Below, in pieces: positions 1-64,000 of a stretch of DNA of 64,000 nucleotides (position 1 is the stretch's first letter; every line of letters begins with the position of its first letter). Source of the stretch: Ruminococcus sp. (lineage in GTDB: Bacteria > Bacillota > Clostridia > Oscillospirales > Acutalibacteraceae). The position numbers and the translations under genes are program-made. The notes beneath the pieces were generated by a model. That model saw only the letters and a program-made list of their open reading frames with translations. It was not told the origin of the DNA and made no database searches. The stretch spans positions 6,303-70,302 of the forward strand of contig JAZQAF010000016.1 of assembly GCA_045545015.1 (NCBI GenBank). The letters run 5' to 3'.

Positions 1-53
1 CGCTGACAAAATCACGAGCATTACTGCAAGGAGAGGGATCTTCAGAAAAGCTT

Positions 54-791
54 TCATATTATGAATCCGCCGTTTACTCCCAGAACCTGACCTGTAATGA
101 AGGTGGCTCTGTCGCTGCACATAAATGATACTGCATCTGCGATTTCCTTGGGAGAGCCAAGTCTTCCCATGGGGGTTTCCTCGCAGAGGGCAGCAATATC
201 ATCCTCAGAAAAATCCTTCATCATATCGGTGGAGATAACTCCGGGGCATATACAGTTTACTCTGATATTAGAGGGAGCAAGCTCCTTTGCAAGGGCTTTT
301 GTGAGCCCTATAACGCCTGCCTTGGCGGCACTGTAGTGCACCTCGCAGGAGGCTCCCACCTGTCCCCACATGGAGCTGATATTCACAATGCTTCCGCTCT
401 TCTGATTTATCATATATCTTGAAGCTTCACGGCACATATTGAAAACACCCGTAAGGTTTGTGGAGATCATGGTATTCCAGTCCTCATCGGTGATATCCGT
501 GAAAAGCTTCTGCTGGCTGATGCCTGCATTGTTTACAACCACATCTATGGAGGAATACTGATTTACCGCAAGGGACACAACGTTCTTTACGTCCTCTGTG
601 TTACTCACATCGCATCTGACAGCATCGCAGGAAACGCCATAGCCGCTGATGATAACCTTTGCAAGCGCCTCGGCTCTCTCTCGGCTCTCTTTGTAGGTAA
701 TAATAACATTGTATCCGCTTTTTGCCAGAGCAACGGAAATCGCGGTACCTATTCCTCTGGAGGCTCCTGTAACGATAGCTGTCTTAAGCAT
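54..791 (-). CDS. SDR oxidoreductase, FabG/YmfI-like
   Basis: TGASRGIG, NNAG and YxxxK (HYSAAK) motifs; SSMWGQVGASCEVHYS resembles B. subtilis YmfI as recalled. Confidence 0.85.
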   Translation of the reverse strand: MLKTAIVTGASRGIGTAISVALAKSGYNVIITYKESRERAEALAKVIISGYGVSCDAVRCDVSNTEDVKNVVSLAVNQYSSIDVVVNNAGISQQKLFTDITDEDWNTMISTNLTGVFNMCREASRYMINQKSGSIVNISSMWGQVGASCEVHYSAAKAGVIGLTKALAKELAPSNIRVNCICPGVISTDMMKDFSEDDIAALCEETPMGRLGSPKEIADAVSFMCSDRATFITGQVLGVNGGFII

Positions 792-814
792 TCTGATTCT
801 CCTATTTCTTAAAA

Positions 815-844
815 CTCTCTGCCCCGAAATGAGCAGAGAGCTTT
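815..844 (-). terminator. Intrinsic terminator-like hairpin after glnS
   Basis: CTCTCTGC 815-822 / GCAGAGAG 833-840, with T tracts on both strands. Confidence 0.6.
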
Positions 845-853
845 TTATTTAAA

Positions 854-2551
854 TTACTTTTTCTTGAAGCCGTCCTTGAGAGACACGCTTCTGTTGAAGA
901 TAAGCTTATCCTTGGTGCTGTCCTTGTCAGCGCAGAAATAGCCAAGACGCATAAACTGGAAGCCCTGACCTACCTCTGCATTCTCAAGGCTTCTCTCCAC
1001 TTTACAGTTTGTGAGTACCTTGAGAGAATCGGGGTTAAGGAAATCAAGGAAGTTTCTGTCACCTGCATCGGGATCGGGAACTGTGAAGAGGTTATCGTAA
1101 AGTCTTACCTCAGCATCTCTGAAGTTTTTGGCATCTACCCAATGTATTGTGCCTCTTACCTTTCTTCCGTCGGGAGTGTTGCCCCCACGGGTCTCGGGGT
1201 CATAGGTAGCATAAACCTCTACCACGTTACCCTCGTCGTCCTTTTTACAGCCTGTACACTTTACAATATATGCAGACTTAAGTCTTACCTCGTTGCCGGG
1301 GTAAAGTCTCTGGTAGCCCTTGATAGGCTCCTCCATGAAGTCCTCTGCCTCTATGAAGCATTCCTTTGAGAAGGTGATAACTCTCTTGCCGTCCTCTTCT
1401 CTGTTGGGATTATTCTCAACCTCGAATTCCTCTGTAAGGTCCTCGGGATAGTTCTCGATAATGAGCTTTACAGGGTTTATAACAGCCATTACTCTGAGTG
1501 CCTTTTCGTTTAAGTCCTCTCTTAAGCAATGCTCAAGGAAGCTGTACTCAACAATAGAGTTCACCTTGGAAACGCCGTTTCTCTCAGTAAAGTTTCTGAT
1601 AGATTCGGGAGTGTAGCCTCTTCTTCTCAGTCCGCAGAGTGTAGGCATTCTGGGATCATCCCAGCCGCTTACATAGCCATCATCGACCAGAGTTCTGAGC
1701 TTTCTCTTGGACATAACGGTGTTGTTGATGCCGAGACGTGCAAACTCGATCTGGCGGGGCTTTGCAGGTACGGAAACATTATTGATTACCCAGTCATAGA
1801 GCGGTCTGTGATCCTCAAACTCCAGAGAGCAGAGGCTGTGGGTAATACCCTCCATAGCATCCTCAATGGGATGAGCAAAATCATACATGGGATAGATGAC
1901 CCACTTGTCACCTGTTCTGTGATGACGGAGCTTGTTGATTCTGTAAATTACGGGGTCACGCATATTGAAGTTGCCACTTGCAAGGTCTATCTTTGCACGA
2001 AGGGTCATCTTGCCCTCTTCGAATTCGCCGTTCTTCATTCTCTCGAAAAGCTCAAGGCTCTCCTCGATGGGTCTGTCTCTGAAGGGGCTCTTTGCAGGAG
2101 TGGAGAGGTCGCCTCTGTACTCACGCATCTCTTCAGCACTCAGCTCACATACATAAGCGAGACCCTTCTCAATAAGCTCCACGGCGAAGCGGTACATATC
2201 ATCAAAGTAATCGGAAGCATAGTAGAAGCGGTCCTCCCAGTCGAAGCCAAGCCACTTGATATCCTCTTTGATAGCGTCAACGTACTCCACATCTTCCTTT
2301 GTGGGGTTGGTGTCGTCCATTCTCAGGTTGCACATACCGCCGTACTTCTTAGCGGTACCGAAGTCGATGCAAACAGCCTTAGCGTGGCCGATGTGAAGAT
2401 AGCCGTTAGGCTCGGGAGGAAAACGTGTATGAACGGTCATACCCTCGTACTGACCACCCTTGGCGATATCCTCATCAATAAAATCGTGTATAAAATTTGA
2501 AGGCATTACATTCTCGTCAGTAACACCTGCGTTTTTAATTTCGTCTGACAT
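854..2551 (-). CDS. glnS: Glutamine--tRNA ligase
   Basis: TRFPPEPNGYLHIGHAK, MSKRKL, QFMRLGYF. Confidence 0.97.
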   Translation of the reverse strand: MSDEIKNAGVTDENVMPSNFIHDFIDEDIAKGGQYEGMTVHTRFPPEPNGYLHIGHAKAVCIDFGTAKKYGGMCNLRMDDTNPTKEDVEYVDAIKEDIKWLGFDWEDRFYYASDYFDDMYRFAVELIEKGLAYVCELSAEEMREYRGDLSTPAKSPFRDRPIEESLELFERMKNGEFEEGKMTLRAKIDLASGNFNMRDPVIYRINKLRHHRTGDKWVIYPMYDFAHPIEDAMEGITHSLCSLEFEDHRPLYDWVINNVSVPAKPRQIEFARLGINNTVMSKRKLRTLVDDGYVSGWDDPRMPTLCGLRRRGYTPESIRNFTERNGVSKVNSIVEYSFLEHCLREDLNEKALRVMAVINPVKLIIENYPEDLTEEFEVENNPNREEDGKRVITFSKECFIEAEDFMEEPIKGYQRLYPGNEVRLKSAYIVKCTGCKKDDEGNVVEVYATYDPETRGGNTPDGRKVRGTIHWVDAKNFRDAEVRLYDNLFTVPDPDAGDRNFLDFLNPDSLKVLTNCKVERSLENAEVGQGFQFMRLGYFCADKDSTKDKLIFNRSVSLKDGFKKK

Positions 2552-2563
2552 ATAAACCCTTCC

Positions 2564-4009
2564 TTAATTTAATTTTTCAAGACCTGTCTCAAGTCTTCTG
2601 AGAGACTCTTCTCTGCCGAGAATATCAAGAATCTCCACAGCACCGCCGGGAGTAACCGTCTTGCCTGCAGCTGCAATTCTTGCAGGCCACATAACTGTTC
2701 CGTTTTTAAGCTCCAGCTTCACTGCGAGATTAATAAGGCACTCCTTGATAGGCTCTGCCTCCCATTTCTCAAGGGCTGAAAGCTCATCATAAACTGCCCC
2801 CAGTATAGAGGGAACATTCTCGAGAGTGGTCTTGCTCTTCTTGTTTACGAAAAGCTCCTTATCATACTCGGGAAGCTCTGTGAAAAAGTCAAGCATAGGT
2901 GCGATATCCGTAAGCTTTACGGTTCTCTGCTGAAGAATTGCTGTAAGCTTCTCTGCAGGGAATTCTCTGTCACCGAATGCCTCTTTGTAGTAAGGCATTG
3001 CTACCTCTGTAAACTTATCAGGGGTCATTCCTCTTAGGTATTCTGAATTGAGCCATGAGAGCTTGTCGTAGTCGAATACTGAGGGAGACTTTGAAATCTC
3101 ATCAACGTGGAAATTCTCTGTAAGCTCCTCTAAGGTGAAGATCTCCTGATTTGACTTGGGACACCAACCGAGAAGTGCTATGTAGTTGATGATAGCTTCG
3201 GGAAGGTACCCGTCACTGACAAGGTCTTCAAAGCCTGTGGCACCGTGACGCTTTGAAAGCTTAGAAACGGAGCCGTCCTCGTTCTTGCCCATAATGAGAG
3301 GCAGGTGAACATAGGTGGGAATCTCCCAGCCGAAGGCTTCATAGAGAAGATTATATTTGGGTGTGGAGCTTAGATACTCACAGCCCCTGACAACATGGGT
3401 GATACCCATTGTGTGGTCGTCAATAACGTTTGCGAAGTTGTAGGTGGGATAGCCGTCGCTCTTGATAAGGATCTGATCCGTAAGCTCGGAGTTCTCAACT
3501 GTGATGTCACCGAATACAGCATCGGAGAAGGTGGTTGAGCCCTCTCGGGGCATCTTCTGACGGATAACGTAGGGTACTCCCTCAGAAAGAAGTCTCTCGA
3601 TCTCTTCCTCGGGAAGGTCTCTACAGTGGCCGTCATAGCCGCCGCCTACTGATTCCTCAGAAAGCTTTTCAAGTCTCTCCTTGGTGCAGAAGCAGCGGTA
3701 AGCCTTGCCTTCTTTGATAAGCTGTTCTGCGTAAGGTAAATACATATCCTTTCTCTCGGACTGAACGTAGGGGCCGAAATCGCCGCCTACATCGGGACCT
3801 TCGTCGTGAATAAGTCCAGCAACCTTGAGAGTATTGTAGATTACATCAACCGCACCCTCAACAAGTCTCTCTCTGTCGGTATCCTCGATTCTCAGAACAA
3901 ACTTGCCGCCTTGGCTCTTTGCAATGAGGTACTCATAGAGAGCTGTTCTCAGATTTCCCACATGCATAAAGCCTGTGGGGCTGGGTGCATATCTTGTACG
4001 TACTGTCAT
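2564..4009 (-). CDS. gltX: Glutamate--tRNA ligase
   Basis: RYAPSPTGFMHVGN, RIEDTD, KLSKRHG. Confidence 0.97.
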   Translation of the reverse strand: MTVRTRYAPSPTGFMHVGNLRTALYEYLIAKSQGGKFVLRIEDTDRERLVEGAVDVIYNTLKVAGLIHDEGPDVGGDFGPYVQSERKDMYLPYAEQLIKEGKAYRCFCTKERLEKLSEESVGGGYDGHCRDLPEEEIERLLSEGVPYVIRQKMPREGSTTFSDAVFGDITVENSELTDQILIKSDGYPTYNFANVIDDHTMGITHVVRGCEYLSSTPKYNLLYEAFGWEIPTYVHLPLIMGKNEDGSVSKLSKRHGATGFEDLVSDGYLPEAIINYIALLGWCPKSNQEIFTLEELTENFHVDEISKSPSVFDYDKLSWLNSEYLRGMTPDKFTEVAMPYYKEAFGDREFPAEKLTAILQQRTVKLTDIAPMLDFFTELPEYDKELFVNKKSKTTLENVPSILGAVYDELSALEKWEAEPIKECLINLAVKLELKNGTVMWPARIAAAGKTVTPGGAVEILDILGREESLRRLETGLEKLN

Positions 4010-4036
4010 ATTAAAACCATCCTTTCGGAGTTTATT

Positions 4037-6904
4037 TTATTCGTTCATTCCGCAGCATTTCTTGTACTTCTTGCCGCTTCCGCAGGGGCAGGGATCGTTT
4101 CTGCCAACCTTCTTGCTCTTCTTAACTGTTCTGTTGGTGGAGGAGGTGCCGTCACCTGACCACTCAATGGGCTTTGCCACCTGCTCTCGCTTGATAGCAA
4201 GGGTTATGGGGTTAGCCTTCTCTTTTTCCTGAGACTTTCCGAGGATAACCTGATGAGCAGCAGCTGCTGCCTTCTCAGCTTCCTTTCTTGCTCTCTCCTC
4301 TTCTTCCTGTCTCTTCTTGATGGCGTGTACTCTGCCGGGAACAATGAGGATGAGCTTGACAGTCTCCTGACGGATGGTCTCTATCATCTCGTCAAACATT
4401 GAGAAGCCCTCGTGTGTGTATTCAACAACGGGATCGTGCTGAGCGTAGGCACGCATACGGATGGAGTGCTTGAGTTCCTCCATAGCATCCAAGTGCTCCA
4501 TCCAGAAGGTATCAACGGAGCGAAGGAGATAAACTCTCTCGATCTCACGCATTGTTTCCTCTGTGAGAAGCTCCTCATAGCCCTCATATATCTCCATTGC
4601 TCTCTCAATAAGAGTATTTGCCACATCTGCGGGAGTGAGCTTTTTAAGCTCGTCATCTGTATAAGTGAGGGGACATTTCTCGTTTACAAGCCAGCCGTTG
4701 TAGTAGCTTCTCAGACTCATAAAGTTCCACTCCTGGGGCTCACCCACAAGGAATGTGCCCACATTGGTCTCAATAGTCTCGGAGATCCACTTGATGATCT
4801 TATCGTGGATGTCCATACCGTCGAGAACCTGATTACGCTGAGTGTAAATGTTCTCTCTCTGCTTGTTCATAACATCGTCATACTGGATAACGTTCTTTCT
4901 GATGCCGAAGTTACGCTGCTCAACCTTCTGCTGTGAGCTTTCAATGATATTGGAGAGCATCTTATTTTCGATAGGAGTGTTCTCGTCTGTGCCAAGTCTC
5001 TCCATAAGGAACTTCATTCTCTCGCCGCCGAAGATACGCATCAGGTCATCCTCTGTAGAGAGGAAGAAGCGGCTTGTACCGGGGTCTCCCTGACGGCCTG
5101 CACGACCACGGAGCTGGTTGTCGATTCGTCTTGACTCGTGACGCTCTGTGCCGATAATGAAGAGGCCGCCTGCATCACGCACCTGCTGTGCCTCGTCTTT
5201 GATCTCTTCCTTGAACTGAGAATTCAGCTCAGCAAAAACTCTTCTTGCCTCGATGATCTCCTCGTCGTCTGTATCGGCAAAGCCTGTAGCCTCTGCAATG
5301 AGCTCATCGCTGAAGCCCTGCTTTCTCATCTTGGTCTTTGCCATAAACTCAGCGTTACCGCCGAGAACAATATCGGTTCCTCGACCTGCCATATTGGTAG
5401 CAATGGTAACTGCTCCAAGCTTACCTGCCTGAGCAACTATTTCTGCTTCCTTCTCGTGATGCTTTGCATTGAGGACGTTATGCTCAATGCCTCTTCTCTT
5501 AAGCATCTTTGAGAGAAGCTCGGACTTCTCGATGGAAATTGTACCAACCAGTACGGGCTGACCCTTTTGATGGCACTCAACGATATTGTCAATAACCGCA
5601 TTGAATTTGCCCTGTTCTGTGGTATAGATCTGGTCATTGAGGTCCTGTCTTGCCAAGGGCTTGTTGGTGGGAACCTCCACAACATCCAGCTTATATATCT
5701 CCTGGAATTCCTGCTCCTCTGTAAGGGCAGTACCTGTCATACCTGAGAGCTTCTTGTAAAGACGGAAATAGTTCTGGAAGGTGATGGTAGCAAGGGTCTT
5801 GCTCTCGTTCTGAACTTTTACGCCTTCCTTTGCCTCAATAGCCTGATGCAGACCCTCGTTAAAGCGTCTGCCGGGCATCATACGGCCTGTGAATTCATCG
5901 ATGATGAGGATCTCGCCATCCTTCACAACGTAGTCAACATCAAGGTGCATAATGCCGTGAGCCTTGATAGCCTGATTGATGTGATGCTGAATTGTGAGGT
6001 TGTCGGGATCGGTAAGGTTTTCGAGGGAGAAGAACTCCTCTGCCTTCTTTACACCTATCTGGGTAAGGGTTGCTGACTTTGCCTTCTCGTCAACGATATA
6101 GTCGATATTGTTCTCCTGGAAGAAGTCCTCCATATTTTCCTTGGAGTCAACCTCGGTGCATACATATTTTTTAAGTCTTTTTGCAAGGGCATCTGCTCTC
6201 TCATAAAGATCGGAGGATTTATCTCCCTGACCTGAAATGATAAGAGGAGTTCTGGCTTCATCAATGAGGATGGAGTCAACCTCGTCAACAATGGCAAAGG
6301 AGTGACCACGCTGTACACGATGCTCCTTATAAACCACCATATTGTCACGAAGATAGTCAAAGCCCAGCTCATTATTGGTGCCGTAGGTGATATCTGCGGC
6401 GTATGCGGCTCTTCTCTCATCGTTTGTAAGTCCGTGAACAATAAGTCCGACGGAGAGACCCAAGAATCTGTAGAGCTTACCCATCCACTCGGAATCTCGG
6501 CGGGCAAGGTAATCATTGACTGTAACGATGTGAACACCGTTGCCTGTGAGGGCATTGAGGTATGCAGGCAAAGTTGCCACGAGAGTCTTACCTTCACCTG
6601 TTTTCATTTCCGCAATTCTGCCCTGATGGAGAATGATACCGCCGTGAATCTGCACGGGGAAGTGCTTCATTCCCAGCACTCGCCATGAAGCCTCACGGCA
6701 CACAGCAAAAGCATCGGGGAGAATATCGTCGGTGGTCTCACCTTTTTGGAGTCTGTCTTTAAGAATCTGAGTCTGATTTTTAAGCTCAGCGTCAGTCATC
6801 TTCTGATACTTTTCTTCAAGCTCTAAAGTCTTATTACATTTTGATTGGTTTCTCTTAATGTCCTTCTTGCTTTTATTGCCAAGAAGCATTTTTACAAGTC
6901 CCAT
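4037..6904 (-). CDS. secA: Preprotein translocase ATPase SecA
   Basis: [41 protein letters not shown]-terminal [18 protein letters not shown]. Confidence 0.98.
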
Positions 6905-7028
6905 AATATCTTCCTTTCATATATCAAACAGTTTCCCATTTTAATAAAATAATATATTTAAGTAATTATAACACATATATAATAAAAAATAAAGAAGTTT
7001 TTTGATTATTTAAAGATGAAAAAAATAA

Positions 7029-7051
7029 AGGGTGCAGACCGCCTGCACCCT
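7029..7051 (-). terminator. Terminator of the FHA-SEDS/PBP operon
   Basis: AGGGTGCAG/CTGCACCCT stem followed by a T-rich tract on the minus strand. Confidence 0.75.
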
Positions 7052-7081
7052 GAGAATTACTGTATTTGTTTTTCGGAAGAA

Positions 7082-8422
7082 TCAGCCTTCAAAGCCTAAG
7101 GACTTTGCACTCTCAACCATTGCGATCTTTGCTATAGGACCTGCTGAGTAGTAGCCAAAGCCGCCCTCCTCCACCACTACAGCAAAGGCAAGAGGACACT
7201 CCTCGTTACGGCTGTATCCCACTATCCAGGCGGTGGATTCCTTATCTGCCGTAGTCTCGGCGGTACCTGTCTTGGCTCCCACCTCTAAAGGATAGAACAT
7301 ATCGTCGCCGTAATAGTCGCTTATGGTGTATCGCATTATTTTCTGTAGTTTTTCCGCTGTTTTACTATCCAGAAGCTCACCAGAAAGCTCCGTCTTCTCA
7401 CCCTTTACAAAATAAGGAAGGGCTGCCTCTCCGCCGTTTGCAACGGCACCGCAAAGAATAGCCATCTGAGCAGGATTCACCATATTTGTATATTGTCCCA
7501 CACCTGCCCACGCAAGCTCATTGAAGTTGGCATCCTGAAGCTCAAAGTGACCCTTTGCGGTAGAGACCGAATCAAAGGAAAAGCTCCGGGTTATGCCGAG
7601 GCTTTCTGCTGTTTTCTGCATTACATCTCTTCCAAGCTCTGTGGAAAGCTCTGCAAAAGCTATGTTACAGCTTCTGGCAAATGCCTCCTCTAAGGTCATT
7701 TCCCCGTGAGGATCAAGGCAGGTAACGTCGTCTCCGTCAAACTCCTTTTTGCCCTCGCAGTAAAAAACTCTCTCCTCTATATCGGGGATATTCTCAAGAG
7801 CTGCAACAGTGGTTACCATCTTGAAAATCGAGCCGGGGGTATAGGTACTGGAGATAACATTGTTGAGATATGCGCCGTCGGGGATAACCTCAGGCTCATT
7901 GGCTATGTCATAGGAGGGGGTGCTGACCATACAGATGACCTCTCCTGTCTTGTAGTTATACACAAGGCAAGCACCTTTTTTGCCCTCAAAGGCTTCATAG
8001 ACCTGCTTGCAGACTGAGCTGTCGAGGGTCACCTCTACATCCCCTTTGGGCTTGAGCTTATCGGGAAGCCCGTATCCGAAAATACCGCTGTGGCCGTTGA
8101 GCTTTGCACTATAGTGGGACTGCACCGCCGCTTCGATGTTATATGCGGTATCGCCTACTGTGTGGAGCATTGCCATTCGTGTGCTTTCATCCTCGTGATA
8201 GAATCTTTTATCATCACGGGACTCTGCAAGAATTACTCCGTTTCTGTCGTAAATCGTGCCTGCATCGGTAAAGCCGCTTCTTGAGTAAAGATACTGATTA
8301 TAGGTCTGGTTTGCCCACTCACTATTATTTACAGCATAACGAAAGCACAAAAGACCAAGCCCTCCTAAAAACAGGAGCGCCAGAATCAGGCTTATTATGC
8401 TTCGTGACATTGTTTTCTTCAT
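7082..8422 (-). CDS. Class B penicillin-binding transpeptidase, short PbpA-like
   Basis: N-terminal TM helix; SxxK (GSIFK), SxN (SCN) and KTG motifs. Confidence 0.9.
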   Translation of the reverse strand: MKKTMSRSIISLILALLFLGGLGLLCFRYAVNNSEWANQTYNQYLYSRSGFTDAGTIYDRNGVILAESRDDKRFYHEDESTRMAMLHTVGDTAYNIEAAVQSHYSAKLNGHSGIFGYGLPDKLKPKGDVEVTLDSSVCKQVYEAFEGKKGACLVYNYKTGEVICMVSTPSYDIANEPEVIPDGAYLNNVISSTYTPGSIFKMVTTVAALENIPDIEERVFYCEGKKEFDGDDVTCLDPHGEMTLEEAFARSCNIAFAELSTELGRDVMQKTAESLGITRSFSFDSVSTAKGHFELQDANFNELAWAGVGQYTNMVNPAQMAILCGAVANGGEAALPYFVKGEKTELSGELLDSKTAEKLQKIMRYTISDYYGDDMFYPLEVGAKTGTAETTADKESTAWIVGYSRNEECPLAFAVVVEEGGFGYYSAGPIAKIAMVESAKSLGFEG

Positions 8423-8431
8423 AAATTATCC

Positions 8432-10126
8432 TTACTTTGAGTGTTTATTCTTTGGAGCTTTAAGGGGTGACGTGGAATAGGTTCTCTCGTCTGCCGCCTT
8501 TATAAAGGCGAGAAGTCCCCAGCAGGAGATCATACTGGAGCCGCCTGCGCTGATAAAGGGGAGAGTTACGCCTGTCAGGGGCAGGATATCGGTAGAGCCG
8601 AATATATTGAGGGATGCCTGCACCACCATGAGAGTTGCCGCACTGCAGGCTGAAATCGCATAGAAGGTGCTTCGGCTTCTGCTTGCAATTCCTCTTGAGT
8701 GGATGACAAGTCCGAAGATAACAAGGGCCAAGAGAAGAGCCATGATAAGCCCCATTTCCTCAGCCACAATGCCGAAAACGAGGTCTGTTTCCGAGGCTCC
8801 GTAGTATCTGAGGATTCCTGAGCCTACGCCTGTGCCGAAAAGGCCGCCCGAGGCAATATAGGTAAGCACGCCTGCCTGCTGATATCCCTTATCATAGGGG
8901 TCCTCCATTGCGTGCCCCCAGGTGGCGAAACGCTCCGCTATATAGGGCTTGAAGGAAAGCACCAGCACACCTGCAAATGCTGCCGCAACAACAGCTAAAA
9001 TCGCAGTTTTATAGTCACCTGAACGGATAATTGAAATGACAATAAAGGTCATAAAGAATATGAGTGCTGTACCGAAGTCACCCATTATTGCAAGAGCACC
9101 TACGCAGACGGCAGAGAATATGAGAAATTCAAGGAAATTTCTCTTGGTCTGCAGATGGTCAAGAGCCGAGGCACCGACTGCCACATAGGCAATTTTAACT
9201 ATCTCTGAGGGCTGAATGGACACGCCTCCGATATAGATTCTGTTGGCGGCACCGTACTCGATGGTGCCGAAGGCAAGGTTTATGAGAAGAAACAGCACAG
9301 CTCCTGCCATGATGAAGGTTCTCCACCTGACGATGCCGTCGGGATTTCTGACAAAGGCAAGTATCGCCATGTAAAGTGTGGCACCTGCCACAGCCGCTAT
9401 TATCTGCACTCTGGCATCCATCATATCCTGACTTACCAAAAGCAAGGCTCCCGTGCCGGTCATAAAGAGGGCAAGGGTCTCTATCTCAAAATTCAGTCTG
9501 TGAAAAGCTCCTCTTGAGACCGCAAAAAGCACCCAGGAAAACAAAAGCATCGAGAGGAAAACCTCGAAAGCATCGAGCCTCAGACTTTCATAGGTAACGC
9601 ATATCTCCACCGCCATGAAGAAGTGGTAGAGGTTCATAAGAAGAATAAGAAGAGGTGCAGGAACTGCCGCCTTTGAGGAATTCTTTGAGAAAAACCAGGA
9701 GTGGGAAACCTCTTTGCCGTATTCATCTCCACGTCGAAGTCTGAGGGTCGTGGAGCCTATCTTTATCTGGTCATCAAGCTTTACGGGATGTCGCTCCTTA
9801 ACCTTTTTACCGTTGACACGAGTTCCTGATTTTGAACCTACATCGGTGACAAACCAGCCCTCTTCACGACGAAGAAGCACACAGTGACTTCTGGAGACTG
9901 TGGGGTCCTTGATGACTATATCCGAGCTTTTGCTTCTGCCGATGGTATTTTCCCAGCAAAGCACGGGAATCTTCTCTTTGAGAGTTTCATTTAAAAGGGT
10001 CACAAGGGGCTTTTCCCTGCGCTTCTGGCGGCGAAGGGATGCAAAGCATTCATACACGATAAAAATTCCGTAAAACATCAGGAGGATCCTGAGACCCACT
10101 ATGGCAATATCTGATGTAAACTGCAT
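8432..10126 (-). CDS. FHA domain fused to FtsW/RodA/SpoVE (SEDS) glycosyltransferase
   Basis: IGRSKSSDIVIKDPTVSRSH..GTRVNG (FHA), then many TM helices with IQPSE, DFGT, ETDLVF and TGVTLPFISAGGSS. Confidence 0.9.
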   Translation of the reverse strand: MQFTSDIAIVGLRILLMFYGIFIVYECFASLRRQKRREKPLVTLLNETLKEKIPVLCWENTIGRSKSSDIVIKDPTVSRSHCVLLRREEGWFVTDVGSKSGTRVNGKKVKERHPVKLDDQIKIGSTTLRLRRGDEYGKEVSHSWFFSKNSSKAAVPAPLLILLMNLYHFFMAVEICVTYESLRLDAFEVFLSMLLFSWVLFAVSRGAFHRLNFEIETLALFMTGTGALLLVSQDMMDARVQIIAAVAGATLYMAILAFVRNPDGIVRWRTFIMAGAVLFLLINLAFGTIEYGAANRIYIGGVSIQPSEIVKIAYVAVGASALDHLQTKRNFLEFLIFSAVCVGALAIMGDFGTALIFFMTFIVISIIRSGDYKTAILAVVAAAFAGVLVLSFKPYIAERFATWGHAMEDPYDKGYQQAGVLTYIASGGLFGTGVGSGILRYYGASETDLVFGIVAEEMGLIMALLLALVIFGLVIHSRGIASRSRSTFYAISACSAATLMVVQASLNIFGSTDILPLTGVTLPFISAGGSSMISCWGLLAFIKAADERTYSTSPLKAPKNKHSK

Positions 10127-10177
10127 ACACTCCGCCTCCTTTCAAAAAGTCTTTGGAAATTCTACACCTTAATGTTT

Positions 10178-10206
10178 ATATTATTCTCTGAAAATAGTTC
10201 TGTCAA
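10178..10206 (-). promoter_or_regulatory. SigA-type promoter for the FHA-SEDS/PBP operon
   Basis: TTGACA-17-TAATAT on the minus strand. Confidence 0.7.
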
Positions 10207-10251
10207 CAAACAATGTTGTAACTATCCTCTGAAGCACTACCATAAACTTAA

Positions 10252-10279
10252 AAGCCGCCACCCAAAGAGGTGACGGCTT
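10252..10279 (-). terminator. glmS terminator
   Basis: AAGCCGCCACC/GGTGACGGCTT stem just after the stop, with TTTT on the minus strand. Confidence 0.7.
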
Positions 10280-10283
10280 CACT

Positions 10284-12110
10284 TTATTCAACGGTTACTG
10301 ATTTTGCAAGGTTTCTGGGTTTATCTACATCGTTACCTCTGAGTACGGCTGTGTAGTAAGCCAGCAGCTGAAGAGGTACTGCAGCCAGCATGGGCATAAG
10401 AAGCTCCTCTGTGCGGGGTACTCTGATGATATAGTCTGCTACATCTGAGCCTACCTCTGCCTTTTCATCACAGACAAGAACTACCATAGCACCTCTTGCC
10501 TTGACTTCCTTGATATTACTTACAGTCTTATCGTAGAGAGTGTTCTGTGTTGCCACAGCTATAACGGGCATTCCCTCTGTGATAAGGGAAATTGTACCGT
10601 GCTTAAGCTCACCTGCGGCATAAGCCTCAGAGTGTATGTAGGAAATCTCCTTGAGCTTGAGGGAACCCTCCATGGAAAGCGCATAGTCAAGACCTCTTCC
10701 GATGTAGAGGAGGCTGTCTGAGGAGATAAGCTTTTCAGCAATATCGCGGCAAAGATCGTTGGTCTCATCAATGGTTTCATCAATAAGCTGAGGTGTGCCG
10801 AGAAGAGCATCTGTAAGTCTGCAGCACTCGCCGTCGGTGATAAAGCCCTTTGCAAAGGAAAGCTCAAAAGCGAGCAGATACATAACTGCGATCTGCACCA
10901 TATAAGCCTTTGTGGAAGCAACGGCGATCTCGGGGCCTGCGTGAGTATATATAAGCATATCTGCCTCACGAGCAATGGAGGAACCCTTGGCATTTACAAC
11001 AGCGAGGGTCTTTGCGCCCATGCTCTTTGCAAGTCTCATTGCAGCAAGAGAGTCTGCTGTTTCACCTGACTGGGAAATGATAATTACAAGGTCACCCTTA
11101 TGGATAAGAGGCTCACGATAACGGAACTCGGAAGCTATATCCACGATTACTGGAACCTTCGCAAGCTTCTCGATAACATATTTTCCTACCATACCTGCGT
11201 GCATTGCGGTACCGCAGGCTACTATGTATATCTGCTTGATATCCTTGAGAGCATCTACTGTGATGGAGCATTCCTCAAGATTGGGCATACCGCCTGTAAC
11301 TCTGGGAGTTACTGTGGTCTTTACCGCTGTGGGCTGTTCGTGTATCTCCTTGAGCATATAGTGGTCATAGCCCTGCTTTTCAGCAGCATCCATACTCCAG
11401 TCTGCTACCTTGAGCTCCTTTTCAATGGAAGCACCGTCAAGGTCACAGAAGGATACGCCCTCCTCTGTGAGATGTGCGATCTCATCGTGCTCGAGGAGAT
11501 AGTACTGCTTTGTATATTTGATAATTGCGGGAACATCGGATGCAATGAAGCTTTCGCCCTCTGCAACACCTACGATAAGAGGACTTTCTCTTCTTACAGC
11601 ATAGATCTCGCCTACTCTGTCAGCAAAGAGAATGCCCAGAGCAAAGGAGCCTTCCACCTGAGAAAGGGTTGCCTTGATAGCCTTTACGGGGTCGCCCTCG
11701 TAGTTGAAGTCAAGAAGCTGAGCCACTACCTCTGTATCTGTATCGGACACAAAAACTCTGCCCTTGGATTGAAGGAATTCCTTAAGCTCCTTGTAATTTT
11801 CGATGATACCGTTATGAACAAGTGTTACCTTGTCTCCGCCTCTGTGGGGATGGGAGTTGATCTCAGAAGGTACGCCATGGGTAGCCCAACGGGTATGGCC
11901 TACACCGGTATTTCCCCTAGGAGTTCCCTCATACGCCATCTTCTGCTCAAGGTCATCAAGTCTTCCCTGAGCTTTCTTTATATTGATCCTGCCATCCTCG
12001 AAAACCGCAATACCTGCTGAATCATATCCACGGTACTCGAGCTTTCTCAGGGCATCAACAAGAACTTCACTGCAATCTTTTGTGCCAACATAGCCTACTA
12101 TTCCACACAT
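10284..12110 (-). CDS. glmS: Glutamine--fructose-6-phosphate transaminase
   Basis: MCGIVG, GHTRWATHG, SQSGETAD, DKPRNLAKSVTVE. Confidence 0.98.
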   Translation of the reverse strand: MCGIVGYVGTKDCSEVLVDALRKLEYRGYDSAGIAVFEDGRINIKKAQGRLDDLEQKMAYEGTPRGNTGVGHTRWATHGVPSEINSHPHRGGDKVTLVHNGIIENYKELKEFLQSKGRVFVSDTDTEVVAQLLDFNYEGDPVKAIKATLSQVEGSFALGILFADRVGEIYAVRRESPLIVGVAEGESFIASDVPAIIKYTKQYYLLEHDEIAHLTEEGVSFCDLDGASIEKELKVADWSMDAAEKQGYDHYMLKEIHEQPTAVKTTVTPRVTGGMPNLEECSITVDALKDIKQIYIVACGTAMHAGMVGKYVIEKLAKVPVIVDIASEFRYREPLIHKGDLVIIISQSGETADSLAAMRLAKSMGAKTLAVVNAKGSSIAREADMLIYTHAGPEIAVASTKAYMVQIAVMYLLAFELSFAKGFITDGECCRLTDALLGTPQLIDETIDETNDLCRDIAEKLISSDSLLYIGRGLDYALSMEGSLKLKEISYIHSEAYAAGELKHGTISLITEGMPVIAVATQNTLYDKTVSNIKEVKARGAMVVLVCDEKAEVGSDVADYIIRVPRTEELLMPMLAAVPLQLLAYYTAVLRGNDVDKPRNLAKSVTVE

Positions 12111-12153
12111 ATAAATACTCCTTTGTGTATGTAGTTTATTAAGTCTGAAACTG

Positions 12154-14055
12154 TTATTTCTTGTGTTTAAAGGTGGGAACGATAGTGCTGAGCATATTTA
12201 CAGTGTTTTCGCTGTCGTTAGCCTCGGCATATTCCCTGAGCTTTTCAAGTTTACTCAGAAGATCATCCTCGTCAATGGATATCTGATTACCAATGAAAAT
12301 CTTTTTGTTGTCTGTGGATTTAAGTCCCTCTTCATTCATTAGAAGCTCCTCAAAAAGCTTCTCTCCGGGTCTCAGTCCCGTAAACTTGATCTCAACATCC
12401 TTATAAGGCACCTTTCCGTACATACGGATGAGGTTCTCTGCCAAAGTTGTGATCTTTACGGGATCGCCCATATCAAGAACAAAAATCTCTCCGCCCTGAG
12501 CCATTGCTCCTGCCTGAAGCACCAAGGACACCGCCTCGGGAATGGTCATAAAGTAACGGATTATATCAGGATGTGTAACTGTGACGGGCTTTCCGCTTTC
12601 TATCTGTCTGCGGAAAAGGGGAATAACCGAACCATTGGAGCCGAGTACATTGCCGAATCTTGTGGTTACAAACTCGGTCTTTGTGCTGTGTTGGGACTTG
12701 TACTGAACTATCATTTCACAGCACCGCTTTGTAGCACCCATAACGTTGGTGGGATTAACCGCCTTGTCGGTGGAAATCATTATGAATTTCTCAACTCCGT
12801 GCTTTTCTGCCAGTGTTGCTACATTATATGTGCCGAAAATGTTATTCTTTACTGCTTCCTCGGGAGAGGTTTCCATAAGGGGAACATGCTTGTGAGCTGC
12901 AGCATGGAACACCACCTGAGGCTTATATTTTTCAAATATCTGCTCCATCTTCTGGAAGTCTCTGACAGAGGCTATAAGCGTTACCACATTGAGGTCATCC
13001 TCATGCTCCAAAAGAAGCTCCTGCTGTATATCGTATGCGTTGTTTTCGTAAATATCAAGAATGATGATCTGACGGGGTGAGTAGTTTGAGATCTGACGTA
13101 CCAGCTCGCTTCCGATGGAGCCGCCTCCGCCTGTTACCATAACTACCTTATCTTTGATAAAGTCTGCAACAACTTCTCTGTCAAAGGTAATGGGGTCTCT
13201 GCCGAGAAGATCCTCGATGCAGATATCCTTGACCTGACTCAGAAGCTGAGGTGAGGAATTGTCATCAAAAAGAATCTGACTGAGGTAAGGAAGCATTTTT
13301 ATTTTACACTGGGTCTGTGAACAGAGTGCCAGAATACGCTTTCTTTCATCCTCGGTGCAGGAGGGAATGGCAAAGACGATCATTGAAATATTGAGCTTCT
13401 TGCACATATTGGGAATATCCTCTGTAGTACCCAGCACGGGAACACCCATGATCTTCTGGTTGTACTTGCTTCTGTCATCATCCACAAGCACTACGGGAAG
13501 AATATTCCTCGAGGGGTTCTCGGGGTCCCTCTTGGCGTTCTCTATGTCAGTAAGAATCAGGTGTGCGGCTCTGCCTGCACCCACTATAAGAGTGCGCTGA
13601 TAATTCTCAGCCCTGCCTGCTTCAGTAAGCCTTGTAAAAATGATTTTTCCTGAAAACCTCATAAGAACCGTACCCAAGGCACTCATTACAAAATGAGATA
13701 TAAAGAACACATAGGGTGTGCCGTAATCAAAAACACCGAAAAAGATGAAGAATGCAAGGGAAATAGTAATACCTATAGCCATTCCTATAACACAAAGCAG
13801 ATACTCAAATTTCGAGATCAGTCGCCACAAAAATGAATATGCGCCTGCCACATAGAGCGTGAAGAAGCAGAACAATACTTCCACAGCAAGCACCAGGGTC
13901 AGGGTTGACCAAGGAACAGTAAAGCTGTTTTCTATGGCAGCTCCTCTTACGATATCAACCCACATGAGAATGAGGTTTATAAGAAGGCCCGATAATGCTA
14001 CCACAACTGCGTCGCCCAGCATTATCATACTTCGTTTTACATTAAATCTTTTCAT
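12154..14055 (-). CDS. Membrane-anchored UDP-GlcNAc 4,6-dehydratase (PglF/CapD family)
   Basis: Four N-terminal TM helices, TGGGGSIGSEL, HAAAHKHVP, ISTDKAVNPTNVMGATKR, RFGNVLGS, GLRPGEKL. Confidence 0.93.
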   Translation of the reverse strand: MKRFNVKRSMIMLGDAVVVALSGLLINLILMWVDIVRGAAIENSFTVPWSTLTLVLAVEVLFCFFTLYVAGAYSFLWRLISKFEYLLCVIGMAIGITISLAFFIFFGVFDYGTPYVFFISHFVMSALGTVLMRFSGKIIFTRLTEAGRAENYQRTLIVGAGRAAHLILTDIENAKRDPENPSRNILPVVLVDDDRSKYNQKIMGVPVLGTTEDIPNMCKKLNISMIVFAIPSCTEDERKRILALCSQTQCKIKMLPYLSQILFDDNSSPQLLSQVKDICIEDLLGRDPITFDREVVADFIKDKVVMVTGGGGSIGSELVRQISNYSPRQIIILDIYENNAYDIQQELLLEHEDDLNVVTLIASVRDFQKMEQIFEKYKPQVVFHAAAHKHVPLMETSPEEAVKNNIFGTYNVATLAEKHGVEKFIMISTDKAVNPTNVMGATKRCCEMIVQYKSQHSTKTEFVTTRFGNVLGSNGSVIPLFRRQIESGKPVTVTHPDIIRYFMTIPEAVSLVLQAGAMAQGGEIFVLDMGDPVKITTLAENLIRMYGKVPYKDVEIKFTGLRPGEKLFEELLMNEEGLKSTDNKKIFIGNQISIDEDDLLSKLEKLREYAEANDSENTVNMLSTIVPTFKHKK

Positions 14056-14133
14056 AAAAGCACCGATCTTTTCAGACTTATTTCTTCTTTAAATTAGAGT
14101 AAAGTGTATAAATATCCATACTAATTCATTGAA

Positions 14134-14162
14134 ATTATAATACATAAATACCTACAAGTCAA
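14134..14162 (-). promoter_or_regulatory. SigA-type promoter for the dehydratase (and probably glmS)
   Basis: TTGACT-17-TATAAT on the minus strand. Confidence 0.75.
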
Positions 14163-14273
14163 TATTTTATATTGTCTTTGACAATTTTTTACAACAAAGC
14201 TTTTTCTGAAAAAATAACTAAAAAATCGACGTAATTTTTTACACATATCACCTCTATATTATTATATGTATAG

Positions 14274-14315
14274 TTGATTTTTTTCTCTTTTGTGATATAA
14301 TTAGTCTGTTATAAT
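14274..14315 (+). promoter_or_regulatory. Tandem SigA-type extended -10 promoters of the plus-strand glycan operon
   Basis: TTGATT-16-TATAAT (14296-14301, preceded by TGA) and a second TGT-TATAAT (14310-14315). Confidence 0.6.
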
Positions 14316-14386
14316 GTGTAAAAATCGGGGTTTATGCCTTTTTCTCCATAATAGCACCATAAATCGACTTTCGGGGGAAGATTTCG

Positions 14387-15022
14387 ATGTATAAGATTTT
14401 CAAGAGAACAGCTGATGTCATCATATCATTTTTAGCACTACTGATACTCTCACCCATATTCCTGCTCACCGCCATTGCGGTAAAGCTTGAATCCAAGGGT
14501 CCCATTATCTTTAAGCAGCAGAGGCTGGGAAAGGGCGGAAAGGTATTCAACATCTACAAATTCCGCAGTATGTGCCAGAATGCGGAGCATACCGGCTCGG
14601 GTGTTTACTCAGGAAAGGGAGACGCGAGAGTTACAAAGGTAGGCAGAATTATCCGTGCTACCAGCATAGATGAGCTTCCCCAGCTCATAAATATTCTCAA
14701 AGGAGATATGAGCCTTATAGGTCCCCGTCCCCCACTTACATATCACCCCTGGGAGCTTAAGGACTACAGTGAAGAACAGCTTCATATGTTTGATGTACGC
14801 CCCGGTGTCACAGGCTGGGCACAGGTAAACGGCAGAAAAGAAGTTGAGTGGAATAAACGCATCGAGCTTAACTGTTGGTACACAAGAAACATTTCCTTCC
14901 TGTTGGACACAAAGATATTCTTTATGACCATCTTCAAGGTATTTACCAACGCAGATAACGAAAACACCACCGAAACAGCAAGATCGGCACAGAAGGCAAA
15001 AGCCGAAGCTATGGTGGAATGA
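14387..15022 (+). CDS. Small monotopic phosphoglycosyl transferase (PglC/Bac_transf family), initiating enzyme
   Basis: KRTAD, YKFRSM, SIDELPQLINILKGDMSLIGPRP, RPGVTGWAQVNGR. Confidence 0.93.
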   Translation: MYKIFKRTADVIISFLALLILSPIFLLTAIAVKLESKGPIIFKQQRLGKGGKVFNIYKFRSMCQNAEHTGSGVYSGKGDARVTKVGRIIRATSIDELPQLINILKGDMSLIGPRPPLTYHPWELKDYSEEQLHMFDVRPGVTGWAQVNGRKEVEWNKRIELNCWYTRNISFLLDTKIFFMTIFKVFTNADNENTTETARSAQKAKAEAMVE

Positions 15023-15063
15023 TAATCACATAAAAGGACACACAAAGAAAAGGAGGTATTCAA

Positions 15064-15984
15064 ATGAAACTGTTACTCACAGGAGCTTTCAGCTATACAG
15101 ACGAACAGCTCTCTATCCTTAAAAACAGCGGATTTGAAATTACCTTCGTTCAGGATGAATGCACAGAGCTTTCCATAGATGTCAGTGAGTTTGACGCTGT
15201 GGTCTGCAATAACCTCTTCAAATACAATGATCCTGAAAAATTCTCTTCTCTCAAGGCAGTGCAGCTTACAAGTGCAGGCTTTGACAGGGTTCCCGTGGGA
15301 TATTTTGCCTCACACTCCATTTCCCTCTTTAACGCAAAAGGCGTTTACAGCGTACCTATGGCAGAGTGGGTCATTCTCAAGGTTCTTGAAATATACAAAA
15401 ATTCAGCGGAATTTTACAAACAGCAGAAAAAGAAAATATGGGAAAAGCACCGTGACCTTCAGGAAATCAACGGAAAGACAGTTCTTATTGCAGGCGTTGG
15501 CAGCGTAGGCTGCGAATGTGCCAAAAGATTTCAGGCCTTCGGTGCAAAGGTTCTGGGAGCAGACCTCTTTGACAGCAAATCTCCTTATGTTAATGAATTT
15601 ATCCATATCGACAATATCAAGGATGCTCTCAGACGTGCGGATATCACCGTTCTGACCCTGCCCCTCAATAAAAGCACAGAGAATCTTTTCTCTGAAAATC
15701 TCCTGAGTATTATGAAGGATGACAGCATCCTCATCAATGTATCCCGTGGCGGAATTATCAACGAAGAGGACCTCATCACTCAGATGAAGAACGGTAAATT
15801 CTCGGGTGTTGCCCTTGATGTTTTTGAGGAGGAACCTCTCTCTGCAGAGTCTCCCTTATGGACTCTCCCCAGGCTTCTGATAACACCTCACAACAGCTTT
15901 GTCTCTGACGGCACCGCAGAGAGAATGTTTAACCTCATTTACAAAAATCTCACAGAATTTGATTTTGGAAAGAAGATTTCCTGA
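15064..15984 (+). CDS. D-isomer-specific 2-hydroxyacid dehydrogenase family protein
   Basis: SAGFD, GVGSVG, INVSRG, ALDVFEEEPL, ITPHNS. Confidence 0.9.
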   Translation: MKLLLTGAFSYTDEQLSILKNSGFEITFVQDECTELSIDVSEFDAVVCNNLFKYNDPEKFSSLKAVQLTSAGFDRVPVGYFASHSISLFNAKGVYSVPMAEWVILKVLEIYKNSAEFYKQQKKKIWEKHRDLQEINGKTVLIAGVGSVGCECAKRFQAFGAKVLGADLFDSKSPYVNEFIHIDNIKDALRRADITVLTLPLNKSTENLFSENLLSIMKDDSILINVSRGGIINEEDLITQMKNGKFSGVALDVFEEEPLSAESPLWTLPRLLITPHNSFVSDGTAERMFNLIYKNLTEFDFGKKIS

Positions 15985-16036
15985 TTATTAAATACCTTTA
16001 TCTTAAACTAACTCCCATCACGAAAGGCATCTCTCT

Positions 16037-17095
16037 ATGAATAAAAAGAGTATTCTTATAATTTTCGGCGGAAACTCCACGGAACATGAGATTTCCTGCA
16101 AATCCGTAATGAGCTTTGTAAACAATGTTTCACCCGAAAAATACGAAAAGCACTATGTGGGTATAAAGAAAAACGGCGACTGGGTTTATTACACCTCAGA
16201 TACCGCCCTTATTCCCTCAGGCAAGTGGGCAGAGGAAGAGTCAAATATTCCCTGCGTGCTTTCCCCAAACACATCAAAAAAGGGACTTATCCTCCTTGAC
16301 GGAAAAGACACCCTCATAAACATAGATGTCATCATCCCTGTTCTTCACGGAAAGAATGGAGAAGACGGCACCATTCAGGGTCTCTTTGAGCTCTGCGGTA
16401 TTCCCTATGTGGGCTGTGGTGTTGTGGCGTCAGGCATTTCAATGGATAAGGCTTACACCAAAATTGCAGTTGACAGTCTCGGGGACATTCCTCAGGCTGA
16501 CTATGTCCTTGTAAAGAGAAATGAAGAGGACACATACATTGAAGACACAGAAAAGAAATTCTCCTATCCTGTATTTGTAAAGCCCTGCAAGTCAGGCTCA
16601 TCCCAGGGAGTTTCCAAGGCAGAGGACAGAGAGGGACTTATTAAAGCAGTAGAGCTTGCACTCTGTCACGACTCAAAGGTTCTTATAGAGGAAGCAATTA
16701 ACGGCAGAGAGCTTGAGTGTGCCGTGCTTGAAAACAAAGGCATCATCACCTGCTCCAACGCAGGTGAGGCTGTAGCGGGCGATGTTTTCTACAGCTTCGA
16801 GGCAAAGTATAACAATGCTGACTCAAAGACAGTTCTCTCCCCTGAGCTTCCGGAAGGGGTGAATGAGAAAGTCCGTGACTATGCAGAGAGGATCTTCAAG
16901 GTCCTGGGCTGCAACGGGCTCTCAAGAGTTGACTTTTTCCTCGAGAATGAAACAGACAGGGTTGTTTTCAATGAGATAAACACTCTGCCCGGGTTTACTG
17001 AGATAAGTATGTATCCTATGATGATGGGTGCTGTAGGCTATCCTATAGAAAAGCTTATGGACGAACTCATCGATTCAGCAGATATCAATAAATAA
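16037..17095 (+). CDS. ddl: D-alanine--D-alanine ligase
   Basis: GGNSTEHEIS, PVLHGKNGEDG, GSSQG, FYSFEAKY, NEINTLPGFT. Confidence 0.9.
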   Translation: MNKKSILIIFGGNSTEHEISCKSVMSFVNNVSPEKYEKHYVGIKKNGDWVYYTSDTALIPSGKWAEEESNIPCVLSPNTSKKGLILLDGKDTLINIDVIIPVLHGKNGEDGTIQGLFELCGIPYVGCGVVASGISMDKAYTKIAVDSLGDIPQADYVLVKRNEEDTYIEDTEKKFSYPVFVKPCKSGSSQGVSKAEDREGLIKAVELALCHDSKVLIEEAINGRELECAVLENKGIITCSNAGEAVAGDVFYSFEAKYNNADSKTVLSPELPEGVNEKVRDYAERIFKVLGCNGLSRVDFFLENETDRVVFNEINTLPGFTEISMYPMMMGAVGYPIEKLMDELIDSADINK

Positions 17096-17113
17096 CATGG
17101 AAGCAGGAACTCT

Positions 17114-18220
17114 ATGAAGTTTGTACTGATTTCGCCAAAAAACAGAACAGCGTGGAACTTCCGTGGTGACCTTATCAAGGATATCGTTTCAAAGGGGCAT
17201 GAGGTTATTGTCACAGGCCCCAATGATATTGACATTGATAAGATCGAGGCTCTCGGCGCCAGATTTGTAAAGATTCCCATGAACAAAACCGGCGTCAACG
17301 TAAAAGAGGATCTGGGGTATATCTTTGCCCTTAAAAAGCTCTTTAAAAAAGAAAGGCCCGACATCACCTTCGGATACACCATAAAGCCCGTTATCTACGG
17401 CGCCATAGCAGCAAAGCTTGCTAAGGTACCTCACAGATACTCGATGATAGCAGGGGCAGGCTATGTTTTCGCCGCAAAGACAACCAAAGCCAAAATAATC
17501 AGAATGATAGTAAAGATGCTGTACCGAATAGGCTTCAGCTGTGCACAGAAGGTAATCTTTATGAACGAGGATGACAGGAACGACTTTGTCTTTATGCATC
17601 TGCTCAAGGAGAAAAAGTGCTTCATGGTCAACGGCTCCGGTGTCAATATGGAGCGGTTTGAAAAGGCACCGTTACCTGAAAAACCCGTATTCTTCATGCT
17701 CTCGAGAGCTCTTCGCTGCAAGGGCACTGCAGAATACCTTGAGGCGGCTCAGATAGTCCACGATAAATATCCCGATGTGAGGATCATGTATCTTGGCGAG
17801 ATAGACGAAAGCATGCAGGACTCCCTCAGAAAAGAAGAGGTTATGAAATATGTGGAGAGCGGTGCTGTGGAATATTTTCCAGAGCATCCCGATGTAAGGA
17901 TCTACTACAGACAGTGTTCTGTCTTTGTTCTACCCTCTTACAGAGAAGGTATTCCGAGAACCGTTCAGGAAGCGATGTCTATGGGCAGAGCTGTTATCGT
18001 TACAGATGCTCCGGGCTGCAGAGAAACAGTCAAGGATAAAAAGACAGGCTTCCTTGTTCCTGTAGGAGACAGCAAAGCTCTTGCGGATACTATGTGCAGA
18101 TTCATTGAAAATCCCGAACTCATTAAGGAAATGGGAGAAAATAGCTATGAATACTGCAAAGAGAAGTTTGATGTCAACAAAGTAAACCGCATCTTACTTT
18201 CACATCTCAATATAGAATGA
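17114..18220 (+). CDS. GT4 glycosyltransferase, CapM/PglA-like
   Basis: WNFRGDLI, TIKPVIYG, NGSGVN, PSYREGIPRTVQEAMS. Confidence 0.9.
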   Translation: MKFVLISPKNRTAWNFRGDLIKDIVSKGHEVIVTGPNDIDIDKIEALGARFVKIPMNKTGVNVKEDLGYIFALKKLFKKERPDITFGYTIKPVIYGAIAAKLAKVPHRYSMIAGAGYVFAAKTTKAKIIRMIVKMLYRIGFSCAQKVIFMNEDDRNDFVFMHLLKEKKCFMVNGSGVNMERFEKAPLPEKPVFFMLSRALRCKGTAEYLEAAQIVHDKYPDVRIMYLGEIDESMQDSLRKEEVMKYVESGAVEYFPEHPDVRIYYRQCSVFVLPSYREGIPRTVQEAMSMGRAVIVTDAPGCRETVKDKKTGFLVPVGDSKALADTMCRFIENPELIKEMGENSYEYCKEKFDVNKVNRILLSHLNIE

Positions 18221-18268
18221 AATAATCTTAATCATAAATAACAATACTCATTAACGGAGGAATGTAAA

Positions 18269-19582
18269 ATGTCACTTTATCAGAAAATCGTAAACAGAGA
18301 AGAAAAAATCTCCCTTGTAGGTCTTGGCTACGTTGGTATGCCTATTGCTGTATCCTTCTCAAAGAAGGTTGATGTTATCGGCTTTGATGTAAACAAAGCA
18401 AAGATCGACCTTTACAAGAACGGCATCGACCCCACCAAGGAAGTGGGCGACGAGGCAATCAAGGCTTGTTCCGTTGACTTTACCTCAGACCCTGAGAGAC
18501 TCAGAGAGGCAAAGTTCCACATCGTTGCAGTTCCCACACCCGTAAACTCTGACCACACTCCCGACCTCACCCCTGTTGAGGGTGCTTCCAGAATCCTGGG
18601 TAAATACCTCACAAAGGGCTCTATTGTTGTTTATGAATCCACCGTTTACCCCGGTGTTACAGAGGACATCTGCATTCCCATCCTTGAGAAGGAGTCAGGA
18701 CTTAAGTGCGGTGTTGATTTCAAGATCGGCTACAGCCCCGAGCGAATCAACCCCGGCGACAAGGTTCACAGACTTGAGACTATCGTTAAGATCGTTTCCG
18801 GTATGGACGAGGAAACTCTCGAGGAAGTTGCAAATGTTTATGAGCTTGTTGTTGAGGCAGGCGTTCACAGAGCTGAGAGCATCAAGGTTGCTGAGGCAGC
18901 AAAGGTTATTGAGAACTCCCAGCGTGACATCAACATTGCATTTATGAACGAGCTTTCCATCATCTTCAACAAGATGAACATTGATACAAAGGCAGTACTC
19001 GAAGCAGCAGGTACCAAATGGAACTTCCTGAAGTTCTTCCCCGGTCTTGTTGGCGGTCACTGCATCGGCGTTGACCCCTACTACCTTACATACAAGGCAG
19101 AGCAGATGGGCTATCACTCACAGATCATCCTCTCCGGCAGAAGAATCAACGACGATATGGGCAAGTATGTAGTTGAGTCCCTGGTTAAGAAGCTTATTCA
19201 GGCTGACATCAACGTAAAGGCTGCAAAAGTTGCAATTCTCGGCTTTACCTTCAAGGAAAACTGCCCCGACACAAGAAACACAAGAATTATTGATATTGTT
19301 AATGAACTCAAGGAATATTCCATCACTCCCGTAATCGCTGACCCCGTTGCAGACAAGGATGAAGCAAAGCATGAGTACGGCATGGAGTTCGTAGATATGA
19401 GCACCATCAAGGATATGGACGCAGTTATCCTTGCAGTTGCCCATGAGGAATTCTCCTCTCTCACCATTGAGGATATGGACAAGTTCTATCCCGCAGGTGC
19501 AAATAAGGTTCTCCTTGACATCAAGGGCCTTTTAAACAGAAAAGAATTCGAAACAGCAGGCTACATTTACTGGAGACTGTAA
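18269..19582 (+). CDS. UDP-HexNAc 6-dehydrogenase (TviB/WbpO-like)
   Basis: GLGYVG, YSPERINPGD, AEAAKVIENSQRDINIA, GLVGGHCIGVDPYYL, FKENCPDTRN. Confidence 0.92.
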   Translation: MSLYQKIVNREEKISLVGLGYVGMPIAVSFSKKVDVIGFDVNKAKIDLYKNGIDPTKEVGDEAIKACSVDFTSDPERLREAKFHIVAVPTPVNSDHTPDLTPVEGASRILGKYLTKGSIVVYESTVYPGVTEDICIPILEKESGLKCGVDFKIGYSPERINPGDKVHRLETIVKIVSGMDEETLEEVANVYELVVEAGVHRAESIKVAEAAKVIENSQRDINIAFMNELSIIFNKMNIDTKAVLEAAGTKWNFLKFFPGLVGGHCIGVDPYYLTYKAEQMGYHSQIILSGRRINDDMGKYVVESLVKKLIQADINVKAAKVAILGFTFKENCPDTRNTRIIDIVNELKEYSITPVIADPVADKDEAKHEYGMEFVDMSTIKDMDAVILAVAHEEFSSLTIEDMDKFYPAGANKVLLDIKGLLNRKEFETAGYIYWRL

Positions 19583-19629
19583 TAAACCGCTGACTGCTTC
19601 TCTATTCTTACAGAAATTCGGTGTTTATA

Positions 19630-21228
19630 ATGAAAACAACAATTACAGGCAACGCAGAATCTATAAAGAGAATACTCGAGGACAAGCCTCAGTACAGAGA
19701 ATGTCTTTTCTCCAGAGGATATCTGATAACAGAAGATTCAGAAATTAAGGAAAAGGATTATCCCTTTTACGGTGAATGGACTGTACTCACAATTAACCGG
19801 TACAGAGCATTTATCCATAAGGATCAGGACTTCTGCATCTATGAGGACAACGGCATCTCTTTCCTTATTATAGGTCATGCCTATAATCCTTTTAACGGAA
19901 TATATGATGAGAAAGAGCTTCTATCCATTGCCGCAAAGGCATACTCAGAGAGCCGTGAAGACTTCTTTGAATCCATCAACGACTGGACAGGTATTTTCTG
20001 TGTCTTTGTTTTTGACAAGGAAGTTCTGGGTGTCCAGGACTGTGCAGGCATTAAAGCTCTTTACTATGGCGCTTTAAACGGCAAAGTATCCTTCACATCA
20101 CATCCTCAGTTGGTTGCAGATATTTACTCTCTGAAAATGGATCCTTTCGTTGAAAAGCTGGTTCGGAACAGATTCTATAATATCGGCAACAGATATCTCC
20201 CCGGTGATCTGTCGCCTTTCTCAGAGCTTAAGAGGATAGGCGCCAATGTTTATATCAGATACACCGGCTCAGATTTTTCTGTCCATCGCTTCTATCCCGT
20301 GAGACCTCTTCCCGAGTGCAACACAGAGGAGGATTACGAGAAAAGCGTCAGAAAAGCATATGAAATTCTTCACAAAAATATTGAGCTTGCTTCACTTAAG
20401 TGGAACAGATGTGCCATTTCGCTCTCCGGCGGTACAGACAGCAAAACCACCCTCGCCTGCGCCAATGGTCTCTACGATAAATTCTCTTATTTCAGTTTCC
20501 AGTCCAAGGACACAGAAGTAACTGACTCTGAAGCTGCCCGGGATATCTGCGAAAAAATAGGACTTAAGCATGATATCTATCCCATCCCCGCAAACAACCA
20601 TGAGATTGAGGACTACGATGAGCTCAAGGCAATCATCGTGCATTCCTACGGATATGTCAGAGGGCTTGCTGAAAGAGAGATCCGCAAGCATATCTGTATG
20701 TACAGATGGAACTACTTCGACACAGAGATCAAGTCCTGGATATCTGAAATTGTCCGTGTATTCTTTGAGCGTAAATACGGAATGAAGTTTCCGAAACGTC
20801 TGAGTGCAAGACACTTCAGTATCTTCCAAACAAGATATTTTGCATCTCCTTGCCTGCTTGCAAAGTCAGACAAGATCTACAAGGAATACATGAAAAAGTT
20901 TGACCTTGAAGAGGCAAAATTCAACTTTGAGCATACCGATATGTACTACTGGGAGGTCAGAATGAGCAGTTGGGGTATGATGGTAACTCAGTCCCTTGAT
21001 ATCTGCCACAGAATCACCTTCCCCTTCAACAACCGCAGACTGGTTGAACTTATGCTCTCAATGCCCCGTGAACCCAGAAAAACCGACAAAACACATAACG
21101 ATATTATCCGCATAGCAAATAAGGATATTTACGATGCAAACATCCACATCCTCAATAACTATTTTCATTCAAGACGAATTGCTATGGAGAAGGCATACTT
21201 TAAATATCGCACAATCTTTAAGAAATAA
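19630..21228 (+). CDS. Asparagine-synthetase-like amide ligase lacking the N-terminal Cys
   Basis: PP-loop SLSGGTDS, D..GIKALYY segment, late ITFPFNNRRL; ATG 19630 preferred over GTG 19621. Confidence 0.7.
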   Translation: MKTTITGNAESIKRILEDKPQYRECLFSRGYLITEDSEIKEKDYPFYGEWTVLTINRYRAFIHKDQDFCIYEDNGISFLIIGHAYNPFNGIYDEKELLSIAAKAYSESREDFFESINDWTGIFCVFVFDKEVLGVQDCAGIKALYYGALNGKVSFTSHPQLVADIYSLKMDPFVEKLVRNRFYNIGNRYLPGDLSPFSELKRIGANVYIRYTGSDFSVHRFYPVRPLPECNTEEDYEKSVRKAYEILHKNIELASLKWNRCAISLSGGTDSKTTLACANGLYDKFSYFSFQSKDTEVTDSEAARDICEKIGLKHDIYPIPANNHEIEDYDELKAIIVHSYGYVRGLAEREIRKHICMYRWNYFDTEIKSWISEIVRVFFERKYGMKFPKRLSARHFSIFQTRYFASPCLLAKSDKIYKEYMKKFDLEEAKFNFEHTDMYYWEVRMSSWGMMVTQSLDICHRITFPFNNRRLVELMLSMPREPRKTDKTHNDIIRIANKDIYDANIHILNNYFHSRRIAMEKAYFKYRTIFKK

Positions 21229-21264
21229 AAATTTCAAATACCACTATGAAAGAGGGCAAACTCT

Positions 21265-22239
21265 ATGGGCTACAAACACCTTAAATTCCCTGAAAATTCC
21301 ACATTCCTTGTTACAGGCGGTGCAGGCTTTATCGGCTCTAATCTCTGTGAGGCTATCCTCTCAATGGGCTATACCGTCCGTTGTCTTGACAACCTTTCCA
21401 CCGGTAAAAAGAAGAATATGGACGGATTCATCAACGATCCCCGATTCACATTCATCGAGGGCGATATCCGTGATCTTGACACCTGCATGAAGGCTTGCGA
21501 GGGCGTAGATTTCGTCCTCAATCAGGCAGCATGGGGTTCTGTTCCCCGCTCAATCGAGATGCCCCTTCTCTACGAAGATATCAATATCGGCGGCACTCTC
21601 AACATGATGGAGGCAGCCAGACAGCAGGGGGTTAAGAAGTTTGTTTATGCTTCCTCCTCTTCCGTATATGGCGACGAGCCTAATCTTCCCAAAAAGGAAG
21701 GCAGAGAGGGTAACCTCCTCTCCCCCTACGCTCTTACAAAGAGAGTTGATGAAGAATACGGCAAGCTCTACAAGAAGCTCTACGGGCTTGACACATACGG
21801 CATGAGATACTTCAATGTATTCGGCAGAAGACAGGACCCTGACGGAGCTTATGCTGCAGTAATCCCTAAATTCATCAAACAGCTTTTAAATGGTGAAGTT
21901 CCCACCATCAACGGTGACGGCAAACAGTCCAGAGACTTCACTTATATTGAAAACGTTATCGAGGCAAACCTCAAGGCTTGTCTTGCTCCCTCTGAGGCTG
22001 CCGGTGAGGCTTTCAATGTAGCTTATGGCGGCAGAGAGTACCTCATCGACATCTACTACGGCCTCACAAAGGCACTTGAGAAGGACGTCGAGCCCAACTT
22101 CGGTCCCGACAGAAAAGGCGATATCAAGCACTCCAACGCCGACATCTCGAAAGCCCGTGAACTGCTGGGCTATGACCCCGACTACAGCTTTAAGGATGGC
22201 ATTAAACTTGCTATCCAGTGGTATAAGGAGAATCTTTGA
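21265..22239 (+). CDS. UDP-GlcNAc(A) 4-epimerase (WbpP/TviC-like)
   Basis: TGGAGFIGSN, AWGSVPRSI, YASSSSVYGD, SPYALTK, RYFNVFGRRQDPDGAYAAVIPKF. Confidence 0.92.
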   Translation: MGYKHLKFPENSTFLVTGGAGFIGSNLCEAILSMGYTVRCLDNLSTGKKKNMDGFINDPRFTFIEGDIRDLDTCMKACEGVDFVLNQAAWGSVPRSIEMPLLYEDINIGGTLNMMEAARQQGVKKFVYASSSSVYGDEPNLPKKEGREGNLLSPYALTKRVDEEYGKLYKKLYGLDTYGMRYFNVFGRRQDPDGAYAAVIPKFIKQLLNGEVPTINGDGKQSRDFTYIENVIEANLKACLAPSEAAGEAFNVAYGGREYLIDIYYGLTKALEKDVEPNFGPDRKGDIKHSNADISKARELLGYDPDYSFKDGIKLAIQWYKENL

Positions 22240-22266
22240 TCCACAATATCCCATTGAGGTGAAAAT

Positions 22267-23154
22267 ATGTTTAACCTAAAAAAATTATTAGGAAGAAACG
22301 TCCGAGGAAAAATCATGTATTCGCTAAAATTTCTTCCTGACAAGCCCTATCTTCAGATGTTTTATTTTGCCACAACAGGCAAATTTATTAACTTCAAGAA
22401 TCCACAAGGCTACAACGAAAAGCTTCAGTGGCTCAAAATAAACAACAAGCATCCTGAATACGGTCCTTTAGTTGATAAGCTGGCTGTTCGTGACCACATC
22501 AAGAAAGAACTTGGAGAAGAGTATCTTTTTCCTCTTCTCGGCGCATACGAATCCTTCGACGACATAGATTTTTCATCTCTTCCGAACCAATTCGTTATGA
22601 AATGTAATCATGACTCAGGAAGCACAAAGATTATTAAAGATAAAGCCTCTCTCTCTGAGGAGGACATGAAAGAACTAAGACAGCATTTTACAAAGAAGCT
22701 AAACCGTGATTTTTTCTATGCAGGACGAGAATATCCCTACAAGGGTATCAAACCTTATATAATGATAGAAAAGCTTATGGTTGACGAAGGTAAAAGTGAT
22801 ATTACAGATTATAAGTTTTTCTGCTTTGATGGCGTACCCAAGGTTGTCTTAATTGCAACAGACAGACAGACCAACTGTAGATTTGACTATTTCGATATGG
22901 ACTTCAACCATCTTGATATTATTGATCATTGCCCTCAATCTGAAAAGCCCATAGATAAGCCTGTTTGTTTTGACCAAATGAAAGAGTTGGCATCAAAACT
23001 ATCTCAAGGGATCAAAACAGTACGTATGGATTTCTACGAAATCAACGGACAGATATATTTCGGTGAGTACACCTTCTTTTCCGGCGGTGGTTTCGATTTA
23101 TACATTCAGCCCGAATGGGAAAAACAGATGGGCGATTGGGTAAATGTTCCCTGA
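22267..23154 (+). CDS. TupA-like ATP-grasp amidoligase
   Basis: EKLQWLK, DKLAVR, KCNHDSG, DYKFFCFDG, RMDFY, FGEYTF. Confidence 0.85.
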   Translation: MFNLKKLLGRNVRGKIMYSLKFLPDKPYLQMFYFATTGKFINFKNPQGYNEKLQWLKINNKHPEYGPLVDKLAVRDHIKKELGEEYLFPLLGAYESFDDIDFSSLPNQFVMKCNHDSGSTKIIKDKASLSEEDMKELRQHFTKKLNRDFFYAGREYPYKGIKPYIMIEKLMVDEGKSDITDYKFFCFDGVPKVVLIATDRQTNCRFDYFDMDFNHLDIIDHCPQSEKPIDKPVCFDQMKELASKLSQGIKTVRMDFYEINGQIYFGEYTFFSGGGFDLYIQPEWEKQMGDWVNVP

Positions 23155-23195
23155 CATAATCACTGCTTCAAATAAACAAATTGAGAGGTACAACC

Positions 23196-24281
23196 ATGAA
23201 AATAGCATTGCTGGGAGATATGGCTCTCATCGGAAGGTACGACTTAACCAAGGATACGAAAGCGCAGGAACGCTTATCCGTTGTTAAAAACATCGTCAAA
23301 GATTGCGACTATATCATAGCAAATCTCGAGAGTCCTTTCACAAGTAAAAAACACACCTTAATCTGTAAAGGCGTGTACCTTAAAAGTGACCCCGTAAATG
23401 TAGAGACACTTAAATATTTGGGCATTACCCATGTGTCTCTTGCCAATAACCATACTTTTGATTATGGTGTAAAAGGCGCTAAAGAAACCATCAAAACTCT
23501 TGAAGACAATGGAATAAGTTATGTGGGTTTATGTAATGAACCTGCACTACTTGTTAAAGACGGAGAACGCGCTCTGATTGAAGGATTTTGTTGTTATTCT
23601 GCAAATGGTGTGCGATACGGTCACAATAAAAAAATGCACCTGAAGACATTGTGTAAAGAAGATATGGTACATTTCCTGGAAAAAGCAGCAATGTTAAATG
23701 CTTTTCCCATTGTATCTGCTCACTTTGGAATTGAAGGAGTAAATCATCCCAGTGTTGAGCATATGAATTTTTTCCGTTCTTTTACAAAAGATCATAATTA
23801 TGTTCTTCATGGTAATCACCCCCATGCAATTCAGGGATATGAAAAGCATAACAAATCCTTATTGTACTATGCCTGCGGCGATCTGTGTTTTGACGATGCT
23901 ACCATAACTTCCATTAACAGTCCCGCTATCCAGAGTGATGATTCCCGCAGAAGCTACATCACAATTATTGATATTAATAACAACAGTGCTTCCCACACAA
24001 CTACTGTTTGTATATCAGATTTACCTGACGGATTTGTTAAGATAAACGACGAAGTTCAGCTTCAGCTTGACTCTTATGCAAGTGATCTCAACAAAACCCA
24101 GAGCGAAATTAAAGAAATAAGAAAACATAAACTCTCCGCATCTTCTTCATCCCGCCAGAAGAAAGATCTGAAATTTATTATAGATCGACTTAACTTAAAA
24201 TATATTGGTGCTTATATTAACTTAAAGATACACACAAAACACTACAATAAATTATTCAGCAATTACTTCCAGGAGTTGTGA
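23196..24281 (+). CDS. CapA/PgsA-family metallophosphatase-fold protein
   Basis: GD, NLE, SLANNHTFDYG, HFGIE, GNHPHAIQG; ATG 23196 follows GAGAGG. Confidence 0.85.
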   Translation: MKIALLGDMALIGRYDLTKDTKAQERLSVVKNIVKDCDYIIANLESPFTSKKHTLICKGVYLKSDPVNVETLKYLGITHVSLANNHTFDYGVKGAKETIKTLEDNGISYVGLCNEPALLVKDGERALIEGFCCYSANGVRYGHNKKMHLKTLCKEDMVHFLEKAAMLNAFPIVSAHFGIEGVNHPSVEHMNFFRSFTKDHNYVLHGNHPHAIQGYEKHNKSLLYYACGDLCFDDATITSINSPAIQSDDSRRSYITIIDINNNSASHTTTVCISDLPDGFVKINDEVQLQLDSYASDLNKTQSEIKEIRKHKLSASSSSRQKKDLKFIIDRLNLKYIGAYINLKIHTKHYNKLFSNYFQEL

Positions 24282-25096
24282 GTATAATGAACAAAGGACA
24301 AATATCCATAATTATGGCAACATATAACTGTGCTGATACTCTTCATCAAAGCATAGATTCTGTATTAGCTCAGACATATACTAATTGGCAGTTTATCATT
24401 TGTGACGATTGCTCTACAGACAACACCTACGATGTGCTTCTGAAATATCAGGAAAAACACCCTGAAAAATTCAGAATCATCCGCAATGAAAAGAACTCAA
24501 AACTCGCCTTCTCCCTGAACCATTGTCTTAAATATGCAGAAGGCGAATTTATTGCCAGAATGGATGGCGACGATTATATCGCACCCGAAAGATTCGAAAA
24601 ACAAATTGATTTTCTCAGAAATCACCCCGATATAGATCTTGTCGGAACAGCTATGCAAGCTTTTGATGATGATGGTCTCAGAAGAGTAATTAAATATGAA
24701 GCTTTTCCTAAAAAAGAGAGTCTGAGAAAGGGACCTTGTTTTGCTCATGCTTCTATTCTGACGTATTCATACACTTATAAAAAAACAGGTGGATATACTG
24801 TATCCAAGCGCACATTACGCACTCAGGATTATGATTTGTGGTTCCGATTCTTTGCAGAAGGTTTTTCCGGAGCTAACCTTGAAGAGCCCCTATATTTCTA
24901 TCGTGAAGATATAAACGCTTACCTTAGACGTAAACCTCGTTTGTATTTGTGGGCAGTTGTTACTCGCTTTAAAGGATTCAAACTTCTGAAATTTCCTATC
25001 CATTATTACTCATACGCCTTGTTGCCACTCTTCGCCTTGGTGTATAATGAATTCCGAAAAATAAAAGCGAAACTTTCATCAAAAAAGCAAAAATAG
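24278..25096 (+). CDS. GT2 glycosyltransferase
   Basis: IIMATYN, ICDDCSTD, ARMDGDD, QDYDLW. Confidence 0.92.
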   Translation: MSIMNKGQISIIMATYNCADTLHQSIDSVLAQTYTNWQFIICDDCSTDNTYDVLLKYQEKHPEKFRIIRNEKNSKLAFSLNHCLKYAEGEFIARMDGDDYIAPERFEKQIDFLRNHPDIDLVGTAMQAFDDDGLRRVIKYEAFPKKESLRKGPCFAHASILTYSYTYKKTGGYTVSKRTLRTQDYDLWFRFFAEGFSGANLEEPLYFYREDINAYLRRKPRLYLWAVVTRFKGFKLLKFPIHYYSYALLPLFALVYNEFRKIKAKLSSKKQK

Positions 25097-25165
25097 TTTT
25101 CTTAACGAATACTTTTCTTTATCATATTTCCAGTTATAACCATTAAAGAAAGGAGGCACAGATAG

Positions 25166-26299
25166 ATGGAAGTATATCTATGGACTACACTGGCAGTTGC
25201 TATTTTTTCAGCACTGGCAACAAGTCAGTTCAAAAAACAGACTGCAGAACATCCTGCAATTACCGCCAAAAACCACAATCATAACCTGACCGCATATTAC
25301 CTTTTTGTTTTTATCTGTGCCCTCATTCTTATTTGCGTTTCAGGCCTTCGTCACAATGTAGGTGCCGACTACGGCGGATACTACTGGCGATACCCTCAAT
25401 GGTCGGAACGATTGGAAGAAAGTCTCAAAAAATGGGATGAACCCGGTCTCTCTGTTGTTGCCCGACTTTTGCACTATGTTTCTTCTGATGGTGCAGTTTT
25501 TATCTTTGCACAGTCAGCAATTATCATTTCCCTTTATACCTTTACATATGCTAAAAACACAGATAATTTCTTCTTCTGTATATTACTCTACATCTTTTGC
25601 GGTTGCTGGACCGGTTCCTTCAATGCCGTAAGGCAGTATCTTGCCGGTGCAGTTCTTTTCTGCGGTCACAGGCTGATGTATGAGAAAAAGTTTATTAAGT
25701 TCTGCTTAATGGTCTTTGCAGCATCAGCCTTTCACATAACAGCACTTGTTATGCTTCCCATGTATTTTATCGTTTCAAAACATCTGTCCTTCAAAAAGAT
25801 CCTATTCATTATCGTTTTCGGTATTGTTATTGTATATTCATACGATATTCTTTTCGAACTTATAGGTGTTATTAAGGACACAGATACTGGCGGTGAGCTT
25901 TCCGAATACGCCACAAACAGCATCAACCCTTTGAGAATTGCAATTGCATTTTGTCCCGTACTCTTGTACTTCATCCTCAAAATGCTGAAAACTGATTTTG
26001 GAAGTGAAGAGAACTTCTATATAAGCTTGATTATTATTAATGCCGCTCTGATTTTCGGTACAAAAGACAGCGCATACCTTAATCGTATCACAATTTATTT
26101 TTCACCCTTTATCCCTCTGGCAATAAATCATCTTACAAAGAAATTCAATAAGGAATACCGCACACTGCTTTTGATATTGATTATAACACTCTACGCTATC
26201 CTTTGGTATAATACTTCTGTTAAGGGAGAAACCTGGGCGTGGATATTTGAGCGAACAGAGCCCTTCTATAACAAATACGGCGGAGGTATGCCTCAATGA
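25166..26299 (+). CDS. EpsG-family Wzy polymerase 1
   Basis: Polytopic; GLRHNVGADY, EPG, NAVRQYLA, AFHITA, LNRITIYF. Confidence 0.85.
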   Translation: MEVYLWTTLAVAIFSALATSQFKKQTAEHPAITAKNHNHNLTAYYLFVFICALILICVSGLRHNVGADYGGYYWRYPQWSERLEESLKKWDEPGLSVVARLLHYVSSDGAVFIFAQSAIIISLYTFTYAKNTDNFFFCILLYIFCGCWTGSFNAVRQYLAGAVLFCGHRLMYEKKFIKFCLMVFAASAFHITALVMLPMYFIVSKHLSFKKILFIIVFGIVIVYSYDILFELIGVIKDTDTGGELSEYATNSINPLRIAIAFCPVLLYFILKMLKTDFGSEENFYISLIIINAALIFGTKDSAYLNRITIYFSPFIPLAINHLTKKFNKEYRTLLLILIITLYAILWYNTSVKGETWAWIFERTEPFYNKYGGGMPQ

Positions 26300-27480
26300 A
26301 GATAGGTATCATTACCCTTGCAGGAGGAGCAAACTTCGGCTGTCAGCTTCAGAACTTTGCTGTTAAGAAAGCATATGAGGAACTGGGATACGAAGCAGTC
26401 ACTATTCTTGATTCTACAAAAAAAGGTATCCGTCAGACAGAGGAAAAAACAAGCCGGCTTTCAAAAATAAAACCTTCCTATATATCAAAGGTTATTTCTG
26501 TTCGTCTGAAAAGAAAATTCAATATGAAAAATCAGCGTGACAAGCTCATTTCCTGTGCTGTCAGAAGCAGAAAAGAGGCGACATCACTCAAAGCACTTGA
26601 GGCAGAGAGGCAGCGCAGCTTCAGAGATTTCTTTGATAATAAGATCGGTCACACGGATTATTCCATTGATGTTCAGAATGTTCCTTATGAAAAGCTCAAG
26701 GAGTTCGACTTCTTTTCCATCGGCTCCGATCAGGTGTGGAATCCTACATACCCCTCAACATCGGCAATTAAATTTCTCTCCTTTACCGACAGAAACAAAA
26801 AGCTTGCTTTTGCTCCCTCCTTTGGTATTTCGGAGCTTCCCGATTACACCAAGGAACACTACGCAAAGTGGCTTTCTGACTTCAATATGCTCTCTGTAAG
26901 AGAGGCAAGAGGCGCTCAGATTATTAAAGAGCTTAACGGAAAAGAAGCTGAAATAATCTGTGACCCCACCATCACAATAGAGCGTGACATCTGGGAAAGC
27001 ATTGAGAAAAAGCCTTCCTTTGACACTCAAAAGCCCTATGCCATTACCTACTTTTTGGGTAATGAAACAAATGCTTACAGACGATTTATTGAGAAAACCT
27101 GCAAAGAATCTGACCTTCAGATAATCAACTTCTTTGACATCTGGGAGGGCGAACACTTCACTATCGGCCCTGCGGAGTTTATTTATCTTATACGCAACTC
27201 AAAGGCTGTGTTTACTGATTCCTTCCACGCAGCAGTATTCTCAATAATTTTTGAAAGAGACTTTATGGTTTTTGACAGAGTTGAAGAAGGTCGTACAATG
27301 TCCTCTCGACTTAAAACTCTGCTTTCCACATTCTCTCTTGAAGACCGTATGTATGAAAAAGGAAAAGTCTTCACCAGAGCAGACTTTTCTCATACAAAAG
27401 ATATCATCAGAAAAGAAAAGGAAAAGGCCTTTGATTTTCTGAGACGATCCATTGAAACAAATCTCCGTAATTCTGATTAA
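26296..27480 (+). CDS. Polysaccharide pyruvyl transferase family protein 1
   Basis: [30 protein letters not shown]. Confidence 0.85.
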
Positions 27481-27494
27481 AAGGAGTGTGTATT

Positions 27495-28382
27495 ATGAAA
27501 GGAATTATCCTTGCAGGCGGAGCGGGCACCCGACTTTATCCGCTGACACAGGTCACATCAAAACAGCTTCTGCCTGTTTATGATAAACCTATGATTTTTT
27601 ATCCTCTCTCTACTCTTATGTATGCGGGAATCAGGGATATTCTTATCATATCCACCCCTCAGGACACACCAAATTTTGAGAAACTTCTGGGTGACGGATC
27701 CCAATTCGGAATAAATCTTTCCTACAAGGTACAGCCCTCTCCCGACGGTCTTGCTCAGGCTTTCATTCTGGGTGAAGAGTTTATTGATGACGACTGCTGT
27801 GCCATGATATTGGGTGACAATATCTTCTATGGAAACGGACTTTCCAACCTTCTCAGAGAAGCCAGAAACAATGCTCTTCTCAACAGCAAAGCCACCATCT
27901 TCGGTTACTATGTAAACGATCCCGAGCGCTTCGGCATAGTTGAGTTTGATGAAAAAGGAAATGTTATTTCTGTCGAGGAAAAGCCCAAGAATCCTAAGTC
28001 CAACTACTGTATTACAGGTCTCTATTTCTATGATAACCGTGTAGTTGAATTTGCAAAGAAAATAAAGCCCTCCGAGAGAGGAGAGCTTGAAATAACTGAC
28101 CTCAACCGCCTTTATCTTGAAGCAGGAGACCTTAATGTTCAGCTTCTGGGCAGAGGCTTTGCGTGGCTTGATACGGGCACTATGGAATCTCTCCTTGATG
28201 CTTCCAATTTCATTCAGATCACCGAGGCAAGACAGTCTTTGAGAATATGCGTGCCCGAGGAGATAGCCTTTATTAACGGTTGGATCGACAAAGAGGGACT
28301 TATCAAAGCCTCTGAAAAATACGGAAAAAGCCCCTATGGAGCATACCTCAGAAAGGTTGCCGAGGGAAGATACAGATACTGA
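27495..28382 (+). CDS. rfbA: Glucose-1-phosphate thymidylyltransferase RmlA
   Basis: [33 protein letters not shown]. Confidence 0.96.
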
Positions 28383-28408
28383 TAAATTACTTTTGTAAGA
28401 GGTGCATT

Positions 28409-28969
28409 ATGGGCAACTTTACATTTGAAAAAACCCCTATCGATGGCGTATATATAATAGAACCCCGTGTATTCGGCGACCATCGTGGCTACTTTATGGA
28501 GACCTACAAGGACTCTGATTTTAAGGAAGCAGGCATTGACTGCACCTTTGTGCAGGACAACCAGTCCAAATCAAAAAAAGGTGTTCTCAGAGGACTTCAT
28601 TTCCAGAAAACTCACCCTCAGTCAAAGCTCGTAAGAGTTATTAAAGGCGAGGTTTATGACGTTGCAGTGGACCTCAGAGAGGAAAGCCCCACCTTCGGCA
28701 AACATGTAGGTGTTATCCTTTCCGAGGAGAATAAAAAGCAGTTCTTTATCCCCCGTGGTTTTGCCCACGGCTTCCTTGTTCTTTCCGAAGAGGCTGAGTT
28801 CTGCTATAAATGCGATGACGTATATCATCCCGAGGACGAGGGCGGACTGCTCTTCAGCGACCCTGCTCTGGGAATTCCCTGGCCTGAGACTGATGAGATA
28901 CTTCTCAGCGACAAGGACAAGGTTTACCCCACCTTGGAAAACCTGAATTTTTCCTTCAAAAACCTTTGA
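28409..28969 (+). CDS. rfbC: dTDP-4-dehydrorhamnose 3,5-epimerase RmlC
   Basis: GDHRGYF, QDNQSKS..GVLRGLHFQ, IPRGFAHGF, YKCDD. Confidence 0.95.
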   Translation: MGNFTFEKTPIDGVYIIEPRVFGDHRGYFMETYKDSDFKEAGIDCTFVQDNQSKSKKGVLRGLHFQKTHPQSKLVRVIKGEVYDVAVDLREESPTFGKHVGVILSEENKKQFFIPRGFAHGFLVLSEEAEFCYKCDDVYHPEDEGGLLFSDPALGIPWPETDEILLSDKDKVYPTLENLNFSFKNL

Positions 28970-28985
28970 TTAATGGAGTATTGAT

Positions 28986-30005
28986 ATGAATATTCTTGTA
29001 ACCGGCGGTGCCGGCTTTATCGGCGCAAACTTTATATACTATGAGCAGAAAACACACCCCGAGGACAGAATCGTCTGCCTTGACAAGCTTACCTATGCAG
29101 GTAATCTTGAGACACTTGAGGATGCAATGAAGAAGGATAACTTCCGATTTGTAAAGGGTGATATCGCAGACAGAGACTGCGTCAGAAAGCTCTTTGAGGA
29201 GGAGAAGTTTGATATAGTCGTAAACTTTGCCGCTGAGAGCCACGTTGACCGTTCCGTAGAGGATCCCGGAATCTTTCTGCGTACAAATATTCTCGGCACA
29301 CAGACCCTTATGGATGCCTGCCGTGAGTTTGGTATAAAGAGATACCATCAGGTTTCTACCGATGAGGTATATGGTGATCTGCCCCTTGACAGACCTGATC
29401 TTTTCTTCACCGAGGAGACACCTATCCACACATCCTCTCCCTACAGTGCTTCAAAGGCATCTGCTGACCTTCTGGTAATGGCTTACGCAAGAACCTTTAA
29501 GCTTCCCGTTTCCATTACAAGATGCTCCAATAACTATGGCCCTTACCATTTCCCCGAAAAGCTCATCCCCCTTATGATCTCAAGAGCACTCAAGGAAGAG
29601 AGCCTTCCTGTTTACGGCAAGGGCGAAAATGTCCGTGACTGGCTCTATGTTGAGGATCATTGCTCTGCCATCGACCTTGTAATCAGAAAAGGCAGAGAGG
29701 GAGAAATTTATAATATCGGTGGTCACAATGAAAGAACAAACCTTGAGGTCGTAAAAACAATCCTCAGAATTCTCGGCAAGAGCGAGGATCTCATTACCTA
29801 TGTTACAGACCGACCCGGACACGATATGCGATATGCTATTGACCCCGGAAAGATTCACAGCGAGCTTGGTTGGCTGCCTGAGACCACCTTTGATAAAGGA
29901 ATTGAAAAGACAGTTCAGTGGTATCTCGATAACAAATCCTGGTGGGAAAACATTCTCAAGGGAGATTATCAGAGCTACTATGAAAGAATGTACTCAAAAC
30001 GCTGA
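28986..30005 (+). CDS. rfbB: dTDP-glucose 4,6-dehydratase RmlB
   Basis: TGGAGFIG, FAAESHVDRS, STDEVYG, SPYSASKA, NNYGPYHFPEKLIP, DRPGHDMRY. Confidence 0.96.
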   Translation: MNILVTGGAGFIGANFIYYEQKTHPEDRIVCLDKLTYAGNLETLEDAMKKDNFRFVKGDIADRDCVRKLFEEEKFDIVVNFAAESHVDRSVEDPGIFLRTNILGTQTLMDACREFGIKRYHQVSTDEVYGDLPLDRPDLFFTEETPIHTSSPYSASKASADLLVMAYARTFKLPVSITRCSNNYGPYHFPEKLIPLMISRALKEESLPVYGKGENVRDWLYVEDHCSAIDLVIRKGREGEIYNIGGHNERTNLEVVKTILRILGKSEDLITYVTDRPGHDMRYAIDPGKIHSELGWLPETTFDKGIEKTVQWYLDNKSWWENILKGDYQSYYERMYSKR

Positions 30006-30034
30006 ACTAAGATTTACATACAGGAGATATAATT

Positions 30035-31168
30035 ATGGGAATACAGTTATTTGTACCTAAGTTCGACACAGAGGCTTGCCTCGAAGAAATCAGAGAATGC
30101 CTTGACAGAGGCTGGACAGGTATGGGCTTTAAGACCCTCGAGCTTGAAGAGAAGTGGAAGGAATACACAGGTCTTGAGAACGCTTACTATCTTAACTCTT
30201 CCACATCAGGTCTCTATATGTGCTTTGACCTCTTTAAGATGGAGTTTTCATGGGATGATGACACTGAAGTAATCACCACACCCCTGACCTTTATCACCAC
30301 AAACCACGCCATTATGCAGGCAGGTCTTAAGCCTGTTTTTGCTGATGTTGACGATACACTCTGCCTTGACCCCCAGTCTGTCAGAGAAAGAATCACCGAT
30401 AAAACAAAGGCTCTTATCTATGTGGGCATGGGCGGAAACACAGGTCACTACGACGAGATCGTTTCCATCTGCAAGGAAAAGGGTCTTGTACTTATTCTTG
30501 ACGCCGCTCACATGGCAGGCACCCGTCTCAGAGGTGAGATTCCCGGCAAGGAAGCTGATGTTGTTGTATATTCCTTCCAGGCTGTAAAGAATCTGCCCAC
30601 CGCAGACAGCGGAATGATCTGCTTCAGAGATAAGAAGTTTGACGAAATGGCAAGAAAGTACGCATGGCTCGGCATTAACAAGGACACCTATGCAAGAACC
30701 GGCGCAGGCGGCAACTACAAGTGGAAGTACGATGTTGAGTACGTGGGCAACAAATACCACGGCAACTCCGTTATTGCTTCTATCGGTCTTGTTCAGCTCA
30801 GACACCTTGATGATGACAACGCCTACAGAAACAAGATCGCAGACATTTACACTGAAGCTTTTGCACCCTATAAGGATAAGATAGGTCTTGTGACCGTTCC
30901 TGAGGACTGCAGCACCTCACGCCATCTCTTCCAGATAATCGTTGAGAATCGTGATGAGCTTCTCACCTTCCTTAACAGCCGTGACATCTTCCCCGGTGTT
31001 CACTATATCGACAACACCGATTACCGCATGTATAACTACGCTCAGGGCACCTGCCCCAGAGCAAAGTATTACAGTGACCATATTCTCTCTCTGCCCCTGC
31101 ATCTTAATCTCTCCGAGGAGGATGCTAAAACTGTGGCAGATGCTGTTATTGAGTTTGTGACACAATAA
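30035..31168 (+). CDS. DegT/DnrJ/EryC1/StrS sugar aminotransferase 1
   Basis: GWTGMG, LDAAH, SFQAVKNL (PLP Lys), VHY, LSLPLH. Confidence 0.92.
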   Translation: MGIQLFVPKFDTEACLEEIRECLDRGWTGMGFKTLELEEKWKEYTGLENAYYLNSSTSGLYMCFDLFKMEFSWDDDTEVITTPLTFITTNHAIMQAGLKPVFADVDDTLCLDPQSVRERITDKTKALIYVGMGGNTGHYDEIVSICKEKGLVLILDAAHMAGTRLRGEIPGKEADVVVYSFQAVKNLPTADSGMICFRDKKFDEMARKYAWLGINKDTYARTGAGGNYKWKYDVEYVGNKYHGNSVIASIGLVQLRHLDDDNAYRNKIADIYTEAFAPYKDKIGLVTVPEDCSTSRHLFQIIVENRDELLTFLNSRDIFPGVHYIDNTDYRMYNYAQGTCPRAKYYSDHILSLPLHLNLSEEDAKTVADAVIEFVTQ

Positions 31169-32028
31169 TGAAAACTGAAACCAAAAACAAAGAAAAATCC
31201 TCCAAACGGAGGATTTTGACTTTTAGTCTCATAGCCTTTTTTGTGCTGATAGTTCTGCTCATTTTTGTTGACCTTATTATCAGCAACTTTACCCTCAGAA
31301 CAACAGAATACTATATAGAAAACTACAAGATCAATAAAGAAATCCGCATCGTTCAGATTTCGGATCTCCATGAAAAGAACTTCGGCAAAGATAACAAGAA
31401 GCTCATAGAGGAAATATGTGAAGCTTCCCCTGACCTTATAGTATTCACGGGAGACATCATTGAGAGAACCGGTAAAGATGATCCCACAGAGTACCTCACT
31501 AATCTTCTCAAAAAGCTTCGTGATGTTGCACCCATATATTTCTGCCTCGGTAACCACGAGGAAAGCAGTCCCTACTTTCAGGTGTTTAAGGATACTGTGG
31601 CAAGAAACGGCGCCACCCTCCTTGATGATTCCTACACAGATATCTCAATAAAGGGGCAGAACATCCGAATCGGCGCTCTCTCCTACTACAGGTCATGGTA
31701 TGTTGACCACCACAGATTCCTCAAGGATTTCTCCGATACCGAAAACTTCACTCTGCTTTTATGCCACTACCCTGAATACTATGTCTGGGGCGTAAAGCGG
31801 TATCCCATTGATCTGATGCTGTCGGGACACACCCACGGAGGAATGATCCGTCTCCCCTTTATGGGCGGTCTCTATGCTCCTGAGCAAGGATGGTTCCCCG
31901 AATGTGATAAGGGGCTTTTTGATGACGAGAATGCCACCATTATCATAAGTGCAGGTCTTGGCTCCTCTCCCTCCTATCTGCCGAGATTCTCAAATCCCCC
32001 TGAGATCGTTTCTGTCACCATAAACTGA
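31168..32028 (+). CDS. Membrane-anchored metallophosphoesterase (YkuE-like)
   Basis: N-terminal TM helix, SDLH, TGD, GNHE, LSGHTHGG, SAGLG. Confidence 0.9.
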   Translation: MKTETKNKEKSSKRRILTFSLIAFFVLIVLLIFVDLIISNFTLRTTEYYIENYKINKEIRIVQISDLHEKNFGKDNKKLIEEICEASPDLIVFTGDIIERTGKDDPTEYLTNLLKKLRDVAPIYFCLGNHEESSPYFQVFKDTVARNGATLLDDSYTDISIKGQNIRIGALSYYRSWYVDHHRFLKDFSDTENFTLLLCHYPEYYVWGVKRYPIDLMLSGHTHGGMIRLPFMGGLYAPEQGWFPECDKGLFDDENATIIISAGLGSSPSYLPRFSNPPEIVSVTIN

Positions 32029-32044
32029 TATAAAGAGGTATAGT

Positions 32045-32569
32045 ATGAATAAGCCCCTTGAAATCGAATATAAATACCTTATTAAATATCCTGATACCGA
32101 TACTCTCAAAGCTCAGCCCGAATATAAAAAAGAGATTCTTTTACAGATGTATCTTCTCCTTCCTGATGAAAAGGGAAACAAAACCAAAAAATGCAGGATC
32201 CGCAGGGTTGAAAGAGATAACGAAGTGAGATACATCAAAACCTTCAAGGAAACCATAACGGATCTGACCAGAATAGAGATCGAAACTGAAATTTCCGAAG
32301 AAGAGTATAATGATCTTTCGAAGTTCATTAACCCCGATACCTTCCCCATAAATAAGGAAAGACACAGCTTTTCCCTTTCGGGGTTCACTTACGAGATAGA
32401 CATTTTTCCATTCTGGCAGGACAGAGCTTATCTTGAGGTAGAGGTAGAGTCCGAAGATATAAAGCCTCCTATCCCTGATTTTATCCGTGTTATAAAGGAC
32501 GTAAGCTTTGACAAGCGCTATAGAAACTCAGCCCTTGCCGCCAATATCATCCTTGAATCAATAGAATAG
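32045..32569 (+). CDS. CYTH-domain protein
   Basis: EIEYKY, RIR, RIEIE, EIDIF, LEVE. Confidence 0.8.
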   Translation: MNKPLEIEYKYLIKYPDTDTLKAQPEYKKEILLQMYLLLPDEKGNKTKKCRIRRVERDNEVRYIKTFKETITDLTRIEIETEISEEEYNDLSKFINPDTFPINKERHSFSLSGFTYEIDIFPFWQDRAYLEVEVESEDIKPPIPDFIRVIKDVSFDKRYRNSALAANIILESIE

Positions 32570-32573
32570 CCAA

Positions 32574-32604
32574 AAAGCTCCGCAGAGATTTTCTGCGGAG
32601 CTTT
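32574..32604. terminator. Bidirectional terminator between the convergent glycan operons
   Basis: Perfect 13-bp stem AAAGCTCCGCAGA/TCTGCGGAGCTTT. Confidence 0.85.
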
Positions 32605-32621
32605 CTTAATCTACATACTAT

Positions 32622-33833
32622 TCAGTTTTTACAGCCCAGACCATCAAGAAATTCTCTTCTGGCATTTGCCGCCTTTGAATCTGTTCTGACTACTGCTTTT
32701 ATGTTCTTCATCTTATCCTTTTTCAGGAAGGAAAACAGATGAGTAAACCAGGCAACAGGTACCAGCAGTGTCTTACCTTCATATCTGGGATAGATTCTGT
32801 AGAGTTCTTCCTTTGCAGGAAAGACCCTGCTCATTATGAATATGAATTTGGCGCATTTTTTAGAACCTGAAGATACTCTCATAAGAGCATTTTCAAGTCC
32901 ACCCTCCTTTGTATGGTCACCAAACACTCCGTCTGACAGAGTAAAGCTGCAGAACTCTGAGTAAAGCCTATCGTCCATAGGTGTGACCTCGAAGGGAAGC
33001 TCAATAAAAAACCATTTGTGACAAAGCCACAGCACGCTCTCAAAAAATGAATAGAGAGATGCCGCTTTCAGTATTTCTCTTACCTTCTCAAAATCCAAGG
33101 ACTTTGAATTTTTGAGAAACAAAGCAATATCAAGATACATCTTAACACCTGCACCGCCTGAACGCATATGCTTCTCAAGATGAGAAATAAGGTAGCAAAG
33201 GAGGAAGCTGTCATCAAGAGCATAGAGATAATCTGACAAAGGCTTTGAATTCTCCCATACAGGTGAAAACACTTCCTTTTCATCATCAGGAATATTAAGG
33301 GATTTATGAAACTCATAATATTCCATACCCTTTTTGTAGCAGGTGACTACTCCCATATCGGCAATACTTCTCAAAAAGCCTCTGCTACTCATAATTTCAT
33401 CTATCTTAGTAAGATCCTCTTCCCTTACTATCATATCCACATCGCTGTAGGCTCTCAGCTCAGGTACAGGGTAAAACCTCGCAACGGTGCTGCCCTTGAA
33501 GGGTATATGTGCAATGCCGTGCTGTGAAAAAAGCCTGCTGATATTCTCTGCCGCAAGGCTTCTCCTGAGCATAACGGAAAGGGTTTTCTCATACTGGGTA
33601 GTAAATTTCTCAGAAATACTTTCTCCCTCGAAAAGCTGATATCGACTAAAAACATAGCTCAGGATTCCCGCAACGGAGTGCCTCTTTGCAAGGGTATAAA
33701 GCTCCTGTCTATCGACGCCGTCAGTATTCAGTTTTTTGCCGTCTTCTGTAAGGAAGGCACAAAGTGTCTCCACAAAGAAGCTTTCTGTCTTATTCAAATA
33801 AATCGCCTCGGAATATGAGAAGTTTTTATGCAA
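32622..33833 (-). CDS. Uncharacterised nucleotidyltransferase (NTP_transf_5-like)
   Basis: FKGSTVARFYPVPELRAYSDVDMIV, EFH, KMYLDI. Confidence 0.8.
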   Translation of the reverse strand: MHKNFSYSEAIYLNKTESFFVETLCAFLTEDGKKLNTDGVDRQELYTLAKRHSVAGILSYVFSRYQLFEGESISEKFTTQYEKTLSVMLRRSLAAENISRLFSQHGIAHIPFKGSTVARFYPVPELRAYSDVDMIVREEDLTKIDEIMSSRGFLRSIADMGVVTCYKKGMEYYEFHKSLNIPDDEKEVFSPVWENSKPLSDYLYALDDSFLLCYLISHLEKHMRSGGAGVKMYLDIALFLKNSKSLDFEKVREILKAASLYSFFESVLWLCHKWFFIELPFEVTPMDDRLYSEFCSFTLSDGVFGDHTKEGGLENALMRVSSGSKKCAKFIFIMSRVFPAKEELYRIYPRYEGKTLLVPVAWFTHLFSFLKKDKMKNIKAVVRTDSKAANARREFLDGLGCKN

Positions 33834-33838
33834 TGCAG

Positions 33839-35362
33839 TTAGTTTTCTTTTTTAGTTTTTTTGGTAAAGGGCTTGAGTAAAAGTTCTTTCTCGTCTTTTG
33901 TGAGACCGAAAAGAAGGAGTGAAATAAAAAGCACCAAAACGAACACTCCACCTTTGAGGATAAGTCCAAAAAATCCTATAGGGACGAAGAACGCTATCGG
34001 AAGTGCAACAAAAAAAGCGAGAAGAAGTGAAGGAATGATTCCTCTGAAGATTCCTGAAAAGAGCGTCAAAAGCTTTATACCGATAACCTTTTTATAGTAG
34101 ATATTCATTATAAGGAAACTGCCGATAAATGTTGTTACCGCTGTAGCAACAGGCGCTCCGATTTCCCCTATGAGGAAAACAAGCAGAATGGTAATTCCCA
34201 CATTTGCCAAAGCCACAAGAGTGAGTACCACAGAGCGTACAAGTCGCTTCTGCATTGCATCCAGAACGGACACCACTATGCCGTTTGAATACACAAGAAA
34301 CATAGGTATCATAATTATAACAGCTATATAATAGGAAAGGGTATAGCCCTCTCCCATCCAGACACTAATGAAATCTCTTCCGCAAAGAATAAAGCCGAAG
34401 AGGATAACTCCCGATATAAGGGTCTGTACTCTTGAGGGAGGTATCATCTCCCGTGTCAGAGTATCTCCGTCTGATTCTCCCTTTGCCACAAGTCGGGAAA
34501 ACTTTGGGAGGTATATTGCAAATGCCGCTGTAGATACTGAGGAGAAAATTGAGAACACCTGCATTGCAACGGAATATGTAGTAACACTTTCAGGACCTAC
34601 CATAATACCCAGTATGGTCACATCCACCTTGGTATTCACCTGATTAACTATTGCCTGAAGCATTATTGCCAGAGAGAATACCGCCGCTGAAGCAAAAAGC
34701 TTTTTATCAAATTTAAAAAGCTTCGGTGTTGCCTTCAGCACAAACTGTGAGTAGCAAAAGCATACCCCTAAATAGACAGCCGTTAAAAGCAGGTCAACAA
34801 GCACCACCACAAGAGAATCGGCACGGAAGCTGAAAAGCACTACAATAAGCACTGCTTTAAGCACAATCTTAACGAGATTATAGCCGTTGGTAACAGTAAA
34901 CTTTTCATAAGCGGTAATAATGCCTGCATAAACCTGACCAAGCAGTGTAAGAACGATGTTAACAGCCAGTATCACAAAGAGCTGTTTCGCCTTTGCAAGC
35001 TCTGCTGTGCTGAGGCTGTTACCGTAGATGTTTTCCATAAACAAATACAGCACCACCGCCACACCTACGATAAGAAGCACAAGGACTGCCGTTATCATCA
35101 GGCACATTGCGATGAAGTTTTTCTCGCCCCTCTTGTCCTTTTTTCCGAGATATACGGATACATATCGGGTCATAACTGTTCCCGTTCCGAAGTTTATCAG
35201 CACCAGATATCCCGCAAAGGATGCCATCATCTGATAGACACCGTACTCCGCATTTCCCAGCTTGCTTACCAGAAATGGAGTGAGGAAAATATTAACTGCT
35301 ACAAGCAGCAGATTGCTTCCGTAGGAAAGCAACATTCCAAGTTTACGTTGTGCTTTTGCCAT
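33839..35362 (-). CDS. Wzx polysaccharide flippase
   Basis: About 14 hydrophobic segments; TPFLVSKLGNAEYGVY, IVNQVNTKVD, GEIGAPVAT. Confidence 0.9.
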   Translation of the reverse strand: MAKAQRKLGMLLSYGSNLLLVAVNIFLTPFLVSKLGNAEYGVYQMMASFAGYLVLINFGTGTVMTRYVSVYLGKKDKRGEKNFIAMCLMITAVLVLLIVGVAVVLYLFMENIYGNSLSTAELAKAKQLFVILAVNIVLTLLGQVYAGIITAYEKFTVTNGYNLVKIVLKAVLIVVLFSFRADSLVVVLVDLLLTAVYLGVCFCYSQFVLKATPKLFKFDKKLFASAAVFSLAIMLQAIVNQVNTKVDVTILGIMVGPESVTTYSVAMQVFSIFSSVSTAAFAIYLPKFSRLVAKGESDGDTLTREMIPPSRVQTLISGVILFGFILCGRDFISVWMGEGYTLSYYIAVIIMIPMFLVYSNGIVVSVLDAMQKRLVRSVVLTLVALANVGITILLVFLIGEIGAPVATAVTTFIGSFLIMNIYYKKVIGIKLLTLFSGIFRGIIPSLLLAFFVALPIAFFVPIGFFGLILKGGVFVLVLFISLLLFGLTKDEKELLLKPFTKKTKKEN

Positions 35363-36538
35363 TTAGTTTAAGTGATACCTCTTACAAATATTCTCTGCTG
35401 TATTTTTCACCGAAACGATGTACTCAGGAAGCACCTTTTTATAATGCTCTCTCAGCATCTGCTCTCTCTCCATGAGTGAATAGAATGCCGAAAGCAGATC
35501 TTCCTTGTTCTTTATTCTGGTATAAGGAATAACATTTCCTTTTTCAGTTCCAAATAAATCCCTTGCTATACCACGGGATTTAACGGAGTATCCCAGCACC
35601 AGAGTGGGGACCTCCTTTGAATAGGCGGCAATGGTGGAATGGGTTCTTGCGCCAATAAAGAATCGGGTCTTGCCGATTATATATTTAAGCTTCTCACAGG
35701 TGAGGTCTGCACTCACTATACCTACTCTGCCTGTTTCGCTGTATTTTTCATAAATATTTCTGAGAAGTGCCAGATCCCCTGTCTCGGGATTTACGGAATA
35801 GACATGAGGAATAAGGCAGATGTTCATATCTGTATCGCTTATTATCCTCTCAATAAAGTACTCTGCGGCGGCTCTTACCTCATCATTCAAAACGATGGAG
35901 CTTAAATTGAGTCCTATGGTATTGCCCTCTTTGAAATTCTCGGGCAAGTCTGTGGCTTTCTCTGAAAGCAAAAAAGCAGGATCGCAACAAAGTTCTGTCT
36001 TCTCCTTCGGCACTCCTGCATCAAGGAGATTCTGTAAGCTGATGGTTTCGCGTGCAACTATCAGATCATAGCTGAGGATATCCTTCAGCACCTCGCCATT
36101 GAGCTTTCTCTTTTCAACGGAGCAGCACCAGAGCACAGTGGGAATACCCTTTATCTGCATCTTTTTATTATGAGCCATAAATACGGTTGGATTTCCGTAG
36201 CAATAGGTATCTCCGCCTATAACAAGAGACAGATCTCCCTTTTCAATGCTATCCCAGAGCTTCTTCTGAATAAGGCGCTGACCTTGCATGGGGTCAGATG
36301 TGATTTTGCGAAGCAGGCCAAAGAAAAGTCTCTGTGCCTTACTGCTGTACTGACTATATGGCAACAGGTCGCAGATTTCTTCTATTCCCAGCCTTCTGTC
36401 CTGCTGCTCTGCAAAGGTTGCAAGACAAGGCTTAGCCTTATATCCGCAGGAGGAATATATTTTTTCTGTACTTCTCACTATTGCTTCGCAGCCATGATTA
36501 TCGCTGCCCGTATGTCCGCATAAAAATAATCTTTCCAT
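35363..36538 (-). CDS. Polysaccharide pyruvyl transferase family protein 2 (WcaK-like)
   Basis: NHGCEAI, GGDTYCY, ARETIS, CDPAF, GARTHSTIAA. Confidence 0.85.
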   Translation of the reverse strand: MERLFLCGHTGSDNHGCEAIVRSTEKIYSSCGYKAKPCLATFAEQQDRRLGIEEICDLLPYSQYSSKAQRLFFGLLRKITSDPMQGQRLIQKKLWDSIEKGDLSLVIGGDTYCYGNPTVFMAHNKKMQIKGIPTVLWCCSVEKRKLNGEVLKDILSYDLIVARETISLQNLLDAGVPKEKTELCCDPAFLLSEKATDLPENFKEGNTIGLNLSSIVLNDEVRAAAEYFIERIISDTDMNICLIPHVYSVNPETGDLALLRNIYEKYSETGRVGIVSADLTCEKLKYIIGKTRFFIGARTHSTIAAYSKEVPTLVLGYSVKSRGIARDLFGTEKGNVIPYTRIKNKEDLLSAFYSLMEREQMLREHYKKVLPEYIVSVKNTAENICKRYHLN

Positions 36539-37686
36539 TATTTATACCACTTGTTTTTAATCACGGGAGCCAAGGACATAGGTCCCTGCTCGTAAGTATT
36601 ATCTTCTTTGTTACTTCGTTTTACAAATTCCACAAATCTCTCTGCAGCAACCTCTGCCGAGTATTCCTTGCGAACAGTATCAAAGGCTTTTCTGCCAAGA
36701 GACTCTCTGAGGGCTTTGTCTTCTGCAAGACACAGAAGCTTTCTTTTCATATCCTTTAAGCTGCCGTATCTGTAAATAAGTCCGTTTTCCTTATCCCTGA
36801 TAAGGAACGGCACCGAGCCCATAGCACTGCTTGCAAGCACTGCACAGCCCTCGCTCATTGCCTCATTAATAACTGCACCCCAGCCCTCACGATAGCCGCT
36901 GGTCATCATAAGTATGTCTGCTGACGTCATATTCTCTCTGACCTTGTCTGGTGACATTGTACCGAGAAAGTTTACATTACCCTCAAGGTCAAGGTGTCTG
37001 ACGAGAGCTCTCAGCTTACTCTCGCATTCGCCCTCGCCTATAATATCAAGGTTAAAATCTATGTTGTTCTTTCTGAGAATGGTCAATGCCCTTATGGCAT
37101 CCTGAGCTCTTTTCAGTTTAATCATCCTACCCACCCAGAGAATACGGAGTGTAGGGTTATTTCTCTGAGGATACTCCGTTCTTTCGCTCACCTGAGGAAA
37201 GTAGCCCCACCTGAGACACTTTGAGGTATCAAAGGAACAGAGCGAAAGATCAAGGGGCAGAAATGCGCTGGCACAAAGAATATAAACCGGTCTTTCGTTG
37301 TGCTTAAGTATTCGCTCGTAGATCTTCTTCTTAACTGAGGGAATGAATCTTCTCCACAGACCTTTTTTCAGGGATCGCTCTGAAAAAATAAAAGAAAGCT
37401 TGTCTTTCTTGAGGCGAAAGTCTATATAACTGTTGGGACAAGAACCGAAGATTACGGCATCACTTTCCAGAAGGATCTCCCTGAGCTTTTCCTTTGCAAA
37501 ACCTTTTTCGTATGCTCTGACCACGAAGTCATACTTTTCATTCATATCCTCGTAGCCCAGACTTAGTCTTGAATCAGAGATACGTGATGTAGCTACAAAG
37601 CAGAAATCGTCACATCTCTTGCGAAGCTCCTCGCAAAGAGAGAGCTGATGATGATTAAGATAACAAGATACAAAAGCTACTCTCAT
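36538..37686 (-). CDS. GT4 glycosyltransferase
   Basis: WVGRM, EGWGAVINEAMS; start reassigned to ATG 37686, which overlaps the upstream stop (ATGA). Confidence 0.88.
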   Translation of the reverse strand: MRVAFVSCYLNHHQLSLCEELRKRCDDFCFVATSRISDSRLSLGYEDMNEKYDFVVRAYEKGFAKEKLREILLESDAVIFGSCPNSYIDFRLKKDKLSFIFSERSLKKGLWRRFIPSVKKKIYERILKHNERPVYILCASAFLPLDLSLCSFDTSKCLRWGYFPQVSERTEYPQRNNPTLRILWVGRMIKLKRAQDAIRALTILRKNNIDFNLDIIGEGECESKLRALVRHLDLEGNVNFLGTMSPDKVRENMTSADILMMTSGYREGWGAVINEAMSEGCAVLASSAMGSVPFLIRDKENGLIYRYGSLKDMKRKLLCLAEDKALRESLGRKAFDTVRKEYSAEVAAERFVEFVKRSNKEDNTYEQGPMSLAPVIKNKWYK

Positions 37687-38771
37687 AAATAAACATACCT
37701 TTCCAGATAGTCCCAATAGAAATGGTACTCTCCCAGCTGAGTCATTACACGATATAAAAACAGTGCTCCACAGGCTACTACACAAATAGTCACTGCGATA
37801 TTTCTCACTGTCTTGGTCTTCTGTCGTGTTATTCCGTTTGAAAGCACCACCATCAGCACGAAGGAGTAGTAGTAGCTTGTTCTCTCCATAACCGTAACTG
37901 TATAGCGCAGAGAATAAAGACAAAGGCCGATAAGAAGCATCATCAGTTCAAGTTCATGTTCTTTGATAAACTCGTTGTTCCAGCTCCAGATAAGATACCA
38001 AAGAATCAATGCGCCCATATACACCATAATGGGGACAATTCCCGCAAGGGCGTATCCTTGGTATGCCATCGTATATTCTCTTTCCAAAAAGTCATTTCCG
38101 AATGCTACAATATCATCAAGGAAAACGAGCATAAGAAGTGTCATCACAACTGCTGAAAGAACAAACTTTTTGGTAAACTCCATCCTTTTGAGAATAAATA
38201 CCCCGAAGAAGATCAACACCGTTGAATGGATGGTAGATGCCAGCAAAATTGTTATTATTGCCAGAATATCCCATATATGCATATTCTTCTTCAGCATCTC
38301 CAAAGCAATGATACTCATACAGATGGCGATCGCCTGACGAAAGCCCGTAAGGAAAAACTGCCACGGCCCCAGACAGATGTAAATAATTACGCCGAGGAAT
38401 ACGCTGTCACAGTTGCGGTAAATATACCAGAATACAACTGCAGTAGTGAAGGCAGCCTCAAAATAAACAATAAAATACTTTGAGGGAAAAAGTATGGCAA
38501 GCACCTTATTGAGAACCAGATATCCATCCTCAAAGGCACTGTGCTCAATCATCTCGCTCAGAGGCATTCTCATAGCCCTTATGTACCAGTTATAGTAATT
38601 GCGAAGATCTGCACTATTGGTCAGAATAGCACTTCTGCTGCCTACTACAAATACAATAATGGCAAAGCTCAGACCTAAAAATATTAGATTTTTCTTTTTC
38701 TCGCCCAATGCATCCGGAATCAAGCACCTGACTCCGATTATGCCAAGGAGCATAAAAAGCCAAACCCACAT
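37683..38771 (-). CDS. EpsG-family Wzy polymerase 2
   Basis: Polytopic; ADLRNYY, EDGY, TGFRQAIA, TIHST, MERTSYYY. Confidence 0.85.
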   Translation of the reverse strand: MWVWLFMLLGIIGVRCLIPDALGEKKKNLIFLGLSFAIIVFVVGSRSAILTNSADLRNYYNWYIRAMRMPLSEMIEHSAFEDGYLVLNKVLAILFPSKYFIVYFEAAFTTAVVFWYIYRNCDSVFLGVIIYICLGPWQFFLTGFRQAIAICMSIIALEMLKKNMHIWDILAIITILLASTIHSTVLIFFGVFILKRMEFTKKFVLSAVVMTLLMLVFLDDIVAFGNDFLEREYTMAYQGYALAGIVPIMVYMGALILWYLIWSWNNEFIKEHELELMMLLIGLCLYSLRYTVTVMERTSYYYSFVLMVVLSNGITRQKTKTVRNIAVTICVVACGALFLYRVMTQLGEYHFYWDYLERYVYL

Positions 38772-38786
38772 AATATCTCCTGAAAA

Positions 38787-39977
38787 TCAGTTTAATAATT
38801 CTTTGTAAATATCTATATACTCTTTGAATCTTACTTTTCGGTCAAATTCAAGACCCCTCTGTCTGCAGAACTCTCTTTTAATTTTACCTTTTTTCACCTG
38901 CTGTGCAGCCTCATAGAGTGCTTTTGTATCGCCCTTGGGAACAACTATACCGCATTCCTCGGTGAGTGATTCAGAACAACCGCCTGTTCTGAAAGTGACA
39001 ACAGGTACACCGCAGGCAAGCGCCTCAACATTTATCATGGAGAAGGTGTCCTGCATTGTGGGATTTATAAATACATCAGCCATAGAATAGACAAGGCTTA
39101 ATTCTTCTCTGCTGTTTGTAGCCGGAAGAACTGTGATATTGTCGGGGATAGTCACATCTTTATCTGCAAGGGAAAGAAGTACGATATGCTCATCATCTTT
39201 GAGCATGTTTGAAAGTTCAAGAAAATGCCTTCCACCCTTTGTTCCTTTAAAGCTACTGACGATTCCAAGATAAATGAACTTGTCCTCAAGCCCCAGCTTC
39301 TTTCTGAGGTCTGACTCTCTGGGTCTGAAGCTTTCGGTATCAATTCCGTTATGTATGGTTGTCACCGGATATTTTCCGAGAAAAGACTGCCTTGCAAGGT
39401 TTGAAAGCCAGTTTGAGGGTGTGACAACATGCATCTTCTCAAGACTTGTGAAAATCTCTCTCTTGTCTTTGAGATTCCTCTTCGATCTGTCGAAAAACCA
39501 TGAATCGGGATATTTTCTCCGCTGTGGACAGTTTCCGCAGCTATTTTTCCAGCCGTCGCAGCCTATATAGTCAAAATGGGAGCAATGACCTGTAAAGGAC
39601 CAGCAATCGTGCAAAGTCCAGACCACGGGTATATTCTTTTCCTTAAGGTATTTAAAAAGTATTTCTATGTTGATATAGTGACCGTGAATATTCTGAAGAT
39701 TCACAACATCGGGGGAAACCTTGTCAATAAACCTGAGGGCTTTTCTTGTTGCCCTTTTATTGTAAAAACCGTGTCTTCCGAAAAGTCGGGTCATCAGAAT
39801 GCTCCACTTGAGGGAGAAGGGAGTATTGGTGACAAAGACGTTAGGGCTGTCAAATTTATCCTGTCCGGTAATCACATAGGTCTCTATGCCGTACTCCTTA
39901 AAAAGATCTTCGCAATCCTTGACAATCTTTCCCGTGCTGCCTTTTTCGTAAACGGAATTTATCTGAAGAACCTTCAC
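38787..39977 (-). CDS. GT4 glycosyltransferase (WcaC-like)
   Basis: GSTGKI, NIHGHY, WTLHDCWSFTGHC, PSNWL, DTFSMINVEALACG. Confidence 0.9.
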   Translation of the reverse strand: MKVLQINSVYEKGSTGKIVKDCEDLFKEYGIETYVITGQDKFDSPNVFVTNTPFSLKWSILMTRLFGRHGFYNKRATRKALRFIDKVSPDVVNLQNIHGHYINIEILFKYLKEKNIPVVWTLHDCWSFTGHCSHFDYIGCDGWKNSCGNCPQRRKYPDSWFFDRSKRNLKDKREIFTSLEKMHVVTPSNWLSNLARQSFLGKYPVTTIHNGIDTESFRPRESDLRKKLGLEDKFIYLGIVSSFKGTKGGRHFLELSNMLKDDEHIVLLSLADKDVTIPDNITVLPATNSREELSLVYSMADVFINPTMQDTFSMINVEALACGVPVVTFRTGGCSESLTEECGIVVPKGDTKALYEAAQQVKKGKIKREFCRQRGLEFDRKVRFKEYIDIYKELLN

Positions 39978-40001
39978 GTCTGTCTCTCCTTTCCCAAATA
40001 T

Positions 40002-41309
40002 TTAGTCATTATTAATGCCTGAAACCTCTGTCAGAGTATCTCTGAAGAGGGCAGTGATTTTTTCTCTGCTGTGATTCCGCATTCCGCATTCACGGGCTTT
40101 TCTTCCGTACTCAGAAACCTTCTGAGAATCATCACAGAGAGCATAGAGCTTTTCCTTTATCTCTTCACGATTGGTGGCACATATTGCCGCATCCTCTTTT
40201 ATCAGATAATCCATAGGAGCGATATCTCTGCAGCCTACAGCAAATACACAGGCTCCGCTTTTGAAATAGTCCGTAAGCTTCGTTGAAAAACTAAGTCTTG
40301 CGGCATTTTTATGTCTGCCACTTAAGGCCTCTGCAAAAAGAGTTATGTCGGAAGCCTTCTGAATCTCTTCTACCTTATCTGCAGTTACGCTTCCGCAGAA
40401 TCGGTTACCTCCCTCTGAGAGAAGTCTCTCAAACTCTCCTTTGGGAGTGTCTGTGGAATAGACCTCAAAGCGGATCCGTTCTTTATCCCTATTTATCTCC
40501 GATACAGCCTTTGCTACTTCTGCAACTGTTTTGTCCCTGCCGATACCAAGCTTTCCGGTATAGACCATTCTCAAAGGATACTCGGGAGTAGTATTGCTTT
40601 CAGCATCAGCACTAAAGTCAACTGCTCTTGTGAGTATCAGACTGTCGGTTTTAAAAATTCTGTCATACTCCTCTTTCTGCTTGGGAGCTATTACGAAGAG
40701 CTTATGACATTGCTCCATTATCTTCTTAACTTTTTTTCTGAGCCAGAATCTATGTATATATGCCAGCGGATTCAAACCGCAGGTCTTGTAGGAGTAATTA
40801 TCGTCGGAAAGATAACACACCACAGGCTTCTTCGTTTTCTTTATGATGTAGAGTTGGAGCCTTGCCATATACACAAGAGGATAAACGGGTACAAACAGAA
40901 GCTCGGGATCATAGTTCTTGATAAACTCATCAAGCTCCTTTGTCTTCCACTTACCCATAAGCCAGACCATCTCTCTCATCAGAGACATAAGCATACTGTG
41001 CTTGCGGCTGTATCTTTTCTGCTCCTCTTTAAGCTCACGGCTTTCAGAGGATGTAAGCTCTCCCTTTGTATTCTCAACAACAGAAGAGGTGGAAACACTT
41101 TTCCTGAAAACACTTTTTAACACTGCATTTTCATTTATTCTGAAGAATCTGTCACACACAGAGGTCTGAGGAAGTCCTGCTTTGGTGTATATCTGGGCTA
41201 CCTTATCCTTATCCCATGAAGAAAAAAACTCAGGCAAGGTTCGCACCCCGCCTTTATCCTGCCAGACATTGACAGTAGTGACAAGAACTCTTGGTAATCT
41301 CTTATCCAT
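40002..41309 (-). CDS. Divergent GT-B fold glycosyltransferase (GT4-like)
   Basis: MVYTGKLGIGR, LSFSTKLTDY, position among GT genes. Confidence 0.6.
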   Translation of the reverse strand: MDKRLPRVLVTTVNVWQDKGGVRTLPEFFSSWDKDKVAQIYTKAGLPQTSVCDRFFRINENAVLKSVFRKSVSTSSVVENTKGELTSSESRELKEEQKRYSRKHSMLMSLMREMVWLMGKWKTKELDEFIKNYDPELLFVPVYPLVYMARLQLYIIKKTKKPVVCYLSDDNYSYKTCGLNPLAYIHRFWLRKKVKKIMEQCHKLFVIAPKQKEEYDRIFKTDSLILTRAVDFSADAESNTTPEYPLRMVYTGKLGIGRDKTVAEVAKAVSEINRDKERIRFEVYSTDTPKGEFERLLSEGGNRFCGSVTADKVEEIQKASDITLFAEALSGRHKNAARLSFSTKLTDYFKSGACVFAVGCRDIAPMDYLIKEDAAICATNREEIKEKLYALCDDSQKVSEYGRKARECGMRNHSREKITALFRDTLTEVSGINND

Positions 41310-41317
41310 ACTGACTC

Positions 41318-42313
41318 CTATCCGTTTATTTTATCAATAATTCCTACCGCAAACAGCGTAAGCCTTAAACCGAAAATACGATGAAAAGTGCCTATGAGCC
41401 TGGGGCGCTTGCTCTCGGCGTATTTAAAGAGAGATGAGAGTGCCTTGATTCTTTTGAGAAACTGCTTTTTCTTCTTGTCCTTTACTCTGCCGTAACTGAG
41501 ATACAGGTTTGAGTAAAGCTTTGCAAGAGACCCGAGAAGACCTCTTCTGAGACCTTCATCAATATCTGTAGCAGGGTCCTCGTAACGCTCCTTGTACTTT
41601 TCAAGGGTAATAAGCAGGCTTTCCATGTTTATGAGGCTTCCCGCATTTGTGACAGAGCCTTCACGCTGTCTGTATGCAATAAACTCACGGTCAACGAGAG
41701 CTATTCTCTCTGCCTTTTCCATAATGCGGTAGCTCCAGTCAACATCCTCACAACGAAGGGTCTCGTCAAACTCGATGCCGTTATGGGTAAGCAAGCTTCT
41801 TCTTATGGTTTTTGTCCAGGCAGATGCATAGTAGGCATCACGCTTTACAAGCTCGGGAATAAGCTTTGCGGTATCGGTTATATTCATTACCTCCGAAAAA
41901 GAGTAACCGCACCTTTCAAACTGTGGCTCACGATGCTCGTAGTACTTGTTGTATCTGTACATTACCACGTCCGCTTTACTTTCCTCTATCTTCTTATGAA
42001 GCGCCTCCAGATAGTCGTCCTTGCTCACAAAGTCATCGCTGTCTATGAAGATTATGTACTCTCCCTTTGCATGGCGAAGACCAAAATTGCGTGCCGTTGA
42101 CTGCCCGCCGTTTTCTTTTCTCAGTAAAACCACTCTGCTGTCTTTCTCTGTGTAACGCTTCACTATTTCGGCACTTTTATCTTTGGAGCCGTCATCAACT
42201 ATAACTATTTCAAAGTCAGACATACTCTGACAAAGGAGGCTGTCTATACACTCACCTATGTACCTTTCAACATTGTACATTGGAATTATTATACTGAAAA
42301 ACACAGGCGACAC
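41318..42313 (-). CDS. GT2 glycosyltransferase
   Basis: SIIIPMYN, VDDGSKD, IFIDSDD, CEDVDW. Confidence 0.92.
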   Translation of the reverse strand: MSPVFFSIIIPMYNVERYIGECIDSLLCQSMSDFEIVIVDDGSKDKSAEIVKRYTEKDSRVVLLRKENGGQSTARNFGLRHAKGEYIIFIDSDDFVSKDDYLEALHKKIEESKADVVMYRYNKYYEHREPQFERCGYSFSEVMNITDTAKLIPELVKRDAYYASAWTKTIRRSLLTHNGIEFDETLRCEDVDWSYRIMEKAERIALVDREFIAYRQREGSVTNAGSLINMESLLITLEKYKERYEDPATDIDEGLRRGLLGSLAKLYSNLYLSYGRVKDKKKKQFLKRIKALSSLFKYAESKRPRLIGTFHRIFGLRLTLFAVGIIDKING

Positions 42314-42341
42314 CTCCTCGGTACCCTTTATGGGTTATGTA

Positions 42342-44342
42342 CTACTTTTTACACTTCTGTTTCCTGATAACCTCTGTTACCTCGGCAATTTTCTCTACTG
42401 CCAGCTTGCGGTTCTCTTCAAACTGTTCGTCTGTCCAGCTTGCGGCTTCCTTTTCTCTTTCTCTCAGAAGCTCAAGCTCTTTACCCATATCCTTAACGGG
42501 GCGGCTGTTACCGACCTCATTGCGGAAGGTTCTGGAGAGAATTACCGATGTGGAACCGAGGCGCTTATGTTCACCCATGATAACATCGCTTTTTACAAGA
42601 CCTTCGCCGATCTTTGCGATTCCGCCGAAGCCATAGGGAATGCCTTTTCTTCTGAACTTTTCGCAGAGGCTCTCAACTGTGCCGTTTGCCAGTAATTCAA
42701 ACATAAAGGTCATATTAAGGCTTAAGTGCAGGTCATTGAGACCGATATAGACCTCGTCAATTCCCTCAAGGGAAAGTATCTCATCTACATTCTCAACACT
42801 CTCTTTTGTTTCAAAAAGAAGCACAGTCTTTACTCTGCCGCCTACAGCCTCAAGGAAAGTCTTTACTTCCTCACGGGTCTTGAAGTAAGGGAGCATAATA
42901 AGGTCGGCACCGTCTTTAATGATTCTGTCTATCTCAGCTGTGATACCTTCATGCACGGGATTACATCTTACAAGAAGCTGTGCTTTGCTTACTACCTTTC
43001 TCACCTTGCTTACATCATCAAGGCTTGAGTGAGACACCACTGTATCCAGATGACCCTGACGCTCTTCCTTGCCCATAATCTCAAGGTCGAGGAAAATGCG
43101 GTCAACACCTGCATTTTCTGCTTCTACGGCAGCCTTGGGATCTGAAGTAAGGTACATAAATTTCAGGTGTTCATCCTGCTTATTTAACAGTTTACAATAA
43201 TGGTTATAAATATTCTGGAGCATAATTGGACGAGCAAAGTATTTCTCTACTCGTTTTCTCGCCTCCTCGCTATATTTATTTCTGCGGCTTTCGTCCTTCA
43301 TCAGTCGAAGCATTTCTTCATAAAGCGACTTATAGTCATGAGAGGGAACGAGGATTCCTGATTCCTTGTTCACTATAACCTCACTGGGACCGGGAACATC
43401 TGTGGTGATTATGGGAAGAGCCATTGCCATTGCTTCCTGAAGTACCATGGAAAAGCCTTCTCTGTATGTGGGATTGATAAAGATATCTGTGGCAGCCATA
43501 AACTGTGCCACTTTATCTACACCCACAGCACCGGTAAACACAATGCTGCCGCAGCCTCTCGCCCATTTCATTACCTCTGCATCGGGAGGGTTGGTGGGAT
43601 CTTCCATTCCCACAAGGAGAAGCTTTGTGTTTTTCTCTTTTCTGATAAGCTCCTTGTAAGCAAGCAGAAGTTCTGTGATACCCTTATCTTTATTAAGTCT
43701 GCCTATGTAACTGAAAACCAGAGTGCCGTCATCCAAACCGTACTCTTCTCTTATAGCCTTTCTCCACCCTGGCTTTTTATTAATATCGTGAACAGCGAAA
43801 TCAACACCCACGGTGCCGCCCTTGCCGATAACGCTGATTTTGTCCTTCTTTGAAAGACCCTCGCTGATGGCAAGCTCTCTGTTCAAAGGGCTGGTTGAAA
43901 CTATATGTGTTGCTCCCTTGCAGGTGATCTTTTCGATCATCTTGAAGAAGAAGCGCTTGATGCCCTTAAAGCCCACATATCGGATACCCCACTGGCCGTA
44001 AACTCTCACGGGGATTTTCTTAAATCCACCTGCAAGAGTACAGCAAAGAGCCACATTGGGAGTTGAATACTGGATAATATCGAACTTTTCTTCCCTGAAG
44101 GCTTTTCTCAGCTCCTTGATACACCTGAGCATGGGACGGACTGAAATTCCTCTTTCCACTGACAGAGGAATTACCCTGGCAAATTCCTCGTGCTTCTCTT
44201 TAAAGCTTTGATTCATTTCACCGCACATAACGGTAACATCAAAGCCCTTCATAGAAAGGTTCTTTGCTGAATCGGACACAAATCTATCAAACGACGTTGT
44301 GATCGTTGTCACCATACATATCTTCGTGTTTTTCTGTATCAT
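42342..44342 (-). CDS. Fusion protein: CapM-like GT4 plus HpcH/HpaI aldolase/citrate-lyase-family domain
   Basis: GT4 (STP, GRLNKDKG, PTYREGFSMVLQEAMA) continues without a stop into LKFMYLTSDP..AGVDRIFLDLE..VRCNP..MLPYFKT..LLFET..IGLNDLH. Confidence 0.85.
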   Translation of the reverse strand: MIQKNTKICMVTTITTSFDRFVSDSAKNLSMKGFDVTVMCGEMNQSFKEKHEEFARVIPLSVERGISVRPMLRCIKELRKAFREEKFDIIQYSTPNVALCCTLAGGFKKIPVRVYGQWGIRYVGFKGIKRFFFKMIEKITCKGATHIVSTSPLNRELAISEGLSKKDKISVIGKGGTVGVDFAVHDINKKPGWRKAIREEYGLDDGTLVFSYIGRLNKDKGITELLLAYKELIRKEKNTKLLLVGMEDPTNPPDAEVMKWARGCGSIVFTGAVGVDKVAQFMAATDIFINPTYREGFSMVLQEAMAMALPIITTDVPGPSEVIVNKESGILVPSHDYKSLYEEMLRLMKDESRRNKYSEEARKRVEKYFARPIMLQNIYNHYCKLLNKQDEHLKFMYLTSDPKAAVEAENAGVDRIFLDLEIMGKEERQGHLDTVVSHSSLDDVSKVRKVVSKAQLLVRCNPVHEGITAEIDRIIKDGADLIMLPYFKTREEVKTFLEAVGGRVKTVLLFETKESVENVDEILSLEGIDEVYIGLNDLHLSLNMTFMFELLANGTVESLCEKFRRKGIPYGFGGIAKIGEGLVKSDVIMGEHKRLGSTSVILSRTFRNEVGNSRPVKDMGKELELLREREKEAASWTDEQFEENRKLAVEKIAEVTEVIRKQKCKK

Positions 44343-44435
44343 AACGGCACACCCTTTGCGAGTAATAAAGGTATCTCAAAAAAATATATATCAAAGTAAA
44401 TAATATACTTAATGTGTACTATAATCCTATTTTAT

Positions 44436-44464
44436 ATAGTACCACAAATGCAGACTTCTGTAAA
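44436..44464 (-). promoter_or_regulatory. SigA-type promoter of the minus-strand glycan operon
   Basis: TTTACA-17-TACTAT with TGG (extended -10). Confidence 0.65.
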
Positions 44465-44529
44465 CAAAAACTTTCTGCTTTATCATAGCTTTTTCTCAGT
44501 TTTTTACAACCTCATTGACTTATCCTTTG

Positions 44530-44558
44530 TGCTATTCCTTCGTCTTCTCTCATATATT
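44530..44558 (+). promoter_or_regulatory. SigE-like promoter of spoIIID
   Basis: CATATATT at 44551-44558 matches the SigE -10; GCTATT 14 bp upstream; spoIIID is known to be SigE-dependent. Confidence 0.5.
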
Positions 44559-44587
44559 CTAATATTACCGATAAGGGAGAGATTTTT

Positions 44588-44884
44588 TTGAAGGGAATAG
44601 TTGAAGAAAGAGCTGTTAAACTTGGGGAATACATACTGGAAAAGAAAGCTACCGTACGACTTGCCGCAAAGACCTTTGGAATCAGCAAAAGCACAGTCCA
44701 CAAGGATGTGAGCCAGCGCCTGAGGAATCTGAATCCACTCCTCTACAGCGAGGTGAGAAAGGTGCTTCTCCTCAATAAGCAAGAAAGGCATCTCAGAGGT
44801 GGCATCGCCACAAGAAACAAATACCTTGAAATCTCCCGAAGAAAAAATCCTGACTCTGAAAAAATGCCTTTACTTTGGGAATAA
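44588..44884 (+). CDS. spoIIID: Sporulation transcription factor SpoIIID
   Basis: ATVRLAAKTFGISKSTVHKDV, NKQERHLRGG; TTG start after GGGAGA. Confidence 0.93.
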   Translation: MKGIVEERAVKLGEYILEKKATVRLAAKTFGISKSTVHKDVSQRLRNLNPLLYSEVRKVLLLNKQERHLRGGIATRNKYLEISRRKNPDSEKMPLLWE

Positions 44885-44897
44885 TTAGTAGTATAAT
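44869..44897 (+). promoter_or_regulatory. SigA-type promoter for aminotransferase 2, overlapping the spoIIID 3' end
   Basis: TTTACT-17-TATAAT. Confidence 0.65.
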
Positions 44898-44960
44898 CTA
44901 TGATAGAATACGTATAGTGTTATTTTTTTGAAACTCAGGAAAATATAGGAGACACAGGAT

Positions 44961-46166
44961 ATGCGAAACATTCCATTTTCACCCCCTGACATTACCGATG
45001 CAGAGATTGATTCTGTTGTATCCGTACTCAAGTCAGGTTGGATCACCACAGGTCCCAAAACAAAACTTTTTGAAAGTCAGATAGCTGAATTCTGCCATAC
45101 AGAGAAGGCTGTTTGTCTCTCCTCTCAGACAGCCTGCGCAGAGATGACCCTGAGAATTCTCGGGGTTGGCCCCGGAGATGAGGTTATCGTTCCCTCATAC
45201 ACCTACACCGCTACAGCCTCAGTTGTGTGCCACATCGGCGCAAAGCCCGTTATCATCGACTGTCAGAAGGGCAGCTTTGAGATGGACTACGACAAGGTTG
45301 AGGCAGCAATAAACGAGAATACCAAGGTTATTATTCCTGTTGACCTTGCAGGTGTAATGTGCGACTACGACCGGATTTATGAGATAGTTGAGAGAAAAAA
45401 GCATCTCTTCAAGCCCACAAGCGAGCTTCAGGAAAAATACGGCAGAATCATCGTTATGTGCGACGGCGCTCACGCACTGGGTGCTTCAAGAAACGGCAAA
45501 ATGTGCGGCGAGGTTGCTGACTTTACAAATTTCAGCTTCCATGCAGTTAAGAACCTGACCACAGGTGAGGGCGGTGCCGTTACCTGGAAAAATGCCGCAG
45601 GCATTGATAATGATGAGCTTTACCGTCAGTATATGCTGTTTTCACTCCACGGTCAGACCAAGGACACCTATGCTAAAAACAAGGGCACTTCCTGGGAATA
45701 TGATGTAGTAAAAACTCAGTACAAATGCAATATGCCTGACATTCTGGCAGCTCTGGGTCTTGCTCAGCTGAATCGCTATAACGATATCCTCAATAGACGC
45801 CACGAGCTTATCAAGCGTTACAACGAGGCTTTTGCGGACCTGCCCGTAGAGGTGCTTAATCATGCATCTGAGGATCATCGCTCCAGCGGACATCTCTACT
45901 TTGTTCGATTCACAGGCAAGGACGAGGAATATCGTAACGCATTTTTCAAGAGAATGGCACAGAACGGCGTAATCTGCAACGTCCACTTCAAGCCTCTTCC
46001 CCTGCTTACCGCATACAAGCAGTTAGGTTATGATATCAAAGATTATCCCAACGCCTACGATATGTTCAAAAATCAGCTTACTCTGCCTCTTAACACAACA
46101 CTTTCAGATGAGGATGTAGAGTATCTTCTCAACACCTTCCGCAGGTGCATTGCTCAGCCCTATTGA
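44961..46166 (+). CDS. DegT-family C4 aminotransferase 2, WcfR / pneumococcal AATGal-type
   Basis: IPFSPPDIT, SGWITTGPKT, SFHAVKNLTT, LHGQTKD, YKCNMPD, NVHFKPLPLLTAYK. Confidence 0.9.
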   Translation: MRNIPFSPPDITDAEIDSVVSVLKSGWITTGPKTKLFESQIAEFCHTEKAVCLSSQTACAEMTLRILGVGPGDEVIVPSYTYTATASVVCHIGAKPVIIDCQKGSFEMDYDKVEAAINENTKVIIPVDLAGVMCDYDRIYEIVERKKHLFKPTSELQEKYGRIIVMCDGAHALGASRNGKMCGEVADFTNFSFHAVKNLTTGEGGAVTWKNAAGIDNDELYRQYMLFSLHGQTKDTYAKNKGTSWEYDVVKTQYKCNMPDILAALGLAQLNRYNDILNRRHELIKRYNEAFADLPVEVLNHASEDHRSSGHLYFVRFTGKDEEYRNAFFKRMAQNGVICNVHFKPLPLLTAYKQLGYDIKDYPNAYDMFKNQLTLPLNTTLSDEDVEYLLNTFRRCIAQPY

Positions 46167-46197
46167 TTTTAGCGGCTAAAAATCAAGGTTTATTTCC

Positions 46198-46226
46198 CCG
46201 CCGCATTCACTTGCGGCGGATTTTTT
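46198..46226 (+). terminator. Terminator after aminotransferase 2
   Basis: CCGCCGCA/TGCGGCGG stem followed by TTTTTT. Confidence 0.8.
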
Positions 46227-46371
46227 CCGTCCCCTTAAAAACTCTCTTATAATTCACAGAAAGTTTATGATATTTTCAGACAAGTTTCAAATTTATTCAC
46301 TCTTTTGTCTTAAATTTACTATATAATTACTTTCTGAGGAATTATATCAGATTCAAAGGAAGGAGCAAGTT

Positions 46372-47061
46372 ATGCTTACATACAAGGTTCTTATAGTAGA
46401 TGACGATGAAAACATCTGTAATCTTCTCAGACTTTATCTTGAAAAAGAGGGCTTTTTAACAGTTTGCGCCCACGACGGCAAGGAAGCCCTTAATCTTTTT
46501 GAAACAGAAAATCCCCATATGGTTCTCCTCGACATTATGCTGCCTGTGCTTGACGGCTGGCAGGTTTGCCGTGAGATCCGCAAGACTTCCCAGTGTCCCC
46601 TTATCATGCTCACCGCAAAAGGCGAGACCTTCGATAAGGTTCTGGGGCTGGAGCTTGGTGCTGACGACTATATCACAAAGCCCTTTGAGGCAAAGGAAGT
46701 TATAGCCCGAGTTCGTGCCGTGCTTCGCCGAACCACGCCTCAGGATGAGGAGATGTCCCATGAAGTTCATCTTCACAATCTGGACATCAACCTTGAAAAC
46801 TACGAGCTGCGTGTAAAGGGCGAACTTATAAACACTCCCCCAAAGGAGCTTGAACTGCTCTATTTTCTCGCAAGCAACCCCAACAAAATGTTTTCCAGAG
46901 ATCAGCTTCTGGATGTAGTCTGGGGCTTTGACTACTGCGGCGAGAGCCGTACCATAGATGTCCATATCAAGCGAATCCGTGAAAAGATAGATGGCGTTTC
47001 CGACAAATGGGAGCTTTCTACCGTCTGGGCAAGAGGCTATAAATTTGTGACCTATGATTAA
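46372..47061 (+). CDS. OmpR/PhoB-family response regulator
   Basis: VDDD, LLDIMLP, GADDYITKPF, RTIDVHIKRIR. Confidence 0.95.
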   Translation: MLTYKVLIVDDDENICNLLRLYLEKEGFLTVCAHDGKEALNLFETENPHMVLLDIMLPVLDGWQVCREIRKTSQCPLIMLTAKGETFDKVLGLELGADDYITKPFEAKEVIARVRAVLRRTTPQDEEMSHEVHLHNLDINLENYELRVKGELINTPPKELELLYFLASNPNKMFSRDQLLDVVWGFDYCGESRTIDVHIKRIREKIDGVSDKWELSTVWARGYKFVTYD

Positions 47062-48547
47062 TTCTATCAGAAATATACTCAGAAGCTCCGTTTTCAAACG
47101 GTTTCTGTTCCGAAGCATCTTGGTCACCTTTATCTGCGTTATTATTGCTATGGGGATCCTCTATTTTCCTGTAGCTCGATTTGTAAACAATGAAAGAGAA
47201 AAGACCATGCAGGAGAGAGCCTGTGAGGTCTCATCCTATATATCCGAAGCCTGTGATGGCAACCTTCACAGCATAAAGGCTGAGGACGAGCTTTTTTCTT
47301 CCTCTGTTACCACCATGGGCAAAGCAATGCACGCTTTGATAGTGCTTTGTGATAACGAAGGAAATGTCGTTTTTGCAGGAGACAACACCTCTGCTACCTT
47401 ACCTACAACACTTCCCCCTTCCTATATGCAGAAGCTCTATGAGGGAGATTTTATTGAGAAGGTAACCTTTGAAAGCGATCCTGACAACGTCTATTTCATT
47501 TCGGCTTCACAGATAACCTGTGAGAAATCCGGAACTGTTGGATACTGCCTTATACTTCAGACTGACTTATGGGCAGCCGACTACGTGCCTTCCTTCTTTA
47601 TGCTTTTTATCATCATAGTAATGCTGTCTGTGCTCTGTCTCTTCATTCTCTCTGCAGTGTTTGTGTTCAATACCTCCCGTCCCTTAAAGCAAATGGCTTA
47701 CGCTGCAAAACGCTTTGCCGTAGGCGACTTTGAAAGCAGGGTTTATGTAAACCGTGACGATGAGATAGGACTGCTTGCCACAGCCTTCAACGAAATGGCT
47801 GATTCCCTTGCTGCTTCTGAGGTAGTAAGACGAAATTTCGTAGCAAATGTATCTCACGAGCTCAAAACACCCATGACCACGATTGCCGGCTACATCGACG
47901 GAATTCTTGACGGCACCATCGGAAAGGACGACTTTGACCACTACCTGCTTATTGTCTCAAATGAAATCAAAAGACTTTCCCGACTGGTCACCTCAATGAT
48001 CTCCCTCTCAAAAATTGACAGCGGCGAGATCAAGGTGCATAAAAGAGTTTTTGAAATACAGCAGACCCTCTTCGACGTAATTCTGAGCTTCGAAAGTGAT
48101 ATAAGTAAAAAGAAGCTTAGAATCGAAGGACTTGAGATCGAAGATAACACCTGTGCCTTTGGCGACAGTGATCTCATTCATCAGGTTATATTCAATCTGG
48201 TTGAGAATGCTGTTAAATTCACCCCCGAGGGAGGCTACATCCGCTTCGGCATTGAAACCGAAGATTCCAAGGTGAAGTTTACCGTGGAAAACAGCGGAAA
48301 GGGTATTCTCCCTGAGGATCTCCGCCTTGTTTTTGATAAATTCTATAAGGCAGATAAATCAAGAAGTAAAGATAAAAACAGTATGGGTCTGGGACTTTAC
48401 ATTGCCCGTACCATCATACATCTTCACGAGGGAAGCATCAGTGCAGAAAGTGAGCCTGACAAGTACTGCAGATTTATCTTCTATATTGATGAAGCTCCCA
48501 AAAAATCCAAAGATATACCCGACGCCACCTATGAGGAGGATAATTAA
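47054..48547 (+). CDS. HAMP sensor histidine kinase
   Basis: Two TM helices, DEIGLLA, NVSHELKTP, NLVENAVKF, GLGL. Confidence 0.95.
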   Translation: MINSIRNILRSSVFKRFLFRSILVTFICVIIAMGILYFPVARFVNNEREKTMQERACEVSSYISEACDGNLHSIKAEDELFSSSVTTMGKAMHALIVLCDNEGNVVFAGDNTSATLPTTLPPSYMQKLYEGDFIEKVTFESDPDNVYFISASQITCEKSGTVGYCLILQTDLWAADYVPSFFMLFIIIVMLSVLCLFILSAVFVFNTSRPLKQMAYAAKRFAVGDFESRVYVNRDDEIGLLATAFNEMADSLAASEVVRRNFVANVSHELKTPMTTIAGYIDGILDGTIGKDDFDHYLLIVSNEIKRLSRLVTSMISLSKIDSGEIKVHKRVFEIQQTLFDVILSFESDISKKKLRIEGLEIEDNTCAFGDSDLIHQVIFNLVENAVKFTPEGGYIRFGIETEDSKVKFTVENSGKGILPEDLRLVFDKFYKADKSRSKDKNSMGLGLYIARTIIHLHEGSISAESEPDKYCRFIFYIDEAPKKSKDIPDATYEEDN

Positions 48548-50382
48548 TGAACAACGAATTCGAAAATTTACAGAATATTCCGCCTGAGGATGTGGAGGAT
48601 AATTCCACCGAAGTTTTCTCAGAGTCGGAGTTTGCACCCGAAACACAACCAAAAGCTCATGAGGTAACATCGCCTGAGAGCGAGAGTGATGTACCCGAGA
48701 ACTCTTTTCATGAGGAAACAAAGGATTTTGAAGAGACACCTGCCGTAATTTCCGCACCTGAAAAAGTCGCCGCACCTGAAGAAGTCTCCGCACCTGAAGA
48801 GGTCCGCACTCCCGAGGAAAGCTTCGCTCCCTCTGAATCTCCTGCACCTGCTGCTTTCACCTTTGAAGAAGAAAAGGCTCACGCAAATCAGGAATATGTG
48901 CCCCGAGAGATTCCCTCTGGAAATTCAGCGGTAGGCTATAATGCTCCCACACCTCCCACAAATCCCGTACCGCCTTACACTCATAATTATCCTCAGGGTG
49001 TATATAACTATCAGAGACCCGTATATCCCCCTCAGAATCAGACCCCACCCTATGCACCCTATGGCACTCCCAATACTCCCCCCTATCAGATGCCTCCTGC
49101 CTTTTACCCTGCACCACCTGTGCAGAAGCATTCAAAAGGATCAAAGGCTCTCGTAATTATACTGTGGATTCTGGTTGCACTCTTTGCTATAGGCTTCTTC
49201 GTAATGTGCGGATACGTGATATCAAATTACCCCGAAGCACCAAAAAAGGAAACAACTGCACCCACACTTTTCAAGGAAGATACTGATAAAGACACACCCT
49301 CCACAGCACCCAAGGAGGAAGAGACAGAGCCTCAGAGTGACATTGTTGAGGGAGGAGTGATCCCCAATGATGATAAGACTGACTACTCCTCTGACAGCTC
49401 AATAATTCTTGTGAATCCTCCCAGAGACAAAGATGACAACGCAAAATACACCACTCAGTACGCATATAATCAGATTTCAGATTCCGCTGTGGGCATTGTA
49501 TGCTACACAGGCAAGGTAACCGATGATAGTGAGCCTGCATCTCAGGGCACGGGCATTGTCATTACCAAGGATGGCTACATTGCCACAAACAGCCATGTTA
49601 TCGGTGACAGCAGAAATCTCTACAAGGTCAGGGTTGTCCTCAATGACGGCACTACCTATGAGGCAAAGATCATAGGCTATGACACCAGAACAGACCTTGC
49701 TGTTCTCAAAGTAAGTGCCACAGATCTGGAGCCTGCCGTTTTCTGCGATTCCGACAAAACCGAGATCGGTGATGATGTTATTGCCATCGGAAATCCCGGC
49801 GGTATGGACTTCCAGAATTCCCTCACAAAGGGTATTATTTCCGCTAAGGACAGAGAGCTTTCCCTCTCAGCTCAGGTTTCCTACATTCAGACCGATGCCG
49901 CTATCAATCCCGGAAATTCAGGCGGACCTCTCTGCAATATGTACGGTCAGGTTATCGGAATCAACACCGCAAAGATCTCCGATTCCTCCTACGAGGGAAT
50001 GGGCTTTGCAATCCCCAGCCAGACTGCAAAGAAGGTAATTGACGATCTGATCCATCAGGGCTATGTAGGCGGCAGAGTACGCATCGGAATCTCAGGACAG
50101 GCTGTGACCGAGGCAATGAAGCAGTACTACGCACTTCCTGCAGGAATCCTCATCGGAGAAATAACCGAGGATGGTCCCTGCGACGGTTCAGGACTTAAGA
50201 CAAACGACGTTATGACCGCCATTGACGGAGAGAAGGTAGAAACCTTCAAGGATGTCTATGCAATACTCGAAAAGCACTCAGCAGGCGATAAGGTCACCTT
50301 ATCAATATATCGTTCAGATACGGACGAGGAGCTTGAAATCGAGATAACACTTCAGGCTGACGAGGGTCAGACACAGCAGTAA
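48547..50382 (+). CDS. htrA: HtrA/DegP-family protease with long low-complexity N-terminus, TM helix and PDZ domain
   Basis: TNSHV, DLAV, DAAINPGNSGGPL. Confidence 0.9.
   Translation: MNNEFENLQNIPPEDVEDNSTEVFSESEFAPETQPKAHEVTSPESESDVPENSFHEETKDFEETPAVISAPEKVAAPEEVSAPEEVRTPEESFAPSESPAPAAFTFEEEKAHANQEYVPREIPSGNSAVGYNAPTPPTNPVPPYTHNYPQGVYNYQRPVYPPQNQTPPYAPYGTPNTPPYQMPPAFYPAPPVQKHSKGSKALVIILWILVALFAIGFFVMCGYVISNYPEAPKKETTAPTLFKEDTDKDTPSTAPKEEETEPQSDIVEGGVIPNDDKTDYSSDSSIILVNPPRDKDDNAKYTTQYAYNQISDSAVGIVCYTGKVTDDSEPASQGTGIVITKDGYIATNSHVIGDSRNLYKVRVVLNDGTTYEAKIIGYDTRTDLAVLKVSATDLEPAVFCDSDKTEIGDDVIAIGNPGGMDFQNSLTKGIISAKDRELSLSAQVSYIQTDAAINPGNSGGPLCNMYGQVIGINTAKISDSSYEGMGFAIPSQTAKKVIDDLIHQGYVGGRVRIGISGQAVTEAMKQYYALPAGILIGEITEDGPCDGSGLKTNDVMTAIDGEKVETFKDVYAILEKHSAGDKVTLSIYRSDTDEELEIEITLQADEGQTQQ
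48751..48822 (+). repeat. In-frame 18-bp tandem repeat (xAPEEV), about 4 copies
   Basis: tccgcacctgaaaaagtc/gccgcacctgaagaagtc/tccgcacctgaagaggtc/cgcactcccgaggaaagc. Confidence 0.8.
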
Positions 50383-50392
50383 AATAAAAAAC

Positions 50393-50425
50393 ATGCCACG
50401 CACCGGATATAGTCGGGCGTGGCAT
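50393..50425. terminator. Bidirectional terminator between htrA and the mecA-like gene
   Basis: ATGCCACGC/GCGTGGCAT stem flanked by A and T tracts. Confidence 0.8.
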
Positions 50426-50428
50426 ATT

Positions 50429-51004
50429 TTATTTGCAAACAATTCTTCCTACTGTATTCATTGCATCCCCTTCGCAGAGCGCCTTTCCTGCTTCCTTAAG
50501 GGTTGCAACCTTTCTATCATTTGCCAAAAAGACCTTTCCGAACTCCCCAAGCAAGCCCTTTGCTTTCTTGGAGATAAAGGGGTAGTCAAAAAGCAAATAA
50601 TACCTATTCTCAAAAAGCCAGAGCGAATTATTATGAAGGGGCATCTCTTGTCTGTAAACCATCTCGGCACAGCTGAGAAGCTCTGTTGCCGTACAAAACC
50701 TTACGCAAGGTCTTCCTTTGGGTTTTACCGCTCTGTAGGTTTTTCTTCTGTCTCCTTTGTCAATGAGGTTTATCAGAAGAACACAGCCCGAATCAAAGGG
50801 TACTGCTTCAACCAGCACACAGCTCTCATCCACAGGAATTCCCGTTTTGCTCGAAGCAAGGTGCAGAAGCCGCCAGAGTACTTTCCGTGAGTGGTCATCC
50901 CACAGGCTCATAGTATCGAATCTTAGGGAAAAGTCCTTCATATCCTGAGAACATAGGGATATGAGAAGCTTTGTTTTACCGAGCTGTTCAATGGTCATAA
51001 TCAC
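50429..51004 (-). CDS. MecA-family adaptor protein
   Basis: MTIEQLGKTKLLISL..VLVEAVPFDSGCVLLI; length and layout typical of MecA. Confidence 0.6.
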   Translation of the reverse strand: MIMTIEQLGKTKLLISLCSQDMKDFSLRFDTMSLWDDHSRKVLWRLLHLASSKTGIPVDESCVLVEAVPFDSGCVLLINLIDKGDRRKTYRAVKPKGRPCVRFCTATELLSCAEMVYRQEMPLHNNSLWLFENRYYLLFDYPFISKKAKGLLGEFGKVFLANDRKVATLKEAGKALCEGDAMNTVGRIVCK

Positions 51005-51189
51005 ATCCTCCTTGGAGCTTCGGGTCTTTATATCATACTATTCCGAAGAGGGTGTTTTTGCAAGTGATTATTTATGGATGGAATGTTTTAACTTTTCCAA
51101 AATATACAGTAACTTTATATTGAAAAAAACTTCAATAAATGATACACTAAACTTAAATAACAAATCCATCTTTCAAGGAGGAATAATAT

Positions 51190-52737
51190 ATGCCTAATTG
51201 GCTTAAAGATGCTGTTTTTTATGAAATCTACCCCCAGAGCTACTACGATACCAACGCAGACGGTATCGGCGATCTGCAGGGAATCATTGAAAAGCTTCCT
51301 TATGTAAAATCCCTTGGCTGTAATGCTCTCTGGATCAACCCCATCTATGACTCTCCCTTTATGGATGCAGGCTATGATGTAAGAAACCACAAGCAGGTAG
51401 CAGAGAGATACGGTACCAACGAGGATGCAAAGCGTCTCTTTGATGCAGCTCACGAGCTTGGCATCAAGGTGCTTCTTGACCTTGTTCCCGGTCACACCTC
51501 AGATACGCACCCCTGGTTTCAGGAAGGCAAAAAGGCTAAAGAAAACGAATTTACAAACCGATATATTTTCACAAACTGTGTATGGGAAGCTCCCACAGAA
51601 TACCGCCTTATGTGCGGCATCTGTCCCCGTGACGGAAACTACCTTGTAAACTACTTTTCCTCACAGCCTGCTCTCAACTACGGCTTCCATGAGGTAACTC
51701 ATCCCCAATGGCAGCTGCCCGCAGATCATCCCGACTGTATTGCTACAGCAGAGGCTCTCAAGGATATTATGAGATTCTGGCTTGATATGGGTGCCGACGG
51801 CTTCCGTGTTGACATGGCTGACTCTCTCGTTAAAAACGATGACGAAAAGATCTCCACAGCAAAGATCTGGAGAGGCGTTCGTGAGATGCTGGATAAAGAT
51901 TATCCCGAGGCTGCCATCGTTTCCGAGTGGTGCCATCCCGAGCGTTCACTTAAGAATGCAGGCTTCCACATGGACTTCTACCTTGACCACCACGGCAACG
52001 GCTACTCAAGACTTTTCCGTTACCTTGAGGACGGTGAGAACAAGAGCTTCTTCTCCAAAAACGGCAAGGGCGACATTACCGCTTTTCTTGACGAATATCT
52101 TCCCAACTACGAGCTTACAAAGGATCTTGGCTACATCTCCTTTATGACCAACAACCATGATATGCCCAGAGCTCCCTTCTATATGGACAATGACACTATC
52201 AAGCTTTCCCATGTGATGATGTTCACAATGCCCGGTGTACCCTTCGTATTCTATGGTGATGAGATCGGTATGCGCTATCAGGACGAGCTCAAGAGCAAAG
52301 AGGGCGGCTACTCCCGCACAGGCTCCAGAACTCCCATGCAGTGGGATTCTACTGAGAACAAAGGCTTCTCAAAGGCTAACAAAGAGGATATCTATCTCCC
52401 CGTTGATATGAGAGAGGGAGCACCTACTGTTGAAAGTCAGAAGGCTGACCCCAACTCCATCTACAAGGTTATCACAGATGTTATCGCTCTCAGACATAAG
52501 CTTCCTCAGCTCGGAAATGAGTCAGGCTTTGAGGTTGTTTATGCAGAGAAGGACAAGTATCCTTTTGCATATCGCAGAGGCGACTATGTTGTAATGCTCA
52601 ACCCCTCCTCAGAAAAGGTAGCAATTCCCTTTGACGAGAAGGTGCTTGAGAAGGTCTATATCATCGGTGAGGTTTCCTTCAGATGCAAGAAGGCAACCCT
52701 CGCTCCCTCCTCCTGCTGTATCATCCGTACAAAGTAA
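51190..52737 (+). CDS. Cytoplasmic GH13 alpha-glucosidase/amylase
   Basis: WLKDAVFYEIYPQSY, DLVPGHTS, GFRVDMA, SEW, NNHD; no signal peptide. Confidence 0.92.
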   Translation: MPNWLKDAVFYEIYPQSYYDTNADGIGDLQGIIEKLPYVKSLGCNALWINPIYDSPFMDAGYDVRNHKQVAERYGTNEDAKRLFDAAHELGIKVLLDLVPGHTSDTHPWFQEGKKAKENEFTNRYIFTNCVWEAPTEYRLMCGICPRDGNYLVNYFSSQPALNYGFHEVTHPQWQLPADHPDCIATAEALKDIMRFWLDMGADGFRVDMADSLVKNDDEKISTAKIWRGVREMLDKDYPEAAIVSEWCHPERSLKNAGFHMDFYLDHHGNGYSRLFRYLEDGENKSFFSKNGKGDITAFLDEYLPNYELTKDLGYISFMTNNHDMPRAPFYMDNDTIKLSHVMMFTMPGVPFVFYGDEIGMRYQDELKSKEGGYSRTGSRTPMQWDSTENKGFSKANKEDIYLPVDMREGAPTVESQKADPNSIYKVITDVIALRHKLPQLGNESGFEVVYAEKDKYPFAYRRGDYVVMLNPSSEKVAIPFDEKVLEKVYIIGEVSFRCKKATLAPSSCCIIRTK

Positions 52738-52750
52738 AATACACAAACAT

Positions 52751-52781
52751 ACCGCCGACAGAAAACTGTCGGCGGTTTTTT
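52751..52781. terminator. Terminator between the GH13 gene and spoIIE
   Basis: ACCGCCGACAG/CTGTCGGCGGT stem followed by a T tract. Confidence 0.85.
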
Positions 52782-52789
52782 ATACTCAT

Positions 52790-55111
52790 TCAATTCTTTA
52801 GTAGCTTGATAGCAACAGCTGTTATATCATCATCGTGACCATCTTTTCTTCGGTTTACAGCTTCATTCACCGCTATGGCGGCTACATCCCGAGCAGATGC
52901 GTCCTTCCAGTTTATGAGCAGCTCTTCTATCCATTTATCATCTCCTGTCAGCATTCCGTCTGAAATCATAAGTATTGCATCTCCTTCTCTGAGGGTCAGC
53001 TCATCCTTTGAAAATCTCGCTTCAGGTAAAATTCCCACGGGCAAGGAAGGGGCTTCCCTTCGAAGTATTCTTCCTCCTCTCTTTATAAATGTAAGGGGAG
53101 CGCCCGCCTTGAAAAGGCTCACCTTTCCTGTGAAGAGATTCACCTCAAGAGCATCAAGGGTAGCCGTTGACTCGTCTGAGGACTTGACCATCAGAGAGGA
53201 ATTCACCACAGATAAGGCACAGTCCTGAGAAATCCCAGCTTTGAGAAGCCTCTTCATTATGTTCACAGACATTGTGGCATCTACTGCCGCAGCACCACCT
53301 GTACCCATACCATCGCTGATAAGGGTCACAACCGTGCCGTCGCCCTTTAGGAAATAATCAAAAGAGTCTCCGCAGAGGTCTCCACCCCCTGATATGTGCT
53401 GGCTGGAGCCTATATCCACATCATACACGGACAGTTCGGACATAACTACCCTGTATCTGTCTTCTTCGAGGCTCTCAGAAGGTCGCTCAAACCTTCTGCC
53501 GCACACATAGGAAACTGTGCGATGAATTTCCTTAAGGTCGATTTCTCTTCTGCTGCTTTTGTGCATTATGAGTTCCACTATCATTCTGCCGCTTTTCTTC
53601 AGCCTGCAGCAGCAGTTGATGGCAACATAGCCTGATGCTCTCAGCTCCTCTACTATCAGCTGTGCTGACTTTTCATCAAACTCCTCGCTGTCTCCAAATT
53701 CTTCGGAAAGATCAAAGAGAAGCTTTTCTATCCCGAGAAACTCTCCTGCCACAACGCTTCTCAGCTGGGTGATACGCTTTTTTGCAGATATGTTATAAAG
53801 ATATTCACGATAGCTTTCGCAAATGCTCGTGGCAAGCTCTTTGGGTTTACAGCATTTTTTGGAGAACTTGTCCTCTATATCCTTCTCTGTCACATAGCCT
53901 GAGGCATAGAGTTCTTTCCTGAGGCGTCTCAAATCATCCTTTGTCACCTCCTTCTGCTTTTCCCAGCAATACACTCTCAACCCGCAGTTTTTGCAAGTTT
54001 TTTCCGCGGCATTCTTAAACACCGCAAACTCTGACTTATCATCAGTTTTACTCAGCTTCTTCGATACCTCATTCACGCAGGAGGTAACTCCTCCCAGAGC
54101 CTTTGAAGCATGCTGAAGCCTTGCCACTACATTGGCACGAAGAGACGCCTCTCTGTCGGTTCTCACAGCAGGAAGAAAGGCTGTTCTGAGAAAATTTCCA
54201 AATTCACTTGGGATAAGCATAAATACACCCGTTGCAAGAAGTGCCTCGGCAAAGAGTATAAGTATAAGCTTATTGTCACCACTTGAAAATGACATTACCA
54301 CGCTGCAGAGGGTAAAACCCACTCCTGCAGGGAGCTTTCCGAAAGCCGAAAGCACTCCTGCGGCAAGCCCACCAAGGGCGTAGCTGCCACCTAAGAAAGC
54401 CATAGAGGGTGAGGCGGTGGAAAACACCACACCTGTGGCAATAGCCACAACAGAGGAGAGGCTCACACCTGCGTATGCGGCACACATAAGTATCAGAAGC
54501 ACCGCAAGAAACCTTCCCAGAGATATTCCGAATAACGACACAGGCACCAACGACATCATTACTATGGTTGCAGAAACACCAAGGCAGGAAAGCTCGGGTT
54601 TTGAAAAGCCCCACAGTCCTTTAAGAGAGCCTACAAGGCTTACAGTCCTGCCTAAAAAATATCCGCCCACAGCGCTAAGCAAAGCCTCCACAAAGCCTCT
54701 GCCAAGAATCGAGGCAGCCTCCTCACTCACAAAGGAAAGTACCACCCCCGTAATAAATAGGGGCGTAAAGGAGATTATAACAGGAAACAGCCTGCTGTGA
54801 GATATTGCTTTGACATCAGAAAAAAGCCATCTGAGTGCGCTTGCAGCAATAATGCAAGCTATATATCTGAAAGAATCCTCAGGAGAAAGCAGTATATGCC
54901 CCAAAGACGCACCGCCTACTGCTCCTCCGATATATCTCAGGGGCACTGCCGCCACCAGAGAAACCCCGAAAGGTGCAAGGCTTCCGAACACCGCTCCTTT
55001 TGAGATTAAAAGTCCAAGCAGGAAATACACCACATGAATAACGATTTCTTTAACAAGTGACGAAAGTGATGTGTCGTTTTTTTCTCTTCTTTTTGCTAAT
55101 GTTGCGTCCAT
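52790..55111 (-). CDS. spoIIE: Stage II sporulation protein E (PP2C phosphatase)
   Basis: About 10 TM helices, C..CGLRVYCW, ISDGMGTG, SDGM, DDITA. Confidence 0.92.
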   Translation of the reverse strand: MDATLAKRREKNDTSLSSLVKEIVIHVVYFLLGLLISKGAVFGSLAPFGVSLVAAVPLRYIGGAVGGASLGHILLSPEDSFRYIACIIAASALRWLFSDVKAISHSRLFPVIISFTPLFITGVVLSFVSEEAASILGRGFVEALLSAVGGYFLGRTVSLVGSLKGLWGFSKPELSCLGVSATIVMMSLVPVSLFGISLGRFLAVLLILMCAAYAGVSLSSVVAIATGVVFSTASPSMAFLGGSYALGGLAAGVLSAFGKLPAGVGFTLCSVVMSFSSGDNKLILILFAEALLATGVFMLIPSEFGNFLRTAFLPAVRTDREASLRANVVARLQHASKALGGVTSCVNEVSKKLSKTDDKSEFAVFKNAAEKTCKNCGLRVYCWEKQKEVTKDDLRRLRKELYASGYVTEKDIEDKFSKKCCKPKELATSICESYREYLYNISAKKRITQLRSVVAGEFLGIEKLLFDLSEEFGDSEEFDEKSAQLIVEELRASGYVAINCCCRLKKSGRMIVELIMHKSSRREIDLKEIHRTVSYVCGRRFERPSESLEEDRYRVVMSELSVYDVDIGSSQHISGGGDLCGDSFDYFLKGDGTVVTLISDGMGTGGAAAVDATMSVNIMKRLLKAGISQDCALSVVNSSLMVKSSDESTATLDALEVNLFTGKVSLFKAGAPLTFIKRGGRILRREAPSLPVGILPEARFSKDELTLREGDAILMISDGMLTGDDKWIEELLINWKDASARDVAAIAVNEAVNRRKDGHDDDITAVAIKLLKN

Positions 55112-55173
55112 AATTTTTGCCGTCCTGTTTTAAAGCTTTTGGGAGGGCTCTCCCCTCTTGTCTTTACAGCTTC

Positions 55174-55206
55174 ATTATAAGGAGAGGCTCGTCTTTCTTT
55201 TGTCGC
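55174..55206 (-). promoter_or_regulatory. Spo0A-dependent-type promoter of spoIIE
   Basis: GCGACA (0A-box-like) -21 bp- TATAAT on the minus strand. Confidence 0.55.
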
Positions 55207-55261
55207 TGTATGAATGAGGTTTTCTGAAAGCTTTTGTAAAAACACAATGGTCAAAAGAAAA

Positions 55262-55284
55262 CGGGCAGACAAGCTGTCTGCCCG
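55262..55284 (-). terminator. Terminator of the GH13 lipoprotein gene
   Basis: CGGGCAGAC/GTCTGCCCG stem with TTTTCTTTT on the minus strand. Confidence 0.8.
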
Positions 55285-55333
55285 AAGGTTATCTTTTTAT
55301 TTTTCCCCGAAAGAGAGAATAAAGAGTTACTAT

Positions 55334-56998
55334 TTAATTTTCTGTGCCGATTACAACAGAAGAACGTGCAGGTATTTTCAGAGTTGTGCCTGAAAGTGTC
55401 ACATTCTCGGTATTTTCTGCTTCCTCGCCTGTGGCAATAAGATATCCTCTGAGCTGAGGAGACGAAAGAATATCATCGGAAATCTCAAGTGTAGCTGAGT
55501 TCTCATCATCAAGATTATGAACGATAAGGAGAGCCTTGCCCTCATACTCCACCTTGTAAGCACAGACAGCCTTGTTATCGAAGGTGAAGGTCTCTGTAAT
55601 GTGACCACGAGCGATCTCGGGGTTCTGATTCTTGATTCTGATTACTCTCTTATAGAAGTTGAGAAGAGAGTTTTCATCCTCCTGCTGCTGCTTTACGCCA
55701 CCCTTATCATTAATGGCATAAGCGTCAGCTGTACACCAGATATCAGGCTCAACATCACTATCCCAAGGCATGGCACTTCTGAAATATGCATCGTTACCTG
55801 TGAAACCGCCGGGAACCTCAAGGCCCAGCTCCTCGCCATAATAGGTAAAAGTGTTGCCGGGGCAGAGCATATAAAGAGCTGCTGCCATCTTCTCCTTGGA
55901 AAGGTCGCCTGAGAAATAGTTTGCACTTCTTACCATATCATGGTTAGAAATAAACATAGCATTGATTACGTCGGGATTTGCCTGAACAGAACCTTCATCA
56001 AACTTCTTAAGCTGAGAAGAGAGTGTATTTCCATTCTCGGAATTTACAGCTGTTACCACATTTCCTGAAGCAGTTGCAAAGGAGAATGCAAACTGGCTGT
56101 CAATGCCTGAGGCATAAGTATCATAGAGATAAGAGTTACTCTGCCAGTTTTCTCCTACCATATAAACATCGGGGTTGTACTTCTGAGAAGTCTCATAGAA
56201 CCATTTGAGGAACTCTGCGCCGTCTGTTGTTTCATCGGTCATATATTTTACGGCATCAAGTCTGAAGCCACCTACGCCACGCTCAAGCCAGAACTTTGCC
56301 ACTTCCTCAAAGTATGCTCTTGTCTTTTCAGAAGCAAGATTCCACTCGGGCATCTCGCCGCTGAACTGACCCTCGTACCATAGGCCAAGATTGCTCATAG
56401 AGGTACGCCAGCCTTCGCCGGGAGAATTTGTGGTTATGGCAAATCTGTAGTAATCTGCGTATCCGTCGAGATTTCCCTCTTTTGCCTCTTCCATAGCCTT
56501 CTTGAAGAATTCGTGACCGCCACCGCAGTGATTAAGCACCAGATCAAGGATTACTGTGATGCCTCTCTTGTCACATTCTGCGATAAGTCTGTCAAAATCC
56601 TCCAGAGTACCAAACTCGGGATCAATATCCATATAGTCATCCACATCGTACTTGTGATAGGAATCAGAGGGCATTATGGGAGAAAGCCAGATTCCGTCAA
56701 TACCAAGATCTGTAGTAGTGGTGGGATCCCCGTCATTGAGATAGTCAAGCATCTCAGTGATACCGTTGAGGTCGCCTGTCTCGTCACCGTTGGTATCATT
56801 GAAGGAGCAGACCCAGATGTGGTAGAAGTTTCTGTACTTATCCTGTGAGGGCTTGACCTCAAGGGTTTCTATGGGATCCTGTGTTACTGTCTCTGCACTG
56901 TTATCAGTTCCCTCTGCGGCGTCTTTTTTACATCCTGCCAAAGTGAGCGCTGAAAATGCCAGAACAAAGATCATTATAAGCGAAAGGATTTTTTTCAT
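55334..56998 (-). CDS. Lipoprotein GH13 alpha-amylase
   Basis: Lipobox LAGC, DLVLNH, GFRLDAVK, VGENW, SNHD. Confidence 0.9.
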   Translation of the reverse strand: MKKILSLIMIFVLAFSALTLAGCKKDAAEGTDNSAETVTQDPIETLEVKPSQDKYRNFYHIWVCSFNDTNGDETGDLNGITEMLDYLNDGDPTTTTDLGIDGIWLSPIMPSDSYHKYDVDDYMDIDPEFGTLEDFDRLIAECDKRGITVILDLVLNHCGGGHEFFKKAMEEAKEGNLDGYADYYRFAITTNSPGEGWRTSMSNLGLWYEGQFSGEMPEWNLASEKTRAYFEEVAKFWLERGVGGFRLDAVKYMTDETTDGAEFLKWFYETSQKYNPDVYMVGENWQSNSYLYDTYASGIDSQFAFSFATASGNVVTAVNSENGNTLSSQLKKFDEGSVQANPDVINAMFISNHDMVRSANYFSGDLSKEKMAAALYMLCPGNTFTYYGEELGLEVPGGFTGNDAYFRSAMPWDSDVEPDIWCTADAYAINDKGGVKQQQEDENSLLNFYKRVIRIKNQNPEIARGHITETFTFDNKAVCAYKVEYEGKALLIVHNLDDENSATLEISDDILSSPQLRGYLIATGEEAENTENVTLSGTTLKIPARSSVVIGTEN

Positions 56999-57109
56999 TA
57001 TTCCTCACTCCTTGATTTTTCTTTATATTATGGGCAATACCCTTGTTTTCAACTTTAAAAGGAAGCACCGTATTATGTGCTTAAGAAGTTATGTGATTTC
57101 TTTCAAAAA

Positions 57110-57136
57110 GGGGCGGCCGCCCTTGGCAGTCGCCCC
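57110..57136 (-). terminator. Terminator after the malG-like gene
   Basis: GGGGCGGCCGC/GCAGTCGCCCC stem, T tract on the minus strand. Confidence 0.7.
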
Positions 57137-57162
57137 TCTGAAGTTTTAGAAAGTATTGGGAA

Positions 57163-58038
57163 TTAACCCTTAACGCCGCCGGCTGTAACGCCTTCAACGT
57201 AGTACTTCTGCATGTACAGGAACAGTGCTGTAATGGGAATAGCAATAAGAACTGCACCGGAGAGGAACCATCTGAAGGTACCCTCTGCGATACGCTCTCT
57301 TTCTGTCCAGTACATAAGACCTCTGGAAACAGTCCAGAGAGACTGGTCGTTACCCATCAGGATGTTTACAAGAATAAAGTCACACCAAGGACTGATAAAT
57401 GATGTAAGAATAGTGTAAACTACGATAGGCTTGGACATGGGAAGAATGATCTTCCAGAAGATCTGGTTCTTGTTAGCACCGTCAATGGTAGCAGCCTCGT
57501 CAAGTGCTCTGGGAATCGTATCAAAGAAGCCCTTAGCAACAAGGTAACCAAGACCTGAACCGCCGCTGTAGCACAGAATAAGACCGAGAAGAGTTCTCTC
57601 CAGACCGATAACGTCAAGGATGTGATACATAGCGATAGTTGTCATAAAGCCGGGGAACATACCCATAATCATACCAACATTAATGAAGGGCTTACGAGCC
57701 TTAAATCTCAGACGGCTGAAGGTATAAGCAACCATCAGAACAGAGAGAGTTGAGATGATACAGCAAATAACAGCTACAATGAAGGTGTTCTTAAACCATA
57801 CGAGATATTTTGTATCTCGGAAAAGAGAAATATAGTTGTCGATACCAAGCTCATTGAACTTGGGGAAAATACCCTGATAGTTAACTACGGGAGCAATGTC
57901 AGGATTCAGAGGGTTGATTCGGAAAGAATGAAGAATCAGCCATACGAGAGGGAATATCCATATAAGAGACATTACAGTAAGCAGTATATATATCAGCGTA
58001 TTTGCAATACCTCTTCTGAGTTTATAGCTTTTTATCAT
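57163..58038 (-). CDS. Maltodextrin ABC permease, MalG-like
   Basis: AYTFSRLRFK, EAATIDGA, YYVEGVTAGGVKG. Confidence 0.9.
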   Translation of the reverse strand: MIKSYKLRRGIANTLIYILLTVMSLIWIFPLVWLILHSFRINPLNPDIAPVVNYQGIFPKFNELGIDNYISLFRDTKYLVWFKNTFIVAVICCIISTLSVLMVAYTFSRLRFKARKPFINVGMIMGMFPGFMTTIAMYHILDVIGLERTLLGLILCYSGGSGLGYLVAKGFFDTIPRALDEAATIDGANKNQIFWKIILPMSKPIVVYTILTSFISPWCDFILVNILMGNDQSLWTVSRGLMYWTERERIAEGTFRWFLSGAVLIAIPITALFLYMQKYYVEGVTAGGVKG

Positions 58039-59567
58039 GAGAATTCCTCCTCATTCTTTGCTGACTTGGTCATATTGAAGGTAACCAGTGACAGTGTAGC
58101 ACATACAAGGAATACAAGAATACCGATTGCAGCACCAAGACCGTAAAGGCTCTTATCAATAGACAATTTATACAGCAAAGTAATCAAAAGGTCGGTATAA
58201 CCCGCACCCTTTGCGTATTCAAGGTTATCAACAGGACCGCCCTTTGTAAGCAGGAAGATAACATTGAAGTTATTTACATTACCAATGAACTGGGTAATGA
58301 GATAAGGTGTTGTAACGAAGAGCATGTAAGGAAGTGTGATCTTGGTGAAGCTCTTTACAGGGCCGGCACCGTCGATACGAGCACTCTCGTACAGATCTTC
58401 GGGAATATTCATCAGAATACCTGTTGTCATCAGAATTGTGTAGGGAATACCTACCCAACAGTTAACAACAATTACCATGATTCTGGGAAGCAGACCATTG
58501 TTGGCTGTTGAACCGAGGAAGTCTATTGTCTCAGTTGAGCCAAAGAAGTTACTCAGAATCAGGTTCATGGGGCTGTAGTCATAGGGTCCGAGGATCTGAG
58601 CCATAAGGAGCAGAGTAACGAACTGGGGAACAGCGATGGTCATAACGAACATTGTTCTCCAGAGGCCCTTGAGTCTGATGCCCTTCTTGTTGATCATAAG
58701 AGCTACGATCATTCCAAGAATATAGTTACTGAATGTAGCTGCAACTGCCCAAACGAGAGTCCATACTACAATTTTGCCGAATGTAGCACCCATAGATGCA
58801 GCAGATGAATTGGAAGTCTTGAAAATTTCAGCAAAGTTCTCAAAGCCAACCCAACCAAAGTCGGCGTAATTTGTGCCGGAGAAGCCTGTGAATGCCATCA
58901 CGATCATAAACAGCAAAGGCAGGATAACAAAGGCACTGATAAGAATTACAGGTGTTGTAAGAAGAGTTGAGTGGAACTTGGAGTCCATAAGGTCTTTGTA
59001 GTCATCCTTAAACTTAGGAACTTTATGACCTGTCTTCTTGAGCTCTTCAACTTTTCTTGCAGATTTTGCGCTGACAAAATAAATAGCAATAAATGCAACT
59101 GTCAGCATAATGGAAAGGATACCGAAAAGCAGGATCTTTACACTGGAAACGTGAATAGCACCTGTCTGTCTGTCAACTACTCCGCCGGGGAGATAATTAA
59201 CGATATCGGGACCTTTTACAGCACGGAGAGATAAGAGTCTTCCTATGTACTCCGCACCAAAGGTTATCATATATACTATGTAACCTGCTTCGATAGCAAG
59301 GAACATAAGGCCCTTAACTATCTGACCACGGCACATATTGCCGAAGCCCATAATGAGATAAGAAACCTTGGTGAAAATATCACCACGGATAAAGCCCATT
59401 ACAAAGTTTGCAATAGCCTTTCCGATTCCCTTAAAGAAATTGACAATTCCCTTGCCTATACCGCAGAAGAAATTAGCAATACCTCTCGGGATTGATTTTA
59501 CAAAATTAGTAAATTTATACCAGAAACGCTGAAAAGGGTTCAGCGCCATATACTCGGTATATTTCAT
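58035..59567 (-). CDS. Maltodextrin ABC permease, MalF-like
   Basis: WTLVWA, YESARIDGA, NNFNVIFLLTKGGP, TDLLIT. Confidence 0.9.
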   Translation of the reverse strand: MKYTEYMALNPFQRFWYKFTNFVKSIPRGIANFFCGIGKGIVNFFKGIGKAIANFVMGFIRGDIFTKVSYLIMGFGNMCRGQIVKGLMFLAIEAGYIVYMITFGAEYIGRLLSLRAVKGPDIVNYLPGGVVDRQTGAIHVSSVKILLFGILSIMLTVAFIAIYFVSAKSARKVEELKKTGHKVPKFKDDYKDLMDSKFHSTLLTTPVILISAFVILPLLFMIVMAFTGFSGTNYADFGWVGFENFAEIFKTSNSSAASMGATFGKIVVWTLVWAVAATFSNYILGMIVALMINKKGIRLKGLWRTMFVMTIAVPQFVTLLLMAQILGPYDYSPMNLILSNFFGSTETIDFLGSTANNGLLPRIMVIVVNCWVGIPYTILMTTGILMNIPEDLYESARIDGAGPVKSFTKITLPYMLFVTTPYLITQFIGNVNNFNVIFLLTKGGPVDNLEYAKGAGYTDLLITLLYKLSIDKSLYGLGAAIGILVFLVCATLSLVTFNMTKSAKNEEEFS

Positions 59568-59698
59568 TCCCGAATCACTCTCCTTTTATCTAAGAATCGT
59601 TAGATAAATCTGACAAATAAGTTGAGAAAGGAGCAGCCCGTGCTCCTTAAGGACCGAGCTGCTCTCTTATTTATCAAACTCTTAAAATCAGGGATTGA

Positions 59699-61042
59699 TT
59701 ACTCGTCCTTGATGTTTGCGATACAAGCCTCAACCTGCTCCTTAACCTTAGCATCGGAGAAGTCGTTTGTGGACTCTGCAACATACTTACCGAGACCTGC
59801 AAGGGGATCCCAGAATGTGTTTGCAATACCTACCTGAGGCATGGAGTACTCGGACTGAGCAAGGATAGCCTTCATAGCAACGTTGTTCTGAACAAAATCA
59901 GAACCCTGAACTGCTACGTTAGAGGGACCCCACTCGAGCTTCTCAGCTCTATCCTGCTGGCACTCTTCACCGGAGAGGTAGAATGCGAGGAGCTGAGCTG
60001 CATAGGGAGCCTTGGAGTTCTTGTTAACGCCGAGGAACTTGTAGCCGAACATGTTGATCATCTGCTTGTCTGTGCCGTTAACATTGATTGTGGGAAGAAT
60101 TGCAAAGCCTGCGTTGTCACCGAGAACGCTCTTTACAGTAGCAACGTCCCAAGAACCGATAACACCAGCTGCAACTGTTGTGGGATCAGTCTTAACGCCG
60201 TCAGCAAAACCTACTGTGCTGATGTTCTCGAATGTGCCCTTGTACTGAGCAAAGAGCTCTGCGAAAGCCTTTGTTGTAGCAACAGCCTCATCGATGTTGT
60301 AATCGTTGAACTTCTGAGTAATGCCGTCCTCTTCGAGACCCAGGGTCTGAACGCCACCTGTGTAGAGATATACACAAGTGAAGTAACCGTTACCGGAGTC
60401 GAATGTGAACTTCTTACCAGCATCCTTACATGCTGCAAGGATTGTCTCGAGAGACTTAGCCTGCTCGTCTGTTACAAATCTCTTATCGTAGCAGAGGAAG
60501 TAGCTGTTGTCGCCTGTCTCGGGGTAAGCGTAGATCTTACCATCGATTGTAGCTGCATCAACGGAGCTAGCTGTGTTAGCAGCCTTGATCTCCTCAGCGA
60601 ACATATCAGCGTTGTTGATAGCCTGAGCGTCGATGAGCTTGTTGAGCTGATCGGAGGGGAAGCTGAATACGTCAGCTGCCTTGTCGGGAGCAAGGATAAC
60701 CTGAGCAGCTGCATCGCCCTCTTCCTGAGCTGCAACTGTGATGTTTACCTTGAAGTAATCCTTGAAAAGATCTGCAAACTTGTCTGCCTCAGCCTGGAAT
60801 ACTTCCATAGCCTTGGAAGGTGCCCAAAGAGTGAGGTTGATCTCTGTACCCTCATTCTCTGCAATGTACTTACCCCACTCAGCAATGAACTGCTCGGAGA
60901 AAGGTACAAGTTTCTCACCGCTACCGGAACCGTCACCGTTAGTGGTGGTTGCTGCCTGCTCACTGCCGCCACCGCAAGCTGCAAGGCAACCAACTGCCAT
61001 GAGAACTGCGAGGATGAGAGCAAGAATCTTTCTTGTTTTCAT
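59699..61042 (-). CDS. Maltodextrin-binding lipoprotein, MalE-like
   Basis: Start reassigned to ATG 61042 after AAGGAG; lipobox LAAC; ADVFSFPSDQL, GYKFLGVN. Confidence 0.88.
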   Translation of the reverse strand: MKTRKILALILAVLMAVGCLAACGGGSEQAATTTNGDGSGSGEKLVPFSEQFIAEWGKYIAENEGTEINLTLWAPSKAMEVFQAEADKFADLFKDYFKVNITVAAQEEGDAAAQVILAPDKAADVFSFPSDQLNKLIDAQAINNADMFAEEIKAANTASSVDAATIDGKIYAYPETGDNSYFLCYDKRFVTDEQAKSLETILAACKDAGKKFTFDSGNGYFTCVYLYTGGVQTLGLEEDGITQKFNDYNIDEAVATTKAFAELFAQYKGTFENISTVGFADGVKTDPTTVAAGVIGSWDVATVKSVLGDNAGFAILPTINVNGTDKQMINMFGYKFLGVNKNSKAPYAAQLLAFYLSGEECQQDRAEKLEWGPSNVAVQGSDFVQNNVAMKAILAQSEYSMPQVGIANTFWDPLAGLGKYVAESTNDFSDAKVKEQVEACIANIKDE

Positions 61043-61151
61043 GATGAAAAACTCCTTTAAAAAATATTTTTTTGCACATACGACTGTGCCAGTGTCCCAT
61101 CGCAAATTTACGTAGCTTTCACTAAATAAATATGCGCTTTTCACTAAAGTA

Positions 61152-61181
61152 ATAATACCACAAGAAAAGTACTTTTTTCAA
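61152..61181 (-). promoter_or_regulatory. SigA-type promoter of the malEFG-like operon
   Basis: TTGAAA-18-TATTAT with TGG (extended -10). Confidence 0.6.
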
Positions 61182-61565
61182 CTCCCTTTGTACTTTTTAT
61201 CTAAAAGAATAATTTTAAAAAGTAAAATTGTCTATTTTGACAACGTATTTTTAAGTTTATGGTTGATATGCTAAATTTACGCCTCGTCTTTTTGGCAATT
61301 ATAACGAAAACCTCTTTGTGCATTTTGTATATCGCAAAATCTAAAAACTTTCATTTTGAGGTCCTTTTTACACATAATTGTTCTTTTATAGAATTATTGG
61401 GCAAAAAAACGCTCAATTTACTAAAAATAGGGTAATTTTCACCAATTCACCATTCTTAGTCCCTTCTGTTTATTCCGAAGCTCTTCGTTGACAAGTCAAA
61501 AAAAAAGTTGTAAATTTATCATATAATCTTCCAGAAATCTCTATACTAAATATATATACGGAGGT

Positions 61566-63029
61566 ATGATGATGAAATTATCACAGTTGCTTTCTGACCT
61601 TGACTACACACTTATTCAAGGAAATACTGACATTGAAATCAGCGATGTCATATACGATTCAAGAAAAGTTATAGAAAACTGTGCCTTTGTGTGCCTCAAG
61701 GGTTACACTACAGACGGACATAAATATGCTGCAGATGCCGCCGAAAAAGGCGCAGGCTGCCTTATCGTTTCTGACGACGTATCTGTTTCCGAGGCCATCA
61801 CCATTATAAAGGTTGAGGATACCAGAGCCGCACTTTCCAAAATGAGCGCTATGTATTTTGGTGAACCTGCAAAAGAGCTCACAACAGTTGCAATTACAGG
61901 CACCAAGGGCAAAACCACTACTGTAGCTATGATCCGTTCCATACTTGAGTGTGCCGGAATAAAGACAGGCACTATCGGCACTCTGGGAGTTGTTATCGGA
62001 AATGATATCTTCAAGACCGCAAACACCACACCTGAAAGCTATGAAATTCAGCAGGCAATGCGCAGAATGGTCAAAGCAGGATGCAAAGCCGTTGTTATGG
62101 AGGTTTCATCCATTGGCCTAAAGCAGCACAGAACCGACAACATCCTCTTTGATTTAGGCGTATTCACCAATTTCTCTCACGACCACATCGGCGACAGCGA
62201 ACACAAGGATATGGAGGAATACCTGGCTTGCAAGGCAATGCTCTTCTCGCAGTGCAAGGTGGGAATTGTAAATATCGATGACGAAAACACAGAAAAGCTT
62301 CTCAAAAACAGCACCTGTGCAGTTGAGACCTACGGCTTCAGCGAAAAAGCTGAGCTTATGGGCTACGGCGACAGCCTAATTGCAAGACCCGGTTACATTG
62401 GCGTTCACTTTGAAACAAAGGGTATAAAGGAACTCAGCGTTGATGTTGCTATCCCCGGCAGATTCAGTGTTTATAACGCTCTCGCAGCGATTTCCGTATG
62501 CAGACATTTTGATATCTCCGATGAGGCCATCCTCAAGGGACTCGATACAGTGAAGGTAAAAGGCAGAGTTGAGGCTTACCCCGTAAAGGGTAACTACACC
62601 CTCCTTATTGACTACGCCCACAACGCAATGTCCATGGAGAATGTCCTTACCACACTCAGAGAGTATAAGCCCCATCGTCTCATCACCCTTTTCGGTGCAG
62701 GAGGCAACCGCCCCAAAGCAAGACGTTATGAGATGGGCGAAGTTTCAGGAAAACTTTCCGATCTTTCCGTTATTACCGAGGACAATTCCAGATTTGAAGA
62801 TGTGAATGATATCATCGCTGATATCAAGGTAGGCATCGACAAGACCGACGGCAAATACGTTATAGTACCCAACCGTGTTGATGCTATCAGGTATTGTATC
62901 GAAAATGCCGAGGAAGGAGATATAATCGTTCTGGCAGGTAAAGGTCACGAAGATTACCAGGAGATCAAGGGAGTTAAATATCACCTTGATGAAAGAGAAG
63001 TAATCGCCGATATTCTTAAAGAAAAATAA
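61566..63029 (+). CDS. murE: UDP-MurNAc-L-Ala-D-Glu--2,6-diaminopimelate ligase
   Basis: ITGTKGKTT, TTPES, MEVSS, DYAHN, DNSR (Arg of the DNPR motif kept), LAGKGHE. Confidence 0.95.
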   Translation: MMMKLSQLLSDLDYTLIQGNTDIEISDVIYDSRKVIENCAFVCLKGYTTDGHKYAADAAEKGAGCLIVSDDVSVSEAITIIKVEDTRAALSKMSAMYFGEPAKELTTVAITGTKGKTTTVAMIRSILECAGIKTGTIGTLGVVIGNDIFKTANTTPESYEIQQAMRRMVKAGCKAVVMEVSSIGLKQHRTDNILFDLGVFTNFSHDHIGDSEHKDMEEYLACKAMLFSQCKVGIVNIDDENTEKLLKNSTCAVETYGFSEKAELMGYGDSLIARPGYIGVHFETKGIKELSVDVAIPGRFSVYNALAAISVCRHFDISDEAILKGLDTVKVKGRVEAYPVKGNYTLLIDYAHNAMSMENVLTTLREYKPHRLITLFGAGGNRPKARRYEMGEVSGKLSDLSVITEDNSRFEDVNDIIADIKVGIDKTDGKYVIVPNRVDAIRYCIENAEEGDIIVLAGKGHEDYQEIKGVKYHLDEREVIADILKEK

Positions 63030-63050
63030 CATCCTTTAATCATCTTCATA

Positions 63051-63090
63051 AAGCAAGAGTACTCCGAAAAAATTCGGGGTGCTTTTGCTT
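63051..63090 (+). terminator. murE terminator
   Basis: AAGCAAGAGTACTCCGAA/TTCGGGGTGCTTTTGCTT stem. Confidence 0.75.
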
Positions 63091-63205
63091 TTATGTGCAT
63101 CATATATTCATCAGAACAATAATACCCCTCCCCCTCAAAAGCATCAGAAAACCACTATGCACAGCAGTTCCCCACAACTTACTCGATTATTCTCATCAAA
63201 AAGTC

Positions 63206-63234
63206 TTGACATACCACTCCCGTCGTGGTAAAAT
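63206..63234 (+). promoter_or_regulatory. SigA promoter of tRNA-Trp
   Basis: TTGACA-17-TAAAAT. Confidence 0.8.
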
Positions 63235-63274
63235 AATGCTCGTCGCAAAGTTGCGACACAAAATAACAATACAT

Positions 63275-63350
63275 AGGGGTATAGCTCAGTTGGTAGAGCA
63301 GCGGTCTCCAAAACCGCGTGCCGAGGGTTCAAGTCCTTCTGCCCCTGCCA
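63275..63350 (+). tRNA. tRNA-Trp (anticodon CCA)
   Basis: 76 nt; acceptor stem AGGGGTA/TGCCCCT, anticodon arm GCGGT-CTCCAAA-ACCGC, TTCAAGT T-loop, encoded CCA end. Confidence 0.97.
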
Positions 63351-63354
63351 AAAC

Positions 63355-63428
63355 ACAGGACATCACATTTCGTGGTGTCCTGTTTCTTTTATGTCAAAAG
63401 CCGCTTTAACTCTCGTTAAAACGGCTTT
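63355..63428. terminator. Two adjacent terminator hairpins (tRNA and convergent methyltransferase)
   Basis: ACAGGACATCAC/GTGGTGTCCTGT and AAAGCCGCTTTAAC/GTTAAAACGGCTTT. Confidence 0.7.
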
Positions 63429-63543
63429 CTTTGTTTCTATTCGGTTTTATCCCCTATTGCACCTATAAATTTAAACATAAGCATATTATACCGCTTGTAT
63501 ATATATCCGCAGCAGGAGTTTAGCAGGGGAATGAAAAATGTAT

Positions 63544-64000
63544 TTATACTTTACCAATGTAACAACGAGTTATGTATGGATAATCCACTACTCCATTTAC
63601 GCTATGCTTATCAAAAACTTCTGTGATTGCTTTTACATAATCATCGTAACATTCATCCCCCACCTTCGGTGCATAAGACGATGACAGATTACGCAATACA
63701 AAAGCTTCTTTATCATACACAAAGTTATTCTCAAATTCTATAAGCTCAAAGTCCCCTTCAAAAAAGTCCTTGAATCCATCCTTTGAGAAATCAATACCGT
63801 TTGATGAGCCTTTGAAGTTGGGACAGTATCTCTTGTTTACTTCAAAATTATCTTTGATAACTTGAGCATTAGTATCTCTGTCATTCCAAACAAGGAACAC
63901 TTTGCCTGTGCCATTTAGTATGCTTTTGCATTCACTCTTAAAGGAAACTCTATGAAACCAATGGAAAGCCTGAGCAACTGTAATCAAATCAATAGAATTT
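63544..64000 (-). CDS. Class I SAM-dependent methyltransferase, 5' end outside the window
   Basis: Frame open to the window edge: NSIDLITVAQAFHWF, FLVWN, SSSYAP. Confidence 0.75.
   Translation of the reverse strand, partial: NSIDLITVAQAFHWFHRVSFKSECKSILNGTGKVFLVWNDRDTNAQVIKDNFEVNKRYCPNFKGSSNGIDFSKDGFKDFFEGDFELIEFENNFVYDKEAFVLRNLSSSYAPKVGDECYDDYVKAITEVFDKHSVNGVVDYPYITRCYIGKV

What the first reader, a model, noticed from the sequence alone, without database searches (positions are those of the whole stretch)
44961..46166. WcfR/AATGal-type aminotransferase with no N-acyltransferase: possible zwitterionic polysaccharide in a clostridial genome
Seen: as recalled, the sequence closely follows the pneumococcal AATGal aminotransferase (IPFSPPDIT, GWITTGPKT, LHGQTKD, NVHFKPLPLLTAYK). 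No PglD-type hexapeptide or GNAT acyltransferase is recognisable in the locus. Sources of negative charge are present: TviB/TviC for HexNAcA and two pyruvyl-transferase-family genes. Established: dehydratase plus WcfR plus PGT give AATGal with a free amine in B. fragilis PSA (with pyruvylated Gal), pneumococcal Sp1, and S. sonnei O-antigen (wbgX/Y/Z with wbgT/U). These are zwitterionic, and PSA and Sp1 are immunomodulatory. Inference: at least one product is zwitterionic, and this enzyme competes with the aldolase for the same 4-keto intermediate.
Basis: partly seen in the sequence, partly recalled or inferred. Interest (0 to 1): 0.65.

Follow-up and report, generated by a model that had tools for sequence, protein, structure and literature searches.

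The report
Core AATGal-type sugar aminotransferase gene
This gene is a well-conserved relative of the pneumococcal and Bacteroides enzyme that makes the positively charged sugar AATGal. It is a core gene of a large gut Ruminococcus-like genus rather than part of the variable capsule island beside it, so a charged surface glycan is plausible but not shown.

Summary
ORF 44961-46166 (+) is an intact 401-aa DegT-family aminotransferase, and all four quoted motifs are present. It aligns without gaps to pneumococcal Spr1654 (PDB 6EWJ, E 2.8e-152, about 55% identity). PglE scores only E 1e-22. No hexapeptide, GNAT, PglD-type or formyl transferase lies in the window.

- **Core gene, not island gene.** The gene is monocistronic in a conserved spoIIID-AT-RR-HK-htrA backbone. 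It occurs in 75 of 81 genomes of the genus, as does the PglF-type dehydratase at 12154-14055 (77 of 81). The 31-kb glycan island between them is a variable insertion; in 15 relatives only spoIIID separates the two genes.
- **Partner lies elsewhere.** In 47 of 65 loci outside the genus clade, the neighbouring phosphoglycosyltransferase best matches this genome's contig C9 enzyme, not the window's. The C9 enzyme is paired with a core Wzy_C (WaaL/TacL-family) protein.
- **A PglD exists.** It sits in its own PglE-PGT-PglD operon on contig C2 and occurs in only 12 of 81 genus genomes.
- **Family membership does not prove a free amine.** Eight of those 65 loci carry an adjacent acyl or formyl transferase.

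A free-amine AATGal glycoconjugate is likely; a zwitterionic island polysaccharide is unproven. wcfR-based genome screens for such polysaccharides are already published.

The parts
44961..46166 (+). Spr1654/WcfR-type PLP sugar 4-aminotransferase (predicted UDP-AATGal synthase), 401 aa
   Evidence: Pfam DegT 3.6e-91. PDB 6EWJ E 2.8e-152 with a gapless alignment. Catalytic Lys197, Asp168 and the other residues checked against the Spr1654 paper are conserved (PMC5936713).
44869..44897 (+). Sigma-70-like promoter candidate (TTTACT-17-TATAAT) for the aminotransferase
   Evidence: Consensus scan, 10 of 12 matches. This is a consensus match only, not evidence of function.
44947..44951 (+). Ribosome-binding site AGGAG, 9 nt before the ATG
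   Evidence: Read from the sequence.
46198..46226 (+). Intrinsic terminator-like hairpin (8 pairs, 7 of them GC) plus T-run, directly after the stop codon
   Evidence: Together with the promoter candidate it makes the gene look monocistronic.
44588..44884 (+). spoIIID homologue, conserved upstream neighbour
   Evidence: ORF. PF12116 is recorded on the syntenic gene in relatives. tblastn gives 63-89% identity in 26 loci.
12154..14055 (-). Membrane-anchored PglF/CapD-type UDP-GlcNAc 4,6-dehydratase, 633 aa; supplies the 4-keto substrate
   Evidence: PF02719 1e-124 plus CoA_binding_3. It is the only long-form copy in the genome and is present in 77 of 81 genus genomes.
14387..15022 (+). Small PglC-like phosphoglycosyltransferase of the island (211 aa); sugar specificity unknown
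   Evidence: PF02397 3.9e-68. Scores 163 bits to PglC structures 8G1N and 8E37.
14387..44342 (.). About 30-kb variable glycan island inserted between the two core genes (plus-strand operon to 32569, minus-strand operon 32622-44342)
   Evidence: Pfam annotation. GC is lower than in the flanks. The dehydratase-to-aminotransferase distance ranges from 0.54 to 33 kb across the genus.
42342..44342 (-). GT4 fused to an HpcH/HpaI-family domain; first gene of the minus-strand operon, which has no PGT of its own
   Evidence: Conserved next to spoIIID-AT at 56-74% identity in at least 12 relatives.
26296..27480 (+). Polysaccharide pyruvyl transferase 1 (possible negative charge)
   Evidence: PF04230 5.8e-30.
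35363..36538 (-). Polysaccharide pyruvyl transferase 2
   Evidence: PF04230 1.4e-25.
18269..23154 (+). TviB-like dehydrogenase, Asn-synthase-like protein, TviC-like epimerase and TupA ATP-grasp: HexNAc uronic acid synthesis with probable amidation
46372..50382 (+). Response regulator, histidine kinase and HtrA protease; conserved downstream neighbours
   Evidence: Synteny seen.

Best explanation
**Enzyme (shown by homology).** The gene encodes a PLP-dependent nucleotide-sugar 4-aminotransferase of the Spr1654 type.

**Reaction (inferred).** It takes UDP-2-acetamido-2,6-dideoxy-xylo-hexos-4-ulose and, with glutamate as donor, makes UDP-AATGal (2-acetamido-4-amino-2,4,6-trideoxygalactose). The substrate would come from the only PglF-type dehydratase in the genome, at window 12154-14055.

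**Genome organisation (shown).**
- The gene is a monocistronic, single-copy, near-universal gene of its genus. It lies in a conserved spoIIID-AT-RR-HK-htrA backbone.
- It and the dehydratase bracket a glycan island that is a variable insertion.
- Its usual gene partner is a small PGT whose best match here lies on contig C9 (165893-166648). That PGT sits next to a Wzy_C (WaaL/TacL-family) membrane protein (C9:164418-165857), which is also core in the genus.

**Pathway (inferred).** UDP-AATGal is loaded on undecaprenyl phosphate by the C9 PGT. It becomes the reducing-end sugar of a conserved envelope glycoconjugate that the Wzy_C protein ligates or assembles. This is analogous to the pneumococcal teichoic-acid route.

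**Charge (inferred).** The 4-amine probably stays free, because PglD-type acetyltransferases are rare accessory genes in this genus.

**Not shown.** Whether the island's polymers also start with AATGal, and whether any product is zwitterionic.
For: **Enzyme identity.** 6EWJ scores 511 bits with no gaps, against 194 for ArnB and 84 for PglE. Residues Tyr84, Asp170, His196, Val198, Lys199, Glu205, Gln234, Lys236, Lys241, Lys257, Asn342, His344 and Phe345 of Spr1654 are identical in this protein at an offset of -2 (PMC5936713). Both insertions called unique to Spr1654 (150-164 and 212-217) are retained: the alignment to Spr1654 is gapless, while the ArnB alignment has gaps at those places.

**Pathway logic.** PglF plus WcfR plus WcfS suffices to give undecaprenyl-PP-AATGal in E. 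coli (PMC13063421).

**Core status in 81 genus genomes.** Aminotransferase 75 (42 of 43 high-quality genomes); dehydratase 77; Wzy_C protein 76; PglD family above cut-off only 12.

**Bracketing.** Aminotransferase-to-dehydratase gaps on the same contig are 0.54-0.83 kb in 15 genomes, 5-7.5 kb in 6, and 19.5-33 kb in 7, this genome included.

**Synteny.** spoIIID-AT-RR-HK-htrA is kept in 26 loci while the upstream glycan genes differ.

**Partner PGT.** In 47 of 65 loci outside the genus clade, the PGT within 300 bp best matches the C9 PGT at 43-57% identity. Those loci include records labelled Lachnospiraceae, Mogibacterium, Gemella, Bacteroides and Prevotella. In 151 family genomes, 46 of 54 with the aminotransferase also have the C9-type PGT, against 13 of 97 without it.

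**Wzy_C link.** PGT-AT-Wzy_C or PGT-Wzy_C adjacency is seen in more than 20 genera. gpsA|PGT-Wzy_C synteny holds in 5 of 5 close relatives tested. TacL, the pneumococcal ligase for AATGal-ended teichoic acid chains, carries a Wzy_C domain (PMC5727136).
Against: - No enzyme assay exists for this protein. Even for Spr1654 the full reaction with the 4-keto sugar has not been demonstrated (PMC5936713).
- I could not fetch Spr1655, WcfS, WcfR or TacL sequences. The equivalences 'C9 PGT = AATGal PGT' and 'Wzy_C = TacL-like' rest on gene neighbourhood and shared Pfam family only. The Wzy_C protein has no sequence match in the PDB and no NCBIfam hit.
- Family membership does not guarantee a free amine. 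Eight of 65 loci outside the genus clade have an adjacent GNAT, PglD-type, formyl or hexapeptide transferase.
- This genome has a PglD and 13 GNAT hits elsewhere.
- The Wzy_C protein is only 32-52% identical in most of the genus. That fits a partner of variable glycans better than a strictly conserved one.
Confidence: 0.6

Rival explanations
1. The window's dehydratase, this aminotransferase and the window's own PGT (14387-15022) start the island's polysaccharide with free-amine AATGal. Pyruvate ketals or uronic acids supply negative charge, giving a PSA/Sp1-like zwitterionic capsule. This can be true alongside the best explanation.
For: - The island sits exactly between the two AATGal-synthesis genes, and the PGT is 330 bp from the dehydratase.
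- Two pyruvyl transferases are in the island. B. fragilis PSA pairs AATGal with pyruvylated galactose (PMC13063421).
- Pyruvyl transferases lie 3-6 kb from the aminotransferase in some unrelated loci: L046, L094, L095.
- Most genus genomes lack PglD, so AATGal may be the main 4-keto-derived sugar open to island PGTs.
- There is no acyltransferase in the window.
Against: - The window PGT is PglC-like (163 bits to PglC, against 82 for the C9 PGT).
- PGTs that best match it accompany the aminotransferase in only 7 of 65 loci. Four of those 7 carry an adjacent N-acyltransferase, against 2 of 47 for the C9 type.
- This genome can also make an N-acetylated 4-amino sugar through its PglE/PglD set.
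- The island is a variable insertion, absent between the two genes in 15 relatives.
- The uronic acids are probably amidated.
Confidence: 0.35
2. The 4-amine is acylated after transamination, so the sugar in the glycan is a neutral 2,4-diacylamido-trideoxyhexose and nothing zwitterionic results. The acyl donor enzyme could be the C2 PglD, one of the genome's GNATs, or an ATP-grasp or amide ligase.
For: - A PglD-family enzyme exists in the genome.
- Orthologues of this aminotransferase at 56-60% identity are directly coupled to a GNAT (L086, L103, L107, L126), a PGT-GNAT fusion (L111), a PglD-type enzyme (L121) or a formyltransferase (L053).
- The genome has 13 GNAT hits, one of them about 650 bp beyond the window end.
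Against: - The PglD sits in its own operon with a PglE-like aminotransferase and a PGT.
- PglD is found in only 12 of 81 genus genomes, while the aminotransferase is in 75 of 81.
- None of 26 genus-clade loci, and only 2 of 47 loci with a C9-type PGT neighbour, has an acyl or formyl transferase within 1.6 kb.
- The two characterised systems of this enzyme type, pneumococcal teichoic acid and B. fragilis PSA, keep the amine free (PMC5936713, PMC13063421).
Confidence: 0.25
3. The enzyme acts on a different keto-sugar, for example a dTDP-4-keto-6-deoxyhexose from the island's RmlA/RmlB or a UDP-4-keto-pentose as ArnB does. In that case it does not make AATGal.
For: - The next-best structural relatives are ArnB enzymes (E 1e-54 to 1e-56).
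- RmlA, RmlC and RmlB are present in the window without an RmlD.
Against: - The Rml genes are followed by their own TlmJ-like aminotransferase (30035-31168).
- The match to Spr1654 is far stronger than any other and includes its two signature insertions and its modelled UDP-sugar contacts.
- The gene is tightly linked to PglF-type dehydratases across phyla: within 3 kb in 24 of 65 loci outside the genus clade.
Confidence: 0.05

Closest known systems
Spr1654 (SP_1837) of Streptococcus pneumoniae, PDB 6EWJ/6EWQ/6EWR; proposed UDP-AATGal-forming aminotransferase of teichoic acid synthesis
   Same: About 55% identity over 393 residues with no gaps. The catalytic Lys and Asp, the modelled sugar and UDP contacts, and both signature insertions are the same. 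Both are housekeeping-type genes outside a capsule operon, and neither has an adjacent acetyltransferase (PMC5936713).
   Different: In pneumococcus, by my recollection of the teichoic-acid literature, the PGT Spr1655 is the adjacent gene. Here the gene stands alone beside spoIIID and a two-component system, and the likely partner PGT is on another contig. The host is a spore-forming Clostridia gut anaerobe. The product and its polymer are unknown here.
WcfR/WcfS/UngD2 of Bacteroides fragilis polysaccharide A
   Same: The three-step logic is the same: 4,6-dehydratase, 4-aminotransferase, then a small PGT giving undecaprenyl-PP-AATGal. In B. fragilis too the dehydratase is encoded away from the operon (PMC13063421). 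Loci from records labelled Bacteroides and Prevotella carry 57-59% identical aminotransferases followed by a C9-type PGT, the same order as wcfR-wcfS.
   Different: I could not retrieve WcfR itself, so orthology is inferred. In PSA, wcfR and wcfS are the last genes of the capsule operon. Here the aminotransferase is a genus core gene, and the island beside it has a different, PglC-like PGT.
PglF/PglE/PglD/PglC of Campylobacter jejuni and EpsC/N/M/L of Bacillus subtilis (di-N-acetylbacillosamine)
   Same: They use the same 4-keto intermediate and the same enzyme superfamily. This genome also carries such a set on contig C2: a PglE-like aminotransferase (E 6.6e-78 to 1O61), a PGT and a PglD-family enzyme.
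   Different: The window enzyme is a different subfamily (84 bits to PglE). It has no coupled acetyltransferase, and by homology it should give the galacto product rather than the gluco product.
TacL (RafX, SPD_1672), the pneumococcal lipoteichoic acid ligase, and WaaL O-antigen ligases
   Same: The protein encoded next to the C9 PGT carries the same Pfam Wzy_C domain. Like TacL, it is genetically tied to an AATGal-priming pathway (PMC5727136).
   Different: No direct sequence similarity to TacL was tested or found. It is 480 aa against 397 aa for TacL. Its function (ligase, polymerase or protein O-oligosaccharyltransferase) is unknown.

Membership tests
Spr1654/WcfR-type UDP-4-keto-6-deoxy-GlcNAc 4-aminotransferase (AATGal synthase) | DegT/DnrJ/EryC1 fold-type I PLP aminotransferase with catalytic Lys and PLP-binding Asp | tested here: met
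   PF01041 3.6e-91. Lys197 in HAVKN and Asp168 align to Lys199 and Asp170 of Spr1654.
Spr1654/WcfR-type UDP-4-keto-6-deoxy-GlcNAc 4-aminotransferase (AATGal synthase) | Closer to Spr1654 than to any other characterised sugar aminotransferase, and retains its two signature insertions (150-164, 212-217) | tested here: met
   511 bits to 6EWJ against 194 (ArnB), 127 (PseC) and 84 (PglE). The alignment to 6EWJ is gapless, while the ArnB alignment has gaps at both insertion sites (PMC5936713).
Spr1654/WcfR-type UDP-4-keto-6-deoxy-GlcNAc 4-aminotransferase (AATGal synthase) | Genomic coupling to a PglF-type 4,6-dehydratase and a small monotopic PGT | tested here: met
   Across 65 loci outside the genus clade, a PGT lies within 300 bp in 54 and a long CapD within 3 kb in 24. 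In this genome the three genes are dispersed but all present.
Spr1654/WcfR-type UDP-4-keto-6-deoxy-GlcNAc 4-aminotransferase (AATGal synthase) | Product has the galacto (axial 4-amine) configuration | not testable with these tools
   Needs an enzyme assay with NMR of the UDP-sugar.
PglE/EpsN-type bacillosamine aminotransferase | Best similarity to PglE and an operon partner of PglD type | tested here: not met
   PglE (1O61) scores only E 1.4e-22 over a partial alignment. No PglD is in the window. The paralogue on contig C2 does meet both criteria.
AATGal-type zwitterionic polysaccharide locus (B. fragilis PSA, pneumococcal Sp1) | AATGal synthesis genes present | tested here: met
   Dehydratase at 12154-14055 and aminotransferase at 44961-46166.
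AATGal-type zwitterionic polysaccharide locus (B. fragilis PSA, pneumococcal Sp1) | The 4-amine remains unacylated | tested here: inconclusive
   No acyl or formyl transferase is in the window and PglD is rare in the genus. However, a PglD and GNATs exist elsewhere in this genome, and some orthologues are coupled to acyltransferases.
AATGal-type zwitterionic polysaccharide locus (B. fragilis PSA, pneumococcal Sp1) | An AATGal-using initiating PGT belongs to the same polysaccharide locus | tested here: inconclusive
   The window PGT is PglC-like. The PGT type that normally neighbours this aminotransferase is on contig C9.
AATGal-type zwitterionic polysaccharide locus (B. fragilis PSA, pneumococcal Sp1) | A negatively charged group in the same repeat unit | not testable with these tools
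   Pyruvyl transferase genes are present. Assigning them to an AATGal-containing repeat needs chemistry. The uronic acid genes are interleaved with putative amidating enzymes.
Pneumococcal-type (type IV) teichoic acid pathway | Spr1654 orthologue, an AATGal-1-P transferase and a Wzy_C-domain ligase | tested here: inconclusive
   The orthologue is present. A conserved PGT-Wzy_C pair is present. Neither could be compared with Spr1655 or TacL.
Pneumococcal-type (type IV) teichoic acid pathway | Ribitol-phosphate and phosphocholine machinery (TarI/J, LicA-D, TacF) | tested here: inconclusive
   Two LicD-family genes and a TagF-like gene exist on contigs C1 and C14. The rest was not searched.

The most novel reading that the evidence does not exclude
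The PGT-(aminotransferase)-Wzy_C module may be a previously undescribed minimal AATGal-anchored glycoconjugate system of Clostridia. It is compact and embedded among housekeeping genes in several genera of this family, and it is split but universal in this genus. Under this reading, a conserved undecaprenyl-PP-AATGal primer is elaborated by variable island glycosyltransferases. A fast-evolving WaaL/TacL-like ligase then transfers the product to a membrane glycolipid or a protein. Every member of a major gut starch-degrading genus would then carry a free-amine, lipoteichoic-acid-like or O-glycan surface structure.
Probability: 0.3. Interest if true: 0.65.

Novelty: new member of a known kind. 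Interest (0 to 1): 0.42.

Why it matters
AATGal with a free amine is the positive charge in B. fragilis PSA and pneumococcal Sp1, both of which are reported to modulate T cells. It is also the anchoring sugar of pneumococcal teichoic acids.

This work shows that the two genes for its synthesis are core genes of a large gut Ruminococcus-like genus, and that they bracket a variable glycan island. The question therefore shifts from one strain's capsule to a conserved envelope feature of the whole genus.

It also cautions that screens based on wcfR homology alone overcall free-amine sugars. About one locus in eight outside this genus couples the same enzyme type to an N-acyl or N-formyl transferase.

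The general idea of wcfR-type genes marking candidate zwitterionic polysaccharides in diverse gut bacteria is already published, so the finding as stated is not new in kind.

Tried and rejected
- **Phylogeny with named WcfR, WbgX, PglE and SpsC.** Not possible. I could not obtain those sequences as references. The one genome-contig scan used less conserved peptides and returned no Streptococcus or B. fragilis record. I used bit scores against solved, characterised enzymes instead.
- **WbgX.** The Shigella sonnei copy lies on a virulence plasmid, so I did not fetch it.
- **Neff et al. 2016 (the wcfR screen).** Not held under either its DOI or its PMC id. I cite it only through PMC10167101.
- **Ddl-like ATP-grasp at 16037-17095 as an amide ligase acylating the 4-amine.** Rejected. 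It is the only D-Ala-D-Ala ligase in the genome, so it is most likely the housekeeping enzyme.
- **First tblastn context scan.** It suggested that no acyltransferases lie near any orthologue. A more sensitive phmmer scan with 20 queries from this genome overturned that for 8 loci, and Pfam confirmed them.
- **Wzy_C protein.** No PDB sequence match at E <= 1 and no NCBIfam family. I ran no further search on it, because a WaaL-like fold would not tell a ligase from a polymerase or an oligosaccharyltransferase.
- **Contig C14 as a teichoic-acid locus.** It holds TagF-like and LicD genes, a third pyruvyl transferase and CotH. This was not decisive.
Full report
**1. The observation**

The ORF at 44961-46166 (+) is real and intact: 401 aa, an ATG start, and AGGAG 9 nt upstream. 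Pfam assigns it to DegT/DnrJ/EryC1 at 3.6e-91.

Against all PDB chains the best match is 6EWJ at E 2.8e-152 and 511 bits. Residues 3-395 align to 11-403 without a single gap, and 216 of 393 positions are identical by my count of the printed alignment, about 55%. 6EWJ is Spr1654 of S. pneumoniae, the aminotransferase proposed to form UDP-AATGal for teichoic acid (PMC5936713).

The residues that paper names are identical here at an offset of -2. They are Tyr84, Asp170, His196, Val198, Lys199, Glu205, Gln234, Lys236, Lys241, Lys257, Asn342, His344 and Phe345. The two insertions the paper calls unique to Spr1654 (150-164 and 212-217) are retained. The ArnB alignment shows gaps at exactly those places.

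Other characterised enzymes score far lower: ArnB 194 bits, PseC 127, PglE 84. The enzyme therefore groups with the AATGal type, not with PglE.

One caveat applies. For Spr1654 itself only the glutamate half-reaction was shown; the reaction with the 4-keto sugar was not (PMC5936713). For the analogous WcfR, PglF plus WcfR plus WcfS yields undecaprenyl-PP-AATGal in E. coli (PMC13063421).

**2. No acyltransferase in the locus**

This holds for the window. Whole-genome scans with TIGR03570 (PglD/NeuD), PF00132 (hexapeptide), PF00583 (GNAT) and PF00551 (formyltransferase) give no real hit within C16:6303-70302. The nearest GNAT is about 650 bp past the window end. Pfam on all ORFs of at least 100 aa agrees.

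The genome does hold a true PglD-family enzyme, at C2:57208-57795 (218 bits, cut-off 160.8). It sits in the operon aminotransferase-PGT-PglD. That aminotransferase is PglE-like, at E 6.6e-78 to 1O61. The genome thus carries both routes from the 4-keto sugar.

The window's 633-aa dehydratase is the only PglF-type (long, membrane-anchored) copy. The other PF02719 protein is a 351-aa soluble form.

**3. Anatomy around the gene**

Upstream lies a 98-aa spoIIID homologue (44588-44884). A TTTACT-17-TATAAT site follows at 44869-44897. A strong hairpin plus T-run (46198-46226) comes directly after the stop codon. The gene looks monocistronic. Downstream are a response regulator, a histidine kinase and HtrA.

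Close relatives keep spoIIID-AT-RR-HK-htrA while the divergent glycan genes upstream differ from genome to genome. These are MAGs labelled Ruminococcus sp. or Oscillospiraceae, with the aminotransferase 82-94% identical.

**4. Core genes bracketing a variable island**

Counts in 81 species genomes of the genus:

| Gene | Genomes with it | High-quality genomes |
|---|---|---|
| Aminotransferase | 75 of 81 | 42 of 43 |
| Long dehydratase | 77 of 81 | 42 of 43 |
| Wzy_C protein (see section 5) | 76 of 81 | 41 of 43 |
| PglD family above cut-off | 12 of 81 | 8 of 43 |

The first three are single copy in almost every genome.

Where the dehydratase and aminotransferase share a contig, the gap between them falls into three classes:
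- 0.54-0.83 kb in 15 genomes, with room only for spoIIID;
- 5-7.5 kb in 6 genomes;
- 19.5-33 kb in 7 genomes, including this one at 30.9 kb.

The 30-kb glycan island at 14387-44342 also has lower GC than its flanks. It is therefore a variable insertion between two conserved genes. The aminotransferase is not an island gene by descent.

**5. The usual partner**

I collected 91 non-duplicate loci holding an orthologue.

In the 65 loci outside the genus clade, a small PGT lies within 300 bp in 54:
- In 47 it best matches this genome's contig C9 PGT (C9:165893-166648) at 43-57% identity.
- In only 7 it best matches the window's PGT.

These loci come from records labelled Lachnospiraceae, Acutalibacteraceae, Mogibacterium, Gemella, Paenibacillus, Bacteroides and Prevotella. 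A long dehydratase lies within 3 kb in 24 of the 65.

In a sample of 151 genomes of the family, 54 have the orthologue. Of those, 46 also have the C9-type PGT. Among the 97 without the orthologue, 13 have that PGT, and 11 of those carry a second aminotransferase type (35-39% identical), which is adjacent to that PGT in the five pairs I compared by coordinates.

In this genome the C9 PGT is followed by a 480-aa Wzy_C-domain protein, among housekeeping genes (gpsA, tsf, spoIIR). PGT-Wzy_C or PGT-AT-Wzy_C adjacency recurs in more than 20 genera. In one Eubacteriales MAG the trio stands alone among tRNA synthetase and alanine racemase genes. The gpsA|PGT-Wzy_C arrangement is syntenic in 5 of 5 close relatives.

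TacL is the pneumococcal ligase that moves AATGal-ended teichoic acid chains to a glycolipid, and it is a Wzy_C-domain protein (PMC5727136). That makes a ligase role attractive, but I could not compare the sequences. The protein has no PDB or NCBIfam match. Within the genus it is mostly only 32-52% identical, against 67-94% for the aminotransferase. That is typical of proteins that handle variable glycans.

**6. Is the amine free?**

A first tblastn pass found no PglD-type gene near any orthologue. A more sensitive phmmer scan, confirmed by Pfam, found acyl or formyl transferases within 1.6 kb in 8 of the 65 loci outside the genus clade:
- a GNAT in L086, L103, L107 and L126;
- a PGT-GNAT fusion in L111;
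- a PglD-type enzyme in L121;
- a formyltransferase in L053;
- a hexapeptide protein in L089.

Belonging to this enzyme family does not by itself prove a free amine.

The pattern is informative. Four of the 7 loci with a window-type (PglC-like) PGT have such a gene, against 2 of 47 with the C9-type PGT and none of the 26 genus-clade loci. The numbers are small and the loci are not independent. PglD is absent from about 85% of genus genomes that keep the aminotransferase. I therefore put a free amine at roughly 0.6-0.65.

**7.

The enzymology is supported. The step from there to a zwitterionic island product is not:
- The window PGT is PglC-like (163 bits to PglC, against 82 for the C9 PGT). 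It may use the N-acetylated sugar from the C2 enzymes, or another sugar.
- The minus-strand operon (32622-44342) has no PGT of its own and begins with the GT4-HpcH fusion next to the aminotransferase. It could build on an AATGal primer, but this is speculation.
- The proposed uronic-acid charges are doubtful. An Asn-synthase-like protein sits between the TviB-like and TviC-like genes, and a TupA ATP-grasp follows. The pyruvyl transferases remain possible charge sources.
- I found no evidence that the HpcH domain competes for the 4-keto sugar.

**8. Known or new**

Screening genomes for wcfR orthologues to predict AATGal-type zwitterionic polysaccharides has been done on more than 8000 genomes. 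It found candidates in diverse orders (described in PMC10167101, citing Neff et al. 2016, which I could not read). The finding as stated is a new member of a known kind.

What may be new is threefold: the genus-wide core status of the pathway, its bracketing of a variable island, and the conserved PGT-(AT)-Wzy_C module. These are comparative-genomic inferences and need chemistry.

Noticed in passing
G000 contig C2:55400-59650 (locus L015:11316-15645): A complete PglE-like aminotransferase, small PGT and PglD-family acetyltransferase operon heads a second glycan locus with GT4s, a Wzy_C protein, a flippase and two more hexapeptide transferases. It has no dehydratase of its own, so it must share the window's.
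   Followed up: partly
window 27486-31168: RmlA, RmlC and RmlB are followed by a second DegT aminotransferase whose best solved relative is TlmJ (E 5e-45). No RmlD is in the window. This points to a 4-amino-4,6-dideoxy-L-hexose, again with no acyltransferase nearby, so it could be a second free amine.
   Followed up: partly
window 15064-17095: The only D-Ala-D-Ala ligase gene of the genome lies inside the glycan island, directly after a D-2-hydroxyacid dehydrogenase. The arrangement resembles VanH-VanA. It scores 351 bits to the VanG model, below that model's cut-off.
   Followed up: partly
window 42342-44342 and loci L063, L067-L082: The GT4-HpcH/HpaI fusion is conserved at the aminotransferase-proximal end of the island in at least 12 relatives (56-74% identity). 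In one relative the HpcH domain is a separate 299-aa protein.
   Followed up: partly
G000 contig C10:45500-54000 (locus L016:5541-13974): A third glycan locus holds a nucleotidyltransferase, a 4,6-dehydratase, a 446-aa DegT-family (E1 dehydrase-like) protein and a 599-aa thiamine-diphosphate enzyme. This set recalls branched-chain or 3,6-dideoxy sugar pathways such as yersiniose.
   Followed up: no
L111:9196-10536: A 447-aa PGT-GNAT fusion lies directly after an orthologue of the aminotransferase. It recalls the bifunctional Neisseria PglB.
   Followed up: partly
L053:8436-9413: A formyltransferase gene abuts an orthologue of the aminotransferase in another genome of the family.
   Followed up: partly
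family genomes G030, G034, G036, G069, G085, G087, G104, G109, G121, G127, G136: A second aminotransferase type (35-39% identical to this one) occurs in 11 genera that have the C9-type PGT but lack the orthologue. Its coordinates place it beside that PGT in the five pairs compared. It may be an alternative amino-sugar route feeding the same PGT type.
   Followed up: no
G000 contig C14:1400-13900 (locus L145): A cluster holds a GT2, an Acyl_transf_3 protein, a TagF-like glycerophosphotransferase, LicD, a third pyruvyl transferase, an epimerase, a CotH kinase-like protein and an NTP_transf_5 protein. It could be a teichoic-acid-like or a spore-surface glycan set.
   Followed up: partly
window 8432-10126: A 564-aa FtsW/RodA/SpoVE-family protein carries an N-terminal FHA domain and lies next to a penicillin-binding transpeptidase gene.
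   Followed up: no
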